Of a DNA stretch of 64,000 nt, positions 1 through 64,000 are shown piece by piece; the first letter of the stretch is position 1, and every line of letters starts with the position of its first letter. Both the position numbers and the translations under genes were made by a program. This stretch comes from Alphaproteobacteria bacterium. GTDB taxonomy: Bacteria; Pseudomonadota; Alphaproteobacteria; UBA828. Location: the NCBI GenBank assembly GCA_965220745.1, contig CBDCQT010000013.1:224001-288000 (forward strand). The letters are read 5' to 3'. A model generated the notes under the pieces. That model was not told the origin of the DNA and did not search any database. It was given only the letters and a program-made list of their open reading frames with translations.

Positions 1-503
1 AGGGCTGGATCGTCGACTGGCGCCGAGCCAACGCGCAATTCGTCAACGCGCTCCAGGTCGAGCGCAACGTCATGTTCGTGATCCTGACCCTGATCGTGCT
101 GGTGGCCGCCTTCAACATCATCGCCGGACTAATCATGGTGGTGAAGGACAAGGGGCGCGATATTGCGATCCTGCGAACCATGGGGGCGACGCGCGGGCAA
201 ATCCTGCGCATCTTCTTCATGAACGGCGCAGCGATCGGCGTGGCGGGGACAGTGCTGGGCGTGGGCGGCGGTGTCGCCTTCGCCGCCAACATCGACACCA
301 TTCGGGTCTGGCTCGAGGGCCTGACCGATACGGAGTTGTTCCCGGCCGAGATCCGCTTCCTCTCGCAACTGCCGTCGCGGACCGATCCGACCGAGGTGGT
401 GATCGTGGCAGCGATGGCGATCGGGCTCTCGTTCCTGGCGACGATCTATCCCGCCTGGCGGGCGGCGCGGCTCGATCCGGTGGAGGCGCTCCGGTATGAG
501 TAG
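1..503 (+). CDS. lolC: Lipoprotein-releasing ABC transporter permease LolC/LolE, 5'-truncated by window edge
   Basis: Frame is open from base 3 (GWIVDWRRAN...LQVERNVMF). Motifs VAAFNII, KGRDIAILRTMGA and C-terminal YPAWRAARLDPVEALRYE. Overlaps lolD. Confidence 0.93.
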   Translation, partial: GWIVDWRRANAQFVNALQVERNVMFVILTLIVLVAAFNIIAGLIMVVKDKGRDIAILRTMGATRGQILRIFFMNGAAIGVAGTVLGVGGGVAFAANIDTIRVWLEGLTDTELFPAEIRFLSQLPSRTDPTEVVIVAAMAIGLSFLATIYPAWRAARLDPVEALRYE

Positions 504-1194
504 CCCGCAAGAGAGCAGTGCGTCCTCGCTGGAACTGCGCGGGGTGATGCAGACCTTCTATCAGGCCGGCAACGCCATCGAGGTGCTGAAAGGCGCCTCG
601 CTTGCCGTGTTGCCGGGCGAGATGGTGGCGCTGGTCGGCCCGTCGGGTGCCGGCAAGTCGACCCTGTTGCAGATCGCGGGGCTGCTGGAACGGCCGCGCG
701 CCGGCGAGGTCGCCATCGCGGGCGAGCGCTGCGAAGGCCTGCCGGACCGGCGGCGGACGAGGCTCAGGCGCGAGCGTCTGGGTTTCATCTATCAGTTCCA
801 CCACCTGCTGGCCGAGTTCTCGGCGCTGGAGAACGTGGTGCTACCGCAGATGATCGCGGGCCGCTCCAAGCGCCAAGCGCGGGAGCGGGCACGGGAGCTG
901 CTGGGTCGCCTCGGGCTCGATGCGCGCGAGGGGCACCGGCCCTCACGGCTTTCGGGCGGCGAGCAGCAGCGCGTCGCCATCGCGCGCGCCATCGCCAACG
1001 CGCCTGCGGTGCTGCTCGCGGACGAGCCCACGGGCAACCTCGACCACGAAACTGCGGACTCAGTGTTTGCGGCGCTCCTCGATATCGTGCGCACCACCGG
1101 GCTTGCCGCGCTGGTCGCCACCCACAACATGGCGCTGGCCGAGCGCATGGACCGGCAGCTTGCGCTGGAGAACGGCGTGCTCGTCTCGCTCTGA
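496..1194 (+). CDS. lolD: Lipoprotein-releasing ABC transporter ATP-binding protein
   Basis: Walker A GPSGAGKST, GFIYQFHHLL, LSGGEQQRVAIARA, LADEPTGNLD. Directly follows lolC/E. Confidence 0.93.
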   Translation: MSSPQESSASSLELRGVMQTFYQAGNAIEVLKGASLAVLPGEMVALVGPSGAGKSTLLQIAGLLERPRAGEVAIAGERCEGLPDRRRTRLRRERLGFIYQFHHLLAEFSALENVVLPQMIAGRSKRQARERARELLGRLGLDAREGHRPSRLSGGEQQRVAIARAIANAPAVLLADEPTGNLDHETADSVFAALLDIVRTTGLAALVATHNMALAERMDRQLALENGVLVSL

Positions 1195-1198
1195 ACCG

Positions 1199-1924
1199 AT
1201 GACCTCCGATACGAATAACGCGCCCGTGCTGCTCGTGACCCACGTCACGGCCGCCGACGTGGGCGCGATCCCGGAGTTGCTCGCCGGCTTGGGGTGGCAA
1301 AGCCGGGTCATGCGGGCCAACAAGGGCGAGCCGTTCCCCACCGATGTCGAAGCGCTCGGCGGTGTGGTCAGCTTCGGCGGGCCGCAGAGCGCCAACGACG
1401 ACCACATCGACTACGTGCGTGCGGAACTCGACTGGATGCCGCGCGTGATGGCGGCGGGCGTGCCGCTGCTCGGCATCTGCCTCGGAGGCCAGATGGTGGC
1501 CCGCACTCTGGGCGCGACGGTGGGACCCGACCCCGACGGGCTCTACGAGTTTGGCTACTACCCGATCGAGCCGGTGGACGGCGCGGCCGAAGATCTAGCC
1601 TTCGACGGGACACTCACCGTGGCGCATCGACACGGCGAGGCGTTCACGATCCCCGCCGGCGCGCGCCGGTTGGCGCGGCGCGACGTGTTCGAGAACCAGG
1701 CGTTTCGCTACGGGGCGACAACCTGGGGTCTGCAGTTCCATCCGGAGGTCAACGACGCGGTGCTGGGGCGTTGGCTCGACCGCGATCCACCGCCCGAAGA
1801 CCTGGAGCGCAACGGCGCGCAGACGGTGGCGGTGCAGCGCGCCAAGCACGCGCGCTATCATCGGGCGATGCACGACTGGCTCGGGCGCTTTCTCGGACTC
1901 TGGCTGGCGAGCGCGGAACGCTGA
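1199..1924 (+). CDS. Class I glutamine amidotransferase-like protein
   Basis: GGPQSAND, nucleophile elbow GICLG and QFHPE (Cys-His-Glu triad). Start moved to the ATG at 1199, just after the lolD stop. Confidence 0.85.
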   Translation: MTSDTNNAPVLLVTHVTAADVGAIPELLAGLGWQSRVMRANKGEPFPTDVEALGGVVSFGGPQSANDDHIDYVRAELDWMPRVMAAGVPLLGICLGGQMVARTLGATVGPDPDGLYEFGYYPIEPVDGAAEDLAFDGTLTVAHRHGEAFTIPAGARRLARRDVFENQAFRYGATTWGLQFHPEVNDAVLGRWLDRDPPPEDLERNGAQTVAVQRAKHARYHRAMHDWLGRFLGLWLASAER

Positions 1925-1925
1925 G

Positions 1926-2519
1926 ATGATCAAGAGCCTGATCGTCGGCGTGACCGGGGCGAGCGGCGCGGTCTACGGCGTGCGCCTGCTCGAGGTGCTG
2001 CACGAGATGCCGGTCGAAACCCACCTCGTCGTCAGCAAGTGGGGGCAGCGGACGCTGGAGCACGAGACCGGCCGCAGCCTCGGCGACCTGCGCGCGCTTT
2101 CGGATCATCATTACGGTGCGGGAGACATGGCGGCGCTGATGTCGTCGGGCTCGGCGTCCATCGACGGCATGGTGGTCGCCCCTTGCTCCGCTCGTAGCCT
2201 CGCGGCGATCGCCTGCGGGCTCAGCGAGAACCTGATCCACCGCGCGGCCGACGTCATGATCAAGGAGCGCCGGCCGCTCGTGCTCATGGTGCGCGAGACT
2301 CCGCTCAGTGCGATCCACCTGGAGAACATGCTCAAGCTGGCGCGGCTCGGCGTGACAATCCTGCCCCCCGTTCCGGCTTTCTACAACGAGCCGGGGTCAA
2401 TCGACGAGGTCGTCGATTACACCGTCGCAAGGGCGCTGGACCAGTTCGGGCTCAAAGTCGAACTGGGCGAGCGCTGGCGTGGCGGCCTTGTGCGTCGCGC
2501 GGCATCCTCAGAGGGCTGA
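1926..2519 (+). CDS. ubiX: Flavin prenyltransferase UbiX
   Basis: VGVTGASG, SSGS, VAPCS, RAADVMIKERRPLVLMVRETPL, PPVPAFY. Confidence 0.93.
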   Translation: MIKSLIVGVTGASGAVYGVRLLEVLHEMPVETHLVVSKWGQRTLEHETGRSLGDLRALSDHHYGAGDMAALMSSGSASIDGMVVAPCSARSLAAIACGLSENLIHRAADVMIKERRPLVLMVRETPLSAIHLENMLKLARLGVTILPPVPAFYNEPGSIDEVVDYTVARALDQFGLKVELGERWRGGLVRRAASSEG

Positions 2520-2525
2520 TGTAAG

Positions 2526-2550
2526 TCGGGGCCGTATAGACCGGCCCCGA
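2526..2550. terminator. Hairpin between convergent ubiX and GPP34 genes
   Basis: TCGGGGCCG-N7-CGGCCCCGA, a perfect 9-bp stem. Confidence 0.55.
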
Positions 2551-2552
2551 AA

Positions 2553-3221
2553 TCAGAACGTGTGGGCTGCCGCGATCGCGATGGCCCGCTCGATATCGGC
2601 AATGGCGCCGGCCATCTCGCGCCCGATCAGGTCCATCTTGCGGATCTGCTCGATGCGGGGCTCGACCCGGTCGATCTCCCGCTTCGAGTAAATCGTCCGC
2701 AGGATGTTGCAGCTATCGACGAGGCAGATGAGGGCGACATCACGCGGATCGGGAATTTCGTCCGAGAACAGCACGTCCGAGATGCGCTTCTTCGCCTCCT
2801 GCTCCACCTTGCCGTCGATGGTGGGGTAACGGCGGGAGCGAAAGACCCAAAGGAATTTTTCCTCCTGACGCTGCAACACGCCGCGCTCCACCAGTTTTTC
2901 GAGCGCAGTCGCCCGAATCGTCGCGTCGTGACTGGCGGATGCTTCCTCGGCGGAGAGGGTCTCGATCCACGCCCTGCTGTCCGCCGAACTCTTCTCGCCA
3001 GCGATCCGGGCCAGCGTGCGGTCCAGCAGGGAATCGCCGGTCGGGTTGGTATCGATGACCATCAGTTGTTCGGGGTCGGTATCGATCCGGTTCGCGAACG
3101 CCAGGTCCATGAGGACCGCGCCCGTCAGCGCACGGTTGAGCGTGTGCTCGCTCACTGGCAGGAAGGTGCCGTTCTCGTCATGGAGAAGCAGCACCATGAT
3201 TTCTTCGTAGAATGTCAGCAT
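2553..3221 (-). CDS. GPP34 (GOLPH3/Vps74-like) family protein
   Basis: LTFYEEIMVLLLHDE, GAVLMDLA..RI, PTGDSLLDRTL, LVERGVL...KFLWVF..RRYP, PDPRDVALI. Confidence 0.82.
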   Translation of the reverse strand: MLTFYEEIMVLLLHDENGTFLPVSEHTLNRALTGAVLMDLAFANRIDTDPEQLMVIDTNPTGDSLLDRTLARIAGEKSSADSRAWIETLSAEEASASHDATIRATALEKLVERGVLQRQEEKFLWVFRSRRYPTIDGKVEQEAKKRISDVLFSDEIPDPRDVALICLVDSCNILRTIYSKREIDRVEPRIEQIRKMDLIGREMAGAIADIERAIAIAAAHTF

Positions 3222-3272
3222 GGCACCGAATTCCGGGGTCAGGTCAGGGCTGGAGACTGCGAGGACGGCACC

Positions 3273-3608
3273 TCATGCAAGCGCCGCAATAGCCGCCTCG
3301 CTTGTGTCGTGGCACTCGATGATCGCTAGAAATCCACTCATTTCCATGACCGATCGACAATCGGGTTGCAGGGCGGCCACGGTCAGTTTCCCGCCGCCTT
3401 GCTGGCATTTCCTCGCGCTAACCAGCAATGCCCGCAGCCCCGCGCTGCTCACGTAACCCATCTCCGCGCAATCCAGTGCCACACGAACGTCTCCACGCTC
3501 CACAATCGCAGTAATCGTGGCCTCCAGATCCGGCGCAGTCACTCCGTCCAGGCGGCCGTTAAGGGAGACGACGACAGCTGCTCCCTCGGTCCTTTCAACA
3601 ATGTCCAT
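3273..3608 (-). CDS. STAS-domain anti-sigma-factor antagonist
   Basis: GRLDGVTAP, and LDCAEMGYVSSAGLRALL with the phospho-Ser motif of the SpoIIAA/RsbV family. Confidence 0.9.
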   Translation of the reverse strand: MDIVERTEGAAVVVSLNGRLDGVTAPDLEATITAIVERGDVRVALDCAEMGYVSSAGLRALLVSARKCQQGGGKLTVAALQPDCRSVMEMSGFLAIIECHDTSEAAIAALA

Positions 3609-3693
3609 CGCGGCCTCGCCCTCCGCTTTGGGTTACCCGCGCTCGGCGGCACGCGGGACAAAGATACGCTGTTCGAGTCGTTTTCTGCAATGG

Positions 3694-4926
3694 TCAGACG
3701 CCGCCGCCGTCACGCCAGAGTCGAGGCCAGCTGAGGCCGAGGAGGAAGGCGGCGACCAATCCTTCCGCCGCAACGATGCGCACGGCATTGGCGCCGCCAA
3801 AAAGCTCGCCCATGAGGCCGATATTGGTGAAGCCGATCACGCCTGCGCCGATGGTGAGCGAGAGGATGCCGAGCAGCCGGCCACGCATCTCTGGCGGCGC
3901 CATTCCGTAAATCAAGACGGTCTGCATGGTGGAGAAGCCCGCCGCACCGAGGCCGACGAAGAAGATCACGATCGCCATCGGCGCGACATCCGTCATCCAG
4001 CTCGCGACGAAGGCGAGCGCGGAGTAACTCGCCGTGCCGAAGAAGTAGAGGCGCCGGTACGCCCCCGGCCGCACGCCGAGGGCGGCGATCAAGAGTGCAC
4101 CGGCAAAGGCACCGCCACCCTCCAGCGCGGCAAGGCCACCGATGGCGGCGGCATTCAGGCCGAGGTTCTCAGTGCCAATGACTGGGATCATCGAGACGAA
4201 GGGGAAGCCCCAGATGTTGAAGATCACCGTGACATAGAGGATGCGGCGGACCTCGGGCTCCTGCGCGAGAAAGCGAAAACCCTCACGAAAATCGCCCAGC
4301 AGCCTCGCGGAGCGCTGCCCGACACTGGAAGCAGCGAAGGCCTTGGGCACGCCAGGCGTCAGGATCAGGCAAAGCGCATAGAGCGCTGCCGCCAGGCCAA
4401 AGGCGCCGCCGAGGCCCAGCCACTGATAGAGCAGCCCGCCGAACAACGGACCAATGAGCCGCATGGCGTTGCTGGTGGCACTGTCGAGGCTCATGCCGGC
4501 GGCGATCCGCTCCGCCCCGGCAGCATCGCCGATCATCCGCCGCCTGACCGGCATGTCCGTGGTCCAGACGACGCCGGAGAGGAAGGTCGCGAGCGCAATG
4601 TGCCAATAGGCGGCGATGCCCGAGAGCGCGAGGCTGAGAACGGCGAGAGAGACCAGCGCCGCGAGCCCGAGCGAGCTATAGAGCAGAATGCGCGGGGCCA
4701 GGCGATCGGCGAAGGTGCCGACAATGGGGCCGAACACGGCGAGCGGCAGCATCCGCAGAATGACGAGAAGCGCCACCAGCACCGGCGACCCCGTCGTCTC
4801 GACGGCGAAGACGCCGACCACCAGCAGCTCGAGCCATCGGGAGCCCATGCTGAGGAGGCCGATGAGCCAAAGGCGCAGATAGAGGCGATCGCCCAGAAGC
4901 TCGGTCAGCCGGCGCGGCAGGATCAT
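3694..4926 (-). CDS. MFS transporter
   Basis: About 12 hydrophobic segments, motif A GTFADRLAPR, and PPEMRGRLLG in the second half. Confidence 0.87.
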   Translation of the reverse strand: MILPRRLTELLGDRLYLRLWLIGLLSMGSRWLELLVVGVFAVETTGSPVLVALLVILRMLPLAVFGPIVGTFADRLAPRILLYSSLGLAALVSLAVLSLALSGIAAYWHIALATFLSGVVWTTDMPVRRRMIGDAAGAERIAAGMSLDSATSNAMRLIGPLFGGLLYQWLGLGGAFGLAAALYALCLILTPGVPKAFAASSVGQRSARLLGDFREGFRFLAQEPEVRRILYVTVIFNIWGFPFVSMIPVIGTENLGLNAAAIGGLAALEGGGAFAGALLIAALGVRPGAYRRLYFFGTASYSALAFVASWMTDVAPMAIVIFFVGLGAAGFSTMQTVLIYGMAPPEMRGRLLGILSLTIGAGVIGFTNIGLMGELFGGANAVRIVAAEGLVAAFLLGLSWPRLWRDGGGV

Positions 4927-5101
4927 CGATGGCGACTCGCGTTGGGCGGCAGGGTTGAGGGGACAGAGAGCCAGTCGGCTGCCCGATCGGGCAATGGTAC
5001 GCGCGGCTCCGAAGGCGCCGGCAGGGCGCCACTATGACATGAACCAGGGCGGATTGAAGTGCTGGGGCCTGGCTGGCGCCGTTCGGCGCGTATTCTGGCG
5101 T

Positions 5102-5136
5102 TGTAAGCGTTGATTGCATTGAAATCAACGCTTACA
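5102..5136. promoter_or_regulatory. Perfect 14-bp inverted repeat upstream of the FitAB-like TA, probable autoregulatory operator
   Basis: TGTAAGCGTTGATT-N7-AATCAACGCTTACA, AT-rich, ending 32 bp before the antitoxin ATG. Confidence 0.65.
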
Positions 5137-5168
5137 GTACTAGGACGGATAGCGATGGGGTTGGTGCA

Positions 5169-5411
5169 ATGGCTAGCATTACAATCCGTAACCTCGACGA
5201 TCGCGTGAAGACGCGGCTGCGAATTCGTGCGGCCGAGCGCGGACGTTCGATGGAGGAAGAAGCCCGGGTTATCCTGCGGGATGCAGTTGGGGCGGAGGCC
5301 CGAACGGACAACCTCGCCAGTGCCATCCGCGCGCGCTTCGCCCCGTTCGGCGGCGTGGAGCTTGATCTCCCGCCGCGCCAGCCCATTCGCGAGCCGCCCA
5401 GCTTCGATTGA
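5169..5411 (+). CDS. FitA/StbC-like ribbon-helix-helix antitoxin
   Basis: MASITIRNLDD..K.RLR.RAAERGRSMEEEARVIL. Confidence 0.88.
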   Translation: MASITIRNLDDRVKTRLRIRAAERGRSMEEEARVILRDAVGAEARTDNLASAIRARFAPFGGVELDLPPRQPIREPPSFD

Positions 5412-5420
5412 CGGCTGTCG

Positions 5421-5843
5421 ATGTTCGTCTTGGACACCAATGTCGTCTCCGAATTGATGCGCGCGACACCCGAGCCTGCTGTCCAGGTGTGGGTGGCGGT
5501 GCGCCGGGCGGGGGACATGTATTTCTCGGCCGTCAGCGAAGCGGAGCTCCGTTATGGGGTTGCGATCCTGCCTATAGGCCGACGACGGGACGCGCTCGCC
5601 GAAGCGGTCGATGGGTTGGTGCGAGAGGACTTCGCCGGTCGAGTACTGTCGTTCGACAGCCCGGCGGCGCAGGCCTACGCGGAGATTGCGGCGGCGCGCC
5701 GTGCTGCCGGACGACCGGTTTGCCAGGCCGATTGCCAGATTGCGGCGATCGCGCAGGCGCACGGCTTCGCGGTAGCCACCCGCAACGTGCGCGATTTCGC
5801 CGGTATGGGTATCGAGGTCGTCGACCCATGGGCGGGTGTGTGA
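5421..5843 (+). CDS. vapC: PIN-domain toxin (VapC/FitB)
   Basis: LDTNVVSE, SEAELRYG, DCQIAAIA, ATRNVRDF. Confidence 0.92.
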   Translation: MFVLDTNVVSELMRATPEPAVQVWVAVRRAGDMYFSAVSEAELRYGVAILPIGRRRDALAEAVDGLVREDFAGRVLSFDSPAAQAYAEIAAARRAAGRPVCQADCQIAAIAQAHGFAVATRNVRDFAGMGIEVVDPWAGV

Positions 5844-5938
5844 ACGGAGTCACCGCGGTGCTTACCTCCGGTTGCCTCCCCGTGACGCATGGTGAATTGT
5901 CCCCGCGACAGGACCGCCGGACGTACAAAGGGGGCCGC

Positions 5939-7027
5939 GTGCCGAAAATCGACAAGCTGGAAATCGACCTGTTCCGCCTGCCACTGCCGGTGGCGATGGG
6001 TGCCGCGGCTGCGGGCGTGATGACCGCCTTCGACATGGTGACAGCGCGGATCACGGACAGCGACGGCGTCTCCGGCGTGGGCTACACCGTGGCGCACCAA
6101 GGGCAGGGCGGCCCCATCGCGGCGCTGTGCGACGGGTCTTTCCGGTCGAGTGTCGAGGGCCGCGATCCTGACCTGATCGAGACCATCTGGCGGGACATCT
6201 ACAAGCGCCACCACTATGCCGGCCGGGGCGGGCCCGTGGCCTTTGCCATGGCGGCAGTGGATGTCGCGCTCTGGGATATGAAGGGCAACCGGCTCGGCAC
6301 GCCTCTCTGGCGGCTGCTCGGCGGTGCCAATCCCTCGGTCAGGGCCTATGCCGGCAACATCGACCTGAACTTCCCGGTGGACAGGCTGCTGGAAGGCGGT
6401 ATGGCGAGCGTCGAGCAGGGCTTCCGCTCAGTCAAGATGCGGCTCGGCCGCCCGACCCTCGCCGAGGACATCGCCCGCGTCGAGGCGATGCGCAACCACC
6501 TGCCCGACGAGATCGAGCTGATGGCGGACGCGAACGAGGCCTGGCGGGTGGATCAGGCGGTCCGTGCCATGACGCTGCTCGAGCCCTTCGACCTGGTCTG
6601 GCTGGAGGAGCCCATCGCGCCGGACAATACCGCCGGCTACGCCCATCTGCGCTCGCTCGGCAAGGTGCCGCTGGCAGCGGGCGAGAACCACCACACGCTC
6701 GCGGAGTTCGCGGCGCTGATCGGCGCCGGCGGGGTCGATTTTCCGGAGCCCGACCTCACCACCTGCGGCGGCATCACGCCCTTCATGAAGATCGCGCACC
6801 TCGCCGAGGCGCACGGCCTGCCGGTGACGAGCCACGGCGTGCACGACCTGCACATCCACCTGCTGGCGGCGGCCCCTAACGCGGCCTATCTGGAGTGGCA
6901 CGCCTTCGGCCACGACAGGTTCATGGAGGAACCGCTGACGGTCGAGGACGGCTACGCCCGCGCGCCGGACCGGCCGGGCCACGGCATCGTATTCGACTGG
7001 CAGGCTCTCGCCGCCCACCGGCCATAG
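5939..7027 (+). CDS. Mandelate racemase/muconate lactonizing enzyme family enolase (probable acid-sugar dehydratase)
   Basis: AAVDVALWDMKG..LG.PLWRLLGG, VKMRLG, MADAN, WLEEP, AGEN, PDRPGHG. GTG start at 5939 after a GGGGG RBS. Confidence 0.88.
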   Translation: MPKIDKLEIDLFRLPLPVAMGAAAAGVMTAFDMVTARITDSDGVSGVGYTVAHQGQGGPIAALCDGSFRSSVEGRDPDLIETIWRDIYKRHHYAGRGGPVAFAMAAVDVALWDMKGNRLGTPLWRLLGGANPSVRAYAGNIDLNFPVDRLLEGGMASVEQGFRSVKMRLGRPTLAEDIARVEAMRNHLPDEIELMADANEAWRVDQAVRAMTLLEPFDLVWLEEPIAPDNTAGYAHLRSLGKVPLAAGENHHTLAEFAALIGAGGVDFPEPDLTTCGGITPFMKIAHLAEAHGLPVTSHGVHDLHIHLLAAAPNAAYLEWHAFGHDRFMEEPLTVEDGYARAPDRPGHGIVFDWQALAAHRP

Positions 7028-7057
7028 CGCGCCTAACGCCTTGAGCCAGTCGGCCTC

Positions 7058-7087
7058 ATCCCGGACTATCCCGGCATATCCCGAATT
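7058..7087. repeat. Three 10-bp-period ATCCCG units (array 1 of a dispersed family)
   Basis: ATCCCGGACT ATCCCGGCAT ATCCCGAATT. Confidence 0.7.
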
Positions 7088-7122
7088 GGACCGTCTTTCG
7101 GGCGTGGAGAGGGAGGTGCGCG

Positions 7123-7836
7123 ATGGGTGACAGCGAGAGGGGCAACGTCAAGGAGGGGTGGAGCGCCTGGTGGAGCTTCGCGCGCATCCCCGAGTTCCCG
7201 GTGGAGGCGGAGAAGACCGCGCTCATCGTGATCGACATGACCTACCAGCAGGCCCATCGCGACTACGGGCTTTGCAAGCGGATCATCGAGGCAGGACTGG
7301 AGGACGACCTTGCCTACTACCTCGATCGGATCGACCGCGTGGTTATACCGAACCTGGTGGAGCTCATCGCGGCGTTCCGTGAGGTGGGTGCGCCGGTGAT
7401 CTACACGCGCTGCGCCTCGCTGGTGGGCGACGGCTCGGACCAGACTTGGCGTCACCGCCACTTCGGTGTGGTCACCACCGTCGACTCCAAGGACGCGCAG
7501 ATTCTCGCGCCGCTCGCGCCGCACGAGGGCGACATCATGCTGACCAAGTCGGGCTCGGCGGTGTTCCCCTCCACCAACTGCGAACATCTGCTGCGCGTGA
7601 AGGGGATCACCACCATCGTGGTGAGCGGCATCTTCACCAACAGCTGCGTCGAGGGCACGATCCGGCTCGCGGGCGATCTCGATTTCCGCTGCCTGATGCC
7701 CGAGGACTCGTGCGCCGCCATGTCGCCGAGCGGGCACGCCAACGCGGTCGAGTATCTCGACGGCAACTTCTGCCACGTGAAGCCGACGGCGGAGATCGTC
7801 CGCCTGCTAGGCGAAAGGCAGGGCGCGGCAGCCTGA
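7123..7836 (+). CDS. Isochorismatase/cysteine hydrolase family amidase
   Basis: TALIVIDM, LTKSGSAVF, GIFTNSCVEGT (Asp-Lys-Cys triad). Confidence 0.88.
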   Translation: MGDSERGNVKEGWSAWWSFARIPEFPVEAEKTALIVIDMTYQQAHRDYGLCKRIIEAGLEDDLAYYLDRIDRVVIPNLVELIAAFREVGAPVIYTRCASLVGDGSDQTWRHRHFGVVTTVDSKDAQILAPLAPHEGDIMLTKSGSAVFPSTNCEHLLRVKGITTIVVSGIFTNSCVEGTIRLAGDLDFRCLMPEDSCAAMSPSGHANAVEYLDGNFCHVKPTAEIVRLLGERQGAAA

Positions 7837-7838
7837 CG

Positions 7839-9011
7839 CTAATCCGCTTGGCGGATAACACCGTCGCGGGCGAGCGCCGCGCAGGCGGCCTCGTCGTAGC
7901 CGATCTCTCGCAGGATCGCGGTGCTGTGCTGGCCGAGGGCGGGCACGTCCGTCTCGATGCGCCCCGGCTCCTCCCGGAACTTGATCGGGATGCCGAGGTG
8001 TGAGGCGCCGTCGCTGTCCCGTTCGAGCATGTCGCGCGCGGCGAGGTGGGGGTCGTCGAAGGCCTGCTTGAGGTCGAGGACCGGCGCGAAGCAGATGTCG
8101 CGGCCGGCGAACCACTCGACCCACTCGGCCTGGGTGCGGGTGGCAAAGGTCTCTTCCAGGAAGGCGTGGAGCGGGGCCTGCGCCGGGCCTGCGGGCTCGC
8201 GGCCGAGCGGGATCAGGTCCGGCCGACCCACCCCCTCCAGGAAGTTGACGACGAACTTCATCTCGCCGCCGCCCAGGGTGATGTAGCGGCCGTCCCCGGT
8301 GCGGTAAGGGCGGTAGAACGCGGCGCCGCCCTGCGTGCGCTCGGCAGAGGGGTCCGGCGCGCGGCCGTCAACGAACACGTGGCCGGCGACATGCGAGGTC
8401 CATGACACCACCGTGTCGAACATGGAGAGGTCGAGGTAGTCGCCGTGCCCGGTGGTCTGGCGGCGCAGCAGGGCCATGAGAATGCCGGCGAGCGCCATGA
8501 GCGAGCCTCCCATGTCCGACGGCGGCAGGCAGGCCATGGCGGGCTTGCCGTTGCCATCGACGCTGAGGCTGGCGACGCCGGCGAGCGCGTTGACGCTGAG
8601 GTCGTGGGCCGGGCGGTCGCGGTAGGGTCCGGACTGACCGAAGGCGGAGATGGAGGCATAGACGACCTGGGGCGCGCGTGCCTGTACGGCCTCGTAGCCA
8701 ATCCCCAGGCGATCGACCACGCCAGGGCGGAATGTCTCCAGCACCACGTCGGCGGTCTCCGCGAGGCGCATGAAGGCCTCGCGCCCGGCCTCGCTCTTGA
8801 GATCGACCGCGAGGCTGCGCTTGCCCCGGTTCGCGTTGCGGAAATAGACCGTGTGGCCGGCCTCGACAGGTCCGATGACGCGCGCGGGATCGCCGCCCTT
8901 CGGGTCCTCGACCTTGATCACGTCGGCGCCGTGGTCGGCCATCATCATCGCGAGATGCGGGCCGGGCAGAAACCGGGAGAGGTCCAGCACCCTGATCCCT
9001 TCGAGCTTCAT
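7839..9011 (-). CDS. Class III CoA-transferase (CaiB/BaiF)
   Basis: LEGIRVLDLSRFLPGP, GADVIKVE, NRGKRS, FRPGV, FGQSGP, PALGQH. True start is the ATG at 9011 after GGAGG. Confidence 0.92.
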   Translation of the reverse strand: MKLEGIRVLDLSRFLPGPHLAMMMADHGADVIKVEDPKGGDPARVIGPVEAGHTVYFRNANRGKRSLAVDLKSEAGREAFMRLAETADVVLETFRPGVVDRLGIGYEAVQARAPQVVYASISAFGQSGPYRDRPAHDLSVNALAGVASLSVDGNGKPAMACLPPSDMGGSLMALAGILMALLRRQTTGHGDYLDLSMFDTVVSWTSHVAGHVFVDGRAPDPSAERTQGGAAFYRPYRTGDGRYITLGGGEMKFVVNFLEGVGRPDLIPLGREPAGPAQAPLHAFLEETFATRTQAEWVEWFAGRDICFAPVLDLKQAFDDPHLAARDMLERDSDGASHLGIPIKFREEPGRIETDVPALGQHSTAILREIGYDEAACAALARDGVIRQAD

Positions 9012-9197
9012 GGGTCGCCTCCATGCGCGGGTTCGCTCTCGCCTGGCGCCGACATACCCCGTGATCATCGCGTGCGCCATGGCGCCGAAGCCCGAGCCAG
9101 AGCACTCGCGCAGAGGTGAGGGGGATGTCATTGGCCGGGCGCGGAGCGTGCCGCTAAGGTCAGTCTCGATCGCGCACCGAGTCGCCCAGAGAACGCC

Positions 9198-10604
9198 GTG
9201 CAAGGACTCGCGGAATCGCTCGCCGTCTATTTCGAGCGGCGGATGGCCCGCATCCTCCTCCTCGGGATCATCAGCGGTTTTCCGTGGGTGCTCATTGGCA
9301 GCAGCCTCACCCTTTGGCTCACCGAAGACGGGCTCAGCCGCAGCACCATCGGCTGGGCCGGCCTGATCTTCGGCGTCTACGCGTTCAACTTCCTCTGGGC
9401 CCCGCTGATCGACCGCGTCCGGTTGCCGTGGCTCTCGCGGCGGCTCGGGCACCGTCGTGCCTGGATCCTCGCCCTCCAGGTCGTGATCCTGGTGTGTCTC
9501 GTCCTCTGGAGCACCTTGGATCCCTCGGAAAGCCTCGGCGCCGTGATCGCCATCGGCCTCGCCATCGCGGTGGCGTCCGCGACCCAGGACATCGCCATCG
9601 ACGCGCTCAGAATCGAACAGATCGGCCAAGAGGAAGGCGAGGCGATGGCCGCTGGCGCGGCGGTCGCGGTGGTCGGCTGGTGGAGCGGCTTCAAGCTCGG
9701 CGGCATCGTCGCGCTTGAAACCGCCGAGGCCTTCCAGACCGCAGGTGTCGAGAACTACTGGCAGGTCACGTTTCTCGTGCTCGGGATCGTGGTCGTCCTC
9801 TGCAACGTCGGCCTCCTGTTCGTGAGGGAGGCCGCAGCGGTGGCGCGCATGGCCGCCCAGGCCGAAGACGAGGAGCGGATCGCCGCGCGCCTGCGCGTGT
9901 CCGGCCCGCTCGGGCGCATCGCGGCGTGGCTGGGGGGCACGGTCTTCAGTCCGCTCATGCGCTTCTTCGAGAGGAACGGAGTGGCGATCGCCGCCGCGGT
10001 TCTGGGCTTCGTCTTCCTGTTCAAGATCGGCGAGGCCTTCATGGGGCGCATGTCGCTCGTCTTCTACACGGAGATCGGCTTCACGAAATCGGACATCGCG
10101 CTCTACTCCAAGGGCCTCGGCTGGATCGTTACCGTGGGGTTCACGCTGCTGGGCGGTCTCGTTGCGGTCCGCATCGGCCTCATACGAGCCATGTTCGCAT
10201 CCGGAATCGCCATGGCGCTCACCAATCTCATGTTCGCGCTGCTGGCCTGGTCCGGGAAGTCGGAGGTGCTGTTCGCCGCAGCGGTCGTGATGGACGACCT
10301 CACGAGCGCGTTCGCGACGGTCACCTTCGTCGCATTCATCTCGATGCTGGTGGATCGGACCTATACCGCCACTCAATACGCCCTGCTGGCTTCGCTCGGC
10401 ACCGCGGGCCGGACGCTGCTCGCCGCGTCATCCGGTGAGTTGGTGGACTGGCTTGAGGGGGACTGGGGCACCTTCTTCGTCATCACGACGCTGATGGTGA
10501 TCCCGTCTCTCGTGTGCCTTTGGGCAATCCGCGCGAAGCTGCGCGATCTGCTGGCCGGCGCGCGTGTGCGGCTCATGGGAAAGGCCGTGGAGGACGCACC
10601 CTAG
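9198..10604 (+). CDS. ampG: AmpG family muropeptide MFS permease
   Basis: LGIISGFP, FLWAPLIDR, LGHRRAW, SATQDIAIDALRIE, YTATQYALLAS. Confidence 0.88.
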   Translation: MQGLAESLAVYFERRMARILLLGIISGFPWVLIGSSLTLWLTEDGLSRSTIGWAGLIFGVYAFNFLWAPLIDRVRLPWLSRRLGHRRAWILALQVVILVCLVLWSTLDPSESLGAVIAIGLAIAVASATQDIAIDALRIEQIGQEEGEAMAAGAAVAVVGWWSGFKLGGIVALETAEAFQTAGVENYWQVTFLVLGIVVVLCNVGLLFVREAAAVARMAAQAEDEERIAARLRVSGPLGRIAAWLGGTVFSPLMRFFERNGVAIAAAVLGFVFLFKIGEAFMGRMSLVFYTEIGFTKSDIALYSKGLGWIVTVGFTLLGGLVAVRIGLIRAMFASGIAMALTNLMFALLAWSGKSEVLFAAAVVMDDLTSAFATVTFVAFISMLVDRTYTATQYALLASLGTAGRTLLAASSGELVDWLEGDWGTFFVITTLMVIPSLVCLWAIRAKLRDLLAGARVRLMGKAVEDAP

Positions 10605-10636
10605 CCCCGCATCACTTACCGCCGGCATGCGCTACG

Positions 10637-11668
10637 TCAGCGGCGCAGGTATGAACGGAGCCCAGACAGAGGGCTTGTGTCGCGCTCATGATCCGGCGTT
10701 CCGCGCCGTTGGCCGGCGAAGAAGTCGGCTGACATGGGTCCGAGGCTGATCAGCCCGCCGGGAAGGAAGCGCGTGACCAGCAGCAGGATCAGCGCGTAGC
10801 CCACGGTCTGGTACGCGGACGCCTCGCGCAGCAGCTCGAAGCCGCCGATCAGCAGGACGGTTCCCAAAATCGGGCCGAGCGCGGTGCTCGTACCGCCGAT
10901 CACCACGTAGGCCACCGCGTAGATCGAATCCCAGAGCGAGAACGCGTCGGGATGGGCCAGGATCAGATAGTGCGCGTAGAAGCTGCCCGCGATCCCGGCG
11001 AAAAAGCAGGCGATGACAAAGGCGATGAGCTTGTAGATCGCGCTGTCGACGCCGACGCTCCGCGCCAGGATCTCGCTTTGGCGAACCGCGCGCAGAACTG
11101 CGCCCATGGGCGAGCGGTCGATCCAATAGGCGATTCCGACGGCGGCAAGCCCGAGCAGCCAGACGAGGTAGTAATAGGACGTCTTGTCCGTGAACGCGAT
11201 CGTGCCGCCGCCGAAGGGCAGCGATATCGGGTCGGGCGGCTGGATGTCGACCATGACCCCCATGCCCATGCTGCCGCCGGTGAAGTCGGGGGTCACCAGG
11301 ATGATCTGGCGGATCACGATGTTGAGCACGAGCGTCACCATCGCAAAGTAAGCGCCGGTCAGGCGCAGTGCCGGAAAGCCGAAGAGTGCCGCAGCTACCG
11401 CCGCGATCAGCCCGGCCACGGGCATCGCCGCCCAGAACGACCAGCCCAGATGGCCGGCCAGCATGGCCGATGCGTATGAGCCGATGGTCATGAACGCCGC
11501 CTGACCAAAGGTCCACTGGCCGATAATCAGAACCAGCCGAACTCCCAGCGAGACGATCGTGAACACCCCGATGGTGATGAAGACGTGCAGGTAATAGGGG
11601 TGCTGGGTGATGACCGGGATCAACCCGGTCAGCGCGATCGCCGCGACGATTGCACCCCGCTTAAGCAC
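10637..11668 (-). CDS. Branched-chain amino acid-type ABC permease (LivM-like)
   Basis: GQWTFGQAAF, LRLTGAYFAMVTL, SPMGAVLRAVRQSE..A.SVG. Confidence 0.9.
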   Translation of the reverse strand: MLKRGAIVAAIALTGLIPVITQHPYYLHVFITIGVFTIVSLGVRLVLIIGQWTFGQAAFMTIGSYASAMLAGHLGWSFWAAMPVAGLIAAVAAALFGFPALRLTGAYFAMVTLVLNIVIRQIILVTPDFTGGSMGMGVMVDIQPPDPISLPFGGGTIAFTDKTSYYYLVWLLGLAAVGIAYWIDRSPMGAVLRAVRQSEILARSVGVDSAIYKLIAFVIACFFAGIAGSFYAHYLILAHPDAFSLWDSIYAVAYVVIGGTSTALGPILGTVLLIGGFELLREASAYQTVGYALILLLVTRFLPGGLISLGPMSADFFAGQRRGTPDHERDTSPLSGLRSYLRR

Positions 11669-12521
11669 GGCCCAGCAACCCGCGCGGCCGGAAGATCAGG
11701 ATCAGCATCACCGCGCTGAACGCGGCGAGCGACGAGTATCCGCCGAAGAAGGTGGTGCCGAAGCTCTCCAACGCGCCGAAGGCGAGAGAGCCCACCACGG
11801 CCCCTGGGATGCTGCCGAGGCCGCCCAGGATCACCACCATGAAGGCCTTGATGACGACGGGGCCGCCGACGGCGGGCGTCAGCACCTGGATCGGCAGCAA
11901 GAGGCCTGCCGCTGCCGCCGCCAACGCACTGCCGATAAACATACCGAGCGCGCTGATCCAGTCGACGTTGATGCCTTGCAGCATCGCCGCCTCCCGATCC
12001 TGCGCGACGGCGCGCATCGCTTGCCCCTCCTTACTGCGCCAGACGAACAGGAAGAGGAGCGCGATGAGGGGCGCTGCGACGCCCAGGATCATCAGCCGCT
12101 CGCTGGGGATGACGATGGTGTCGAAAAACCAGACGGCGCCGTCCACCGGACTGCGAAAGCGCTTGTCGCGCTCGCCGAACGCGAGCAGCGCGCTGCCTTC
12201 GATGAGAAGGAGAATCCCGAGCGTGACAATCATGCTCGGCAGGTCCTGCCCGCGCAGCGGCCGCAAAAATATGCGGTCGAGGATCATGCCGAGCACACCC
12301 ACGGCGATGGCGGCGATGAAGAGCGCGGCGAAGTAGTTCACGCCCAGTTCGGTCGCCAGATAGAACACGCAGAAGGCGCCCAGCATGTAGAGGTGGCCGT
12401 GGGCGAACTGGATCACCCGCATGATGCTGAAGACCAGGCTAAGCCCGACGGCAATCAGTGCATAGGTGGCGCCCAGCATGAGCGCGTTGACCGCGACCTG
12501 ACCGTAGAGCATGGCCGTCAC
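11661..12521 (-). CDS. Branched-chain amino acid-type ABC permease (LivH-like)
   Basis: YALIAVGLSLVF..MRVIQFAHG, GQAMRAVAQD, VILGGLGSIPG. Confidence 0.9.
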   Translation of the reverse strand: MTAMLYGQVAVNALMLGATYALIAVGLSLVFSIMRVIQFAHGHLYMLGAFCVFYLATELGVNYFAALFIAAIAVGVLGMILDRIFLRPLRGQDLPSMIVTLGILLLIEGSALLAFGERDKRFRSPVDGAVWFFDTIVIPSERLMILGVAAPLIALLFLFVWRSKEGQAMRAVAQDREAAMLQGINVDWISALGMFIGSALAAAAAGLLLPIQVLTPAVGGPVVIKAFMVVILGGLGSIPGAVVGSLAFGALESFGTTFFGGYSSLAAFSAVMLILIFRPRGLLGRA

Positions 12522-12581
12522 GGGCGGACGCCTTTCGGTTGCGCAACCCCGGCGCCGGCCGCTGTGGGCCAGCCTCGCCGC

Positions 12582-13352
12582 TCAGGCCGGCGCCTGTTCG
12601 ATTCCATGAATGTCCTCGTCGGCGCCGAGATAGGCGTCGATGACGCGCGGATCGTTCTGAATTCGCTGCGGCGGCCCCTCGGCGATCAGCTTGCCGAAGT
12701 CGAGGACCGCGATGCGGTCGCAGCAGCGCATGACGGCGCGCATGTTGTGCTCGACCAGCATGACGGTCGTGTCCCGGGCACGAATCCGCTCGATGGTCGA
12801 GACCATCGCCTCCGTCTCTCCGGCGTCCATGCCGGTCAGCGGCTCGTCGAGCAGAAGCAGCGACGGGGCGGCGGCCAGCGCGAGCGCGATACCGAGTGCC
12901 CGGCGGTGGCCGTGCGGCAGGTTTTCGGCGCGCTCATCGGTGAGGTCGCTCAGGCCCACGAGCTCGATGATCTCGTGCACGGACCTCCGTCCCGCCGCCT
13001 CGCGGCCGCTCATGCGCCGGAAGCTGAGGCCGCTGTGGGCGCGCGCGCTCACCAGGACGTTCTCGAGCACCGTCATTTCCATGAAGAGCTCGGTCTGCTG
13101 GAAGGTACGCACCAGGCCGTGCCGTGCGATGCGGTGCAGGGACCAGCGCGTGATGTCCGTGCCGTCGTAGATGATGCGTCCGGCACTCGCCGGCAGGACC
13201 CCACTGATGACGTTGAAGAGGGTGGTCTTGCCGGCGCCGTTGGGCCCGATCAGGCCGAGGATTTCGCCCGGCTCGACGGTGAGGTCGACACCGCCGAGCG
13301 CCGCAAGGCCGCCGAAGTTCTTGCCGATTCCCGTGAGCTCGAGGAGTGCCAT
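12582..13352 (-). CDS. ABC ATP-binding protein (LivG-like)
   Basis: GPNGAGKTT, RTFQ, LLLDEP, VEHNM, V..AYLG. Confidence 0.9.
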   Translation of the reverse strand: MALLELTGIGKNFGGLAALGGVDLTVEPGEILGLIGPNGAGKTTLFNVISGVLPASAGRIIYDGTDITRWSLHRIARHGLVRTFQQTELFMEMTVLENVLVSARAHSGLSFRRMSGREAAGRRSVHEIIELVGLSDLTDERAENLPHGHRRALGIALALAAAPSLLLLDEPLTGMDAGETEAMVSTIERIRARDTTVMLVEHNMRAVMRCCDRIAVLDFGKLIAEGPPQRIQNDPRVIDAYLGADEDIHGIEQAPA

Positions 13353-13379
13353 GGCTTGCGCTCCGGCGCGTGCGGAACG

Positions 13380-14108
13380 CTAACCCAGGTACACGCGCTT
13401 GACTTCCTCGTTCTGGGCCAGCGAGTCGGTCGCGCCGGTGATCACCACTTGCCCGGTTTCGAGGACGTAAGCATGCTGTGCGATACGGAAGGCCATGCGC
13501 GCGTTCTGTTCGATGAGCAGGATACCGACGCGCCAGCGCCGCGTGATCGCCGCGATGACCTGGGCGATCTCCTGAACCATCCGGGGGGCGAGGCCGATCG
13601 AAGGCTCATCCAGCAGGAGAAGGCGCGGGCGGGCCATGAGCGCTCGTCCGATGGCGAGCATCTGCTGCTCGCCGCCGCTGAGGCTGCCCGCGCGCTGGCG
13701 GGAACGCTCCTTGAGCCGCGGAAAGTGCTCGTAGGTTAGGGCGAGGTCGTCGTCGAAAGCGGAATCCCTGAGCATCAACTTGCCGCTGCGCAGCCTGCGG
13801 TAGGCGCCCATCCGCAAATTCTCGAATACGGTCATGTCCGGAAAGACGCGCCGCCCCTCCGGTACGTGCGCGATCCCCAAGCCGACGATCTTGTGGGCGG
13901 GCACGCGGTCGATGCGCTTGCCGTCGAACAGGATTTCGCCGGCACTGGCCCGCTTTAGACCCGAGATCGTGCGCACAAGGGTGGACTTGCCAGCCCCATT
14001 TGGCCCGACCAGCGCCACGAGGCTCCCCTCGGAGACGGCGAGGGTCACTCCCTTGAGCGCGGGCGCCCGTCCATGATGAACCCACAGGTCCTTGACCTCG
14101 AGCAGCAT
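13380..14108 (-). CDS. ABC ATP-binding protein (LivF-like)
   Basis: GPNGAGKST, HVPEGRRVF, LSGGEQQMLAIGRALM. Alternative GTG start at 14120. Confidence 0.9.
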   Translation of the reverse strand: MLLEVKDLWVHHGRAPALKGVTLAVSEGSLVALVGPNGAGKSTLVRTISGLKRASAGEILFDGKRIDRVPAHKIVGLGIAHVPEGRRVFPDMTVFENLRMGAYRRLRSGKLMLRDSAFDDDLALTYEHFPRLKERSRQRAGSLSGGEQQMLAIGRALMARPRLLLLDEPSIGLAPRMVQEIAQVIAAITRRWRVGILLIEQNARMAFRIAQHAYVLETGQVVITGATDSLAQNEEVKRVYLG

Positions 14109-14206
14109 GACCGACGGCACCCGTCTCGGGAACTGGCGGGCGTGGGCCGGCCGGGGGCGAACGCCTTACCCGCCCCCGTACCGGCCCGCGCTCATACGAC
14201 TACGGC

Positions 14207-15382
14207 TCACGGCACCGTTGGCGGCACCACGGAGACGGTGGTCGCTTTTCCGTCCTTGATCGTGTTGAGCACGACGGGCACCTGCATCTGGTGCGGCTGG
14301 CCCCAGGTCTCGGCGCCGCCCCAAGTGATGGTCGGCTTGCCGGGCAGCAGCTCCTGCACCACCGTGGAATGGCGGACGCCCTCCACGATCGCCGGGATGT
14401 CGTCAATCGAGCCGGCTTTCTGGATGCCGGCGAGAAGCACCCTGATCCCCTGGTAGAAGGCGAGCGCAACGGCGGTCCATTCGCCTTCCCGCTCCGTGTA
14501 TTTCTCACGGAACGCCACGAGTTCCGGGCCCTCGGGGAAGCCGTGGGAGCCAATGATATAGAAGCCCTCGGCGGCCTCGGGGCCGGCGTGGTTGAGGTAG
14601 AGGTTGATGTCGTCCTCGCAGCTGCAGCTCATCACGCCCTTGTAGCCAAGCTGACGGGCGAGCTTCAGGAGTTGCGGCCCGGTTTGGCCGACGCAACCCA
14701 GGTTGAGCATGTCGGGGTTCAGCGCCAGCACCTTGGTCACCACCGGCAGCGGGTCCGCTAGGTCGGGATCGAAGTACTCGACGCCGAGCCACTCTAGGCC
14801 GAGGGCCTGCACCGCAGCCTTGTCGTTCTGCACGGCCATCTCCGGGAACTGTCCGCGCGGGGACAACTCGACCACCGTCTTGAGGTCCGGGTTGTCCTCG
14901 AGAACCCTCCCGAACAAGACCGGCGCGAAATTCGGGGGCAGATTGAGCGTGCCGAAGCCGTTGTGCGGCGGTGAGAACACGTCCGGCCGCCACACCGGCG
15001 AGACGTGAATGAGTCCTTCCCGCACGTCGTCCGGCAGGCCGAGCCAGGCGTCTGGGCCGTTATCGAAGTGGATCATCAGGATCTTGATGCCTTCCTGATG
15101 GATAAAGCGCTCCAGGCCGGCCTTGGCGAGCTTGGTGTCCGCTTTGTGGTCGTCGACGAACAGCTCGATCATGTACGTTTTGCCGCCGACCTCCAGCCCG
15201 CCCTGTTCGTTGATCTCGTCGACGTACATCTCCGACGTCGCCCGCAAGGGTACCCCCCATGCGGCGCCCCATCCCGTCATCGCTGACTGGAGCCCGATCT
15301 TGAGGGTGTCTTCGGCCTGCGCAGCCACGCCAGCGAATGACATCGCGAGCACCGACGCCGCAGCTATGAGGATTTTCCGCAT
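14207..15382 (-). CDS. ABC substrate-binding protein (Leu/Ile/Val-binding fold)
   Basis: Signal peptide, then LKIG...TG..A.WG and EINEQGGLEVGG. Heads the liv-type operon. Confidence 0.87.
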   Translation of the reverse strand: MRKILIAAASVLAMSFAGVAAQAEDTLKIGLQSAMTGWGAAWGVPLRATSEMYVDEINEQGGLEVGGKTYMIELFVDDHKADTKLAKAGLERFIHQEGIKILMIHFDNGPDAWLGLPDDVREGLIHVSPVWRPDVFSPPHNGFGTLNLPPNFAPVLFGRVLEDNPDLKTVVELSPRGQFPEMAVQNDKAAVQALGLEWLGVEYFDPDLADPLPVVTKVLALNPDMLNLGCVGQTGPQLLKLARQLGYKGVMSCSCEDDINLYLNHAGPEAAEGFYIIGSHGFPEGPELVAFREKYTEREGEWTAVALAFYQGIRVLLAGIQKAGSIDDIPAIVEGVRHSTVVQELLPGKPTITWGGAETWGQPHQMQVPVVLNTIKDGKATTVSVVPPTVP

Positions 15383-15483
15383 GGGTTAAGCCTCCCTGTT
15401 TTGACTTCTTGCGTGTGTGGCAATGCTACGGAGTTGGGCCACCAATTGACAAGGCTGGGCATCCCCCAAAGGCAACGCGACGC

Positions 15484-15522
15484 AGGTCGTGACCGTGGCG
15501 AGACATCCGGGTTAGTCTGGCG
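15484..15522 (+). promoter_or_regulatory. 39-bp element, copy 1; putative sigma70-like promoter/operator
   Basis: 33/39 identical to 19620-19658. Contains GTGACC-N18-TAGTCT. Confidence 0.55.
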
Positions 15523-15563
15523 CGGCGGCCCGCGCGGCCGCGCCGTGCGAGAGGGAGGAGGCG

Positions 15564-17498
15564 ATGGCCAACCTTGCCGAGGTCGAGACCTGGGAGGCGC
15601 CGGGCGAGATTGACCCCGGGACCTTCAGCGTCATCATGGGCTTGTACGAGAATATCGGGCGCGAGATGATGATCACGCTCGAGCGCTCGGCCTGGACCTC
15701 GATCATCAATCTTTGCCGCGACTTCTCCGTCGGTATCGCCGACGACGCCTGCAATCTGGTCGCGGTGCCGGATACCGCGCTGCCAGTCCAGGCCATGACC
15801 ATGCAGCGGATCATGAAGAGCACCGCCGAGTTCTTCGAAGGCGAGATCGAGGACGGCGACGTGCTGATGTGCAACCTCGCTTATCTCGGCAATACCCACA
15901 TGGGCGAGCCGCTGCTGGCGAGCCCGGTGTTCCACGAGGGCGAGCTGATGTTCTGGTCGATGGCGCGCGGCCATCTGGCGGACATGGGCACGCCCGCCTA
16001 CGTGCCCACCTACCCCTATTCCAAGGACCTCTACAGTGAGGGGCTCAAGATCCCGCCGATCAAGCTGTTCGAGCGCGGCAAGCTGCGCAGGGACATGCTG
16101 GAGCTCTACCTCGGCAATCTGCGCGCGCGCACCAACAGCCACGGCGACCTGATGGCGCACGTGGCCTGCACCTGGCGCGGCAAGGAGCAGCTCGCGTCCC
16201 TGATCGAACGGTACGGGCCGGAGACCGTGCGGCGCTACACCGCCGCGCTGCTCGACTACACCTCGCGCCGTGTCGGCGCCGATATCCGCAAGATGCGGCC
16301 CGGCACCTACTACGGCGAAGACTGGATGGACAGCAACGGCTACGGCACCAAGAACGTGCCGGTGCGCACCAAGCTGACCGTCGAAGACGACATGTGGATC
16401 GTCGACCTCTCCGAGTGTCCGCCGCAGATGATCGGCACGCTCAACGCCTCGCTCCATGGCGCGACGGAAGCCGCCGTGGTCGGCACGCTCGCCTTCTGCG
16501 TCGACCCCAGCATCCCGAAGAACGAGGGCTTCCACCGCCACGTCGAGATCATCTGCCCGGAGGGAACGATCTGCAGCGCGACCGCGCCGTTCTCGACCCA
16601 GCACTCGACCACGGGTGCGGCCGAGGTGGTTTACCGGGCGCTGATGCGCGCGGCCGCTGGCGCCACGCCCGAGATGAGCGCAGCCGGCAGCACGCTGATC
16701 CAGTGGAGCACCTACATCGGCGTCGACGAGCGCAACGGGGATAACAAGCTTTGGGCCTATGCCAACTTCAACGAGTGCGGCGGCGGTGGCGCGGCCAGCG
16801 GGGTGGACGGCAGCCCCTGCATGATGGAGATGGGAGTCGCTGGCGCCATGACCTTCATGAGCACCGAGATGGAGGAATGGCTCTATCCGGTGCTGGTCAA
16901 GCAGCAGGAGATCAAGACCGATTCACAGGGCGCCGGCCAGTGGCGCGGCGGGCCCGGTGTGACCACCCACGTCACCGGGCACGGCTCCAGCGCGATGGAC
17001 GTCTATACGGCGTGTTGGGGGCACAACAATTTGAGCCATGGGACCGTGGGCGGCAGCGGCGGAATCGGCGGCACGGTCTACGCCTTCGATCCGGCGAAGC
17101 CCGACGAGCGGCAGTTCTATTCCGGCCTCGGCAAGTTCCAGCTGCCCAAGGGCTGGGAGTATGTGGTGATCGCGAGCGGGGGTGGGGGTTACGGCGACCC
17201 CTACGACCGCGATCCCGCCGCTGTGGCCGAGGACGTCCGCGACGAGATCGTGAGCATCGAGGCGGCGCGGCATGACTATGGTGTGGTGCTCGATGCCGAA
17301 ACCCTCGCGGTGGACGAGGCGGCGACGGCGGCGCTCCGCGCCGAGCTCAAGGCGGAACGCGGGCCTGCGCCACTCAACTCGCCGATGGAGCCCGGCACCT
17401 CTACGCTGCGTCAGAGCCTGATGACCAACCGCGATACCTTTACCGACCTCGACCGCGACCCCGCCGAGGATTCCTCGCCCGACCTTTACGGCCGTTAG
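15564..17498 (+). CDS. Hydantoinase B/oxoprolinase family subunit (divergent)
   Basis: LERSAWTSII..CRDFS, GHLADMG, EGLKIPPIKL, DSQGAGQWRGG, GGGGYGDP. Confidence 0.9.
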   Translation: MANLAEVETWEAPGEIDPGTFSVIMGLYENIGREMMITLERSAWTSIINLCRDFSVGIADDACNLVAVPDTALPVQAMTMQRIMKSTAEFFEGEIEDGDVLMCNLAYLGNTHMGEPLLASPVFHEGELMFWSMARGHLADMGTPAYVPTYPYSKDLYSEGLKIPPIKLFERGKLRRDMLELYLGNLRARTNSHGDLMAHVACTWRGKEQLASLIERYGPETVRRYTAALLDYTSRRVGADIRKMRPGTYYGEDWMDSNGYGTKNVPVRTKLTVEDDMWIVDLSECPPQMIGTLNASLHGATEAAVVGTLAFCVDPSIPKNEGFHRHVEIICPEGTICSATAPFSTQHSTTGAAEVVYRALMRAAAGATPEMSAAGSTLIQWSTYIGVDERNGDNKLWAYANFNECGGGGAASGVDGSPCMMEMGVAGAMTFMSTEMEEWLYPVLVKQQEIKTDSQGAGQWRGGPGVTTHVTGHGSSAMDVYTACWGHNNLSHGTVGGSGGIGGTVYAFDPAKPDERQFYSGLGKFQLPKGWEYVVIASGGGGYGDPYDRDPAAVAEDVRDEIVSIEAARHDYGVVLDAETLAVDEAATAALRAELKAERGPAPLNSPMEPGTSTLRQSLMTNRDTFTDLDRDPAEDSSPDLYGR

Positions 17499-17539
17499 CA
17501 TTACCGCGCCGCCCGCGGGCGCCAAACCAGGAGCCATCC

Positions 17540-19606
17540 ATGGCTTATGTCGCCGCCATCGACATCGGCGGAACCCACACGGACTGCGTCGCATCCGACG
17601 GGCGTGCCGTCCAATCGGCCAAGGTGCCGACCACCGAGGACCCGACCGATGGCGTGATCCACGGCCTCGAGATGCTGGCAGGCAAGTTCGGCACCGATCT
17701 CGCCGCGCTGCTCGGCGATTGCGACCGCTTCGTGTACGGCTCGACCACCGCTACCAACATCTTCGTCCAGCGCCGCCTGCCGAAGACGGGATTGCTCTGT
17801 ACCCACGGGCATCGTGACATTCTGTGGTTCCGGGAGGGCAACAAGCCCGACCGCTGGAACCTCCGCACGCCGCCGCCGTGGTCGCTGCTCGACCGCCACC
17901 TCCGTCGGCCGATCCGCGAGCGGATCGATCAGACCGGCGCGGCGATCGTTCCGCTGGAGGAAGAGGACGTCCGGGAGGCGGCCAGAACGCTACGCGGCGA
18001 AGGGGTCGAGGCGGTTGCCATCGCTTTCCTCTGGTCGTTCATTAATCCGGCGCACGAGCGGCGCGCCCAAGCGATCGCGCGCGAGGAGCTGGGGGACGAC
18101 ATCCCGGTGCTCGCCAGCGTCGACATCCTGCCCGTGATCCGCGAGTGGGAGCGCACCTTCTGCACCGTGCTCAGCGCCGGGATCATGGTGGAGACCCGCG
18201 CGCATCTGGAGAGCTTCCGCGCGCGCATGAGCGAGCTCGGCCTCAAGGGCGAGCCGCTGGTGATGCAGTGCAACGGCGGCCACGCGACGATCGACGCCAT
18301 CCTGCGGAACCCGCTCCCGCTGGTGGCGAGTGGACCTGCCGGCGGCGCGCTCGCCGGCGTCTACTACGGCGAGCTGACCGACAGCACCGACGTCATGACG
18401 ATTGATACCGGCGGCACCAGCTTCGACGTGTGCGTGCTGCCGGGCCGCTCGATCCCGATCACCAGGGCCAAGCGTCTCGACACCGAGCCCATCTCCATCC
18501 CCTCGGTCGATGTCCACACCATCGGCGCGGGTGGCGGTTCGATCGCATGGTTGGACGGGGGTGGCGCGCTCCGCGTCGGCCCGCAGAGCGCGGGCGCCAA
18601 TCCTGGCCCCGTCTGCTACGGGCGGGGTGGAACCGAGCCGACGCTCACCGATGCGTTCGTGCATCTCGGCTACATCAACCCCGATTACTTCCTGGGTGGG
18701 CGCACCGCGCTCCAGCCGGCGCTCGCCGACCGGGCCATCACGGAGAAAATCGCCGAGCCTCTGGGGCTCCATCTCACCGGCGCCGCCGCGCGCATCGTCG
18801 AGATCATGAATAGCCGGCTCGCGGGCGCCATGCGGCTCCTCTCGGTCGAGCGTGGCATAGACCCGCGCCCCTACACGTTGCTGGTGGGCGGCGGCGCCGG
18901 GCCGCTGCAGGCAGGCACGCTTGCCAGCCGGCTCGGGATTTCCCGCGTGATCGTGCCGCGCTGGCCGGGTGTGCTCTGCGCATCGGGGCTGATGCGGGCA
19001 GACGTGACGCACAACCTGGTGCGCTCTTTCAACACCACCGCCGAGGCAGCGGATCTCGACAGGCTCTCCGCCCTCTACGACGAGATGGAGCGCGCCCTCA
19101 CGCGCACGCTGGAGGAGGAGGGCATCGCGCCGGAGGACATGACGCTCAGCCGCTTCATCGACGCCCGCTACTCCGGGCAGGTCTATGAGATCGAGACGCC
19201 TGTGCCCTCGGTCGAGACCCTGGCAGCGGACCACTTCAAGGCCATCGTCGCCGCCTTCGAGGACGCCCACGAGGTGCTCTACCACTACCGGATGGAGGGA
19301 TACCCGGCGGAGTTCGTGTCCTGCCGGGTAGAGGCGGTCGGACGGGTCGAGGCGGTGACGCCGGAAGAGCTGCCGGCGGCCGGGCCCGATCCCTCAGCGG
19401 CGGCGAAAGGAACTCGCCGCGCCTACCTGCCCGACGAAGGGCGCTTCGCGCCGGTCGAGACCTTCGACGGCGAAAGACTCGATCCCGGCAACCGCATCGC
19501 TGGCACCGCGATTGTTGAGACCGAGGGCTCGACCCTGGTGGTCTGGAAAGATCAGCGGCTGACGGTCAACCGTTACGGCGACTTCGAGATCGACATCGGC
19601 GGATAG
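17540..19606 (+). CDS. Hydantoinase A/oxoprolinase family ATP-binding subunit
   Basis: IDIGGTHTD, GSTTATN, SGPAGG, DTGGTSFD, IGAGGGS, GPQSAGANPGPVCYGRGG. Confidence 0.92.
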   Translation: MAYVAAIDIGGTHTDCVASDGRAVQSAKVPTTEDPTDGVIHGLEMLAGKFGTDLAALLGDCDRFVYGSTTATNIFVQRRLPKTGLLCTHGHRDILWFREGNKPDRWNLRTPPPWSLLDRHLRRPIRERIDQTGAAIVPLEEEDVREAARTLRGEGVEAVAIAFLWSFINPAHERRAQAIAREELGDDIPVLASVDILPVIREWERTFCTVLSAGIMVETRAHLESFRARMSELGLKGEPLVMQCNGGHATIDAILRNPLPLVASGPAGGALAGVYYGELTDSTDVMTIDTGGTSFDVCVLPGRSIPITRAKRLDTEPISIPSVDVHTIGAGGGSIAWLDGGGALRVGPQSAGANPGPVCYGRGGTEPTLTDAFVHLGYINPDYFLGGRTALQPALADRAITEKIAEPLGLHLTGAAARIVEIMNSRLAGAMRLLSVERGIDPRPYTLLVGGGAGPLQAGTLASRLGISRVIVPRWPGVLCASGLMRADVTHNLVRSFNTTAEAADLDRLSALYDEMERALTRTLEEEGIAPEDMTLSRFIDARYSGQVYEIETPVPSVETLAADHFKAIVAAFEDAHEVLYHYRMEGYPAEFVSCRVEAVGRVEAVTPEELPAAGPDPSAAAKGTRRAYLPDEGRFAPVETFDGERLDPGNRIAGTAIVETEGSTLVVWKDQRLTVNRYGDFEIDIGG

Positions 19607-19619
19607 CGGCACCGGCGGT

Positions 19620-19658
19620 AGGCCGTGACAGTGGCGAGAAATCCGGGCTAGGCTGCCG
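19620..19658 (+). promoter_or_regulatory. 39-bp element, copy 2; putative sigma70-like promoter/operator
   Basis: 33/39 identical to 15484-15522. Contains GTGACA-N18-TAGGCT. Confidence 0.55.
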
Positions 19659-19758
19659 TATTGCCATGGCCGCCGCGCCGCCCGCGGGTCGCACCTCGGC
19701 AGCCGGGAAGCGACGGTGCGCGCGGCAGAAGGCGTGAAGCACGGCGCGAGGACTTCCC

Positions 19759-20817
19759 ATGCCGGCCAACCCACTCTCGGAAATTCCCCTGATCGACATC
19801 GGCCCCTATTTCGGGGGTAGCCGCGCCGACAGGAAGCGCGTCGCCGACGAAATCAGCCATGCCTGCGAGCGGATCGGCTTCTTCCTGGTTTCCGGCCACC
19901 AGGTGGACCCGGCGCTCATCGAAGGCGTGCAACGCGAGTCGAAGGCGTTCTTCGGTCTCCCGCTCGAGGAGAAGCTCGAAATCAAGCAGCGGAAGGAGGA
20001 AAAGGGAAGCCGGGGCTACGAGCCTGTTGGCACGGAGCAGCTCTCGGCGACGATCGGCGTGGAGACACCGCCCGACCTCAAGGAATCCCTCTCGATCGGA
20101 CCGCTGGCGGTGCCGGACCATCCCTCCTGCCACACCGAGGAAGCGCTACCCCTTTTCAGGTCCAACATGTGGCCCGAGAATCCGGCAACGCTTCGCCCTA
20201 CCTACGAGGCGTACATCAGGGCCCTGGACCGGCTAAGCGAGCACTTGCACCGGCTTGCGGCGATCGCGTTCGACCTGCCCGAGGATCACTTCGAGGACAA
20301 GATCGACCGGGGTTTCAGCATCCTCCGCGTGCTCAACTATCCGGATCAACGGGAGGAGCCCGAGGAGGGTCAGCTCCGCGCCGGAGAGCATTCGGACTAT
20401 GACAATCTGACCATCTGCCTGATCGAGGACAAGCCGGGCGGCCTGCAGGCGCGGAGCCCGAATGGTGCCTGGGTGGACGTGCCGTTCGTCGCCGGCTCGT
20501 TCGTGGTCAATATCGGCGATTTCCTGATGCGCTGGACCAACGACCGCTGGAAGTCCACGCGGCATCGTGTGGTCAACCCACCACTCGCCGCCGGGGAGCG
20601 CCTCTCCGCCTGCCACTTCATCATGCCGAACCACGATGCAGTGATTGAGTGCCTGCCGACCTGCCACGGGCCCGATCAGCCGGCGAAATACCCATCGATC
20701 CTCGCCGGTGACTACATGATCGAGAAATTCGAGAGCCAATCGTCCGGCGAAGAGTGGAGCGACGAGGACAGAGAGAAGTTCGGCACCGCGGATACGGAAT
20801 CGCGCTTCACCCATTGA
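19759..20817 (+). CDS. Isopenicillin N synthase-like 2OG-Fe(II) oxygenase (paralogue 1)
   Basis: DIOX_N-type start IPLIDI...ACERIGFF..GH, HSD, distal His STRHRV, and RLS 2OG motif. Confidence 0.9.
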   Translation: MPANPLSEIPLIDIGPYFGGSRADRKRVADEISHACERIGFFLVSGHQVDPALIEGVQRESKAFFGLPLEEKLEIKQRKEEKGSRGYEPVGTEQLSATIGVETPPDLKESLSIGPLAVPDHPSCHTEEALPLFRSNMWPENPATLRPTYEAYIRALDRLSEHLHRLAAIAFDLPEDHFEDKIDRGFSILRVLNYPDQREEPEEGQLRAGEHSDYDNLTICLIEDKPGGLQARSPNGAWVDVPFVAGSFVVNIGDFLMRWTNDRWKSTRHRVVNPPLAAGERLSACHFIMPNHDAVIECLPTCHGPDQPAKYPSILAGDYMIEKFESQSSGEEWSDEDREKFGTADTESRFTH

Positions 20818-20862
20818 CCATCGCTCAGCGCTCAAATCGGGCGCCGATCGACACTCTTGAGG

Positions 20863-21225
20863 CTACGCGTCGGCCGGCACCCAGGGCGGGAGCGGCGTGC
20901 CGCCACAGTAGTGGTTCTCAGCCGGGTTCTCGCGGAACACGACGTAGATGTCGGCGGCGTCGACGCCCATCGTATCGTTCAGAATTTCGGCGATGGCATC
21001 AACCAGCGCCTTCTTGCGTTCGGGCTCGCGGCCTGGCCTCAAGTCGATCTCGACCAGGGGCACGCCATCGCCGATCTCGGCGACCACCTCGCGCACGGCG
21101 ACGTAGTCGTACTTGGTCTGCTTGGGCGCGAGGGTCTTGAGCACCGCCGTCTTGACCGCGGTGCGGATGGTTTCCTGCATTCCTGCAGGCGTACCGGCGG
21201 GGACTTCGAGGCGAATGACGGGCAT
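20863..21225 (-). CDS. Tautomerase superfamily protein (two fused beta-alpha-beta units)
   Basis: N-terminal Met-Pro (catalytic Pro1), GREPERKKALVDAI, DIYVVFRE. Confidence 0.78.
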   Translation of the reverse strand: MPVIRLEVPAGTPAGMQETIRTAVKTAVLKTLAPKQTKYDYVAVREVVAEIGDGVPLVEIDLRPGREPERKKALVDAIAEILNDTMGVDAADIYVVFRENPAENHYCGGTPLPPWVPADA

Positions 21226-21278
21226 CGGCGGCGTCTCCTTTCAGATCGCGAACGGCATGTGGCAGGGCGCCCTGCGGG

Positions 21279-22172
21279 TCACGAATCGCCGGGCACCGTG
21301 CCCTGGGGCAGGCTTTCGACGTGGGCGCAGATGTCGCGCGGGCGGGTCAGCCAGATTCGGTCGCGCTGGGGCGCGATGTGCTCGAAGAAGCGGCGCAGGT
21401 GGCGTATGCGATAGGGCCGCCCCATCACGAAGGGATGGAGCGAGATCGGGAACACCAGGGGCTGCCCCTCACTCTGGGCCAGCATCTCGTCGAAGCCGTC
21501 GATCAGCATGTCCACGAACTCGCGCGCGGTGTGGCCGTACCAGACGACGCCGCGGGTATCGTTGCACTCGACCGGATAGGGCATCGCCAGGATGCGGCCG
21601 GCGCGGGTCGTCATCCAGATCGGTTGATCGTCGCAGGTCCAGTCCATGAAGTAGCGATAGCCCGCCTCCTGCAGCAGGTCGGGAGTGAGAGCGCTGTTGG
21701 AGAGCCAGGGGCTCATCCAGCCCGCTGGGCGGCCGCCTTCATGGCGTTCGATGGTCCGGGTGACCTCGGCAATCAGCGCGGCCTCGGCCGCCTCGTCGAG
21801 GTGCTCCTGCATGTTCGAGTTGGTGATGCCGTGGCCCAGGATCTCGTGACCGCGCTGCCTGAGCGCCTCCGGAATGTCAGGGCAGTGCTCGTAGATGCCG
21901 AGGTTCATCTGTGCTTCGATGGGGATGTCGAAGGTGTCGAACAGCTCGAGCATGCGCCAAATGCCGACCCGATTGCCGTAGTCGCGCCACGAATAGACGC
22001 TGTGGCTGTTGGCCTGGTCCGGCGGGGCGATAGCCGCGCCCTTGCCCTCGCCGAAGCTGAACTGCTCGATGTTGACCGCGACGTAGACGGCGAGACGCGT
22101 GCCGTTCGGCCAGTCGTAGACCGGGCGGCTGGTAATGCTGGAGTAGGGGTAGCGGCCGTGGGTGCGAATCAT
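21279..22172 (-). CDS. Polysaccharide deacetylase-fold protein, PuuE/allantoinase-like
   Basis: WPNGTRLAVYVAVNIE, WRDYGNRVGIWR, HEILGHG, GWMSP, DDQP, LHPFVMGRP.R. Confidence 0.87.
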   Translation of the reverse strand: MIRTHGRYPYSSITSRPVYDWPNGTRLAVYVAVNIEQFSFGEGKGAAIAPPDQANSHSVYSWRDYGNRVGIWRMLELFDTFDIPIEAQMNLGIYEHCPDIPEALRQRGHEILGHGITNSNMQEHLDEAAEAALIAEVTRTIERHEGGRPAGWMSPWLSNSALTPDLLQEAGYRYFMDWTCDDQPIWMTTRAGRILAMPYPVECNDTRGVVWYGHTAREFVDMLIDGFDEMLAQSEGQPLVFPISLHPFVMGRPYRIRHLRRFFEHIAPQRDRIWLTRPRDICAHVESLPQGTVPGDS

Positions 22173-22234
22173 GACGGCTTGCGTCCCGCCTGCCGCCGCA
22201 GATAATCCAGACTCATCTTGTCCTGCGCCGCAGC

Positions 22235-22564
22235 CTAGCCGACCGGATTGAAGTCGTGCTCGCCCACGCCCTGAACCAGGGTCACGCGGCAGATCTGGCC
22301 GTCCTTGCCGGAGACGCGGTGCGCGGTCATGGGCAGCACGACGCAGTGGTTGCCGGGTTCAAGCTCGTGGCGGGCGCGCGGCGCCCGGGTCTCGATCACC
22401 ACCGTGCCTTCGACGCCGACGAACACGTCGGTCACGATCGAGTGGTAATGCCACGGAACCTCCTCGCCCGCGCCGATGGTCATGACCTGGACGCGCATGC
22501 CATCGGCCTCGGCGACGATGTCGTGGTCGGTGATCGTATAGGGCAGGTCTTCGAGCGCCGTCAT
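22235..22564 (-). CDS. Cupin domain protein
   Basis: VPWHYHS..TD.F..VEG and P.TAH cupin motifs. Start at ATG 22564. Confidence 0.8.
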   Translation of the reverse strand: MTALEDLPYTITDHDIVAEADGMRVQVMTIGAGEEVPWHYHSIVTDVFVGVEGTVVIETRAPRARHELEPGNHCVVLPMTAHRVSGKDGQICRVTLVQGVGEHDFNPVG

Positions 22565-22703
22565 GACGTTTTCCGGTTCAGTCTTTGGCTGTGACCGACC
22601 AAGATAGCGCCTTCGGCCATGCCTGTGGATGGATTCGGGCGGTTTCTCCCGGATCGCGAGTCTCGCTAGCATGGGGCGCTGACGGTCTGGGAAGGGCGGT
22701 CGC

Positions 22704-23882
22704 ATGGCGCAGGACGCGCATCCCTGCTGGGCGGTTTACGATCTGGATCGGCTGCGCGCGAACCTCGCGGAGATTCGCCGCCGCATCGGGCCCGATCAGG
22801 CCTGCATCGCCGCACTCAAGGCCAACGCTTACGGACATGGAGCGGTGCCCGTGGCGCGGGCGCTCGATGGGGAAGGGCTGGCGGCGTTCATGACCGGCTC
22901 TTTCGACGAGGCCTGCCGGTTGCGTGCGGAAGAGCTGCGCACCCCGGTGGTCATGTTCGCGGGCGCGCTGCCGGCGGGGATGGCCGATCTCGTCGGCGCC
23001 GGGCTGGTGCCGACGGTGGTCGACCGGGCGAGCGCCGAAGCTGCGGCGCGCGCGGCGCCGGTTGGTGAGGCGGTTCCGGTCTACGTCAAGGTCAACGCCG
23101 GACTGGGGCGGCTGGGTGTGCCGCTCGAGGCGGCCGAAGTCTTTCTCGTCGAGCTGGCCGCCTTGCCGGGTCTCGACGTCCAAGGGCTCTACACGCACCT
23201 GCCGTTCGGCGACGCGCAGGGGCGCGACTGGGCCGATCAAAGGCTCGCCGCCGTCGATGGGCTGCTCGCGCGCCTCGCGGCGCGCGGTCTCGTGCCGCCG
23301 CTCACCCAAGCACGCGCAAGCGCCTGCGTCGCTGCCGGACTGTCCGATAAGGCCAATGCGGTTTGCGTCGGCCACCTGCTTTACGGCCTCTCGCCCTTCG
23401 CCGATGACTCGCTCGCGGACCTCTCGGCGTACCGGCCTCTCCTGGCCGAGATCGGGAGCCGGCTGATACAGGTCTCCGACCACCCGCAGGGCAGCGATAT
23501 CGCGATCGGCGGCAGCTACGGCATACGGCACGGCCGGCGCACCGGCGTCGCGCCGATCGGTGTCGCTCAAGGTTTGGTTCGACCCGTGCCGGGCAGCCGG
23601 CCGCAGGCGCTGGTACGGGGCAGTCGGGCGCCGATCCTCGCGGTATCGCTCGAACATCTGGTCTTGGATCTCACAGACACCGAGGCCGCTGCAGTCGGCG
23701 ATACGGTCCGGTTGCTCGGCGGCGAAGGCGACGCAGCGATCAGGCTGGACGAGCTCGCCGCGTGGTTCGGGGTGACGCCGCTCGATACGGTGATGGCGCT
23801 CTCCGGCCGACTGCCCGCGCACTACCGCGACGCAGCCGGCGGGGCGGCCGGATCGACTCCGCACCGAAGCGAGGCCCGATGA
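22704..23882 (+). CDS. Alanine racemase-fold (fold type III) PLP enzyme with a degenerate active site
   Basis: DLDRLRANL, ALKANAYGHG (PLP Lys), GLGRLG, GLYTH, G.LLYG. The GYG, GYADG and VRPG motifs are altered. Confidence 0.85.
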   Translation: MAQDAHPCWAVYDLDRLRANLAEIRRRIGPDQACIAALKANAYGHGAVPVARALDGEGLAAFMTGSFDEACRLRAEELRTPVVMFAGALPAGMADLVGAGLVPTVVDRASAEAAARAAPVGEAVPVYVKVNAGLGRLGVPLEAAEVFLVELAALPGLDVQGLYTHLPFGDAQGRDWADQRLAAVDGLLARLAARGLVPPLTQARASACVAAGLSDKANAVCVGHLLYGLSPFADDSLADLSAYRPLLAEIGSRLIQVSDHPQGSDIAIGGSYGIRHGRRTGVAPIGVAQGLVRPVPGSRPQALVRGSRAPILAVSLEHLVLDLTDTEAAAVGDTVRLLGGEGDAAIRLDELAAWFGVTPLDTVMALSGRLPAHYRDAAGGAAGSTPHRSEAR

Positions 23883-24664
23883 CGAGCCATTCCGATCTCC
23901 CTCGACTGAGCGAGGAGCAGTGCGCCCGCTACCGCGATGACGGCTTCGTGTTCCTGCCAGATCTCGTTTCCAGGGCGGACATCGACCGGGTGCGGGACGA
24001 GCTCGACGGGCTGTGCCGGCTCACCCGCGACGAGGTCATCCTGGAGAATGACGGCCGCACGGTGCGCTCGGTGATGAACCCGCATGCGTTCAGTAATCTG
24101 TTCGGGCGCTTCGTGCGGCATCCGGCGCTCCTCGGCCCGGTGCGTCAGCTTTTGGAGCGGGAGACCTACCTGTTCCAGTGCGTGATCAACATGAAACGCC
24201 CGTTCCATGGCGCGGTCTGGCAATGGCACCAGGATTTCCCGACCTATTTCCACGATGACGCGATGCCTGAGCCCCGCCTGGTCAACGCGCTGGTCTTCAT
24301 CGACGAGGTGCGCGAGTTCAACGGGCCCCTGATGCTCGTCCCCGCCAGCCACAGGGCACCGGCCTACGAGACCACCGTGGACGATACGACCACCAGCTAT
24401 CCGCTGCGGGCGGCGGATGAGGCGGTAGTAGGCAGGCTCGCGAGCGAACGGGGGATAGAAGCGCCGAAGGGCGGGCCGGGCTCGGTCATCTTCGCCCACA
24501 CCAACATTGTTCACGGCTCCGGGCCGAACATGTCGCCCTGGCCGCGCACGATGGCCTCGATCACCTACAATGCCATCGACAACAAACACGGCCGCTCGCG
24601 GCGCCCCGATTGGGTGGTGCGCCGTGACTTCGAGGTTCTTGAACCGATCACTTCGCCGATCTGA
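23879..24664 (+). CDS. PhyH-family 2OG-Fe(II) dioxygenase, proline-4-hydroxylase/EctD-like
   Basis: ENDGRTVR, WQWHQDF (HxD), NGPLMLVPASH, IVHGSGPNMSPWPR, TYN..DN. ATGA overlap with the upstream gene. Confidence 0.88.
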   Translation: MTSHSDLPRLSEEQCARYRDDGFVFLPDLVSRADIDRVRDELDGLCRLTRDEVILENDGRTVRSVMNPHAFSNLFGRFVRHPALLGPVRQLLERETYLFQCVINMKRPFHGAVWQWHQDFPTYFHDDAMPEPRLVNALVFIDEVREFNGPLMLVPASHRAPAYETTVDDTTTSYPLRAADEAVVGRLASERGIEAPKGGPGSVIFAHTNIVHGSGPNMSPWPRTMASITYNAIDNKHGRSRRPDWVVRRDFEVLEPITSPI

Positions 24665-24690
24665 GGAAGACGGTGGCGGCCACCCAGGTG

Positions 24691-25611
24691 TCAGGAAGGC
24701 AGAGCGTCGATGCAGGTGGGCATGGCCTCCTCCACTGAGACCGGGCGAATGCCCAGATCGTCCAGCGTCGACGCCTGGCTGTCGACGACATTGTCCCGCT
24801 TCATCAGAGTTACTTGATCGCGGGTGAGCGGCGGATTGGGGTGCGCTGCCATCGCGGCCGCCAGAATGTCCCACGCAGGGAAGGGGCACGGGACCATGAG
24901 CGCTCGTCCGGCCACCCGGTCGCGCACCAATCGCACCAACTCTTTGTACGCGTAGATCCTTGGCCCTCCGAGCTCGTACACCCTGCCTCGCGTGGAGGGA
25001 TCGGCCAGCACCCGTATGCAGGCTTCGGCGACGTTGCCGACGAACACGGGTTGCAGTCTGGTGCTCCCGGTTCCGAACAGGGGCATGATCGGCGATCGCT
25101 GCGTCATGCGCGCGAGTGTGTTGAGGAAGGAATCGCCCGGCCCGAATATCACGCTCGGGCGCAGGATCGTGACGTCGTCGAACGCGTCCTTGACGAGCGT
25201 TTCTCCGATCCCTCGGGCGCGAACGTAGGGTGAGGGCGATCCGGGATCGGCGCCCACTCCCGAGATGTGGACCAACCGCTCGGCCCCCGCCTGCTTCGCC
25301 TGTCGGGCCACATGTAGGGCCCCCTGGCCGTGGACCCTGTCGAATGTCGCGCCGCCCTTCTCGACATAGTGACCGACGGTATTGACGACCGAGGCTGATC
25401 CCTCCACGGCACGCGCGACCGTCGCCTCGTTCCAAACATCGGCCTGGATGAGCTCCATCCGGCCGTCCGCGCTAAACTCGGTGAGGAACGTTGCGCGGTC
25501 CGGGTGACGCACGACCACACGCACGCCGTATCCCGCCTCCGCCAAGCATTTGACGATCTGGCGGCCCAGAAATCCCGATCCCCCGAAGACCGTTACGGGT
25601 TTCGTCTCCAT
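24691..25611 (-). CDS. NAD(P)-binding SDR, complex I NDUFA9-like
   Basis: VTVFGGSGFLGR, ILRPSVIFGPGD, LQPVFVGNVA, YELGGP. Confidence 0.85.
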   Translation of the reverse strand: METKPVTVFGGSGFLGRQIVKCLAEAGYGVRVVVRHPDRATFLTEFSADGRMELIQADVWNEATVARAVEGSASVVNTVGHYVEKGGATFDRVHGQGALHVARQAKQAGAERLVHISGVGADPGSPSPYVRARGIGETLVKDAFDDVTILRPSVIFGPGDSFLNTLARMTQRSPIMPLFGTGSTRLQPVFVGNVAEACIRVLADPSTRGRVYELGGPRIYAYKELVRLVRDRVAGRALMVPCPFPAWDILAAAMAAHPNPPLTRDQVTLMKRDNVVDSQASTLDDLGIRPVSVEEAMPTCIDALPS

Positions 25612-25889
25612 CGGCTCGACGCAGTGTTCGTGTTCAGGAGATGGCGCATGAAGGGCCGCGTCGTCTCCCGTCGCAGCCTTGCGTGTGTCGCCACGGGACA
25701 AGGCTATGCCGCTGGCGGCGGGAATCGCAACCGGCGGTGCCCGCCTCGCTCCTGCCTCTCACGCCGCGTACGCCTCGTCCGTCTTGCCCAGGCCCGCCCG
25801 CGATGCTGCCATGACTCGGTGTGGCGTGTCGGTTAGCATCGCACCGACCCGCGCGGCGGATGGGCGCCGAGCGCGGAAGGGAGGGACCG

Positions 25890-27302
25890 ATGGAAGGGCA
25901 AGCCGCAACCAATCTGAGCCTCGAGCAAATGGATGTGGAGACGACGCTCCACGCCTTTACCCCGATCCACGAGCACGAGAAGTCCGGCCCGCACATCATC
26001 ACAAACGGCGACGGCATCTACGTCACCGACAACAAGGGCGACACCTATATCGACGCGATGGCCTCGCTCTTCTGCGTCAACGCGGGCTACGGGCGTAGCG
26101 AGATCGGCGAGGCGATTGCCGATCAGGCCCGGAGCTTCCCCTACTTCCACACCATGGCGGGGCACGCCAACGAGCAGCAAATCAGGCTGAGCGATCGGCT
26201 CATGGATATTCTGCCCGACAACATGAGCCGCATTCTCTACGCGAGCTCGGGCTCCGAGGCGAACGACGCCAACGTCAAGCTCGCCTGGATGTATCAGCGC
26301 TGCCGCGGCAAACCCGAGAAGCGCAAAATGATCGCGCGGAGCATGGGCTATCACGGCGTGACCGGGATCGCGACCAACCTCTCTGGCCTGCCGCTCATGC
26401 ACGAGGCCTTCGGGCTGCCGCTGCCGGGCTTCCTGCATACCGAGAAGGGTCACTACTTCTGGGAGGGCGAGGCCGGCGAAAGCGAACGGGATTTCTCCAA
26501 GCGCATGGCCGCCGCGCTGGGGGAGTTGATCATCCAGGAGGGGCCGGAGACCGTCTGCGCCTTCATCGCCGAGCCCGTGATGGGGGCCGCCGCCTGCGTC
26601 TCGCCGCCCGAGGGTTACTTCGAGGAGATCCAGGCGGTGCTCAAGCGCCACGACGTGCTCTTCATTGCCGACGAGGTGATTACCGGCTTCGGGCGCCTCG
26701 GCTCATGGTTCGCAACGGAGAAGTACGGGCTTGATCCCGATCTGATCACGCTCTCCAAGGGTATTACCAGCGCCTATGTGCCGCTCTCCGCCTCGGTGAT
26801 CTCGGACCGCGTCTGGGAGGTGCTGCACGAGGGCTCGAAAGACATCCCGATCTTCGCCCACGGGCACACGGCAAGCGCCCATCCGCTTGCTTGTGCGGCT
26901 GCCAACGCCAACCTCGCGTTGATGGAGCAGGAGGACATGGTGGCAAACGCCGCGTCCACCGGCGCCTACTTCAAGCAGCAGCTTGAGGAGCGCGTCGGCC
27001 CCCACCCGCTGATGGGCGAGATTCGCGGCGACGGTCTGATGCTTGCGATCGAGCTGGTGGCGAACAAAGAGACCAAGGAAGAGCTCAACCTGGAGTGGGA
27101 CTGCTCACACCGACTCTTCGATCTCTGCTTGGAGGAGAAGCTGATTACGCGGGGCTTCTTCGGCCACAACTCGACCTCGTTCGCGCCGCCGCTCAGCATC
27201 ACGCCGGCGCAAGTAGACGACGTGATCGACCGCTTCTCCCGCGGCCTCGACAAGCTGACGGCCGATCTCAAGTCGGAGTACGGCTTCAGCCCGGCGGGCT
27301 GA
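25890..27302 (+). CDS. Class III aminotransferase (omega-transaminase)
   Basis: SGSEAND, YHG, FIAEPVMG, DEVITGFGRLG, SKG (PLP Lys), HGHT..AHP. Confidence 0.92.
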   Translation: MEGQAATNLSLEQMDVETTLHAFTPIHEHEKSGPHIITNGDGIYVTDNKGDTYIDAMASLFCVNAGYGRSEIGEAIADQARSFPYFHTMAGHANEQQIRLSDRLMDILPDNMSRILYASSGSEANDANVKLAWMYQRCRGKPEKRKMIARSMGYHGVTGIATNLSGLPLMHEAFGLPLPGFLHTEKGHYFWEGEAGESERDFSKRMAAALGELIIQEGPETVCAFIAEPVMGAAACVSPPEGYFEEIQAVLKRHDVLFIADEVITGFGRLGSWFATEKYGLDPDLITLSKGITSAYVPLSASVISDRVWEVLHEGSKDIPIFAHGHTASAHPLACAAANANLALMEQEDMVANAASTGAYFKQQLEERVGPHPLMGEIRGDGLMLAIELVANKETKEELNLEWDCSHRLFDLCLEEKLITRGFFGHNSTSFAPPLSITPAQVDDVIDRFSRGLDKLTADLKSEYGFSPAG

Positions 27303-27370
27303 GGAATAGCCTTCGGACTTGTCACGACACCTCGCGCCGCCGCGAAGGCGGGCAGGCGCGGGTACCCTGC

Positions 27371-27399
27371 TTGTGCGACTATGGTGAAATCGCTATAAT
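27371..27399 (+). promoter_or_regulatory. Sigma70-like promoter of the toxin-antitoxin cassette
   Basis: TTGTGC-N17-TATAAT. GTG at 27406 would give a near-leaderless transcript. Confidence 0.6.
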
Positions 27400-27405
27400 G
27401 TGGGG

Positions 27406-27773
27406 GTGAAGGGTGACACGTTGAGGCCGGTCGAATGGGTCGCTTCGAGTAGGGCGGATTTGAAGGGTTTTCCGGAGGCCGTGCGAGCACGCGTGGCTTC
27501 GCGATCTACCAGGCCCAGACCGGTCTCCGTCACCGCGACGCGAAGTCGCTCAAAGGCTTCGGCTCTGGCGTTCTGGAGGTGGTCTCACGCTACGACGGTG
27601 ACACATTCAGGGCGGTCTATACGGTCCGTTTCGAGGCGGCGGTCTATGTCCTGCACGTCTTCCAGAAGAAGGCCAAGCGGAGCGTGACAACGCCGAAATG
27701 GGAGCTCGATGTGGTTCGGCAACGGTTACGGGCTGCCGAGCGACACTACCGAGACACACATGGCGGAGACTAG
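27406..27773 (+). pseudogene. RelE/HigB-like (Gp49/DUF891) toxin with a 1-nt frameshift near 27495
   Basis: Frame A gives RPVEWVASSRADLKGFPEAVRARV. Frame B continues GFAIYQAQTG..KSLKGFGSGVLEV...TFRAVY...VLHVFQKKAK. One extra G at 27495-27496 fuses the two. Confidence 0.82.
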
Positions 27774-27777
27774 AACC

Positions 27778-28116
27778 ATGGGCAACCCGGACCCGACGGT
27801 TGAGCGCGGCAGCGGCAATGTCTTTGCCGATCTGGGCCTCCCGGACGCCGATGCGCACTTGTTGAAGGCGGAACTCGTCAGCCGCATCGACGGAATCGTC
27901 CGGCAACGCGGCATCACTCAGACCGAGGCCGCACGGTTGCTCGGCCTATCTCAGCCCGACGTGTCGCGGCTGCTGCGCGGCGACTTTCGCGCATATTCGC
28001 TCGAGCGCCTGTTCCGCCTGCTGACCGCGCTCGGTCGCGACGTGGACATCGTCATCCGGCAACCGCGTTCAACCGGCGGCGGCAGGCTCCGAATCGCTGC
28101 CACCGAAATTAACTGA
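27778..28116 (+). CDS. XRE-family HTH antitoxin (HigA-like)
   Basis: GSGNVFADLGL, KAEL, TQTEAARLLGLSQPDVSRLLRG, SLERL...LGRDVDI. Confidence 0.88.
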   Translation: MGNPDPTVERGSGNVFADLGLPDADAHLLKAELVSRIDGIVRQRGITQTEAARLLGLSQPDVSRLLRGDFRAYSLERLFRLLTALGRDVDIVIRQPRSTGGGRLRIAATEIN

Positions 28117-28219
28117 CGGCACTATCTCGTCGCCGCCCGCGGAGTCACAGTGAGGCGGTACCACACCGAAGCGCTCGAGTACGGGCCCCGCGCTGCGCGG
28201 GCAAGAGGAGCGCCGGCCG

Positions 28220-29680
28220 CTACGCCGCCTGCTTCGACTTGAAGCCGTTCTCCTCGATCCAGCGGGTGGTGTCGTCAAGGGCGGCTGTGAAGCGGCGCAT
28301 CATCTCCTCGACCTCGGCTTCGGTCATTACCAATGGCGGGGCGAAGGCGAGGCTGTCGCCGGCGAGCGCACTTCTGATGATGAGGCCATGCTCGCGGGCA
28401 CGGTCCACGGCATAGGTCTTCACACCGAATGACGGGTCGAAGGAACGCCGGGTCTCCTTGTCCGCCACCAGCTCGATGGCGCCCATCATGCCGACGCCGC
28501 GCGTGGTCCCCACCAACGGGTGGTCGGCGAAGCCCCGGATGCGCTCCTGCAGCAGTGCGCCAACGCGGCGCACATTGCCGAGCACGTCACGCTCCTCCAT
28601 CAGCTCCTGGCAGCGGAGCGCGACGGCAACCGCCACCGGGTGGCCGGTGGTGGTGAAGGCGTGGGCAAAGAAGCCCAGTTTGCGGCTCTCGGCCAGCATG
28701 GCGTCGTAGAGCTTCTGGTTGATCATCACCGCCGAGATCGGCTGATAGGCGCTGGCCAGTCCCTTGGCGAGAGAAAGGCCGTCCGGCCGGATGTTGAAGG
28801 TCTCCGACCCCAGCCAGCTGCCGGTCCTGCCTGAGCCGGTGATGACCTCGTCGGCGAAGAACAGAATCTCGTACTTGTCGAGGACCGCCTGCACCTTCTC
28901 GAAGTAGGTTTTGGGCGGCACGATGCAGCCGCCGCCGCCCATCACGGGCTCGGCGAAGAAGGCCGCAACGGTTTCCGGACCCTCCTTCACGATCAGCTCT
29001 TCGAGATTGGCGGCGAGCCTCGAAGCGTAGTCCTCCTCGCTCTCGCCCGGCTCGCCATAGCGGTAAAAGTGCGGGCAGTCGGTCTTGAGGAAGAGGTCGT
29101 TGACCGGCAGGTCGAAATCCGTGTGCATCTGCGGGATGCCGGTGACGCTGGCCGCGCCGCAGGTCACACCGTGGAAGCCCATGAAACGGGAGATGATCTT
29201 CTTCTTCTCCGGCTTGCCGATGGCGTTGTGGTAGTACCAGGCGAGCTTGACCAGCGTGTCGTTGGCCTCCGAGCCCGAGTTGGCGAAGAAGACTCTGGCC
29301 ATGGGCACGTGGGTCGAGCCCTTGAGCCGCTCGGCGAGACGCCCCATGGGCTCGGTCGTTTTGTCGATCAGCGAGTGGTAGTAGGGAAGGGCGCGGAACT
29401 GCTCGATCGCGGCATCGACCAGCTCGCTTTCGCTGAAGCCAAAGTTGGCGCACCACATGCCGGCGACGCCCTCGATGTAGTCGCGGCCCTCCTCGTCGAT
29501 GATGGAGACGCCTTTCCCTCGGGTGACCACAAGCGGCGGCGTCCTCTCCAGCGCGTCGAGATTGCCGTAGCCGTGGGCGACGTGAGCCACGTTGCGCGCG
29601 CCGAGGGAATTCGGCTTGCTGATCGGCGCGGCGCTCTCGGTGCCGCCGTTATCGGGTCTGCTGCTGGCATCGTCCATCAC
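28220..29680 (-). CDS. Class III aminotransferase (omega-transaminase)
   Basis: NSGSEANDT, FHG, FFAEPVMGGGG, DEVITG.GRTG, AKG, GHPVA. Confidence 0.92.
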   Translation of the reverse strand: MMDDASSRPDNGGTESAAPISKPNSLGARNVAHVAHGYGNLDALERTPPLVVTRGKGVSIIDEEGRDYIEGVAGMWCANFGFSESELVDAAIEQFRALPYYHSLIDKTTEPMGRLAERLKGSTHVPMARVFFANSGSEANDTLVKLAWYYHNAIGKPEKKKIISRFMGFHGVTCGAASVTGIPQMHTDFDLPVNDLFLKTDCPHFYRYGEPGESEEDYASRLAANLEELIVKEGPETVAAFFAEPVMGGGGCIVPPKTYFEKVQAVLDKYEILFFADEVITGSGRTGSWLGSETFNIRPDGLSLAKGLASAYQPISAVMINQKLYDAMLAESRKLGFFAHAFTTTGHPVAVAVALRCQELMEERDVLGNVRRVGALLQERIRGFADHPLVGTTRGVGMMGAIELVADKETRRSFDPSFGVKTYAVDRAREHGLIIRSALAGDSLAFAPPLVMTEAEVEEMMRRFTAALDDTTRWIEENGFKSKQAA

Positions 29681-29824
29681 GGGCCGTCTCCGTCTCTTGG
29701 GGCCACCGGCGGGAGCGAGCGTCCGGCGAGGTCAGGCGTTTAAAGAGCACCGGGCCACACGCCCGGTCAGCGCGACCGCTCCGGCACCGGCCGATACTGC
29801 GGATGCCGGAGCGATATCGGTTTC

Positions 29825-30916
29825 CTACGCGGCGAGGGGATATTCCTCGTAGTCGGATTCGCAGGGCTGCGTGTCGGTGATGTGGAGCGTCCGCTGCTTC
29901 AGCGAGATCATGATGGAGTGGTTGGTCTGCAGCCTCAGCGTCTCCGCCTCTTCCTCGTCATAGTGTGCGCAGATCGAGTGCGGATAGCCGAAGTGGTCCG
30001 CCATCGCCGATCTGATGGTCTCCGAATCGAGCTCCTGCGACTGACGCAGCAACCGCTCCAGGCGCACATGGCGGTACATCGTGTTGGGCCAGAGCTTCAC
30101 CACTTCCGACTCCACGTCCAGCTTGCAGAAGTGGTTGGAGTGAGTGAGCAGACCGTCATCCGGGTAGATGAAGGCTTCCTTGTCCGGGCTCGTCTCGATG
30201 TCGATGGCGATGCCGTCCTCATGGGCGATGAGGAAGTTCATCGATACCGAGCGATTGGTACCGCAGATCGCCAGGATGGCCTCCTGCATGTTGCGGGCGT
30301 TCATGATGTCGCGCACGCGCATGCGGTAGGGCTTCTCGTATTCGTACTTGCCGTCCTCCGGGGTCAGCAGCGCGTTGATGACCACGCCGATGCCGTTCTC
30401 GTTGACGCCCTGGAGGCCGCCGATGGTACCGACCTCGCCGATGTGGATGAAGTCGGGCCCATCGTCCCGATGCACCCGCGAGACCACGGTGTTGATGTCC
30501 TTCACCCAGTCCCAATTCTGGCCGATCATCGTGTCGCCGTTCTTCGAGCGCTCGGGCAACACGGCGAACGAGGTGCAGGCATCCATGGCGGTGGGCTGGT
30601 ATTGCGCCTGTGCGTCGCTCTTCATCATGTTCACGAGCATTTCGTAGCGCACGTTGAGGAGGGTGATTTCCTCCAGGCTGCGGCCCGAACCCTCGACCAC
30701 GCCATCGATCTCCTCCCAGAAGATCGGGTCCTTGGGCCTCAGCGCCTCGGCCCACCTGGCCGATTCGGCCATCAATGCACCTTTCTCGAAGCCCAGAATC
30801 TGGAAGCGCTTGAGATAGCGCTCGAGGTTCTGGCTGATCTCCTTCGACATGATCTCGCCGTGAACGCGGCCACGATCCCTGGGATCACCGGTCAGGTTGA
30901 GCACTGGCTTGGTCAT
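29825..30916 (-). CDS. C45 family Ntn-hydrolase/acyltransferase
   Basis: RGRVHG, LNVRYE, autocleavage site ACTSF, GQNWDW, GVNENG, THSNH. Confidence 0.87.
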   Translation of the reverse strand: MTKPVLNLTGDPRDRGRVHGEIMSKEISQNLERYLKRFQILGFEKGALMAESARWAEALRPKDPIFWEEIDGVVEGSGRSLEEITLLNVRYEMLVNMMKSDAQAQYQPTAMDACTSFAVLPERSKNGDTMIGQNWDWVKDINTVVSRVHRDDGPDFIHIGEVGTIGGLQGVNENGIGVVINALLTPEDGKYEYEKPYRMRVRDIMNARNMQEAILAICGTNRSVSMNFLIAHEDGIAIDIETSPDKEAFIYPDDGLLTHSNHFCKLDVESEVVKLWPNTMYRHVRLERLLRQSQELDSETIRSAMADHFGYPHSICAHYDEEEAETLRLQTNHSIMISLKQRTLHITDTQPCESDYEEYPLAA

Positions 30917-31191
30917 CGATCGCCTCCTGCATGGTCCCGTCGTGCGAATTGATCGCTTGTTCTTTGCCGCACGAACGAGCCGGTCGAATTCGTTGCCAGC
31001 GGAGAATAGCGCGGCGGCTGGAGCAAGAGAAGGCGGAAAGAGCGCAACGGTATGGGCGGACCGGAAGCGGCACGCGCGGCTCTACGTCGATGGAGAGAAG
31101 CCGCGGCAGTGCTCTCGTGCTACCGTTGCGGCGTTGGGACTCGCCGCTTCCCCGAGAAGCGGGGAGACGGCTCCACCGGTCGGAGGCCGCC

Positions 31192-32052
31192 ATGAAGACG
31201 ATACCAGCGACCCTTTCGGTCATTTTGGCGACGGTGCTGCTCGCCGGGACGAGCGCCGCCGAGACCTCTCTCGAGCGGGGTACCTACCTGATGGACAGCG
31301 TCGCCGCCTGCCCGGTCTGTCACACGCCGTGGACCGAGGACGGCCAGATCGCCGACATGCATATGGCGGGTGGTCTGATGTTCGAGGAGGATGACTACAC
31401 CGCCTACGCGTCCAACATCACGCCCGACCCCGAGACCGGAATCGGCAGCTGGAGCGACGAGGAGATCATCACCGCGATCCGCGAGGGTAAACGGCCGGAC
31501 GGTTCGATCATCGGCCCGGCCATGCCGATCTCGCTTTATCGGGGCCTCTCGGATCGGGACGTGCAGGCGATCGTCGCCTACCTGCGCTCGATCCCGGCTA
31601 TCAGGAACGAGGTGCCGGCCTCCGAGTACGAGATCGAGTTGCCTGCCGATTACGGCCCGCCGCTCGGCGAGGTGCCCGAGGTCGCGTACTACGATCTCGG
31701 CGCCTACGGTGAATATCTGGCGGGCCCGATTGCCAACTGCACGTACTGCCATACACCGATCGAGAATGGCTGGCGGGACTACGAGAACATGCTGGGCGCC
31801 GGCGGCCACGAGATGGAGGGGCCCTGGGGCGAGACCGTGGCCCGCAACATCACGCCGGATTGGGGCACAGGACTCGGCCGCTGGAATAGCCGAAAGATGC
31901 GCACGGCCATCACCAAAGGGCTGAGGCCAGACGGCGACGAGCTCGGCCCCCCCATGCCTTACGCGCGCTACGACACGATGGATCGCCAGGACCTCAGTGC
32001 GATCCTCGCTTACGTGCGCTCGTTGCCCCAAATCGAGAACGACACCGATTGA
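31192..32052 (+). CDS. Periplasmic dihaem cytochrome c
   Basis: Signal peptide and two repeats with CPVCH and CTYCH, each followed by NITPD..TG.G.W and MP. Confidence 0.9.
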   Translation: MKTIPATLSVILATVLLAGTSAAETSLERGTYLMDSVAACPVCHTPWTEDGQIADMHMAGGLMFEEDDYTAYASNITPDPETGIGSWSDEEIITAIREGKRPDGSIIGPAMPISLYRGLSDRDVQAIVAYLRSIPAIRNEVPASEYEIELPADYGPPLGEVPEVAYYDLGAYGEYLAGPIANCTYCHTPIENGWRDYENMLGAGGHEMEGPWGETVARNITPDWGTGLGRWNSRKMRTAITKGLRPDGDELGPPMPYARYDTMDRQDLSAILAYVRSLPQIENDTD

Positions 32053-32142
32053 CAGCCGTCCGCTGCGGCATGATTGCGCCTTGACGGGTTAACGCGCGAA
32101 CAGGCAAGCTTCCGCAACTTTTCGGGACGCGAAGGCAGAACC

Positions 32143-33165
32143 ATGACCCTTCAGCAGGTTCCCGTTATCGACATCGCGCCGTTCCTCGGCGGAGAGCGCG
32201 ACGGCAAAGCGCGGGTGGCAGCCGAGGTCAAGCAGGCGTGCGAAGACATCGGCTTCTTCGTCATCACCGGCCACGGAGTCGACCCGGCGCTGACCGTGGC
32301 GACCCACGACGTCAGCCGGCGCTTTTTCGATCTTCCGTTTGAAGAGAAGATGACGATCGAGCGCTGGGCCGACGACGTCATCCGGGGCTACAGCCCGGCT
32401 CTGAAGGAATGCCTGGCCGAAAGCCGCGGCGAGCGGGGTCCGGGCGATCTCAAGGAATCGCTGACCGTCGGCCCGCCGTTCGTGCCGGACGAGCCCTACT
32501 ATCACTGCGCCGAGGCCGGCCAGCACTTCGTCGAGAATCGCTGGCCGACGCGTCCCGCCGAGCTCAAGGAGACGTGGATCGCGTACTGGGACGCGATGGA
32601 GCAGCTTGCCTTCACGCTCATGCGCATCTTTGCTTGCGCCCTCGACCTCGGCGAAGACTATTTCGATACGCGGGTCGACAAGCACGTCAGCCAGTTCCGG
32701 GTGCTCAACTACCCGGACCAGCCTGCCCCACCGCTGGAAAACCAATTCCGTGCCAGCGCGCACTCGGATTTCGGCGCCTGCACGATCTGTGCGATCGAGG
32801 ACAAGCCTGGCGGTCTCCAGGCCATGAATCGGGACGGCGAGTGGGTGAACGTGCCGGTGGTGCCCAATGCGTTCAGCATCAATCTCGGCGACCAGATGCA
32901 GATGTGGACCAACGACATGTGGGTTTCCACCCTGCACAGGGTCGTCAATCCGCCGCGGGACAAGGCGAACGACAGCCGCCGACAGTCGATGATCTTCTTC
33001 TTCTATACGAACTACGACTGCAGGATCGAATGCTTCCCGGCCTGTCAGAGCGCGGACAATCCGGCCAAGTACCCGCCGGTCACCACAAGCAAGAACCTGC
33101 TCGACAAGTTCCTGATGATGACCGCCATCGGCGCCTCGGGACAGAGGGCGTCCGATCAGCCATAA
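32143..33165 (+). CDS. Isopenicillin N synthase-like 2OG-Fe(II) oxygenase (paralogue 2)
   Basis: VPVIDI..ACEDIGFF..GHGV, HSD, STLHRV, RQS. A TTGACG-N18-CAAGCT promoter-like sequence lies upstream. Confidence 0.9.
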   Translation: MTLQQVPVIDIAPFLGGERDGKARVAAEVKQACEDIGFFVITGHGVDPALTVATHDVSRRFFDLPFEEKMTIERWADDVIRGYSPALKECLAESRGERGPGDLKESLTVGPPFVPDEPYYHCAEAGQHFVENRWPTRPAELKETWIAYWDAMEQLAFTLMRIFACALDLGEDYFDTRVDKHVSQFRVLNYPDQPAPPLENQFRASAHSDFGACTICAIEDKPGGLQAMNRDGEWVNVPVVPNAFSINLGDQMQMWTNDMWVSTLHRVVNPPRDKANDSRRQSMIFFFYTNYDCRIECFPACQSADNPAKYPPVTTSKNLLDKFLMMTAIGASGQRASDQP

Positions 33166-33231
33166 GGCGCCGAGCGGCGCCTCAAGAAACGACCAAGGAG
33201 CCGTTAAGGCTCGAAACCAAGGGAGGTAGAC

Positions 33232-34356
33232 ATGATCAAACGGGCGAGACTCGCGGTGCTGGCAACTGCTGCACTGGCACTGGCGGTGACGGGAATCTTC
33301 GGCCCATCGCCGGCTTCGGCCCAAGAGGACAAGTACAAGGTCTTCGTCAGCGTGGGCTTCGAGGGCAACACCTGGATGGATGCGGCGCAGAACCTGATCC
33401 GCTCCATGGCCAAGACCAAGGCCTTCAAGGACCGGGTGGAGCTCAACATGCAATCGGCGCGGGCCGATATCCAGACCCAGATCCAACAGGTCAACGCCAT
33501 GGTCCAGGGCGATGCCGACATCATCATCCTGTGGCCGAACTCGCGCACCGCGCTCAATCGCTCGATCCGTCAGGCGTGCCAGAGGGGCATTATCGTGATG
33601 ACCTTCGACGCATCGGTGACCGAGCCCTGCGCCTACCACATCGGCCTGGATCAGACCTGGGCCGGTGCGGGGCCTGCGGAATATCTGGCCGAAGAGCTCG
33701 GCGGCAAGGGCAGCATCATCGTCATGGGTGGCTACCCCGGCCACTACATCGATCATGCCCGCACCGACGGCGCCATGGAGGTCTTCGCCGCATATCCCGA
33801 GATCGACGTCCTGGTCCATGCCTACAGCAACTGGAACAACGCGCACGCCAGGCAGGAGTTGACCAAGATTGTCGCCACCCACGGCTGGGACAACATCGAC
33901 GGGCTGTGGACCCAGGTGGGCTGCTACATGTTCTCGCAGATCCAGGTCGAGGCGGGACGTGCGGATCAGCTCGTGCCCTGTGCGGGTAACGGCACCAACG
34001 GGCATCGGATCGCCATCGCCGAGCCCGGCACGGTGCCGGGTGCGCTGGGCATGAAGAGCAGCTCCATGGGCTCGCCCAATTGGCTCGGTGCCTACGCGCT
34101 CAAGGTCGCCGTCGCCTATGCCGACGGCGGTGCGGAGCCGCCCCGCTTCACCCAGGTGCCGATGCCGCTGGTCGAGCCGGGCCAGGTGGTGGTGTGCACC
34201 GAGGGGACGCGCGAGGAACTGCTCGCACGCAACTGCAACACCTACCATCCCGATCTCGGGGTGCCGCCGAACTACTTCGTCGACGTGTGGCATCCCTGGG
34301 TGAGTGAGCTCGACCTGTTCTCAGCGCTCGAAGGCAAGGTGCCGGAAGGCCAGTAG
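33232..34356 (+). CDS. Sugar-type (RbsB fold) ABC substrate-binding protein
   Basis: Signal peptide, GNTW, QIQQVNAMV, IVMTFD. Heads an ABC operon. Confidence 0.85.
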   Translation: MIKRARLAVLATAALALAVTGIFGPSPASAQEDKYKVFVSVGFEGNTWMDAAQNLIRSMAKTKAFKDRVELNMQSARADIQTQIQQVNAMVQGDADIIILWPNSRTALNRSIRQACQRGIIVMTFDASVTEPCAYHIGLDQTWAGAGPAEYLAEELGGKGSIIVMGGYPGHYIDHARTDGAMEVFAAYPEIDVLVHAYSNWNNAHARQELTKIVATHGWDNIDGLWTQVGCYMFSQIQVEAGRADQLVPCAGNGTNGHRIAIAEPGTVPGALGMKSSSMGSPNWLGAYALKVAVAYADGGAEPPRFTQVPMPLVEPGQVVVCTEGTREELLARNCNTYHPDLGVPPNYFVDVWHPWVSELDLFSALEGKVPEGQ

Positions 34357-34385
34357 CAAAAGGCCTAACAGGGAGGCACCTTCTA

Positions 34386-34419
34386 CCGTGCGGGACCCGT
34401 TGGCGCGGGTTCCGCACGG
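34386..34419 (+). other. Intercistronic stem-loop after the SBP gene
   Basis: CCGTGCGGGACCCG-N6-CGGGTTCCGCACGG. Typical position for an mRNA-stabilising hairpin. Confidence 0.5.
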
Positions 34420-34447
34420 ACGCCTCCGACAGGTCTGACGCGCTGCC

Positions 34448-35986
34448 GTGGAAGAGAGCGGGAGCGGGGCGCCTGCCGCATTCGAGGTCGTCGGACTAAG
34501 AAAGCATTTCGGCGCCACGATTGCCCTGGATGACGTGTCGCTCGCCGTCGGGTCGGGCGACGTTCATGCGTTGCTGGGCGAGAACGGCGCCGGCAAGTCC
34601 ACTCTCGTCAAGATTCTCAGCGGTCTGATCCGGGCCGACGCCGGCGACATCCAATTGTTCGGCGAGCCCGCGCGGCTCGGCGACCCGCGCACCGCGCACC
34701 GCGCGGGCATCCAGACCGCCTATCAGGAAATCTCGCTGATCAAGGACCTCACGGTCACGCAGAACATGCTCCTGCCCTACGAGCCCGCCTACCCGGGCGG
34801 GCAGGTGCGTCGGCGGCGATCCGAAGAGCTGGTACGCGAGATTCTCCAGAACCTCGGCCTGGACGATATCGACCCGCGCGTGGAGGTCGCGACGCTCGAT
34901 CTCTCCACCCAGCAGCGGATCGAGATTGCCCGCGCCATCTCGCGCGAACCGAGGATCCTGCTGCTGGACGAGCCGACATCGGCGCTTTCCGGCAAGGATG
35001 TCGAGTGGCTGCACGGGCAGGTCGATGCGTTGCGGGAGCAAGGCGTCACCACGGTGTTCATTTCCCACCGCATGCAGGAGGTCCGGCGCTTCTGCGACAA
35101 CCTGACCGTGCTGCGCAACGGCGCCAACGTCGGGAGCTTCGCGGTCGCCGACATCTCGGAGGAGGAGGTCATCGCACTGGTGATCGGCCGCTCGCTGGCC
35201 GCGACCTTTCCAGAGAAGCCGCCGCGCGCAGCGGGGGAGGCAGCGGAGCCGGTCCTTTCGGCCGAGGGACTCGCGGCCGGCGGCAGGCTCAAGGACCTGT
35301 CGTTTGAATTGCGCCCCGGCGACGTGCTCGGCGTCGCGGGACTCGAAGGAATGGGCCAGCGTGAGCTGTTCCTCTCGCTGTTCGGCATGATCAGGCCCAC
35401 GGCCGGCACGGTCTCGGTCTACGGCAATCCGGTCACCCTGAAGTCGCCGCGCGATGCGTTGCGGGCCGACATCGGCATCAGCCTGGTGCCGGAGGAACGC
35501 AAGACGGAGGCGCTGGCGCTGGAGATGACCGGGCGGGAGAACGTCTCGCTGCCCGTCATCGAGCGATTCAGACGTTTCGGGGTCATCGACACCGCGGCGG
35601 AATCCGCAGCCGTGTCTCGGGTCCTGGATCTGGTGCAGGTGGACCGCCGCGCGCTCCATACCGCCTGCAAGGTCTTCAGCGGCGGCAACCAGCAAAAGCT
35701 CGCCATCGCCAAGTGGCTGCTGACCGAAAATCGCATCCTGCTCATGTACGACCCGACGCGCGGCGTCGATGTCGGCACCAAGGCCGAGATCTACGTGATG
35801 ATCCGTGCGTATGCGAGCGCGGGCGGCGCGGTGCTGTTCTACTCCACCGACGTCTCAGAGCTGGTCAACCTCTGCGATGAGGTGAAGGTCGTCTACGGGG
35901 GCCGCGCGGCGGCGACGCTGAGCGGCGACGCGCTCTCGGAGCCTGCCGTCATGCGCGCGGCGCTTGGTGAGGGCGGGGCGCCGTGA
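34448..35986 (+). CDS. Sugar-type ABC ATP-binding protein (two ABC domains, RbsA-like)
   Basis: GENGAGKST, LDEPT, FISHR, SGGNQQK, PTRGVDVGTK. Confidence 0.92.
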   Translation: MEESGSGAPAAFEVVGLRKHFGATIALDDVSLAVGSGDVHALLGENGAGKSTLVKILSGLIRADAGDIQLFGEPARLGDPRTAHRAGIQTAYQEISLIKDLTVTQNMLLPYEPAYPGGQVRRRRSEELVREILQNLGLDDIDPRVEVATLDLSTQQRIEIARAISREPRILLLDEPTSALSGKDVEWLHGQVDALREQGVTTVFISHRMQEVRRFCDNLTVLRNGANVGSFAVADISEEEVIALVIGRSLAATFPEKPPRAAGEAAEPVLSAEGLAAGGRLKDLSFELRPGDVLGVAGLEGMGQRELFLSLFGMIRPTAGTVSVYGNPVTLKSPRDALRADIGISLVPEERKTEALALEMTGRENVSLPVIERFRRFGVIDTAAESAAVSRVLDLVQVDRRALHTACKVFSGGNQQKLAIAKWLLTENRILLMYDPTRGVDVGTKAEIYVMIRAYASAGGAVLFYSTDVSELVNLCDEVKVVYGGRAAATLSGDALSEPAVMRAALGEGGAP

Positions 35987-38112
35987 ACGGCAGACCGCTG
36001 CTGCCGCTGCCGCGATTCGATCGCGACAGCCTCCCGGCCGTGAACTGGCAGCGCCAGCGCGGCCTGCTGATCTCGGTCGGCGTGTTCCTGGTGATGCTGA
36101 TCATCCTGCAGCTCGTGAAGGGCGAGGGGATCAGCTACTTCGACGTGAGCTCCATCACCACCGGTGCGACGACGCTCGCGCTCGCGGCGGTGGGCGAGAC
36201 CATCGTCATCCTGGCCGGCGGCTTCGACCTCTCGGCCGGCGCGGTGATCTCGCTGGTCAACGTGATGATCATCCAGTTCCTCGGCGGCGGGTCCGAGTTT
36301 TCCTCCGATGTCGCCGCGCTCTCCGGCGCCGAGTTCATCGGGGCGGCACTCGCGCTCGCGCTTGCGGTGGGCGCGGCGATCGGGGCGATCAACGGCTTCC
36401 TGATCGCCTTTCTTGGCCTGTCGGCGATCGTGGTGACGCTCGCCACGATGTTCATCGCGCAGGGAGCGGCCCTGTTGGTGATGACCCATGCGGGCGGCGA
36501 GGCGCCGTGGGAGTTCAGCATGTTCTTCACCGGCGAGGCCATCGCCGGCGTGCTGCCCGCACCCATCATCGTGCTCGCGGTTGTCATCGTGCTCTGGCTG
36601 GCGCTGCGGAATTCGCGGCTCGGGACCGGTATCTACGCCATCGGCAGCGACGAGAAGTCGGCGCTGGCGAGCGGCACCGACGTGCGGATGACGAAGTTCT
36701 GGACCTACACCATCGCCGGCGTCTGCTACGGCGCCGCCGGCATGTTCATGACGGCCCAGATCGGCGCCGGAGACCCGCTGATCGGCGCCAAGTTCCTGCT
36801 CAAGATTTTCGCCGCCGTGGTCATCGGCGGGACGCTGATCGGCGGCGGTCGCGGCGGCTGTGTCGGCACCGTCTTCGGCGCGCTGACTCTGACCATCATC
36901 CTCACGATCTTCCTGCTGCTCGGCATGCGCACCTGGTACGTGCCGCTCGCGGAGGGCGCGATCCTGATCTTCGCCGTGCTGGGGCTCTCGATGAGCCGTG
37001 ACCTGCCGGTGGTGGATGTCGTGCGCGGCTGGCGGCAGGCGCTCCGCACGCGCTGGCGAGCAACGGTCGTGCCCTCGGCCGGCCTCGGGGGCAACGGGCT
37101 TCTGCAGGATCTGCTGGGCCGAACGGCGGCGCGCGGCGGCCCCGATCTGACCCGCCCGACCGCAGGCTGGTTCACCCGCAACCAGGCCACGCTCCGCTAC
37201 ATCTCTCCCACCTACGTCATGTTCGCCGTGATCGTGATCGCGACTGTGGTGCTCTTCGGTGAGAACCTGTCGGCGCTCGAATATCTCAACGTCCTGCTGC
37301 TGTTCACCGCCTTTCTCGCGATCCTGGGCCTGGGCCAGGGGGCGGTCATCATCTCGGGCGGGCTCGATCTTTCGGTCGCGTGGGCGATCACGTTTCCTGC
37401 GATCGTCGTTACCACGTTCTGCTTCGGCGAGAATGGACCCGCTTATTGGGCGGTGCCGCTGGCGCTCGCGATCGGACTCGCGATCGGCTGTCTGAACGGC
37501 CTCATGATCGTGCTCTTCAGGATGTCGCCGATCATCGTCACGCTGGCGATGGCCGGCATGCTCGAAGGCATCTCGCTTATCTTCAGCGACGGCGCGCCTA
37601 TCGGCGGCTCGCCGCCGGTGCTGCGCTGGTTCGTATCGGGCCGGCTGCTCGGCATCGCGCCCATCGGCTGGTTCCTGATCGCCTTTGCCATCGCAGCGAC
37701 GATCTTCCTCAACCGGACCGCCTTCGGGCGCAGGCTCTACACGGTCGGCAACAGCGTCACCGTGGCGCGGCTTTCCGGCGTCTGGACCGGCTCGGTCATC
37801 GTCGGCGCCTACATGCTGAGCGGCTTCTGCTCCGCGCTGGTGGGCGTCCTGCTTTCGGGCTTCAGCGGGCAGGCGTTCTTCGGCATGGGCGATCCGTTCC
37901 TGCTGCAATCCATCGCCGTGGTGGTGCTGGGCGGCACGCTGATCACCGGCGGGCGCGGTCACTTCGTCGGCATCCTGGGCGGTGCCTTGCTGTTCACGGC
38001 GCTCGGCTCGCTGCTGACGGGAACGATGCTGCCCGAGGCGGTGCGCAGTATCATCTACGGACTCGTGCTGCTCGGCGCTATCGTCGCGCTTCGAGAGCGC
38101 GCGGACGCATAG
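35983..38112 (+). CDS. Fused double ABC permease (two RbsC-like domains)
   Basis: The motif set GG.DLS, IVTLA, Y..G...A..SG, VV.GGT..GGRG occurs twice in one 709-aa ORF. Confidence 0.87.
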   Translation: MNGRPLLPLPRFDRDSLPAVNWQRQRGLLISVGVFLVMLIILQLVKGEGISYFDVSSITTGATTLALAAVGETIVILAGGFDLSAGAVISLVNVMIIQFLGGGSEFSSDVAALSGAEFIGAALALALAVGAAIGAINGFLIAFLGLSAIVVTLATMFIAQGAALLVMTHAGGEAPWEFSMFFTGEAIAGVLPAPIIVLAVVIVLWLALRNSRLGTGIYAIGSDEKSALASGTDVRMTKFWTYTIAGVCYGAAGMFMTAQIGAGDPLIGAKFLLKIFAAVVIGGTLIGGGRGGCVGTVFGALTLTIILTIFLLLGMRTWYVPLAEGAILIFAVLGLSMSRDLPVVDVVRGWRQALRTRWRATVVPSAGLGGNGLLQDLLGRTAARGGPDLTRPTAGWFTRNQATLRYISPTYVMFAVIVIATVVLFGENLSALEYLNVLLLFTAFLAILGLGQGAVIISGGLDLSVAWAITFPAIVVTTFCFGENGPAYWAVPLALAIGLAIGCLNGLMIVLFRMSPIIVTLAMAGMLEGISLIFSDGAPIGGSPPVLRWFVSGRLLGIAPIGWFLIAFAIAATIFLNRTAFGRRLYTVGNSVTVARLSGVWTGSVIVGAYMLSGFCSALVGVLLSGFSGQAFFGMGDPFLLQSIAVVVLGGTLITGGRGHFVGILGGALLFTALGSLLTGTMLPEAVRSIIYGLVLLGAIVALRERADA

Positions 38113-38172
38113 GGCCGGAGGCACTGAGACCGGACATTCGCCGCGACGTGGCAACGCCAGAAGGGGGAAACC

Positions 38173-39087
38173 ATGGCCACGAAGAAAGACATTCAGGTTT
38201 GTTTCAATCCCCATTTCGATTCGGTTTCACTCTGGATCGGATCGTTCGGCGGCGCCGATTCGCCCTGCGACATCTCGCGCGGCGTCTTCGCGGCGCGGCA
38301 GGGGGTGCCGCGTATCCTCGAAATGATGGACCGCTACGGCATCAAGACCACGTGGGACATCACCGGCCACTCGATCGAGAGCTTTCCGAAGGAATCGGAG
38401 CTGATCGTGAAGTACGGCCACGAGCTGGGCGTGCACGGCTACACGCACGAGAACCCGCTCGCCATGTCGCGCCAGCAGGAGGCCGACGTGCTCGACAAGT
38501 GCATCGAGCTGGTGACCGACCTCTGCGGCGTGCACCCGGTCGGCTACGTCGCGCCGTGGTGGGAGCTCAGCCCCAACACCATCGACCTGCTGCTCGAGCG
38601 CGGCTTCCTCTACGACCGCAGCGTGATGGAGGACGACTACACCCCGCACTACCTGCGCAGTGGCGATAGCTGGACCAAGATCGACTATACCCAGGAGGCC
38701 AAGACTTGGATGAAGCCCTGGCAGCCGGGGGAGGCGGTCGACCTGGTGGAGCTGCCGGCGAGCTGGTACCTCGACGACGCGCCGCCCATGATGTTCGTGA
38801 AAACCTTCCCGAACAGCCACGGCTGGGTCAATCCACGAGATGTCGAGGACATCTGGCGCGACCAGTTCGACTGGATCTACCGCCACTACGACTATGCGAT
38901 CTACACCTGCGTGATCCATCCGGACTGCGCTGGCAAGCCGCAGGTGCTGATGATGCTGGAGCGGATCTTCGACCACATTCTGGCGCATACCGGTGTACGC
39001 ATGATCACGATGCGGGAGATGGCCGAGGACTTCAAACGCCGCCATCCCTTCAACGGCACGACCGAAGGCGCGCCCGCCGCGGACTAA
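38173..39087 (+). CDS. Polysaccharide deacetylase-fold protein, H. pylori PgdA/PuuE-like
   Basis: WIGSFGGADSPCDISRG, HELGVHGYTHENP, GYVAPWWE, SWYLDD.PP, HPD..G.PQV. Confidence 0.88.
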   Translation: MATKKDIQVCFNPHFDSVSLWIGSFGGADSPCDISRGVFAARQGVPRILEMMDRYGIKTTWDITGHSIESFPKESELIVKYGHELGVHGYTHENPLAMSRQQEADVLDKCIELVTDLCGVHPVGYVAPWWELSPNTIDLLLERGFLYDRSVMEDDYTPHYLRSGDSWTKIDYTQEAKTWMKPWQPGEAVDLVELPASWYLDDAPPMMFVKTFPNSHGWVNPRDVEDIWRDQFDWIYRHYDYAIYTCVIHPDCAGKPQVLMMLERIFDHILAHTGVRMITMREMAEDFKRRHPFNGTTEGAPAAD

Positions 39088-39174
39088 GCGAGGGCGCGAA
39101 CCGCGCCGTTGGCCCCGCGTCCTGCGCCGAGGGGCCGGCGGCGGAAGCACCGAAGCGCAGTGAAAGGAGCTCCC

Positions 39175-40233
39175 ATGTCGACCGGATCCCTCGGCGAGAT
39201 TCCGCTCATCGACCTCAGCCCCTATTTCGCAGGCGACCCGGCCGACAAGCGCCGGGTCGCGGACGAGATCAGCCGCGCCTGCGAGCGCATCGGTTTCTTC
39301 ATGGTCTCGGGCCACGGGGTGGACCCGGCGCTTATCGAGCGCGCGCGTCGTGAATCCCTGACGTTCTTCGGCCTGCCGATGAAGGAGAAGCTTGCCATCA
39401 GGAAGCCAGAGGGCGATTTGGCGGTCCGCGGTTACGAGCCGGTGGGCACGGAGCACCTCTCGGCGACGATCGGTGTGGAGACGCCGCCCGACCTGAAGGA
39501 ATCGATCTCTTTCGGGCCTATCGAGGCGTTCGATCATCCGTCCTGCCATACAGAGGCAGCCGCGCCCTGCTACGCGCCCAATATCTTTCCGCAGCACCCG
39601 GCGGGGCTCCGTCAGACCATCGAGGACTACATCCGGGCCCTCGACCTGCTCGGCTGGCATCTGCACCGGCTCGCGGCCATCGCCTTCGATCTGCCCGAGG
39701 ACCATTTCGACGCCATGCTCGAAAGGGGGTTCAGCATCCTCCGCGTGCTGAACTATCCCGAGCAGCAGAATGCGCCCAAGGAAGGGCAGCTTCGCGCCGG
39801 CGAGCACTCGGACTACGACAACCTCACCATCTGCCTGATCGAGGACAAGCCAGGCGGCCTGCAGGCGCGCGGCCCGGACGGCACCTGGGTTGACGTGCCG
39901 GCTATCCCCGGCTCGTTCGTGGTCAACATCGGCGACTTCCTGATGCGCTGGACCAACGACCGCTGGAAATCCACGCGGCACCGCGTGCTCAACCCGCCAC
40001 ACACGTCCGGGGACCGCCTCTCCTTCTGCCACTTCATCGAGCCCAACTACGACGCGCTGATCGAGTGCCTGCCGACCTGCCACAGCCAGGAACAGCCGGC
40101 CAAATACCCGCCGATCACGGCCGGCGCCTACATGCTCGAGAAATTCTCCAGCCAGGAGAGCGGCCGCGAGTGGGACGACGATGACAGTGAGAAGTTCGGT
40201 ACCGGAGACACCGAGACGCGCTTCGTCAACTGA
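39175..40233 (+). CDS. Isopenicillin N synthase-like 2OG-Fe(II) oxygenase (paralogue 3, close to paralogue 1)
   Basis: Same length (352 aa) and colinear with 19759..20817. Has HSD, STRHRV and RLS. Confidence 0.9.
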   Translation: MSTGSLGEIPLIDLSPYFAGDPADKRRVADEISRACERIGFFMVSGHGVDPALIERARRESLTFFGLPMKEKLAIRKPEGDLAVRGYEPVGTEHLSATIGVETPPDLKESISFGPIEAFDHPSCHTEAAAPCYAPNIFPQHPAGLRQTIEDYIRALDLLGWHLHRLAAIAFDLPEDHFDAMLERGFSILRVLNYPEQQNAPKEGQLRAGEHSDYDNLTICLIEDKPGGLQARGPDGTWVDVPAIPGSFVVNIGDFLMRWTNDRWKSTRHRVLNPPHTSGDRLSFCHFIEPNYDALIECLPTCHSQEQPAKYPPITAGAYMLEKFSSQESGREWDDDDSEKFGTGDTETRFVN

Positions 40234-40252
40234 CCGCGGTGAGATCACCGCG

Positions 40253-41353
40253 CTAATCGTCCACGGCCTCCCGCATCCATTGCTGGAGCGTCCGGAGGGA
40301 GTGTTCGGAGTTCAGCCCGCCGCGGGGATCGACCACGAGCGGGCCGGGGCGGTACCCGCGACTCTTGAGCCCCTGCGCCACGCTTTCGACCAGCCGGATA
40401 TCCTCCGCGACCGTGGTCTCCAGATCTTGCGCCGCAAGCTGCCGGATCACCACGCTCTCGTCACCGCCCGGCGTGTACCAGCCGCGCCATACGGTGCACG
40501 TGTCCACGTCGTGGGCGCGCCAGTGGTAGGTGTTCAGCACGTTGCCCGGATAGACCTGGAACGAGAACATCGGCCAGAGGAAGAACGTGCGGTACTCCCC
40601 GGCATGGGGCACCGACAGGTCGATCGGGTAGCTCATCCGCTCCAGGTCCTGGCACTCGGTCGTGTGGCGCAGGACGTAGCCTTCCCCTGAAGGCTGGATG
40701 TCGTAGGTCTCGGGCCGGATCACGCCGGTCGCGAAGGTCGGATGGCGCAGCACGCAGTGGTAGCATTCGGAGTGGTTCTCGACCGAGACCTTCCAATTGC
40801 AGGCCTCCGGGACCTCGATCCATTCCAGCGGCGCGAGTGCTCCGACGTCGGGCACGTAGTCCGCGAGTTCCTCCCGCACGCCCGGATACCACGCATCCAT
40901 CGGCGCCGCGTCGTCATCGAGGTTGACGAAGACGAAGCCGTGCAAGCTCTCGCTCCGCACCGCCGTCAAGCGAATGGATGAACCATCGAAGCCGGGAACC
41001 GACTCCACGTTCGGCCCGCTGCGGAAGGTGCCTGTCAGCTCGTAGGACCAGGCGTGGTAGGGGCAGACGATCGCGCGCGTCGTGCCGGCGCCTTCCACCA
41101 GCCGATGCCCCCGGTGCTGGCACACGTTGTAGAAGGCGCGCAGCACGCCGTCGCGCCCGCGAATGCAGAACAGGCTCTCGCCCGCAATCTCGCATGTGAA
41201 GTAGTCGCCCGGCCCGCGCGCCTGGTTCTCGTGCCCGGCGAACTGCCAGGTGCGGGAGAGCAGGCCCACGCGCTCCTTCTCGAAGATGGCCGGATCGGTG
41301 TAGTAGCGTGCGGCGAGCGAACGGACGGGCGCTGGCGGGTCTTGACCTGTCAT
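40253..41353 (-). CDS. Rieske non-haem iron oxygenase alpha subunit (CntA/choline monooxygenase-like)
   Basis: NVCQHRG and CPYHAW Rieske ligands, NWK..ENHSECYHC...HP, ED..LVESV..G. Confidence 0.88.
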   Translation of the reverse strand: MTGQDPPAPVRSLAARYYTDPAIFEKERVGLLSRTWQFAGHENQARGPGDYFTCEIAGESLFCIRGRDGVLRAFYNVCQHRGHRLVEGAGTTRAIVCPYHAWSYELTGTFRSGPNVESVPGFDGSSIRLTAVRSESLHGFVFVNLDDDAAPMDAWYPGVREELADYVPDVGALAPLEWIEVPEACNWKVSVENHSECYHCVLRHPTFATGVIRPETYDIQPSGEGYVLRHTTECQDLERMSYPIDLSVPHAGEYRTFFLWPMFSFQVYPGNVLNTYHWRAHDVDTCTVWRGWYTPGGDESVVIRQLAAQDLETTVAEDIRLVESVAQGLKSRGYRPGPLVVDPRGGLNSEHSLRTLQQWMREAVDD

Positions 41354-41521
41354 TCCCGACGATCCTCCCCGGCGGGCGATGCGGCGCGCGCGGCGCCGGC
41401 CACGATAGGCGAAACGGCTGTCCATCGCCCAGTAGAATGTCCATGCGAGTCGCTTGGTTGGGAGTTCCCCAATGATTCCATCTTTAGACGCACATCACGT
41501 CGGCAACATCGCGGTCGTGCC

Positions 41522-42001
41522 ATGACGATCGCCCGCATCCGGCACGCGGCTCTCGCGGTTGCGCTGGGGACCATGCTCACGGTTGCAGGGTTTGCAGCGG
41601 CCGGCCGGGCGGAGAGCGGCCCGCTCGAGCTGCTGGAGATCGAGACGGGCACGGGCGTCCACACCATTCAGGTCGAGGTTGCGCACACGCCGGAAGAGCG
41701 CAGCATCGGCCTCATGCACCGCACCGAGCTCGCGCCCGATCGTGGCATGCTCTTCGACTTCGGCGCCACGCGGCCGGCCACCATGTGGATGAAGAACACG
41801 CTGATCTCCCTCGACATGTTCTTCGCCGAGAGCACCGGCCGCATCGTCACCGTCGCCGAGCGCACCACCCCACTCTCGGAGAAGCGGATTCGCTCGGGCC
41901 AGCCGGTTCGCTTCGTACTTGAAATGATCGCGGGCTCCGCCCGGCGCCTCGGGATTGCGCCCGGCGACCGCCTGCGCCACCCGCTGATCGAGCAGCCATG
42001 A
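41522..42001 (+). CDS. DUF192 family protein
   Basis: VEVA.TPEER.IGLM.R, GMLFDF, MWMKNTLISLDM.F, VLEM.AG. Confidence 0.88.
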   Translation: MTIARIRHAALAVALGTMLTVAGFAAAGRAESGPLELLEIETGTGVHTIQVEVAHTPEERSIGLMHRTELAPDRGMLFDFGATRPATMWMKNTLISLDMFFAESTGRIVTVAERTTPLSEKRIRSGQPVRFVLEMIAGSARRLGIAPGDRLRHPLIEQP

Positions 42002-42336
42002 GCGCGTCGCAGCTCAAGACCGAGGTACTGGTGCAGGCGGGCTTCCGCTATTGCCAGCAAGCGCTGCTGTTCGCTGCGCTCCGGCGCCGCGGCGATGCCG
42101 ACGCGGGCGCGCTCCTGGTCAAGGTCAGCCGCCTCGACGGCACGGCGGCGGTCTTCGCCCGGACTCAATCGCTCGACGGCGACCTCGCCTGGCGCCGCGC
42201 CACCGGTGAGGGCTGGATTCCGGAGGAGGAGGCCGAGGCGCGGCTTGCACGGGAGATCGACTTCGACCCGGACGTCTGGATCGTCGAGGTCGAGGACCCC
42301 GAGGGCCGCAACCCCTTCGCGACGTTGACCGGCTGA
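41998..42336 (+). CDS. DUF1491 family protein
   Basis: RRGDADAGALLVKV..LDG, FDPDVWIVEVED.EGR. Confidence 0.85.
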   Translation: MSASQLKTEVLVQAGFRYCQQALLFAALRRRGDADAGALLVKVSRLDGTAAVFARTQSLDGDLAWRRATGEGWIPEEEAEARLAREIDFDPDVWIVEVEDPEGRNPFATLTG

Positions 42337-42405
42337 GCGGTTCACCCGCATTGCTCGCTGCGTTCGCGGTCCGGTTCCATGTCCCACCGCGACGCACATT
42401 AATTT

Positions 42406-42455
42406 CATGCGGGACACGCCGGGATTAAGCGGGATAGGTGTGATCCCCTGGGACA
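42406..42455. repeat. 10-bp-period CGGGA(C/T) array (array 2, reverse orientation) between convergent genes
   Basis: CGGGAC at 42410, CGGGAT at 42420, CGGGAT at 42430, then TGGGAC at 42449. The reverse complement of 42407-42425 matches 61751-61769 at 18/19. Confidence 0.7.
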
Positions 42456-42555
42456 AGCGGCGGCAATGACCTGGGATGCGGCTGGTTCGCTCGTATGCTG
42501 CATGGCGCGATCCTGCCGCAGGCGCCGCGCGCCCTGCATCGCACCATGGTGCGGG

Positions 42556-44637
42556 TTATCCCGAGCGCAGGTAGCGCACCGCCATGTCGCGCTCGAACAG
42601 GTAGAGCAGCGTGCGCAACGCCTGGCCGCGCTCCGCTTCCAGCTCCGGGTCGCGCTCCAGCACCAGGCGCACGTCGTCGCGCGCGACCGCCAGCAGCTCC
42701 TCGTGCACGGCGAGGTCGGCGAGGTGGAAGGCCGGCATGCCGCTCTGGCGCGTGCCCAGCAGCTCGCCGGCGCCGCGCAAACGCAGGTCTTCCTCGGCGA
42801 TGCGAAAGCCGTCGTCGGTCTCGCGCAGGATGTTGAGCCGCGCCCGCGCCGTCTCGCCCAGCGGTGCGGCGTAGAGCAGCAGGCAGGTACCCGGCTTCGC
42901 CCCGCGCCCGACCCGGCCGCGCAGCTGGTGAAGCTGGGCAAGGCCGAAGCGCTCCGCGTGCTCGACGATCATGATGGTGGCCGCGGTTATGTCGACGCCG
43001 ACCTCGACCACCGTCGTCGCCACCAGGATATCGGCGCCGTCGCCCGTGAAGGAGGCCATGGCGGCGTCCTTCTCCGGCCCCTTCATACGGCCGTGGATCA
43101 GCGCGACACGGGCGCCGAAGGCCTCGGCCAGCTTCGCGTGGCGGTCGGTCGCGGCGGCGAGGTCCACCGCCTCCGATTCCTCCACCAGCGGGCAGACCCA
43201 ATAGACCTTGGCGCCGGTACCGAGCGCGCGGCGCACGGCGGCGACCACCTCCTCCAGCCGCTCCAGCGGCATGGCGCGGGTGGCGACGGCGGCCCGGCCC
43301 GGCAGCCGCCCTTCGATGCGCGAGACGTCCATGTCGCCGTGAGCGGTGAGCACCAGCGAGCGTGGGATCGGGGTCGCGGTCATCACCAGAAGGTCCGCCG
43401 CCGGCCCCTTGCGCGCGAGCAGCATGCGCTGATGCACGCCGAAGCGATGCTGCTCGTCCACCACGGCGAGAGCGAGGTCCTTGAAGTCGACGCCCTTCTG
43501 AAACAGCGCGTGGGTGCCGACCAGAATATCGACCTCGCCGGCGGCGAGCGCCGCCAGAGTCCGCTCGCGGGCCCGCCCCTTTTCCCGCCCCGTGAGCAGG
43601 GCGAGGGAGACGCCGCTGCCTTCCAGCAGAATGCCCAGCGTCTCCGCGTGCTGGTTCGCCAGCAGCTCGGTCGGCACCATCAGCGCGGCCTGGGCGCCGG
43701 CCTCCACCGCGACCAGCATGGCGAAGAGCGCCACCACGGTCTTGCCGCTGCCGACATCGCCTTGCAGCAGGCGAAGCATGCGGCGCTCCTTCGCGAGGTC
43801 GTCTGCGATTTCGCCGGCGGCGGCGCGCTGGCTCCCGGTCAGGGTGAAGGGGAGGCTCGCCTCCACCGCGCGGCGGAGCCGGCCGTCGCCTGCGACGGCG
43901 CGCCCGCGCCCGCCCCTGGCGGAGCGCCGCACCAGCGCCAGCGCGAGCTGGTTCGCCAGCAGCTCGTCGTAGGCGAGGCGGGAGCGCACCGGGGTGTCGG
44001 GCTCCAGGTCGGCGGCGTTCTCGGGCGCGTGCGCGGCCGCGAGCGCTTCGTTCCACGCCGGCCAGCCGCGCGCCTCCACCAGGCGCGGCTCGATCCATTC
44101 CGGCACCGCCGGCGCCCGCGCCAGCGCGGCGCGCACCGCACGGGTCATCGGCTTCAGCGTGACGCCCGCCGTCAGCGGATAGATCGGCTCCACCGTCTGC
44201 ACGCTGTCCCGCTGATCCAGCGGCGCGATGTGGTCCGGGTGCGCCATCTGGATTTCGCTGCCGTAGTGCTCGACGCGCCCGCTCACCACCCGCACCGAGC
44301 CTTCGGGCAGCCGTTGCCTGAGCCAGTCCCCCTTCGCGTGGAAGAAGACCAGCGTGAGGGTGCCCGTCTCGTCCGAGCAGTAGACCTTTGCGGGGCGCCT
44401 GCGGTCCGGCGCCGGCTGGTGGCGATCGACGCGCACGGTGAGCGTCGCCGTAGCGCCGGCCTCGGCCTCGACGACCTTCGGCGCATGGCGCCGGTCGATC
44501 AGCCCCGACGGCAGGTGCCAGAGCAGGTGCACCACCAGCGGCCCGGCCAGCCGCTCGTAGGCCGACGCCGTGCGGGCGCCGACTCCCGGCAGCACCGTCG
44601 CCGGCGCGAACAGCGGATTGAGGATCGCCGGGCGCAT
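42556..44637 (-). CDS. recG: ATP-dependent DNA helicase RecG
   Basis: RLLQGDVGSGKT, DEQHRFGV.QR, MTATPIPR, HAERFGLAQLHQLRGRVGRG, DGFRIAEEDLRLRG.GE. Confidence 0.97.
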   Translation of the reverse strand: MRPAILNPLFAPATVLPGVGARTASAYERLAGPLVVHLLWHLPSGLIDRRHAPKVVEAEAGATATLTVRVDRHQPAPDRRRPAKVYCSDETGTLTLVFFHAKGDWLRQRLPEGSVRVVSGRVEHYGSEIQMAHPDHIAPLDQRDSVQTVEPIYPLTAGVTLKPMTRAVRAALARAPAVPEWIEPRLVEARGWPAWNEALAAAHAPENAADLEPDTPVRSRLAYDELLANQLALALVRRSARGGRGRAVAGDGRLRRAVEASLPFTLTGSQRAAAGEIADDLAKERRMLRLLQGDVGSGKTVVALFAMLVAVEAGAQAALMVPTELLANQHAETLGILLEGSGVSLALLTGREKGRARERTLAALAAGEVDILVGTHALFQKGVDFKDLALAVVDEQHRFGVHQRMLLARKGPAADLLVMTATPIPRSLVLTAHGDMDVSRIEGRLPGRAAVATRAMPLERLEEVVAAVRRALGTGAKVYWVCPLVEESEAVDLAAATDRHAKLAEAFGARVALIHGRMKGPEKDAAMASFTGDGADILVATTVVEVGVDITAATIMIVEHAERFGLAQLHQLRGRVGRGAKPGTCLLLYAAPLGETARARLNILRETDDGFRIAEEDLRLRGAGELLGTRQSGMPAFHLADLAVHEELLAVARDDVRLVLERDPELEAERGQALRTLLYLFERDMAVRYLRSG

Positions 44638-44721
44638 CGCACGCGCACCCTATCCGCGCGGTATGCGAGCGCCAACCGGGCGGCTAAGGTGCGACAGTTG
44701 AACCGAGCGGCGGAGGTTCCC

Positions 44722-45150
44722 ATGACGGGCGAAGATACTCACCTGGCGACATGCGGCTGCGGTGGGCTGCAAGTGACGACGGTCGGCGATCCGGACCTCG
44801 TCGTCGCCTGCAGCTGCATCGCCTGCCAGCGCCGCACCGGCAGCCCCTTCGGCGTCGGCGCCTACTTCCGCAAGGAGACGGTCTCGGCGGAGGGCGAGGC
44901 GGGGACGTACGCGCGGGTGGCTGATTCGGGCCTGAGGGTCTCGATCAACTTCTGCCCCTCGTGCGGCACGAGCGTTTACTGGTTCGCCGAGCTTCGCCCC
45001 GATCACTATGGCGTTGCGGTGGGCTGCTTCGGCGAGCCCGGCTTCGGCGAGCCCTCCCGCGTGGTCTGGAACGAGAGCAGGCATCCCTGGGTCAAGTTCC
45101 CCGAGGGCCTGCCCGAATTCGACAAGGGCTCCCCGCCGGCGACAACCTAG
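44722..45150 (+). CDS. GFA/CENP-V family zinc-binding protein
   Basis: CGCG, CSC.ACQRRTGS, FCPSCGT. Confidence 0.87.
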   Translation: MTGEDTHLATCGCGGLQVTTVGDPDLVVACSCIACQRRTGSPFGVGAYFRKETVSAEGEAGTYARVADSGLRVSINFCPSCGTSVYWFAELRPDHYGVAVGCFGEPGFGEPSRVVWNESRHPWVKFPEGLPEFDKGSPPATT

Positions 45151-45833
45151 AACGGCACGCCGACCGCCTTGCACAGGAAGCCGGTGAATTCGCCGCCCGC
45201 GCCCGCGATTGCCGCGAAGCGGTCGAGGAAGTCGGGGCGGACCGCTTCGTCCTCCTCCACGTCGGCGATCACCACGAAGTCCTTGCGCTTGAGGTCCTCA
45301 ATCAGAGGATGCTCCGGGTCGTAGCCGCGCGGCGGACGCTTGAGCGCATCGCCCGCCAGCCGGAAGGTCCGGCAGAAATCGCCGCCCGTGGTGATCCGCG
45401 TCCATTCCTCCGGCTTCTCGACGATGGCATCGCGGATCCGGCCGAGCGTGGGACTGTCCGGGTGCCAGACCCCGCATCCCGCGAAGCACATGCCGGGCTC
45501 CAGGTGCAGGTAGAAGCCCGGCGCGTGCGCGTCCTTGCCGGCCTCGTGGCGGAAGTGCGCGCCCACGTTGGTCTTGTAGGGCGTCTTGTCCTTGGAGAAC
45601 CGCGTGTCCCGATAGATGCGGAAGAGCGAGCCGCCGTTGGCCCGGGGGTCGGCGCGGAAGTGCGGGCTGATCTCCGCCAGCGGCTCCGCGAAGGCCTGGA
45701 TGAAGTCGAGCATGGGGTCGCGCACCTCAGCCCGGTAGCGCGCCTTGTTCTCCTCGAACCACGGCCGCTCGTTGTTGGCCCCGAGCTCGCGCAGGAAGTC
45801 GAAGAGGGCAGGGGTAATGAGTTGCGCAGTCAT
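45147..45833 (-). CDS. DUF2461 family protein
   Basis: NNERPWF..NK.RY, FRIYRDTRFSKDKTPYKT, LKRPPRGY..EHP. Confidence 0.88.
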   Translation of the reverse strand: MTAQLITPALFDFLRELGANNERPWFEENKARYRAEVRDPMLDFIQAFAEPLAEISPHFRADPRANGGSLFRIYRDTRFSKDKTPYKTNVGAHFRHEAGKDAHAPGFYLHLEPGMCFAGCGVWHPDSPTLGRIRDAIVEKPEEWTRITTGGDFCRTFRLAGDALKRPPRGYDPEHPLIEDLKRKDFVVIADVEEDEAVRPDFLDRFAAIAGAGGEFTGFLCKAVGVPF

Positions 45834-45958
45834 GGCGTCCTTTCCGGGCTGGCGTGTGTGGCGCGCCCACCATCGCACAGCGGAGGCGGCGTCCAAAGTG
45901 AGGTGCCGCCGTGCTAAAATGAAGGCCATGTGATCCCCCACGACGACAGAGACTTCCG

Positions 45959-47383
45959 ATGGCCCTCGCCGAAGCGAAAGCCCCGCAGCCCGAACCCGCG
46001 CCGAGCGAGCCGATCGCGCGCACGCTCGCGCGCTTCGCCCGTGAGCTCACCCTGGAGGACGTGCCGGAGGCCGTGGTCGAGCGCGCCAAGCTGCATATCC
46101 TCGACGCTGTGGGGATTGGCCTCGCGGCCTCTCGCTACGACTTCAGCCACAAGACGCTGACCGCCATCCACGGCCTCGCCGGCGACGGACCCTATCCCGT
46201 CATCGGGATGCCGGCACGGCTGCCGCTGCGCGATGCCGCGCAGATGAACGGCTTCCTCATCCACGGCCTCGACTACGACGACACCCACGTCGGCGGCGTG
46301 ATCCACGCCACTACCAGCGCGGTGCCGACGGTGCTGGCCGCCGGCCAGAGGCACGGCGCCTCGGGGCGGGAGATGCTGGAGGCCTATCTCGTGGCGATCG
46401 AGGGCGCGGCCCGCATCGCTGCCGCGGCGCAGGGCGGCTTCCATCGCTTGGGCTTTCACCCCACCGGCATGGTCGGCGTGTTCGGCGCGGCGCTCGCTGC
46501 CGGCCGGCTCGCGGGCATGACCGAAACCCAGCTCGCCCACGCCCAGGGCATCGCGCTCAGCATGGCCGCCGGCAGCCTGCAATTCCTTGACGACGGCGCC
46601 TGGACCAAGCGGATGCATCCCGGCTGGGCGGCGCTCGCCGGCATCAGCGCCGCGGCCCTCGCGCAGCAGGGGTTCCAGGGTCCGGCCGAGCCCTACGAGG
46701 GGCGCTTCGGCCTCTACGCGCTCTACGGCGCGCCCGACGCAGAGATCGACTGGGCGATGTGCACCGCCGGCCTCGGCGAGGACTGGGAGATGCTGCGCAT
46801 CGGCATCAAGCCCTATCCGGCCTGCCACCTGGTCCACGCGCTGGGCGATGCGGCACAGGCGTTGCGCGACGAGCACGGACTCACGCCCGCCGATGTCGAG
46901 AGCGTCGATGCACTAATTGGCGAGGGCTGCGTCAGCGTTGTGTGCGAGCCCGAGGTCGCCAAGCGCCGCCCGGCGAGCGCCTATGAGGCCCAGTTCAGCG
47001 CCCACTACATGATCGCGAGCGTGCTCTCGCGCGGCCGCTTTACGTTGGCCGAGCTTGAGCCCGAGGCCTACACTGACCCGGCGGCGCTCGCGCTCTGCGA
47101 CCGGATCAGCTACCGGGTCGATCCCGACTCGGCCTTCCCCACCTACTACTCGGGCGAGGTGGCGATTCGCACGACCGACGGCCGCACGCTCCGCCACCGC
47201 GAGCAGGTCAACCGCGGCGCCGACACCCGCCCGCTCAGCGCCGACGAGATCGTCGCCAAGTTCCGCGACAACGCCGCGATGACGCTCGCGCCCGACCGGG
47301 CGGAACGGGTGCTCAACGCGGTGATGGCGCTCGACGGCGACTCGACGCCGGCGGAGGTCGCGGCGCTGCTCAGCCTCGCCTGA
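45959..47383 (+). CDS. MmgE/PrpD family protein
   Basis: NG..IHGLDYDDTH, GFHPTG, KRMHPG, EGRFG, KPYPAC. Confidence 0.9.
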   Translation: MALAEAKAPQPEPAPSEPIARTLARFARELTLEDVPEAVVERAKLHILDAVGIGLAASRYDFSHKTLTAIHGLAGDGPYPVIGMPARLPLRDAAQMNGFLIHGLDYDDTHVGGVIHATTSAVPTVLAAGQRHGASGREMLEAYLVAIEGAARIAAAAQGGFHRLGFHPTGMVGVFGAALAAGRLAGMTETQLAHAQGIALSMAAGSLQFLDDGAWTKRMHPGWAALAGISAAALAQQGFQGPAEPYEGRFGLYALYGAPDAEIDWAMCTAGLGEDWEMLRIGIKPYPACHLVHALGDAAQALRDEHGLTPADVESVDALIGEGCVSVVCEPEVAKRRPASAYEAQFSAHYMIASVLSRGRFTLAELEPEAYTDPAALALCDRISYRVDPDSAFPTYYSGEVAIRTTDGRTLRHREQVNRGADTRPLSADEIVAKFRDNAAMTLAPDRAERVLNAVMALDGDSTPAEVAALLSLA

Positions 47384-47409
47384 CCGGGAACCATTTCGGC
47401 CTTTCCGGC

Positions 47410-47721
47410 ATGACCGCACGCATCGCCATCCCTGCCGACGGCATCGCCGCCTTCTGCGAGCGCTGGCAGGTGACGGAGCTCGCGCTGTTCGGCTCCGTGC
47501 TGCGCGACGACTTCGGTCCGGACAGCGACATCGACGTGCTGGTCTCGTTCGACGACACGGCCCGGCACACGCTCTTCGACATGGCCCGCATGGAAGGGGA
47601 GCTCAAGACGCTCTTCGGACGCGATGTGGACCTGGCTGAACGTGCAGGCATCGAGACGAGCAGGAACTACATACGCCGCAAGGCCATTCTCCAGTCGGCC
47701 GAGACCATCTATGCGGCATGA
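47410..47721 (+). CDS. Minimal nucleotidyltransferase (MntA-type antitoxin)
   Basis: LFGSVLRDDFGPDSDIDVLV matches GS-x10-DxD. Also GRDVDL. Confidence 0.9.
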   Translation: MTARIAIPADGIAAFCERWQVTELALFGSVLRDDFGPDSDIDVLVSFDDTARHTLFDMARMEGELKTLFGRDVDLAERAGIETSRNYIRRKAILQSAETIYAA

Positions 47722-48052
47722 GAATGCCCTGTTGCTCGACATGCTGATGGCCGCGCGCGAAGCGCAAGACATGGCACGTGGGGCGACACTCTCCGACTTC
47801 AAGCAGAGCCGGACTTTGCAACTTGCGATCATGAAGGCGGTGGAGATCGTTGGGGAGGCAGCGTCACGAGTCGGTGCGGATACCAAGCAAGCGCACCCCG
47901 ACATCCCCTGGGCGGACATCGTCGGGATGCGGAATCGCCTCGTCCACGGCTATTTCGATATAAACCTCGTGCGCGTGTGGGAGACGGTGGAGCAGGATAT
48001 CCCCCGCCTCATCGCCCAACTCGAAGGTTTGGTTTCCGAAGAGTCGTCGTAG
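47711..48052 (+). CDS. HEPN/DUF86 RNase toxin (HepT-type)
   Basis: EIVGEAA, IPWADIVGMRNRLVHGY (Rx4HxY). Overlaps the MNT gene. Confidence 0.9.
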   Translation: MRHENALLLDMLMAAREAQDMARGATLSDFKQSRTLQLAIMKAVEIVGEAASRVGADTKQAHPDIPWADIVGMRNRLVHGYFDINLVRVWETVEQDIPRLIAQLEGLVSEESS

Positions 48053-48061
48053 CGGCCGGCG

Positions 48062-49303
48062 CTACGAGCCACCGGCGCGGTGGATCGTGCCGTCGGCTTC
48101 GAGCGCCTCGATCTCGTCGGGCGCGTAGCCCAGATCGGCAAGGACGGCGGCGGTGTCCGCGCCGAGCGCAGGCGCCGCGCTGCGCGGCATGACCGCGCCG
48201 TCCACGGTGATTGGCTGGCGGACCATGCGCATCGTTCCGCGTTCGGGGTGCGCCACCTCCTGCACCATGCGCCGGCGCTCGGCGAAGTCGCTCACGAGCG
48301 CGTCGGCCACGTCGTTGACCGGCGCGCAGGGGAGGACCCCGGCGAGCCGCTCCAGCCACGCCTCGGTGGTGCGGGTCAGGAACACCGCCTCCAGCCGCCG
48401 CACCACTTCGTCCCGATTCTCGTAGCGCGCCGCGAAATCCCGCATCAGGGGGTCGTCGATCCACTCCGGCCGCTCCATGGCCCGGCAGAGCGCGGGCCAG
48501 AAGTTCGCCTTGTTGGCCATCACGAAGAGCCAGCCGTCGGCAGTGCGGTAGAGCTCGCTCGGCACCAGCGAGGGATGGCCCGAGCGCGCCACCCGCCTGG
48601 GCTCGAAGCCTTCGTTCAAGTGCCAGGTCGCCGGATAGCTCAGGTTGTTCATCGCCACGTCGTAGAGCGGGGTGTCGATGTCCATGCCCCGGCCCGTGGC
48701 GCGCGCCCGCATGACGCCCGAGACCAGCGCGAGCGCCGCCGTCAGCCCGCCCATGAAGTCGACCACCGAGAGCCCGAAGCGGGTCGGTACGCTGTCCGGC
48801 TCCCCGGTCATGGAGAGATAGCCGGCCTCCGCCTGCATCACGTAGTCGAGGCCGGGCCAGGCGGCGCGCTCGTTGTCGCGGCCGTAGGCCGAGAGGTGCA
48901 CGCAGACGAGGCGCGGGTTGGCCGCCTTCAGGCTCGCGTGATCGAGCCCGAGCGTGCCCGGCAGGTCGCCCCGCAGGTTGTTGATGAGGGCGTCGGCGCG
49001 CTCGACCAGCCGCTCCAGAATCTCCCGGCCCGCCGGTTTCTTCAGGTCCAGCGCAATGCAGCGCTTGTTGCAGCTGAAGGTCTGGAAGAAGAGGCTGTCG
49101 CCGTCCTCGGCGTAGGGCAGCACGTGGCGGCCCATCTCGCCGCCGGCCTTGTGATTCTCGATCTTGATGACGTCCGCGCCGAGGTCGGCGAGGTACATGG
49201 TGCCGAAGGGGGCGGCACCGTACTGCTCGATGGAGACGACGGTGAGCCCTTCGAGCGGTCGGATCGGACTAGCCGGCGGCGCCGCAGCAGCGTCGTCGCT
49301 CAC
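48062..49303 (-). CDS. Class III CoA-transferase (CaiB/BaiF)
   Basis: PLEG, APFGT..LADLGADVIKIE, NKR..ALDLK, APALGADT. Confidence 0.9.
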   Translation of the reverse strand: MSDDAAAAPPASPIRPLEGLTVVSIEQYGAAPFGTMYLADLGADVIKIENHKAGGEMGRHVLPYAEDGDSLFFQTFSCNKRCIALDLKKPAGREILERLVERADALINNLRGDLPGTLGLDHASLKAANPRLVCVHLSAYGRDNERAAWPGLDYVMQAEAGYLSMTGEPDSVPTRFGLSVVDFMGGLTAALALVSGVMRARATGRGMDIDTPLYDVAMNNLSYPATWHLNEGFEPRRVARSGHPSLVPSELYRTADGWLFVMANKANFWPALCRAMERPEWIDDPLMRDFAARYENRDEVVRRLEAVFLTRTTEAWLERLAGVLPCAPVNDVADALVSDFAERRRMVQEVAHPERGTMRMVRQPITVDGAVMPRSAAPALGADTAAVLADLGYAPDEIEALEADGTIHRAGGS

Positions 49304-50469
49304 GCCGGATTTCGCTCGATCAGCTGCCGCGCGATGATCAGCCGCTGGATCTCGTTGGTGCCCTCGCCGATGCAGAGCAGCGGGGCATCGCGGTACATCC
49401 GCTCGATCGGGAACTCCTTGGAGTAGCCGTAGCCGCCGTGGATGCGCATGGCCTCGATGCTGTTCTCGAGCGCAGCCTCCGTGGCGAAGAGCTTGGCGAT
49501 GCCGGCCTCCATGTCGCAGCGTTGCCCGGTCTCGTAGGCGAGCGCCGCGCGCTCGGTGAGCAGCCGCGCGGCCTCCGTGCGGGTCACCATGTCAGCGAGC
49601 TTGATCTGAATCGCCTGGTGCTGGGCGATCGGCTTGCCGAAGGTCTTGCGCTCCTGGGAATAGCGCACCGCCTCGTCGAGGCAGGACTGGGCGACGCCGA
49701 CGCCGCGCGCGGCGACGTTGATGCGGCCGAGCTCCAGGCCGCTCAGCGCGTGCTGCAGGCCCTTGCCCTCGACCCCGCCGATGAGCTTGTCGGCATCGAC
49801 TCGGTAGTCCTCGAAGGCGAGCTCCGCGGTGTCGATCCCGCGATAGCCCAGCTTCTGGAGCTTGCGGCTGACCCGGAAGCCTTCGCCCTTCTCGGCGAGA
49901 AACAGGCTCATGCCCTTGTGCCGGGGCTCAGCGTTGGGGTCGGTCTTGACCAGCAGCGCGAGGCAGGAGCCGTGAATGCTGTTGGTGATCCAGGTCTTGG
50001 CGCCGTTGATCACGTAGGCGTTGTTGCCCTCGCGCTTGGCCGTGGTGCGGATCGCCTGCAGGTCAGTGCCGCAGTCGGGCTCGGTGAGCGCGAGTCCGCC
50101 CCGCAGCTCGCCGCTCGCGAAGCGTGGCAGGTAGGAGCCCCGCTGCTCGTCGGTGCCGAAGCGCTCGACCGCCGCAGCCATGATGAGGTGGGAGTTGATC
50201 AGCCCGCTCACCGACATCCAGGCGTGGGAGAGTCGCTCGATGATCTTGGCGTAGGTGGTGATCGGCAGGCCGAGGCCGCCGAATTCTTCGGAGATGGTGG
50301 CGCCGAAGAGCCCCATCTCCTTCATCCTCTCGACGATATCCTCCGGGTAGATGTCGTCATGCTCGAGCGCGGCAACGTGGGGGCGGACATCGCGGTCCAG
50401 GAATCGCTCGATTCCGTCGAGAATCAGCGCTTCTTGTTCCGTGTCCACGGTCTCGGCATGGTTCGCCAT
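49300..50469 (-). CDS. Acyl-CoA dehydrogenase
   Basis: ALTEP..GTD, NGAKTWITN, KLGYRG, R.TFGKPI..HQAIQ, HGGYGY, GEGTNEIQR. Confidence 0.93.
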   Translation of the reverse strand: MANHAETVDTEQEALILDGIERFLDRDVRPHVAALEHDDIYPEDIVERMKEMGLFGATISEEFGGLGLPITTYAKIIERLSHAWMSVSGLINSHLIMAAAVERFGTDEQRGSYLPRFASGELRGGLALTEPDCGTDLQAIRTTAKREGNNAYVINGAKTWITNSIHGSCLALLVKTDPNAEPRHKGMSLFLAEKGEGFRVSRKLQKLGYRGIDTAELAFEDYRVDADKLIGGVEGKGLQHALSGLELGRINVAARGVGVAQSCLDEAVRYSQERKTFGKPIAQHQAIQIKLADMVTRTEAARLLTERAALAYETGQRCDMEAGIAKLFATEAALENSIEAMRIHGGYGYSKEFPIERMYRDAPLLCIGEGTNEIQRLIIARQLIERNPA

Positions 50470-50644
50470 CGCGATAAACTCCCGTCTTCCGGTGCGCGCG
50501 CGGCGAGCATATCCCGCCGGCCTGATCGAGAAAATACTTGAGGCCGCGTCGCGTGAGCGGTATGTCAATCTGTCTTGGTAGGGAAGATGTGCGCCCACAG
50601 GGAGCGGCGAGACTCCCGCACGGGCCGAAGGGACGCGGGGAGCC

Positions 50645-51772
50645 ATGGCGGAACGTGGCGATGTAGAAATCAGGGGCGTGACCAAACGGTTCGGCCCGAC
50701 GATGGCCGTCGAGGATATCGACATCACGATCCCCGACGGTTCCTACTGCTGCCTGCTCGGGCCGAGCGGCTGCGGCAAGACGACTCTGCTCCGCATCATC
50801 GCGGGCCATGAGGTGCCGACCGAGGGTGATGTGCTGATCGGCGGGGAGTCGGTAATCGGCAAGCCCACCGGCCAGCGCGGCACGTCGATGATGTTCCAGA
50901 GCTACGCGCTCTTTCCGCATCTGACCGTGCTGGACAACGTGGCGTTCAGTCTGAAGATGAAGAGGGTCGCCAAGGGCGAGCGCCGCGAGCGCGCCTACGA
51001 GGTTCTGAAGCGCGTGCAGCTCGACCCGCTGGCCGACCGCATGCCGGCGCAGCTCTCAGGCGGGCAGCAGCAGCGTGTCGCACTGGCCCGCTCGCTGATC
51101 ACCAACCCCAAGGTGCTACTGCTCGACGAGCCGCTGTCTGCGCTGGACGAGTTCCTGCGCCTGCAGATGCGCGCCGAGCTGAAGTTCATCCAGATCGATC
51201 TCGGCATTACCTTCATCCACGTCACCCACACCCAGCCGGAGGCGCTGGCGATTGCCGACATGGTCGTGGTGATGGACACCGGACATATCGAGCAGGCGGC
51301 GACCGGGCCGGAGATCTACGATGAGCCGCGGACCACCTATGTTGCGGAGTTCATGGGCGGTTGGAACGTGTTTTCCGGCAAGGTGGCGGGAGTAGAGAAC
51401 AACGTGGTGACGGTCGCGGGCACCGAAGGCGACAATTTCCACTTGCCAAGCAACGGTCATCAAGTTGGTCAGGAGGTCAACTTCGGCGTCCGCCGCGACA
51501 AGGTGCATCTGGCGGGCGGGAGCATTGATCTGGACCGTGGTAACGCGCTGGGCGGCACGGTCCACGCGATCGAATACCAGGGCAACTGGGTCAAGCTCAC
51601 CATGACCCGGGAGCAGAAGCGGGACCTCGTCGCGGTGATCGAGGACCGTGAGTACTTCGCCAACCCGACCAAGGTGGGCGATCAGGTCACCGTCACATGG
51701 GCGAGCGAGGACGTGCGCGTGATGGAGCGCGCAACCGGCGCCCAGAACCTGATTGGCGAGAGTTTTGACTAG
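50645..51772 (+). CDS. ABC ATP-binding protein (PotA-like)
   Basis: GPSGCGKTT, FQSYALFPHL, LSGGQQQRVALAR, C-terminal TOBE-like region. Confidence 0.92.
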   Translation: MAERGDVEIRGVTKRFGPTMAVEDIDITIPDGSYCCLLGPSGCGKTTLLRIIAGHEVPTEGDVLIGGESVIGKPTGQRGTSMMFQSYALFPHLTVLDNVAFSLKMKRVAKGERRERAYEVLKRVQLDPLADRMPAQLSGGQQQRVALARSLITNPKVLLLDEPLSALDEFLRLQMRAELKFIQIDLGITFIHVTHTQPEALAIADMVVVMDTGHIEQAATGPEIYDEPRTTYVAEFMGGWNVFSGKVAGVENNVVTVAGTEGDNFHLPSNGHQVGQEVNFGVRRDKVHLAGGSIDLDRGNALGGTVHAIEYQGNWVKLTMTREQKRDLVAVIEDREYFANPTKVGDQVTVTWASEDVRVMERATGAQNLIGESFD

Positions 51773-51882
51773 CGTTTGTTCACTGGCGGCCGCCGGCAGC
51801 CGTCGCACTGCATCGACCGAGGAACATCGCCCAGGCCGGCGAGAGGGCGAGTATTCGAGGAACGCAGGCGAGGGAGGAAAGC

Positions 51883-53190
51883 ATGCGCAAGACCAGTAGC
51901 GACACGAGCAAGACGGGCGTGAGCCGCCGTTCGCTCCTCAAGGGGACGGCGGCCGTGGCCGGTGTTGCTGCTGCGACCCAGCTTACGGGCGGTTTCCCGA
52001 CCGTATGGTCGCAGGACATCAAGGACCTGACCCTCCGGTCGACCGGCGGGCCGTGGTCGCATTTCCAGCTTCTGGAGAACATGGCCAACGAGGACCTCGA
52101 CTTCACGGTCCAGCTCACTCCCGTCGGCCTCGACGAGATTCAGAAGCGGGGTCTGACTCAGACCGGGTCGTCCGACCTGTTCGAGCCGGCCTATCTGCAG
52201 ATGAAGTTCTTCTGGCCCACCGGCAAGTTCATGCCTTGGGACACCACCAAGCTGCCCGAGTGGGACAAGGTGGTCGACCTCTACAAGGCGCCGGGCAAGA
52301 TCTGGCCCGATGCGTGGTTCGGCCAAGGGCAGAACCCGAGCACCGTGTCGTACACGTCGGGACCCGACACCAATGATTTCGTGGAGGCGGGCTCGACGCA
52401 GTGGCTGACAGCCCATCCGGTGCTGCACAACGCCGATACGCTCGGCATCCGACCCGACCTGATTGGCCGGCCTATCGATTCCTGGGCCGAGCTGATCAAT
52501 CCGGAATTCGCCGGCAAGGCAGCGCTGGTGAGCTTCCCGACCATCGGCCTGATGGACGCGGCGACAGCCTTCGAGGCGGCCGGTGAAATCACCTATGGTG
52601 ACAAGGGCAACATGACCCAGGACGAAATCGACTACAGCGTCGAGCGTCTGATCCAGCTCAAGAACGACGGCCACTGGCGTGCGCTTTGGTCGGCCTTCAA
52701 CGAGTCGGTCCAGCTCATGGTCAACGGCGAGGTAGTGATCCAGTCCATGTGGTCGCCGGCGGTCACGGCCGTGCGGGCCCAGGGCGTGCCCTGCATCTAT
52801 CAGGACCTGAAGGAGGGATATCGCTCCTGGACCACGGGCCACGTCCTGCCCAACCATCTCGAGGGCAAGATGATCGGCGCGGCTTACGACTACGTGACCT
52901 GGTATCACACGGGTCGTGTCGGCGCCATGTTCGCCAGGCAGGGCTACTACGTAGTCACGCCCGACAACACAAGGAAGGTGCTGCCCGAGGCCGAATGGGA
53001 CTTCTGGTACGAGGGCAAGCCGGCGACGGTCGAAATCTACGACCCGTTTGGCAACCTGATGGAGAAGCCCGGCACGATCCGCGACGGCGGCTCGTACAAG
53101 AACCGCATGGGCCGTGTCGCCATCTGGAACTCCACCATGGACGAGAACAAGTACCTGACCAGGCGGTGGGCCGAATTCATCGCCGCGTAG
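51883..53190 (+). CDS. Tat-exported ABC substrate-binding protein (PotD-like)
   Basis: SRRSLLK twin-arginine signal, NADTLGIRPD, SMWSPAV. Confidence 0.85.
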   Translation: MRKTSSDTSKTGVSRRSLLKGTAAVAGVAAATQLTGGFPTVWSQDIKDLTLRSTGGPWSHFQLLENMANEDLDFTVQLTPVGLDEIQKRGLTQTGSSDLFEPAYLQMKFFWPTGKFMPWDTTKLPEWDKVVDLYKAPGKIWPDAWFGQGQNPSTVSYTSGPDTNDFVEAGSTQWLTAHPVLHNADTLGIRPDLIGRPIDSWAELINPEFAGKAALVSFPTIGLMDAATAFEAAGEITYGDKGNMTQDEIDYSVERLIQLKNDGHWRALWSAFNESVQLMVNGEVVIQSMWSPAVTAVRAQGVPCIYQDLKEGYRSWTTGHVLPNHLEGKMIGAAYDYVTWYHTGRVGAMFARQGYYVVTPDNTRKVLPEAEWDFWYEGKPATVEIYDPFGNLMEKPGTIRDGGSYKNRMGRVAIWNSTMDENKYLTRRWAEFIAA

Positions 53191-53204
53191 ATTACGAAAC
53201 CGGA

Positions 53205-53240
53205 TGTGGGGCGTCTCCGGGCGCCCCACACTCTTTTTTC
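53205..53240 (+). terminator. Intrinsic terminator-like hairpin after the SBP gene
   Basis: TGTGGGGCGTC-TCCG-GGCGCCCCACA followed by CTCTTTTTT. Confidence 0.7.
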
Positions 53241-53285
53241 TGCATTGCCCCCTGACAGGCCTTCAATGCCGATGAGAGCTGAACT

Positions 53286-54152
53286 ATGGTGCGCGTGATC
53301 ACTTCAGCGTTGCGATATCGCGCCGCGCTGCAGATCTCGCCGCTCAGCCTGGCGCTGCTGTTCTTCCTCGTAGGGCCCGTGATCATGATCATGATCATGA
53401 GCTTCTACGAATTCACCGGGTTCATGACCGTTCCGGATGCCACGCTCGAGAATTACATCGAGCTGTTCACCTCAAGCCTGACGGGCGTCAATTACCTGCA
53501 GACCCTGAAGATGGTCGGGATCACCTGGGTGGTGACCCTGGTCCTCGGTTTCACCTTGGCCTATTTCCTGGTCTTCGATCTTGTCGAGTTGCGAACGAAG
53601 CTGCTGCTGTTCCTGCTGTGCGTGGTGCCGTTCTGGACCTCCAGCGTCATTCGGATGGTGGCGTGGGTGCCTTTCCTCGGCAAGGAAGGCATCATCAATA
53701 AGTTCGTGATCTGGACCGGCATTTCCTCCGAGCCGCTCCAGTTCCTTCTGTTTTCCGAATTCGCTGTGTTCCTCTCCTACATTCAAATCTTCACGCTGTT
53801 CATGATGGCGCCGCTCTTCAACGTCATGGCCCGAATCAACCGCGACCTGATCGAGGCGGCGCGGGACAACGGCGCGTCCGGGATTCAAATCCTGTGGCAC
53901 GTGATTATCCCGCTCTGCAAGCCCGGCATCGCCATTGGCACGATCTTCGTCGTCAGCCTGGTGGCCAGCGATTTCGCGGCGGTCAGCCTCCTCGGCGGCC
54001 AGCGCGTCGGCACCGTTTCGATCTCCATGATCATTCAGATGAACATGGCGCAATATCCCCCCAGCAGCGCGACGGGAGTGATCCTGCTGGTTGTGGTTCT
54101 CCTGATCGTGGGCGGCATCATGCGCATGGTGGACGTGAGGAAGCAGCTGTGA
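53286..54152 (+). CDS. ABC permease (PotB-like)
   Basis: PFWTS.VIR..AW, EAA loop LIEAARDNGA. Confidence 0.9.
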   Translation: MVRVITSALRYRAALQISPLSLALLFFLVGPVIMIMIMSFYEFTGFMTVPDATLENYIELFTSSLTGVNYLQTLKMVGITWVVTLVLGFTLAYFLVFDLVELRTKLLLFLLCVVPFWTSSVIRMVAWVPFLGKEGIINKFVIWTGISSEPLQFLLFSEFAVFLSYIQIFTLFMMAPLFNVMARINRDLIEAARDNGASGIQILWHVIIPLCKPGIAIGTIFVVSLVASDFAAVSLLGGQRVGTVSISMIIQMNMAQYPPSSATGVILLVVVLLIVGGIMRMVDVRKQL

Positions 54153-55024
54153 GCCAGAGAGCGGAATTCCGCCGGGCACCCGGCTACTGGCCGCGCGCGG
54201 CCTTGTTCTACGTGTACTTGCTGTTCCTCTACGGGCCGATCCTGATCATCGCCGTGCTGTCCTTTCAGGGACCGCTGGCCTCGATGACGTTCCCGATGCA
54301 GGGGCTCTCTCTTCACTGGTTCAGCGAGGTGGTCGATCCGGGCGGCTTCAGCCGCCAGGATTTTCGTATGCCCTTCGTGCGCTCGCTGATCCTCGCCATC
54401 ATCGTCATGGTCCTGACGATGGGGCTTTCGTTCCTGGCGGGGTTGGCTTTCCGCAAGAGCTTCAAGGGCAACATCGTTGTCTTCTACGTCGTGGTGGCGA
54501 GCCTGATCGCGCCGTCGGCGTTGATCAGCCTCGGCATCGGGCTGGGCTTCAACGAGCTCGGTCTGCAGAGCCAGTGGTATACCGGCGCCCTCGGCGCGCA
54601 TCTGAGCTGGACCCTGCCGTTCGGCGTTCTGATCATGCTGGCGATCTTCAGCCGCCTGGACCCGTCGCTGGAAGAGGCCGCGCGCGACCAGGGCGCGACC
54701 GAATGGCAGACTCTGCGCAACGTTATCGTGCCGATCACCCTGCCGGGCCTGATCGGCGTGGCGCTGTTCGGGTTCACGCTCTCTTACGACGAATACCCGC
54801 GCACCTCGACCATCGTGGGCGAATTCAACACGCTGCCGGTCGAGGTGATGAACACGATCAACATCGCGGCGACACCGGTCATCTACGCGATCGGAACCAT
54901 GACGACGCTGTTCTCGCTCTTGGTCATCTTCGCGAGCTTCCTCGCCGTCTACATCATTCAGAAGCGGCGGACCGGCGCTGGCTTGGGCATCGCCCGGAAG
55001 GCCGCAAAGGCGGACAGCAGTTAA
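54149..55024 (+). CDS. ABC permease (PotC-like)
   Basis: LYGP, SLHWF, LEEAARDQGA, FTLSYDE, TLP. GTGA overlap with the previous gene. Confidence 0.9.
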   Translation: MSQRAEFRRAPGYWPRAALFYVYLLFLYGPILIIAVLSFQGPLASMTFPMQGLSLHWFSEVVDPGGFSRQDFRMPFVRSLILAIIVMVLTMGLSFLAGLAFRKSFKGNIVVFYVVVASLIAPSALISLGIGLGFNELGLQSQWYTGALGAHLSWTLPFGVLIMLAIFSRLDPSLEEAARDQGATEWQTLRNVIVPITLPGLIGVALFGFTLSYDEYPRTSTIVGEFNTLPVEVMNTINIAATPVIYAIGTMTTLFSLLVIFASFLAVYIIQKRRTGAGLGIARKAAKADSS

Positions 55025-55126
55025 TTCGGGCCGCGGGCGCGGGCCGGGGTCGGCAGGAGCCGGCCACCGGCCGTTGCGGTGCGCCAGCCCGGCTATGACC
55101 GAACCCGGCGATCGGGAGGAGGAAGA

Positions 55127-57181
55127 ATGGCTTTTCGCTTAGGGGTGGACGTCGGCGGGACGTTCACCGATCTCTTGCTGATCGACGAATCGAGCGGTGG
55201 CACCTACCGCGCGAAGGTGCCCTCCACTCCGCAGGATTCCTCGATCGGCGTGCTCAACGGTATCGAGCGGGTGTGCGATAACGCGGGCGTCGAGCCAGCC
55301 TCGATCACCCACGTGATGCACGGCACCACGGTCGCGACCAACACCATCCTGGAAGGGAAGGGCGCTCGCGTTGGCATCGTGACCACCGAGGGTTACGGGC
55401 AGATGCTGCAGATCGCCCGCTCCTTCGTGCCCGGCATCCTCGCCGGCTGGATCATCTGGCCCAAGCCCGAGCCCCTGGCGCCACTAGATCTCACCGTCGA
55501 GGCGAAGGAGCGCACCGGCGCGCGGGGCGACGTGGTCCGCGAGCTGAACGAGGACGATCTGCGCGAGAAGCTCACCCATCTCAAGACGAAGGGGATCGAG
55601 GCGCTGACCGTCTGCCTGATGAACGCCTACGCCGGCGGCATCCACGAAGAGCAGATCCGCGAGATCGCCCACGAGGTGATGCCCGGCGTGCCGGTCTCGA
55701 TCTCCTCCGAAGTCCTGCCGGAGATGTACGAGTACGAGCGCGCGATCACCACGGTCGCCAACTCCTACGTGGCACCGGTGGTTCAGGTCTACGTCCGCAA
55801 CCTGGAGCAGGAGCTGAAGCAGCGCAAAATCGACGCCCACCTTCACATCCTGCGCTCGGACGGCGGCCTCGCCTCGGTCGAGGCCAGCCGCAACTCGCCG
55901 GTGAACGTGCTGATGAGCGGGCCTGCCGGCGGTGTCGCCGGCGCGCTCTGGATCGCCAAGCAGGCCGGCTACCAGAACCTGCTCACGCTCGATATGGGCG
56001 GCACGTCCACCGATGTGGCGCTAATTCTCGACGGCGTGCCGCGCAAGCGGCGGGAGACCACGGTGGGCGATGTCACCGTGCGCGCGCCCTCCCTCGATGT
56101 GCGTACCGTGGGCGCGGGTGGCGGCTCGATCGCCCATGTGCCCGAGATCACGCGCGCGCTTCGTGTCGGGCCGCAGAGCGCGGGCGCCGATCCGGGGCCT
56201 GCGGCCTACGGGATGGGCGGCGACCAGCCGACCGTCACCGATGCCAACGTCGTTCTCGGCTATCTGCCGAGCGAGCTGATCGGCGGCGAGATGAAGCTCG
56301 ATGTCGATGCCGCCGTCAACGCGGTGCAGACCGTCGCCACGGCTTTGGGTCTCGATCTCAAGCGGGCTGCGGCCGGCATCATCGACATCGTCAACGAGAA
56401 CATGTTCGGTGCGCTCAGGCTGGTTTCGGTGCAGCAGGGCTTCGATCCGCGCGACTTCGCGCTGATCGCCTTCGGCGGGGCCGGGCCGCTGCACGCCAAC
56501 GCGCTCGCCAAGCTGATGAACTCGTGGCCGGTCATCATCCCGCCCTCGCCCGGTGTGCTCTGCGCCTACGGCGACGCCACCACGCGGGTGACCGACGAGG
56601 CCTCCATGAGCTTCGTGCGGCGCTTCTCGGAGACCTCGGACGCCGAGGTGCGCGGTATCCTCGATGATCTTGAGGCCCGCGCTAGGCAGGAGCTCGATGC
56701 CGAGGGCATCGCGCGCGAGGACCAGACCGTGCAGTACGAGGTGGACCTGCGCTACCACGGCCAGGGGCTGCAGTTGCCCGTAAGCTTCACGGCCGAGGAG
56801 TTCGAGCGCGAGGGCCTCGCCTGGCTCGCGAAGCAGTTCGACGACGAGCACACCCAGCTCTTCACCTTCGCCCTCGACGCCGAGCACGAGATCGTGACGC
56901 TGCGCGCGATCATGCGGGGCGCCGAGACCTTCGTCGAGGCCGGTCACGTGGCCGAGGGCGGCGCCGATCCGTCGGCGGCCAAGGTTGCGAGCGGCACGGT
57001 TTATGTCGACAATCGCGACCAGGAGGCCGCCGTCTACGACCGCGGCAAGCTCCAGGCCGGCAACCGGATCGAGGGGCCGGCGATCGTGACCGAGATGGAT
57101 TCGACGACGCTGGTATTGCCGGGCCATGTGGGCGTGGTCGACGGATACGGCAACATCATCATCAACCCGGTCGGCCACTGA
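55127..57181 (+). CDS. Hydantoinase A/oxoprolinase subunit (N-methylhydantoinase A-like)
   Basis: [47 protein letters not shown]. Confidence 0.93.
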   Translation: MAFRLGVDVGGTFTDLLLIDESSGGTYRAKVPSTPQDSSIGVLNGIERVCDNAGVEPASITHVMHGTTVATNTILEGKGARVGIVTTEGYGQMLQIARSFVPGILAGWIIWPKPEPLAPLDLTVEAKERTGARGDVVRELNEDDLREKLTHLKTKGIEALTVCLMNAYAGGIHEEQIREIAHEVMPGVPVSISSEVLPEMYEYERAITTVANSYVAPVVQVYVRNLEQELKQRKIDAHLHILRSDGGLASVEASRNSPVNVLMSGPAGGVAGALWIAKQAGYQNLLTLDMGGTSTDVALILDGVPRKRRETTVGDVTVRAPSLDVRTVGAGGGSIAHVPEITRALRVGPQSAGADPGPAAYGMGGDQPTVTDANVVLGYLPSELIGGEMKLDVDAAVNAVQTVATALGLDLKRAAAGIIDIVNENMFGALRLVSVQQGFDPRDFALIAFGGAGPLHANALAKLMNSWPVIIPPSPGVLCAYGDATTRVTDEASMSFVRRFSETSDAEVRGILDDLEARARQELDAEGIAREDQTVQYEVDLRYHGQGLQLPVSFTAEEFEREGLAWLAKQFDDEHTQLFTFALDAEHEIVTLRAIMRGAETFVEAGHVAEGGADPSAAKVASGTVYVDNRDQEAAVYDRGKLQAGNRIEGPAIVTEMDSTTLVLPGHVGVVDGYGNIIINPVGH

Positions 57182-57198
57182 GGCGGGGGAGAAGCGAC

Positions 57199-59124
57199 AT
57201 GCCAGTCACCATCGTCCAGACCAACGACGCGCCGTTCGAGCCGGTCGACATGGATCCGATCACTCTCGACATCATCGAGAGCGCGCTGCGCAGCGCCCGC
57301 TACGAGATGGACGCGGTGCTCTACCGCACCGCCATGTCTCCCGGAATCCGCGAGCAGCACGACGAGTTCCCGATGATCGCCAACCCCGACGGCAAGATGG
57401 TCGTCGGCCAGTTCGGCTCCTTCATCCACGGCTTCAAGCGCGAGTACGACGGCACCATCGAAGAAGGCGACATCTTCCTCACCTCCGATCCCTACAGCTG
57501 TGCCGGCGCGATCAGCCATGCGCCGGACTGGCTCATCCTGCGCCCGGTCTATCGCGACGGCCGGCTGATTGCCTACGCCTCGATGTTCGGCCACATGACC
57601 GATGTCGGCGGCAAGGTGCCCGGCAGCCTGCCCACCGACGCCAACCAGATCTACGAGGAAGGCGTCGTCATCCCCATCGTCAAGATATACAAGAACGATG
57701 AGCTGCAGGAAGACGTGCTGAAGGTGATCCTGCACCAGTGCAGGATGCCGCAGTGGAACCGGAGCGACTTCAACGCGCTGATCGCCGCCGTGCGCCTCGC
57801 CGAGAAGCGCATTCACGAGCTCTGCGATCGCTTCGGCGTCGATACCGTGATCGCTGCGATGGACGAGCTGCTGGAGCGCAACCGCCGCGCGATGCTGCAC
57901 CTGATCCGCAACACCGTGGGCGAGGACGAGACGCTCTACTTCGAGGACTACATCTGCGACGACGGCCTCGGCATGGGCCCCTACAAGATGGCCTGCAAGA
58001 TGTGGCGCGACGGCGACATCCTGGTGTTCGACTTCGACGGCACCGATCCGCAGTCGGAAAGCTCGATCAACTTCTTCCTCAACGAAGAAATGTTCAAGAT
58101 GTTCGTCGGCGTTTACATGATTAACGTCTTCGATCCGCAGATCATGTTCAACGACGGCTTCTACGACCATGTCGATGTGAAGATCCCGCCGGGCACGCTG
58201 CTGAAGCCGCTGAAGCCGGCGGCGCTCTCCTCGCGCACCCACGCCTTGGGCCGCATCTTCGACGTGCTGGGCGGCCTGCTCGGCCAGCGCGCGCCCAACC
58301 TCATGGTGGCGGCCGGCTTCTCCGACAGCCCGCACTTCATGTATTCGGGCTATTCGAGCGAAGGCGAGTGGTACCAGCTCTACCAGATCGGCTTCGGCGG
58401 CATCCCCGGCCGCCCGGCCGGCGACGGCCCCGACGGGCACTCGCTCTGGCCCTCGTTCACCAACGTTCCCAACGAGTTCCTGGAGGCGTACTTCCCGCTC
58501 CGCATCGAGGTCTACGAGACCATCGCCGATTCCGGCGGGCCCGGCCTCCATCGCGGCGGCAACGGCGTCACCATCGGCTACCGCGCGCTCGAGCCCGGCG
58601 AGATGTCGCTGCACGACGACCGCTGGCTCACCTATCCGTGGGGCGTCAACGGCGGCCTGCCGGGCGGGCGCAGCCGGAAGGAAATCCACCGCGCGGACGG
58701 CTCCTTCGAGGTGCTGCCGTCCAAGTGCGACCACGTGAAGGTCGAGGCCGGCGACCTGCTGCTCTTCAAGACCTGGGGCGGCGGCGGCTGGGGCGATCCG
58801 CTGGAGCGCGATCCCGCCCTGGTGGCGCTGGAGGTCGAGCGCGGTCTGGTCACGCGCGCGGGCGCCGAGCGCTACGGCGTGTTGCTGCGCGACGACCTGA
58901 TGGTGGACGAGGAGGCGACGACTGCGCTCCGCGACAAGCTCCGCGCCGCTCGCGGCGAGGTGCAGCTTTTCGATCGCGGCGGCACCGTCGAGGAGCTGCG
59001 CGCGCGCTGCCTGGCGGAGACCGAGCTGGCGCCGCCCAAGCCGCCGGAGTTCAACCGGCGTGTCCTGCGCTTCCTGCAGGAGCGGGAGGCCAAGGCCGCC
59101 GAAGCCGGCGCCGCGGCGGAGTAG
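57199..59124 (+). CDS. Hydantoinase B/oxoprolinase subunit (N-methylhydantoinase B-like)
   Basis: DPITLDIIE.AL, RTAMSPGIRE, SDPY..SH.PD, GHMTDVGG, DSGG.G.HRGG, GGGGWGDP. Confidence 0.93.
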   Translation: MPVTIVQTNDAPFEPVDMDPITLDIIESALRSARYEMDAVLYRTAMSPGIREQHDEFPMIANPDGKMVVGQFGSFIHGFKREYDGTIEEGDIFLTSDPYSCAGAISHAPDWLILRPVYRDGRLIAYASMFGHMTDVGGKVPGSLPTDANQIYEEGVVIPIVKIYKNDELQEDVLKVILHQCRMPQWNRSDFNALIAAVRLAEKRIHELCDRFGVDTVIAAMDELLERNRRAMLHLIRNTVGEDETLYFEDYICDDGLGMGPYKMACKMWRDGDILVFDFDGTDPQSESSINFFLNEEMFKMFVGVYMINVFDPQIMFNDGFYDHVDVKIPPGTLLKPLKPAALSSRTHALGRIFDVLGGLLGQRAPNLMVAAGFSDSPHFMYSGYSSEGEWYQLYQIGFGGIPGRPAGDGPDGHSLWPSFTNVPNEFLEAYFPLRIEVYETIADSGGPGLHRGGNGVTIGYRALEPGEMSLHDDRWLTYPWGVNGGLPGGRSRKEIHRADGSFEVLPSKCDHVKVEAGDLLLFKTWGGGGWGDPLERDPALVALEVERGLVTRAGAERYGVLLRDDLMVDEEATTALRDKLRAARGEVQLFDRGGTVEELRARCLAETELAPPKPPEFNRRVLRFLQEREAKAAEAGAAAE

Positions 59125-59152
59125 GGCGCCCGCGCCACTCCGATTTCAAACG

Positions 59153-59182
59153 GAGAGAGGGGGCCGCACGGCCCCCTCTTTC
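59153..59182. terminator. Hairpin between convergent genes
   Basis: GAGAGAGGGGGCC-GCAC-GGCCCCCTCTTTC. Confidence 0.7.
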
Positions 59183-59270
59183 TATAGGAATCAGATAGTT
59201 AGACTAACGACAAAAGGAGTGTATCCGGTCGGGCTTCGCCATACAGATAGTCGGCGATGCCGGTGGATTT

Positions 59271-60101
59271 CTAGCCGGTCGGCAGATCGCCCTTGAGAAG
59301 GTCTGTCCACAACTCGCCCGTGCAGCGATCGCCAGACCAGCCGCAGCCATCCGGTGCATAGACAACTCTGTTCTGGGCGTTGGAATCGTCCTCATAGGAA
59401 CGCCACAGTCGTACGGACACGGCGTCGGGCCGGTCGACTTGAAGCCGATCGTAAGCTGCCCGCATCATGGTTTTGACTGCGGTCCTAGACGTCGGATCGG
59501 CGCCGGGTATTTCTATCTCCAGCGTGACGCGCCGGCGGACCTGGCCGAAGGAGTTGTCGTTCTCCTTCACGAGGACATAGACCATAGGTGACCCATCACC
59601 GTTGTCGGAGAGTAACTCTGAGGGCGCTTCCGCCACTACATCTGCGAAATCCACTGCGGCGACGGTCGAGACATCTTCGGGCTGCGAGTCTGGTACGACA
59701 GCCATCGCGTCGAGACCGGGCTGTTCATCTGTCGGGAGACCCTGAAACACGTAGCTGGATGGCTCAACTCCTCCACTGAGCGCGAGAACGGTATCGAGGT
59801 TGGTCTCCACACGGGTGAGGCGTTGTTTGATGCCACCGAGCCGCTGGTCCACCGCAGAGATGCGCTGGTCAAACCCGTCAACGCGCTCTTCCAGGCGCGC
59901 GAGGGTCTGGTCGATACTGCCAAGCTTCGGCTCAAGCACAGCTACACGCTGACCAACGTCGGCAACGTCGCCGCGCAAACTGTCGACGCTTGTGCCCAAA
60001 GCGCGAATGTCAGCCTGAGTGATGGAGTGCAAGCCGACGGTGACGCCGATGATCACCACGCCGACGCCGATCAATGCTATCGTCTGCTGCTCAAGTGCCA
60101 T
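59271..60101 (-). CDS. Hypothetical membrane-anchored coiled-coil protein with a C-terminal globular domain (possibly DUF4875-like)
   Basis: N-terminal hydrophobic helix, heptad region, acidic linker, C-terminal YAPDGCGWSG. More A/T-ending codons than its neighbours. Confidence 0.6.
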   Translation of the reverse strand: MALEQQTIALIGVGVVIIGVTVGLHSITQADIRALGTSVDSLRGDVADVGQRVAVLEPKLGSIDQTLARLEERVDGFDQRISAVDQRLGGIKQRLTRVETNLDTVLALSGGVEPSSYVFQGLPTDEQPGLDAMAVVPDSQPEDVSTVAAVDFADVVAEAPSELLSDNGDGSPMVYVLVKENDNSFGQVRRRVTLEIEIPGADPTSRTAVKTMMRAAYDRLQVDRPDAVSVRLWRSYEDDSNAQNRVVYAPDGCGWSGDRCTGELWTDLLKGDLPTG

Positions 60102-60189
60102 AAGAGTTCACGCCGAACTGGGAATGGCGCGCTGCTCTGATGACATTATGTCCAATATTTCACCATTTTCAATGGGCGCACCCAGCTTG

Positions 60190-60230
60190 CGCGACAAGAT
60201 GCGCGCGGCGCGAGGCGAGGTGCAGCTCTT
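60190..60230 (+). repeat. Diverged duplicate of a hydantoinase B 3' fragment (58930-58970)
   Basis: 35/41 nt identical. Reads RDKMRAARGEVQL versus RDKLRAARGEVQL. Confidence 0.75.
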
Positions 60231-60411
60231 GGCGGTCTCGCGGGAATTGCCCGGGATTTAGGGGCTACGCGAGACGGGGAAGCGGGGGCTAAGGCCCTGC
60301 GCTGCCGCCAACCCTATACTGGTCTCGTGCCGACGGCGGGCCCGGCCCGTATTCCTCGCTACGATTGCGGCCTGTGTCGCTTCAGGTGAAGCGGAGAAGG
60401 GGAGAGGTGAC

Positions 60412-61713
60412 ATGGCGATGGACTTGATCGTGCGCGGCGCCAATCTGCCCGATGGGCGGGTCGGCGTGGACATCGGCGTGCAGGACGGGCGCATCGTCGC
60501 CGTGGAGCCGGCGCTCAAGGCCGAGGCCGGGCAGGAGATCGACGCCGCGGACCGGCTGGTCTCGCCGCCCTTCATCGACGCTCACTTCCACATGGATGCG
60601 ACGCTGGCGCGTGCGCTCACCGACGCTCTGCCGCGCCCCGACCAGGCCGGACTCCTCTTCGAGGGCATATACCTGTGGGATGAGCTGAAGAAGCAGTTGA
60701 CCCCGGAGGCGGTTGCCGAGCGGGCGATGACCTATTGCGACATGGCGATCGCCCAGGGAATCCAGGCGATTCGCAGCCATGTAGACGTTTGCGACGCGAG
60801 GCTGACGGGGGTCGAGGCGCTGCTGGAGGTCAAGCGCCGGGTCGCGCCGTACATCGACCTGCAGCTCATCGCCTTCCCGCAGATGGGCTACTACCGCTAC
60901 GCAGGCGCGCAGGAGCTCCTGCGACGCGCGCTCGACATGGGCGTCGAGGTGGTCGGCGGCATCCCGCATTTCGAGCGCTCGATGGCCGAGGGCACCGAGT
61001 CGGTGACCGAGCTCATGGAGATTGCGGCAGAGCGCGGGCTGCTGGTCGACATGCACTGCGACGAGACCGACGACCCCATGTCGCGCCACATCGAGACGCT
61101 GGCCAGGGAGACCCACCGCCTCGGCCTGCAGGGGCGGGTGACGGCCTCGCACCTGGCCTCCATGCACGTCATGGACAACTACTACGTCAGCAAGCTGATT
61201 CCGCTGATCGCGGAATCGGAGATCGGCGTGACCCCCAATCCCCTCACCAACATCGCGGCCTGGGGGCACAACAATGGCAGCTATCCGAAATGGCGCGGCA
61301 TGACACGCGTGCCGGAGCTGAGAGAGGCCGGCATCACGTTGGCCTTCGGTCAGGATTGCGTGATGGACCCGTGGTACGTCTACGGCTGCGCCGACATGCT
61401 GGAGGTCGCGCACATGGGCTCGCACGTGGCAGCCATGTTCGGGGCCGAAGAGGTGCGGGCCTGCTTCGACGCGATCACCGTGAACCCCGCCAGGATGATG
61501 CAGCTTGAGGGTTACGGGCTGGAGCCCGGCTGCCATGCCGACATGGTCGTGCTCCAGGCCGCGGACCCGCTTGAGGCGATCCGGCTCAGGGCAACACGGC
61601 TCGCGGTGATCCGGCGCGGCGAGGTGGTGGCGCGCACGCCTGCGGCCGTGACGGAGCTTGCCCTGCCGGGGCGGCCGAACACCGTGGCGCTGACCTACAA
61701 CCCGACCGACTAG
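60412..61713 (+). CDS. codA: Cytosine/creatinine deaminase-like amidohydrolase (CodA family)
   Basis: DAHFHMD, IRSHVD, AFPQ, GGIPHFE, DMHCDETDDP, ASH, GQDCVMDPWY. Confidence 0.85.
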   Translation: MAMDLIVRGANLPDGRVGVDIGVQDGRIVAVEPALKAEAGQEIDAADRLVSPPFIDAHFHMDATLARALTDALPRPDQAGLLFEGIYLWDELKKQLTPEAVAERAMTYCDMAIAQGIQAIRSHVDVCDARLTGVEALLEVKRRVAPYIDLQLIAFPQMGYYRYAGAQELLRRALDMGVEVVGGIPHFERSMAEGTESVTELMEIAAERGLLVDMHCDETDDPMSRHIETLARETHRLGLQGRVTASHLASMHVMDNYYVSKLIPLIAESEIGVTPNPLTNIAAWGHNNGSYPKWRGMTRVPELREAGITLAFGQDCVMDPWYVYGCADMLEVAHMGSHVAAMFGAEEVRACFDAITVNPARMMQLEGYGLEPGCHADMVVLQAADPLEAIRLRATRLAVIRRGEVVARTPAAVTELALPGRPNTVALTYNPTD

Positions 61714-61750
61714 CGCGGGGACCGCGCGCGGCCGCGAAGGGTTGCGCGGT

Positions 61751-61790
61751 ATCCCGGCATGTCCCGCATTGTCCCGGCGTGTCTCGCTTC
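61751..61790. repeat. Four 10-bp-period (A/G)TC(C/T)CG units (array 3)
   Basis: ATCCCGGCAT GTCCCGCATT GTCCCGGCGT GTCTCGCTTC. Confidence 0.7.
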
Positions 61791-61875
61791 GCCCCGGTGC
61801 GGCGCCCGATAATGGTGTACACAAGGGGGCGACGGGCGGCCGGCAGCGGCCACGAGAACGGGAAAGGACGGAGCG

Positions 61876-62655
61876 ATGTTGGGCAGGGTGGAGAGCGTCT
61901 GGCGCTATCCCGTGAAGAGCATGCGGGGCGAGGAGGTCGACGAGATCTTCGTGGCCTTCACCGGGCTGATGGGCGACCGGGTCTATGCGATCGCGTCCGA
62001 CGCCGCCGATCCTGCGTTCCCCTGGCACACCGCGCGGGAGCAGGAGGACCTGGTGCTCTACCAGGCGCGCTTCAAGCAGCGCGACGGCACGCTCAAGCCC
62101 GACAACATGGAGCAGGCGATGAGCCACCCCGCCAATATCCACGCGCCGTTCCCCGAGGCGGACGCCTTCGCCGTCGAGGTCGAGCGGCCCGACGGCTCGG
62201 TGGTGGACATCGAGGACCCGGCCTTCCTGGACGGGATCAAGGACAGGTCGAAGGGCGCGCTCTCGCTGCGCTTCACTCAGCGGAGCCTGGTGGATTGCCG
62301 GCCGGTCACGCTGTTCTCGCTCCAGACCGTGGGCCAGCTTGCGGACGAGACCGGCATCGACGTCCACAAGCTGCAGTTCCGCTCCAACCTCTACGTCGAC
62401 TGGGCGGAGCAGGGGGGGTTTTACGAAGACGAGCTAGTCGGCAAGCGGATCGCGGTGGGCGACAAGGTGGAGCTGATGGTCGTGGAGCGCGACCCCCGCT
62501 GCAAGTTCATCACCATCCACCCGGAGACCGCCGAGACCACGCCCGCGCTGCTCAAGCACGTCAACCGGACGCGCGACGGCTTCGCCGGGGTCTACGCGGC
62601 GGTCATCAAGGAAGGGCCGGTCAGGGCCGGCGACGAGATCGCGCTGGTGGACTGA
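61876..62655 (+). CDS. MOSC domain protein
   Basis: RYPVKSMRGE, GDR, FRSNL, conserved Cys in PRCKFIT, GVYA.V..EG.V..GD. Confidence 0.88.
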   Translation: MLGRVESVWRYPVKSMRGEEVDEIFVAFTGLMGDRVYAIASDAADPAFPWHTAREQEDLVLYQARFKQRDGTLKPDNMEQAMSHPANIHAPFPEADAFAVEVERPDGSVVDIEDPAFLDGIKDRSKGALSLRFTQRSLVDCRPVTLFSLQTVGQLADETGIDVHKLQFRSNLYVDWAEQGGFYEDELVGKRIAVGDKVELMVVERDPRCKFITIHPETAETTPALLKHVNRTRDGFAGVYAAVIKEGPVRAGDEIALVD

Positions 62656-62702
62656 GGGCGGAGGCCCGGCCGCCGTTATTTCTGTAGCGGGAGCATCGCG
62701 AC

Positions 62703-64000
62703 ATGGCTGATTCCCAACCGCGCTGGCAATTCTGGATCGACCGAGGCGGGACCTTCACCGACATCGTGGGGCGCGGGCCCGACGGCGCCTTGGTGACGCG
62801 CAAGCTGCTCTCGGAGAACCCGGAGCACTACCGCGACGCCGCGATCCAGGGCATTCGCGAGCTGATGGGCGTCACCGCCGGCGCGCCGATCCCCGGTGGC
62901 GAGATCGACGTGGTCAAGATGGGCACGACGGTGGCCACTAACGCCCTTCTGGAGCGCGAGGGCGACCGCACGCTGCTGGTCACGACCAGGGGCTTCGCGG
63001 ACGCGCTCCGCATCGGCTACCAGACGCGGCCCAACCTCTTCGACCGCCAGATCGTGCTGCCCTCGATGCTGTACGAGCGTGTCGTCGAGGTGGACGAGCG
63101 GGTGATGGCGGACGGCACCGTGCTGCGTGCCCTGGATGCGGCGGCGGCGCGGCCCCTGCTTCAGGCGGCTCACGACGACGGCATCCGCTCCGTCGCGATC
63201 GTCTTCATGCACGGCTACCGCTTCCCCGCGCACGAGCAGGCGGCGGCGGAGCTCGCGCGGGAGATCGGCTTCACCCAGATTTCGACCAGCTACGAGACCA
63301 GTCCGCTGATGAAGCTGGTGAGCCGGGGCGACACCACCGTGGTCGATGCCTACCTCTCGCCGCTGCTGCGCCGCTATGTCGATCAGGTGGCGGCGGAGCT
63401 GGGCGGCACGCGGCTCATGTTCATGCAATCGAGCGGGGGGCTCACCGACGCCACGCTCTTCCAGGGCAAGGACGCCATCCTGAGCGGCCCGGCCGGCGGC
63501 ATCGTCGGCGCGGTGGAGACGGCGGGCCAGGCCGGCTTCGACAAGATCATCTCCTTCGACATGGGCGGCACGTCGACCGACGTGGCGCACTACGACGGCG
63601 AATACGAGCGCGCCTTCGAGACCCTGGTCGCGGGCGTGCGCATGCGCGCCCCGATGATGCTGATCCACACGGTGGCGGCGGGCGGCGGCTCGATCTGCTT
63701 CTTCGATGGCGCGCGCTATCGCGTCGGCCCTGAGTCGGCGGGCGCCGATCCCGGCCCCGCGAGCTACCGGCGGGGCGGGCCGCTCTGCGTCACCGACTGC
63801 AACGTCATGCTGGGCACGCTGCAGCCCGAATTCTTCCCCCACGTCTTCGGCCCTGGCCAGGACGAGCCGCTGGATGCTGACGCGGTGCGCGCCAAATTTG
63901 CGGCGCTTGCGGGGGAGATACGCGAGGCCACGGGCGACGAGCGGACGCCCACCGAGGTCGCCGCCGGCTTCCTCAAGATCGCGGTCGAGAACATGGCCAA
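62703..64000 (+). CDS. ATP-dependent 5-oxoprolinase (fused OplA/OPLAH-type), runs off the window end
   Basis: Absent from the ORF track because there is no stop. Reads [70 protein letters not shown]. Confidence 0.92.

Follow-up and report, generated by a model that had tools for sequence, protein, structure and literature searches.

The window, by which we mean the whole stretch of 64,000 nucleotides that was analyzed, contains a gene for a protein with a complete two-domain alanine racemase fold (a PLP barrel followed by a C-terminal beta domain) in an ORF of 392 residues, whose aligned residues support a PLP enzyme of the Alr fold in which the two-base Lys/Tyr machinery is lacking. Its stop codon overlaps the start codon of a second gene, which is predicted to encode an intact hydroxylase of the type that acts on free amino acids. 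The substitutions in the Alr-like protein define a large separate branch of the alanine racemase family, and the enzyme probably catalyzes a vitamin B6-dependent reaction that has not been described before, on an unusual amino acid. The coordinates and reading frames given for both ORFs in the original prediction, and the ATGA overlap between them, were correct on re-reading. The features to which we refer are as follows:

22568..22703, no strand: divergent intergenic region of 136 bp, from the start of a cupin gene (22567, minus strand) to the start of the Alr-like gene
22704..23882, plus strand: gene for the Alr-like PLP enzyme, 392 aa, from the ORF read and domain matches
22818..22820, plus strand: codon of the retained Lys39, which forms the Schiff base with PLP and is the base on the D-face, by alignment to solved Alr
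23364..23366, plus strand: codon of Cys221, in place of Arg219 (which pairs with the pyridine nitrogen of PLP) by alignment to solved Alr
23505..23507, plus strand: codon of Ile268, in place of the catalytic Tyr265' by phmmer and MAFFT alignments
23646..23654, plus strand: codons of Ser315-Leu316-Glu317, in place of Cys311'-Met312'-Asp313' by alignment to solved Alr
23879..23882, plus strand: ATGA overlap, in which the hydroxylase start codon shares bases with the Alr-like stop codon
23879..24664, plus strand: gene for a PhyH-family Fe(II)/2-oxoglutarate dioxygenase, 261 aa, of the free amino acid hydroxylase type
24182..24184, plus strand: codon of Val102 (in QCVIN of the hydroxylase) by alignment to H11/GriE/EctD

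The Alr-like protein matched both Pfam domains of the family (Ala_racemase_N PF01168, 3.7e-45, and Ala_racemase_C PF00842, 7.2e-19) and scored 192.8 bits on the alanine racemase equivalog TIGR00492, above the cut-off of 168; the canonical enzymes of related genera score 220–260 bits. Its AlphaFold model (pLDDT 92.9) superimposed on Alr structures with Z scores of 38–40.5 and rmsd values of 2.4–2.8 Å over about 375–380 residues, with C. difficile Alr (4lus) at Z 40.5 and 2.6 Å over 378 residues. We mapped its active-site residues by phmmer alignments to solved Alr structures, including those of G. stearothermophilus (1bd0/1sft), for which the posterior probability was high across the motifs, and by an independent MAFFT alignment of 122 rows, whose columns agreed. 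With alanine racemase the protein thus mapped shares, besides the fold and its score above the TIGR00492 cut-off, the PLP lysine (Lys39, one-to-one with 1bd0), Tyr43, the clamp of carbamylated Lys129 and Arg136, all four under the same numbers, and His166 (His165 in the query). Unlike alanine racemase, it has none of Tyr265', Arg219, His200, Tyr284', Met312', Asp313', and Tyr354: Arg219 is replaced by Cys221, His200 by Gln202, Tyr265' by Ile268 (in three phmmer alignments and in MAFFT), Tyr284' by Val287, Tyr354 by Leu360, and Cys311-Met312-Asp313 by Ser315-Leu316-Glu317 with the deletion of one residue. The original prediction had read an intact PLP lysine motif, Ile for the catalytic Tyr, Cys for the PLP-contacting Arg, and the departures PIGVAQG and LAVSLE, and both alignments bear out each of these, the last two as Val for Tyr284', Leu for Met312', and Glu for Asp313'. 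It had also named the Tyr of a GGSY motif as a residue that might fill the Tyr265 position. That residue, Y272, is unlikely on alignment to be a shifted Tyr265, because it pairs with the conserved aromatic four residues further on in canonical enzymes (Y269 in G. stearothermophilus), a column that is Y, F, W, or H in 51/53 canonical rows and Tyr in only 23/57 rows of the branch described below.

The residues Tyr265', Arg219, His200, Tyr284', and Tyr354, which belong to the L-face of the cofactor, are therefore all lost, and that face is now hydrophobic, being lined by Ile268', Phe168, Val287', Leu316', and Leu360. Glu317 and Ser315 would sit in the active site of the partner subunit, by homology with Alr dimers.

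These substitutions are not chance, because they are found again throughout an entire branch of the family. They are carried by 57 of the 122 aligned rows, and a tree of 119 rows placed all 53 canonical rows on one side of a branch with support of 100 and the query inside a 58-row set without Arg219 or Tyr265, also with support of 100. Position 219 is Arg in 53/53 canonical rows and, in the 57 rows of the clade, Cys (34), Ala (13), Ser (6), Asn (2), or Asp (2). The Tyr265 column, Tyr in 53/53 canonical rows, is variable or gapped in the clade (17/57 gapped, 0/57 Tyr), and the position three residues after His166 is Phe in 49/57 clade rows (Phe168 in the query), so that no conserved substitute base on the L-face is visible in these two columns across the 57 rows. 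Position 313 is Glu in 56/57 clade rows vs. Asp in 50/53 canonical rows, making Glu317 the single new ionizable residue kept almost clade-wide. The column of Ser315' holds Ser, Cys, or Thr in 53/57 clade rows, and likewise in 50/53 canonical rows (position 311'). By contrast with the lost residues, those that bind PLP and the substrate carboxylate, K39 and R136 among them, do not vary among more than 50 clusters at 50% identity.

The one tyrosine-less member of the superfamily described in the non-subscription literature that we searched is ornithine racemase (OrnR); no earlier description of the present branch was found there. Phillips et al. (2025; PMC13397332) call OrnR (Salmonella, Clostridium) unique in the superfamily because its acid/base is a cysteine in place of the catalytic tyrosine, and describe Arg220 as kept, His166 as changed to Asn, and the catalytic Cys as invariant at His166+3. 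That description sets the Alr-like protein apart, as it has Cys221 at position 219, keeps His165, and has Phe168 at His+3; it also matched none of the ornithine racemase models of NCBIfam at E ≤ 0.01. The branch is a second, larger tyrosine-less group beside ornithine racemase, and one without an obvious substitute base.

As to its distribution, the clade was detected in 0/28 genomes from other genera of the same order at E ≤ 1e-90, and in 0/400 other genomes of a phylum-level sample at E ≤ 1e-100, with four candidates scored per genome. A profile search of genome contigs with the PLP-lysine motif, which is common to all Alr, gave mostly canonical enzymes among the matches listed, two loci (L039 and L040) being useful. 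Relatives that carry a name from their source are called alanine racemase (5/5 hits, and 3/3 of the protein atlas rows shown), and together with the score on TIGR00492 this agrees with the expectation that pipelines would mislabel the protein as alr. Thousands of database entries from this branch bear that label, which misleads metabolic reconstructions, for instance with regard to D-alanine supply or cycloserine targets.

It is very improbable that the Alr-like protein is the organism's own alanine racemase, supplying D-alanine for peptidoglycan by an altered mechanism, even though it is the sole gene above the TIGR00492 cut-off, and the sole gene with Ala_racemase_C, in a genome that is 99.96% complete and in which no canonical alr was found at that cut-off. 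The remaining Ala_racemase_N hits of the genome have other architectures, among them a 382-residue ORF (L002) with an HAKTHK lysine motif and 37.9 bits on TIGR00492, which we take to be D-threonine-aldolase-like. D-alanine is needed, since the genome has a ddl (288 bits). However, the Alr-like gene has an orthologue in only 11/20 congeners, and 8/20 (G002, G005, G010, G013, G016, G017, G018, and G020), several of them 98–100% complete, have no Alr-family hit above 45 bits, from which it follows that the genus makes D-alanine in some other way. A Dat-like class IV transaminase is present in the source genome (246 bits, cut-off 277) and, at 237–252 bits, in 5/5 tested congeners without the Alr-like gene. 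The absence of the catalytic Tyr and Arg and the presence of canonical alr in neighboring genera (220–260 bits) also stand against an alanine racemase. The gene is thus accessory, not a housekeeping racemase, and alanine racemase of any kind seems to be something that the genus does without, a notable point in its own right.

The partner protein matched PhyH (PF05721, 1.6e-28) and, in the PDB, proline hydroxylase H11 (2.4e-52), leucine hydroxylase GriE (1.4e-46), and EctD (5.9e-36), the H11 structure 7dzz being identified by the title of its entry. Its model (pLDDT 73.7) gave Z 28.1 to GriE and H11 and Z 24 to EctD, and its identity to H11 and GriE was 31–35% in those alignment rows. With these enzymes (7dzz and others for H11, 5nch for GriE, 4mhr and 4q5o for EctD) it shares the fold, the HxD...H facial triad (His117, Asp119, His212), and the 2-oxoglutarate arginine (Arg223), triad and arginine being invariant in 11 hydroxylase sequences and the triad motif aligning to GriE His110/Asp112/His210. 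It also shares a counterpart of GriE Arg242, numbered Arg242 here as well and kept in at least 90% of the aligned hydroxylases; in GriE this residue pairs through a salt bridge with the substrate's α-carboxylate (PMC5676206). It differs from the known hydroxylases in scoring 164.9 bits on the EctD equivalog TIGR02408, below the cut-off of 336.5, and in having Val102 at a Lys/Arg position: QCVIN, noted in the original prediction as standing in place of QxKIN, does align to the QFKIN that H11 and GriE share and to the QSRLN of EctD. Where the hydroxylase is linked to an Alr-like gene, the residue at this position is V, I, or G.

The pairing of the two genes is recurrent but not obligatory. A hydroxylase was found in 10/11 congeners with the Alr-like orthologue, directly downstream in all 10 of the congener loci with enough flank, and conversely 9/9 tested congeners without the Alr-like gene also lack an orthologous hydroxylase. 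Among 26 informative, non-duplicate metagenome loci (43–88% identity), 13 carry a same-strand hydroxylase no more than about 120 bp away; the same-strand, near-abutting arrangement is still found at 43–56% identity, and a hydroxylase is present at 37–48% identity in L138, L139, L144, and L040. The exception among the congeners has an Alr-like copy that is 85% identical and no orthologous hydroxylase. Two 653-residue proteins with Alr-like and PhyH parts (P0058 and P0110) were rejected as fusions because what links the two parts is the sequence upstream of the hydroxylase start read in the alternative frame, indicating frameshift read-throughs. An HpcH-type gene beside the pair in L155 was rejected as a 4-hydroxy-2-oxoacid aldolase, since NCBIfam places it with the CitE/RipC acyl-CoA lyases.

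Part of the original interpretation is therefore supported, namely a tyrosine-less Alr-fold protein that is mislabelled, is not housekeeping, and has a gene partner conserved over long distances. A part that is not supported is the suggestion that the pathway also includes the nearby cupin, PuuE-like hydrolase, and tautomerase, as orthologues of these genes occur in 17/21 (cupin), 19/21 (PuuE-like), and 11/21 (tautomerase) genomes of the genus, including genomes without the Alr-like/PhyH pair, and the PuuE-cupin pair occurs alone in L211–L214. A module of five genes (tautomerase, PuuE-like, cupin, Alr-like, and PhyH), hinted at by L153–L157, was rejected on the ground that its parts are inherited independently. 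The similarity of the cupin to ectoine synthase (E 0.0055; 0.17 to 5bxx) was too weak to be drawn upon.

We tentatively favor, slightly over racemization, a reaction in which Lys39 acts as a single base in the cleavage or elimination of a hydroxylated amino acid. The grounds for this reading include the systematic substitutions in a separate branch, the variable or gapped Tyr265 column, the Phe at the position of the ornithine racemase Cys, the intact hydroxylase of the amino acid type, the recurrent pairing, and the accessory status of the gene; one catalytic base, and not the two of a racemase, is suggested because the L-face residues are lost and that face is hydrophobic. The two overlapping genes would form an accessory cassette with a single free amino acid, other than alanine, as its substrate. 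The hydroxylase would grip the amino acid by its carboxylate and hydroxylate its side chain, and the Alr-like enzyme, with Lys39, the Arg136/Lys129 carboxylate clamp, and His166 kept and the L-face residues gone, would use its hydrophobic pocket to set the side chain of the substrate at right angles to the cofactor. It would then cut the Cα–Cβ bond (a retro-aldol yielding glycine and an aldehyde) or remove the newly added hydroxyl by elimination, Lys39 providing the proton chemistry. The common substrate, the order of the steps, and the type of reaction are ones that we infer.

The hydroxylation followed by cleavage that the original interpretation put forward may be right, as it fits both the hydrophobic L-face and an engineered precedent, in that removal of Tyr265 from G. 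stearothermophilus Alr gave an aldolase acting on beta-hydroxy amino acids, D-specific and of low efficiency (Seebeck and Hilvert, 2003; as described in the review PMC6411801). The Alr-like protein shares with Y265A Alr a scaffold without Tyr265, an enlarged L-face pocket, and the retained His166. However, Y265A was made in the laboratory by one mutation, with Arg219 and the other tyrosines left in place, whereas here we have a natural, ancient branch with many coordinated changes.

Several observations weigh against cleavage or elimination. The two-domain members of the family that have been characterized are all racemases, and Cys, Ala, or Ser at position 219 leaves the cofactor poor as an electron sink, as in racemases. 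An aldehyde dehydrogenase would be expected for retro-aldol catabolism, but none was present among the annotated neighbors in about 30 loci. Half of the close relatives (13/26) have no adjoining hydroxylase, and the congener noted above has no orthologous one; the enzyme must for this reason have a function independent of a hydroxylated substrate. Nor do the two steps obviously agree in stereochemistry: the Y265A aldolase is D-specific, but H11, GriE, and EctD act on L-configured substrates. If the substrate were a D-amino acid, this would agree with the D-specificity to be expected once an Alr pocket is opened on the L-face, and might account for the change of Lys to Val in the hydroxylase.

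A possible but somewhat doubtful alternative is an amino acid racemase or 2-epimerase for a bulky or hydroxylated amino acid, which would use Lys39 with an unconventional second base (Ser315' of the partner subunit, water, or the substrate's own carboxylate) and would either supply an L-specific hydroxylase from a D-amino acid of the environment or epimerize the hydroxylated product. Epimerization of a hydroxylated product is carried out by hydroxyproline 2-epimerase, an enzyme of a different family, and the fold-type II serine racemase uses Ser as a base. The residue at 315' could therefore serve as the second base and so tell against a single-base enzyme, but Ser, Cys, or Thr is as common at 311' in canonical enzymes, where it is not a base. 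The names of 49 PDB matches, all racemases where characterized, the intact Lys39 and carboxylate clamp, and the non-acidic position 219 are all as would be expected of a racemase. OrnR (PMC13397332) shows that racemization can survive the loss of Tyr265, and in this respect counts against our preferred reading. Clade neighbors also suit amino acid interconversion, being amino acid binding proteins and AsnC/Lrp or GntR regulators (L180, L189, L194, L040, L155), ATP-dependent hydantoinase A/B (L140, L142, L143, L159), amidases, amidohydrolases, and CN-hydrolases (L142, L146, L141, L202), and an amine-oxidase-type flavoprotein (L137); another context in the clade (aminotransferase, methyltransferase, bicupin, and glycosyltransferase) resembles D-residue biosynthesis. 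Against a racemase, a conserved acid/base is absent at both known L-face positions, and nothing is left of the His200/Arg219/Tyr265 network by which the second base is tuned.

It is unlikely that the protein carries out some other PLP reaction, or none, with the link to the hydroxylase being regulatory or positional only. The options would be a transaminase-like half reaction, decarboxylation-dependent chemistry on an α,α-disubstituted amino acid, or a non-catalytic PLP-binding protein, and they are consistent with the heterogeneous gene contexts across the branch, with the in-frame TAG of the G006 orthologue and the frameshifts of two metagenome copies, by which the gene is shown to be dispensable, and with the transamination of D-alanine by Alr Y265A/S mutants mentioned in PMC13397332. 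However, the invariance of the PLP- and carboxylate-binding residues argues for a selected catalytic function on an α-amino acid, the recurrence of a near-abutting, same-strand hydroxylase at 43–56% identity is beyond positional accident, and the retention of Arg136 and Lys129 speaks against decarboxylation.

The pairing of hydroxylation with cleavage has a counterpart in carnitine biosynthesis, in which trimethyllysine hydroxylase carries out a 2-oxoglutarate-dependent beta-hydroxylation and the PLP enzyme hydroxytrimethyllysine aldolase then yields glycine and an aldehyde. The logic is the same as that proposed here, but both steps are carried out by different protein families, in a eukaryotic biosynthetic pathway. 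Among fold-type III enzymes, D-threonine aldolase and D-serine dehydratase are lyases that act on beta-hydroxy amino acids and share the N-terminal PLP barrel (Ala_racemase_N); they have a different C-terminal domain, unlike the Alr-like protein, in which it is Ala_racemase_C. It is a rather unlikely, more specific proposal that the branch comprises the first natural lyases on the two-domain Alr scaffold, with the paired PhyH enzyme hydroxylating Cβ and the PLP enzyme releasing glycine and an aldehyde; if so, the two genes would constitute a hydroxylate-then-cut route for scavenging unusual or D-amino acids. Once known, the reaction will either extend the mechanisms of PLP racemases or add a natural lyase to the scaffold, and the conserved free amino acid hydroxylase offers a direct experimental route to the substrate.

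The intergenic region at 22568..22703 is presumed from its position to hold the promoter of the two-gene cassette. A scan for consensus sigma-70 sites over 22200–24900 gave zero promoter matches, and a terminator scan of the same interval gave a single terminator-like site, at chance level. The GC3 of the Alr-like gene is 0.82. Metatranscriptome contigs from one library (X20), representing relatives at ~90% identity, span parts of both genes, and one contig of 190 nt spans the ATGA junction; they are a weak hint of expression, as DNA carry-over is possible and the contigs give neither strand nor level.

The two genes overlap by ATGA, the ATG of the 261-residue ORF lying on the TGA of the 392-residue ORF:

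22704..23882, + strand: Alr-like ORF, 392 residues (PF01168, 3.7e-45; PF00842, 7.2e-19)
23879..24664, + strand: PhyH-family dioxygenase ORF, 261 residues (PF05721, 1.6e-28)

Their GC3 values of 0.82 (Alr-like) and 0.84 (hydroxylase) show the third-position bias typical of real genes, in a window of 66-69% GC. The Alr-like protein matches both alanine-racemase domains in Pfam and scores 192.8 bits against the NCBI equivalog model TIGR00492 (cut-off 168), and an annotation pipeline would therefore call it alanine racemase, the mislabelling that the original prediction had anticipated; all five named relatives among the 120 matches listed from a large protein collection carry that label. Its predicted model, from a 31-sequence alignment, has a mean pLDDT of 92.9 and matches solved alanine racemases with Z scores of 38-40.5 and an rmsd of 2.4-2.8 Å over about 375-380 residues; the loop 261-280 is its lowest-confidence internal part (block means 78 and 77). 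Two 653-residue metagenome gene calls in which Alr-like and PhyH sequences are joined (P0058 and P0110) could be mistaken for natural fusions; they are frameshift artefacts whose linker is out of frame.

Residues were mapped by phmmer alignment to solved structures, including Geobacillus stearothermophilus Alr (1bd0/1sft), whose numbering is used here, with a prime for residues of the partner subunit. Lys39, Tyr43, Lys129, Arg136 and His166 (His165 in the query) are kept one-to-one, and on this mapping the enzyme binds PLP and the carboxylate of an alpha-amino acid in the manner of Alr. Elsewhere Arg219 is replaced by Cys221, Tyr265 by Ile268, Tyr284 by Val287, Tyr354 by Leu360, and Cys311-Met312-Asp313 by Ser315-Leu316-Glu317, so that the substitutions first noticed in the sequence were confirmed in every detail, down to the exact codon positions. 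As judged by alignment, the face opposite Lys39, lined by Ile268', Phe168, Val287', Leu316' and Leu360, has no recognisable acid/base residue, and both known L-face base positions (Tyr265 and the Cys of ornithine racemase) are hydrophobic. In Alr, Asp313' pairs with Lys39; if that pairing holds here, the conserved Glu317 is more likely to tune Lys39 than to be the missing base.

These features are shared by a divergent branch of the family. We aligned the query with 121 sequences of 330-470 residues, out of the 150 best representatives in a 1.8-billion-protein library; 53 rows have both Arg219 and Tyr265 (canonical), 57 have neither yet retain Lys39 and an acidic residue at position 313, and the remaining 12 are mixed, truncated or frameshifted. 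In a FastTree phylogeny of 119 rows, from which three frameshifted or truncated rows were left out, a branch with support of 100 splits off the 53 canonical rows, and the query falls within a 58-row set, also with support of 100, in which no row has Arg219 or Tyr265.

Residue changes in the divergent branch, with row counts where tallied
His200 to Gln: 54/57 rows
Arg219 to Cys, Ala, Ser, Asn or Asp
Ile222 to His: 43/57 rows
Tyr265 to any residue or a gap
Tyr284 to an aliphatic residue or Arg
Met312 to Leu: 43/57 rows
Asp313 to Glu: 56/57 rows
Tyr354 to Leu: 34/57 rows
Phe three residues past His166: 49/57 rows

Tyr272, in the GGSY motif four residues past Ile268, had been considered a possible stand-in for Tyr265'; by sequence it pairs instead with the Tyr269 column, where 51 of the 53 canonical representatives have an aromatic residue and only 23 of the 57 divergent-branch members have Tyr, and it is probably the ordinary +4 aromatic and not a displaced catalytic residue. 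The position three residues past His166 is that of the catalytic Cys of ornithine racemase, the sole tyrosine-less superfamily member described so far (PMC13397332). That enzyme retains Arg220 and has His166 replaced, so the divergent branch, which has Phe at the Cys position, keeps His166 and lacks Arg219, is not of the ornithine-racemase type. We found no description of the divergent branch in the searchable, non-subscription literature.

That the gene could be the cell's only alr was suggested by its own genome (99.96% complete), in which no second Ala_racemase_C gene, no other TIGR00492 match above the cut-off and no canonical alr was found. The other five Ala_racemase_N matches there have different architectures, and the one inspected carries a HAKTHK lysine motif and is presumably D-threonine-aldolase-like. 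The distribution across the genus speaks against such a role: orthologues (181-199 bits) occur in 11 of the 20 other genomes and a 41%-identical paralogue in one, and eight, complete single-contig genomes among them, have no match above 45 bits. In the order, the divergent branch is confined to this genus as far as searched (12/20 congeners vs. 0/28 genomes of other genera, E<=1e-90). A canonical alr (220-260 bits) is present in most of the genomes searched from other genera. A class-wide sample gave 17 positives in 401 genomes at E<=1e-60, four of them canonical enzymes, and a phylum-wide sample gave no divergent-branch member in 400 genomes (E<=1e-100). The gene is accessory and patchy, and its product is an alanine racemase neither in mechanism nor in role. 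The genus seems to have no canonical alanine racemase despite ddl, which is present in the window's genome; a candidate source of D-alanine is a Dat-like class IV transaminase (G000:C13:514588-515397; 246 bits vs. a cut-off of 277), detected in all six genomes checked, including five of five tested congeners without the Alr-like gene (237-252 bits). One congener's orthologue (G006:C92:86770-87900, locus L037) has an in-frame TAG near residue 122 and is a pseudogene or reflects a sequencing error.

A survey of gene neighbourhoods bore out the coupling to the hydroxylase, and the pairing is real. In the genus, the hydroxylase gene lies directly downstream of the Alr-like gene in 10/10 loci with enough flank. 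In G003, a congener, an 85%-identical Alr-like gene adjoins an ABC transporter and not the hydroxylase, and no orthologous hydroxylase was found anywhere in that genome (best match 43% identical); all nine tested congeners without an Alr-like orthologue also have no orthologous hydroxylase. The pair recurs in distant genomes (loci L138, L139, L144 and L040) at 37-48% identity. A motif particular to the Cys221 subgroup, run against metagenome contigs, gave 35 loci; after two duplicates and seven loci without downstream sequence were set aside, 13 of 26 had a same-strand hydroxylase just downstream, with identities of 43-86% for the Alr-like proteins and 47-88% for the hydroxylases. Genes near the pairs encode SBP_bac_3 and Peripla_BP_6 amino-acid binding proteins, AsnC/Lrp or GntR regulators, class III aminotransferases and a HAD hydrolase. 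The other 13 loci show that the Alr-like enzyme can also act in the absence of this hydroxylase. Five of these, together with two loci whose flank was too short for them to be counted, share a second, equally recurrent neighbourhood that has no hydroxylase (L177, L200, L209, L188, L185, L196 and L181; Alr-like relatives 46-49% identical) that looks like a small biosynthetic cluster, with a double Cupin_3 protein, a SAM methyltransferase, a class I/II aminotransferase (823 residues as called in two loci) and an EryCIII-like glycosyltransferase.

The nearest solved relatives of the 261-residue protein are the trans-3/4-proline hydroxylase H11 (2.4e-52), the leucine 5-hydroxylase GriE (1.4e-46) and ectoine hydroxylase (5.9e-36), and its model (pLDDT 73.7) matches them with Z scores of 28, 28 and 24, respectively. 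The facial triad (His117, Asp119 and His212) and Arg223 do not vary across 11 aligned sequences; at least 90% of these also keep Arg242, the counterpart by alignment of GriE Arg242, which forms a salt bridge with the substrate carboxylate (PMC5676206). On these residues the protein is an intact free-amino-acid hydroxylase; at 164.9 bits it falls below the EctD equivalog cut-off of 336.5 and so is not EctD. The Val originally noticed in its motif does occupy a position that is Lys in H11 and GriE and Arg in EctD, and hydroxylases adjoining Alr-like genes have V, I or G there.

A racemase requires two bases. Other chemistry is known for a single-base Alr scaffold: cleavage of beta-hydroxy amino acids by the Y265A mutant (PMC6411801), transamination of D-alanine by Y265A/S mutants, and halide elimination from beta-haloalanines by Alr (PMC13397332). 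Because a hydroxylase is its fixed partner, the PLP enzyme is most simply read, plausibly but tentatively, as one that would cleave or eliminate at the carbon newly hydroxylated by that partner. An enzyme that racemises or epimerises its substrate would need an unconventional second base (Ser315', water or the substrate carboxylate), as the face opposite Lys39 offers no recognisable acid/base residue. This alternative nevertheless stays nearly as likely, because four points count against cleavage: the engineered aldolase is D-specific, whereas the solved relatives of the hydroxylase act on L-substrates; none of the annotated neighbours is an aldehyde dehydrogenase; half of the close relatives lack a hydroxylase; and the family record consists entirely of racemases, one even without the tyrosine.

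Three further genes lie beside the pair, in the window and in several congeners:

20863..21225: tautomerase
21279..22172: PuuE-like hydrolase
22235..22567: cupin

Their orthologues occur in 11, 19 and 17, respectively, of 21 genus genomes, including genomes without the pair, and the PuuE-cupin pair stands alone in four genomes that lack the Alr-like/hydroxylase pair. They are neighbours, not demonstrated partners. The original interpretation is partly supported, for an enzyme that is not an alanine racemase and is paired with a hydroxylase; its wider pathway is not supported. In two congeners (L156, 6262-7893, and L157) a GMC-family FAD oxidoreductase gene lies between the tautomerase and PuuE-like genes, which are adjacent in the window.

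In the wider branch, hydantoinase A/B genes adjoin paralogues of the Alr-like protein at L140, L142, L143 and L159, and other neighbours include an amidase, amidohydrolases, CN-hydrolases and a sarcosine-oxidase-like flavoprotein. The window itself has hydantoinase B/A (oxoprolinase-type) gene pairs at two places (15564-19606 and 55079-59124). Oxygenases and amide hydrolases are abundant in this region, which forms an island with three paralogous DIOX_N/2OG-FeII_Oxy oxygenases within 21 kb (19759-20817, 32074-33165 and 39109-40233), a second polysaccharide-deacetylase-type hydrolase (38173-39087) and a Rieske oxygenase (40253-41425). The two class III aminotransferase genes flank a 95-residue ORF with no Pfam match and, after it, the gene of a small HTH_37/HTH_3 protein (27709-28116; both ORFs together 27400-28116); these ORFs may form a toxin-antitoxin pair and are present in L153 and absent from L154. 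A HepT-like ribonuclease ORF (47624-48052; PF01934, 2.9e-26) probably encodes the toxin of a HepT/MntA pair.
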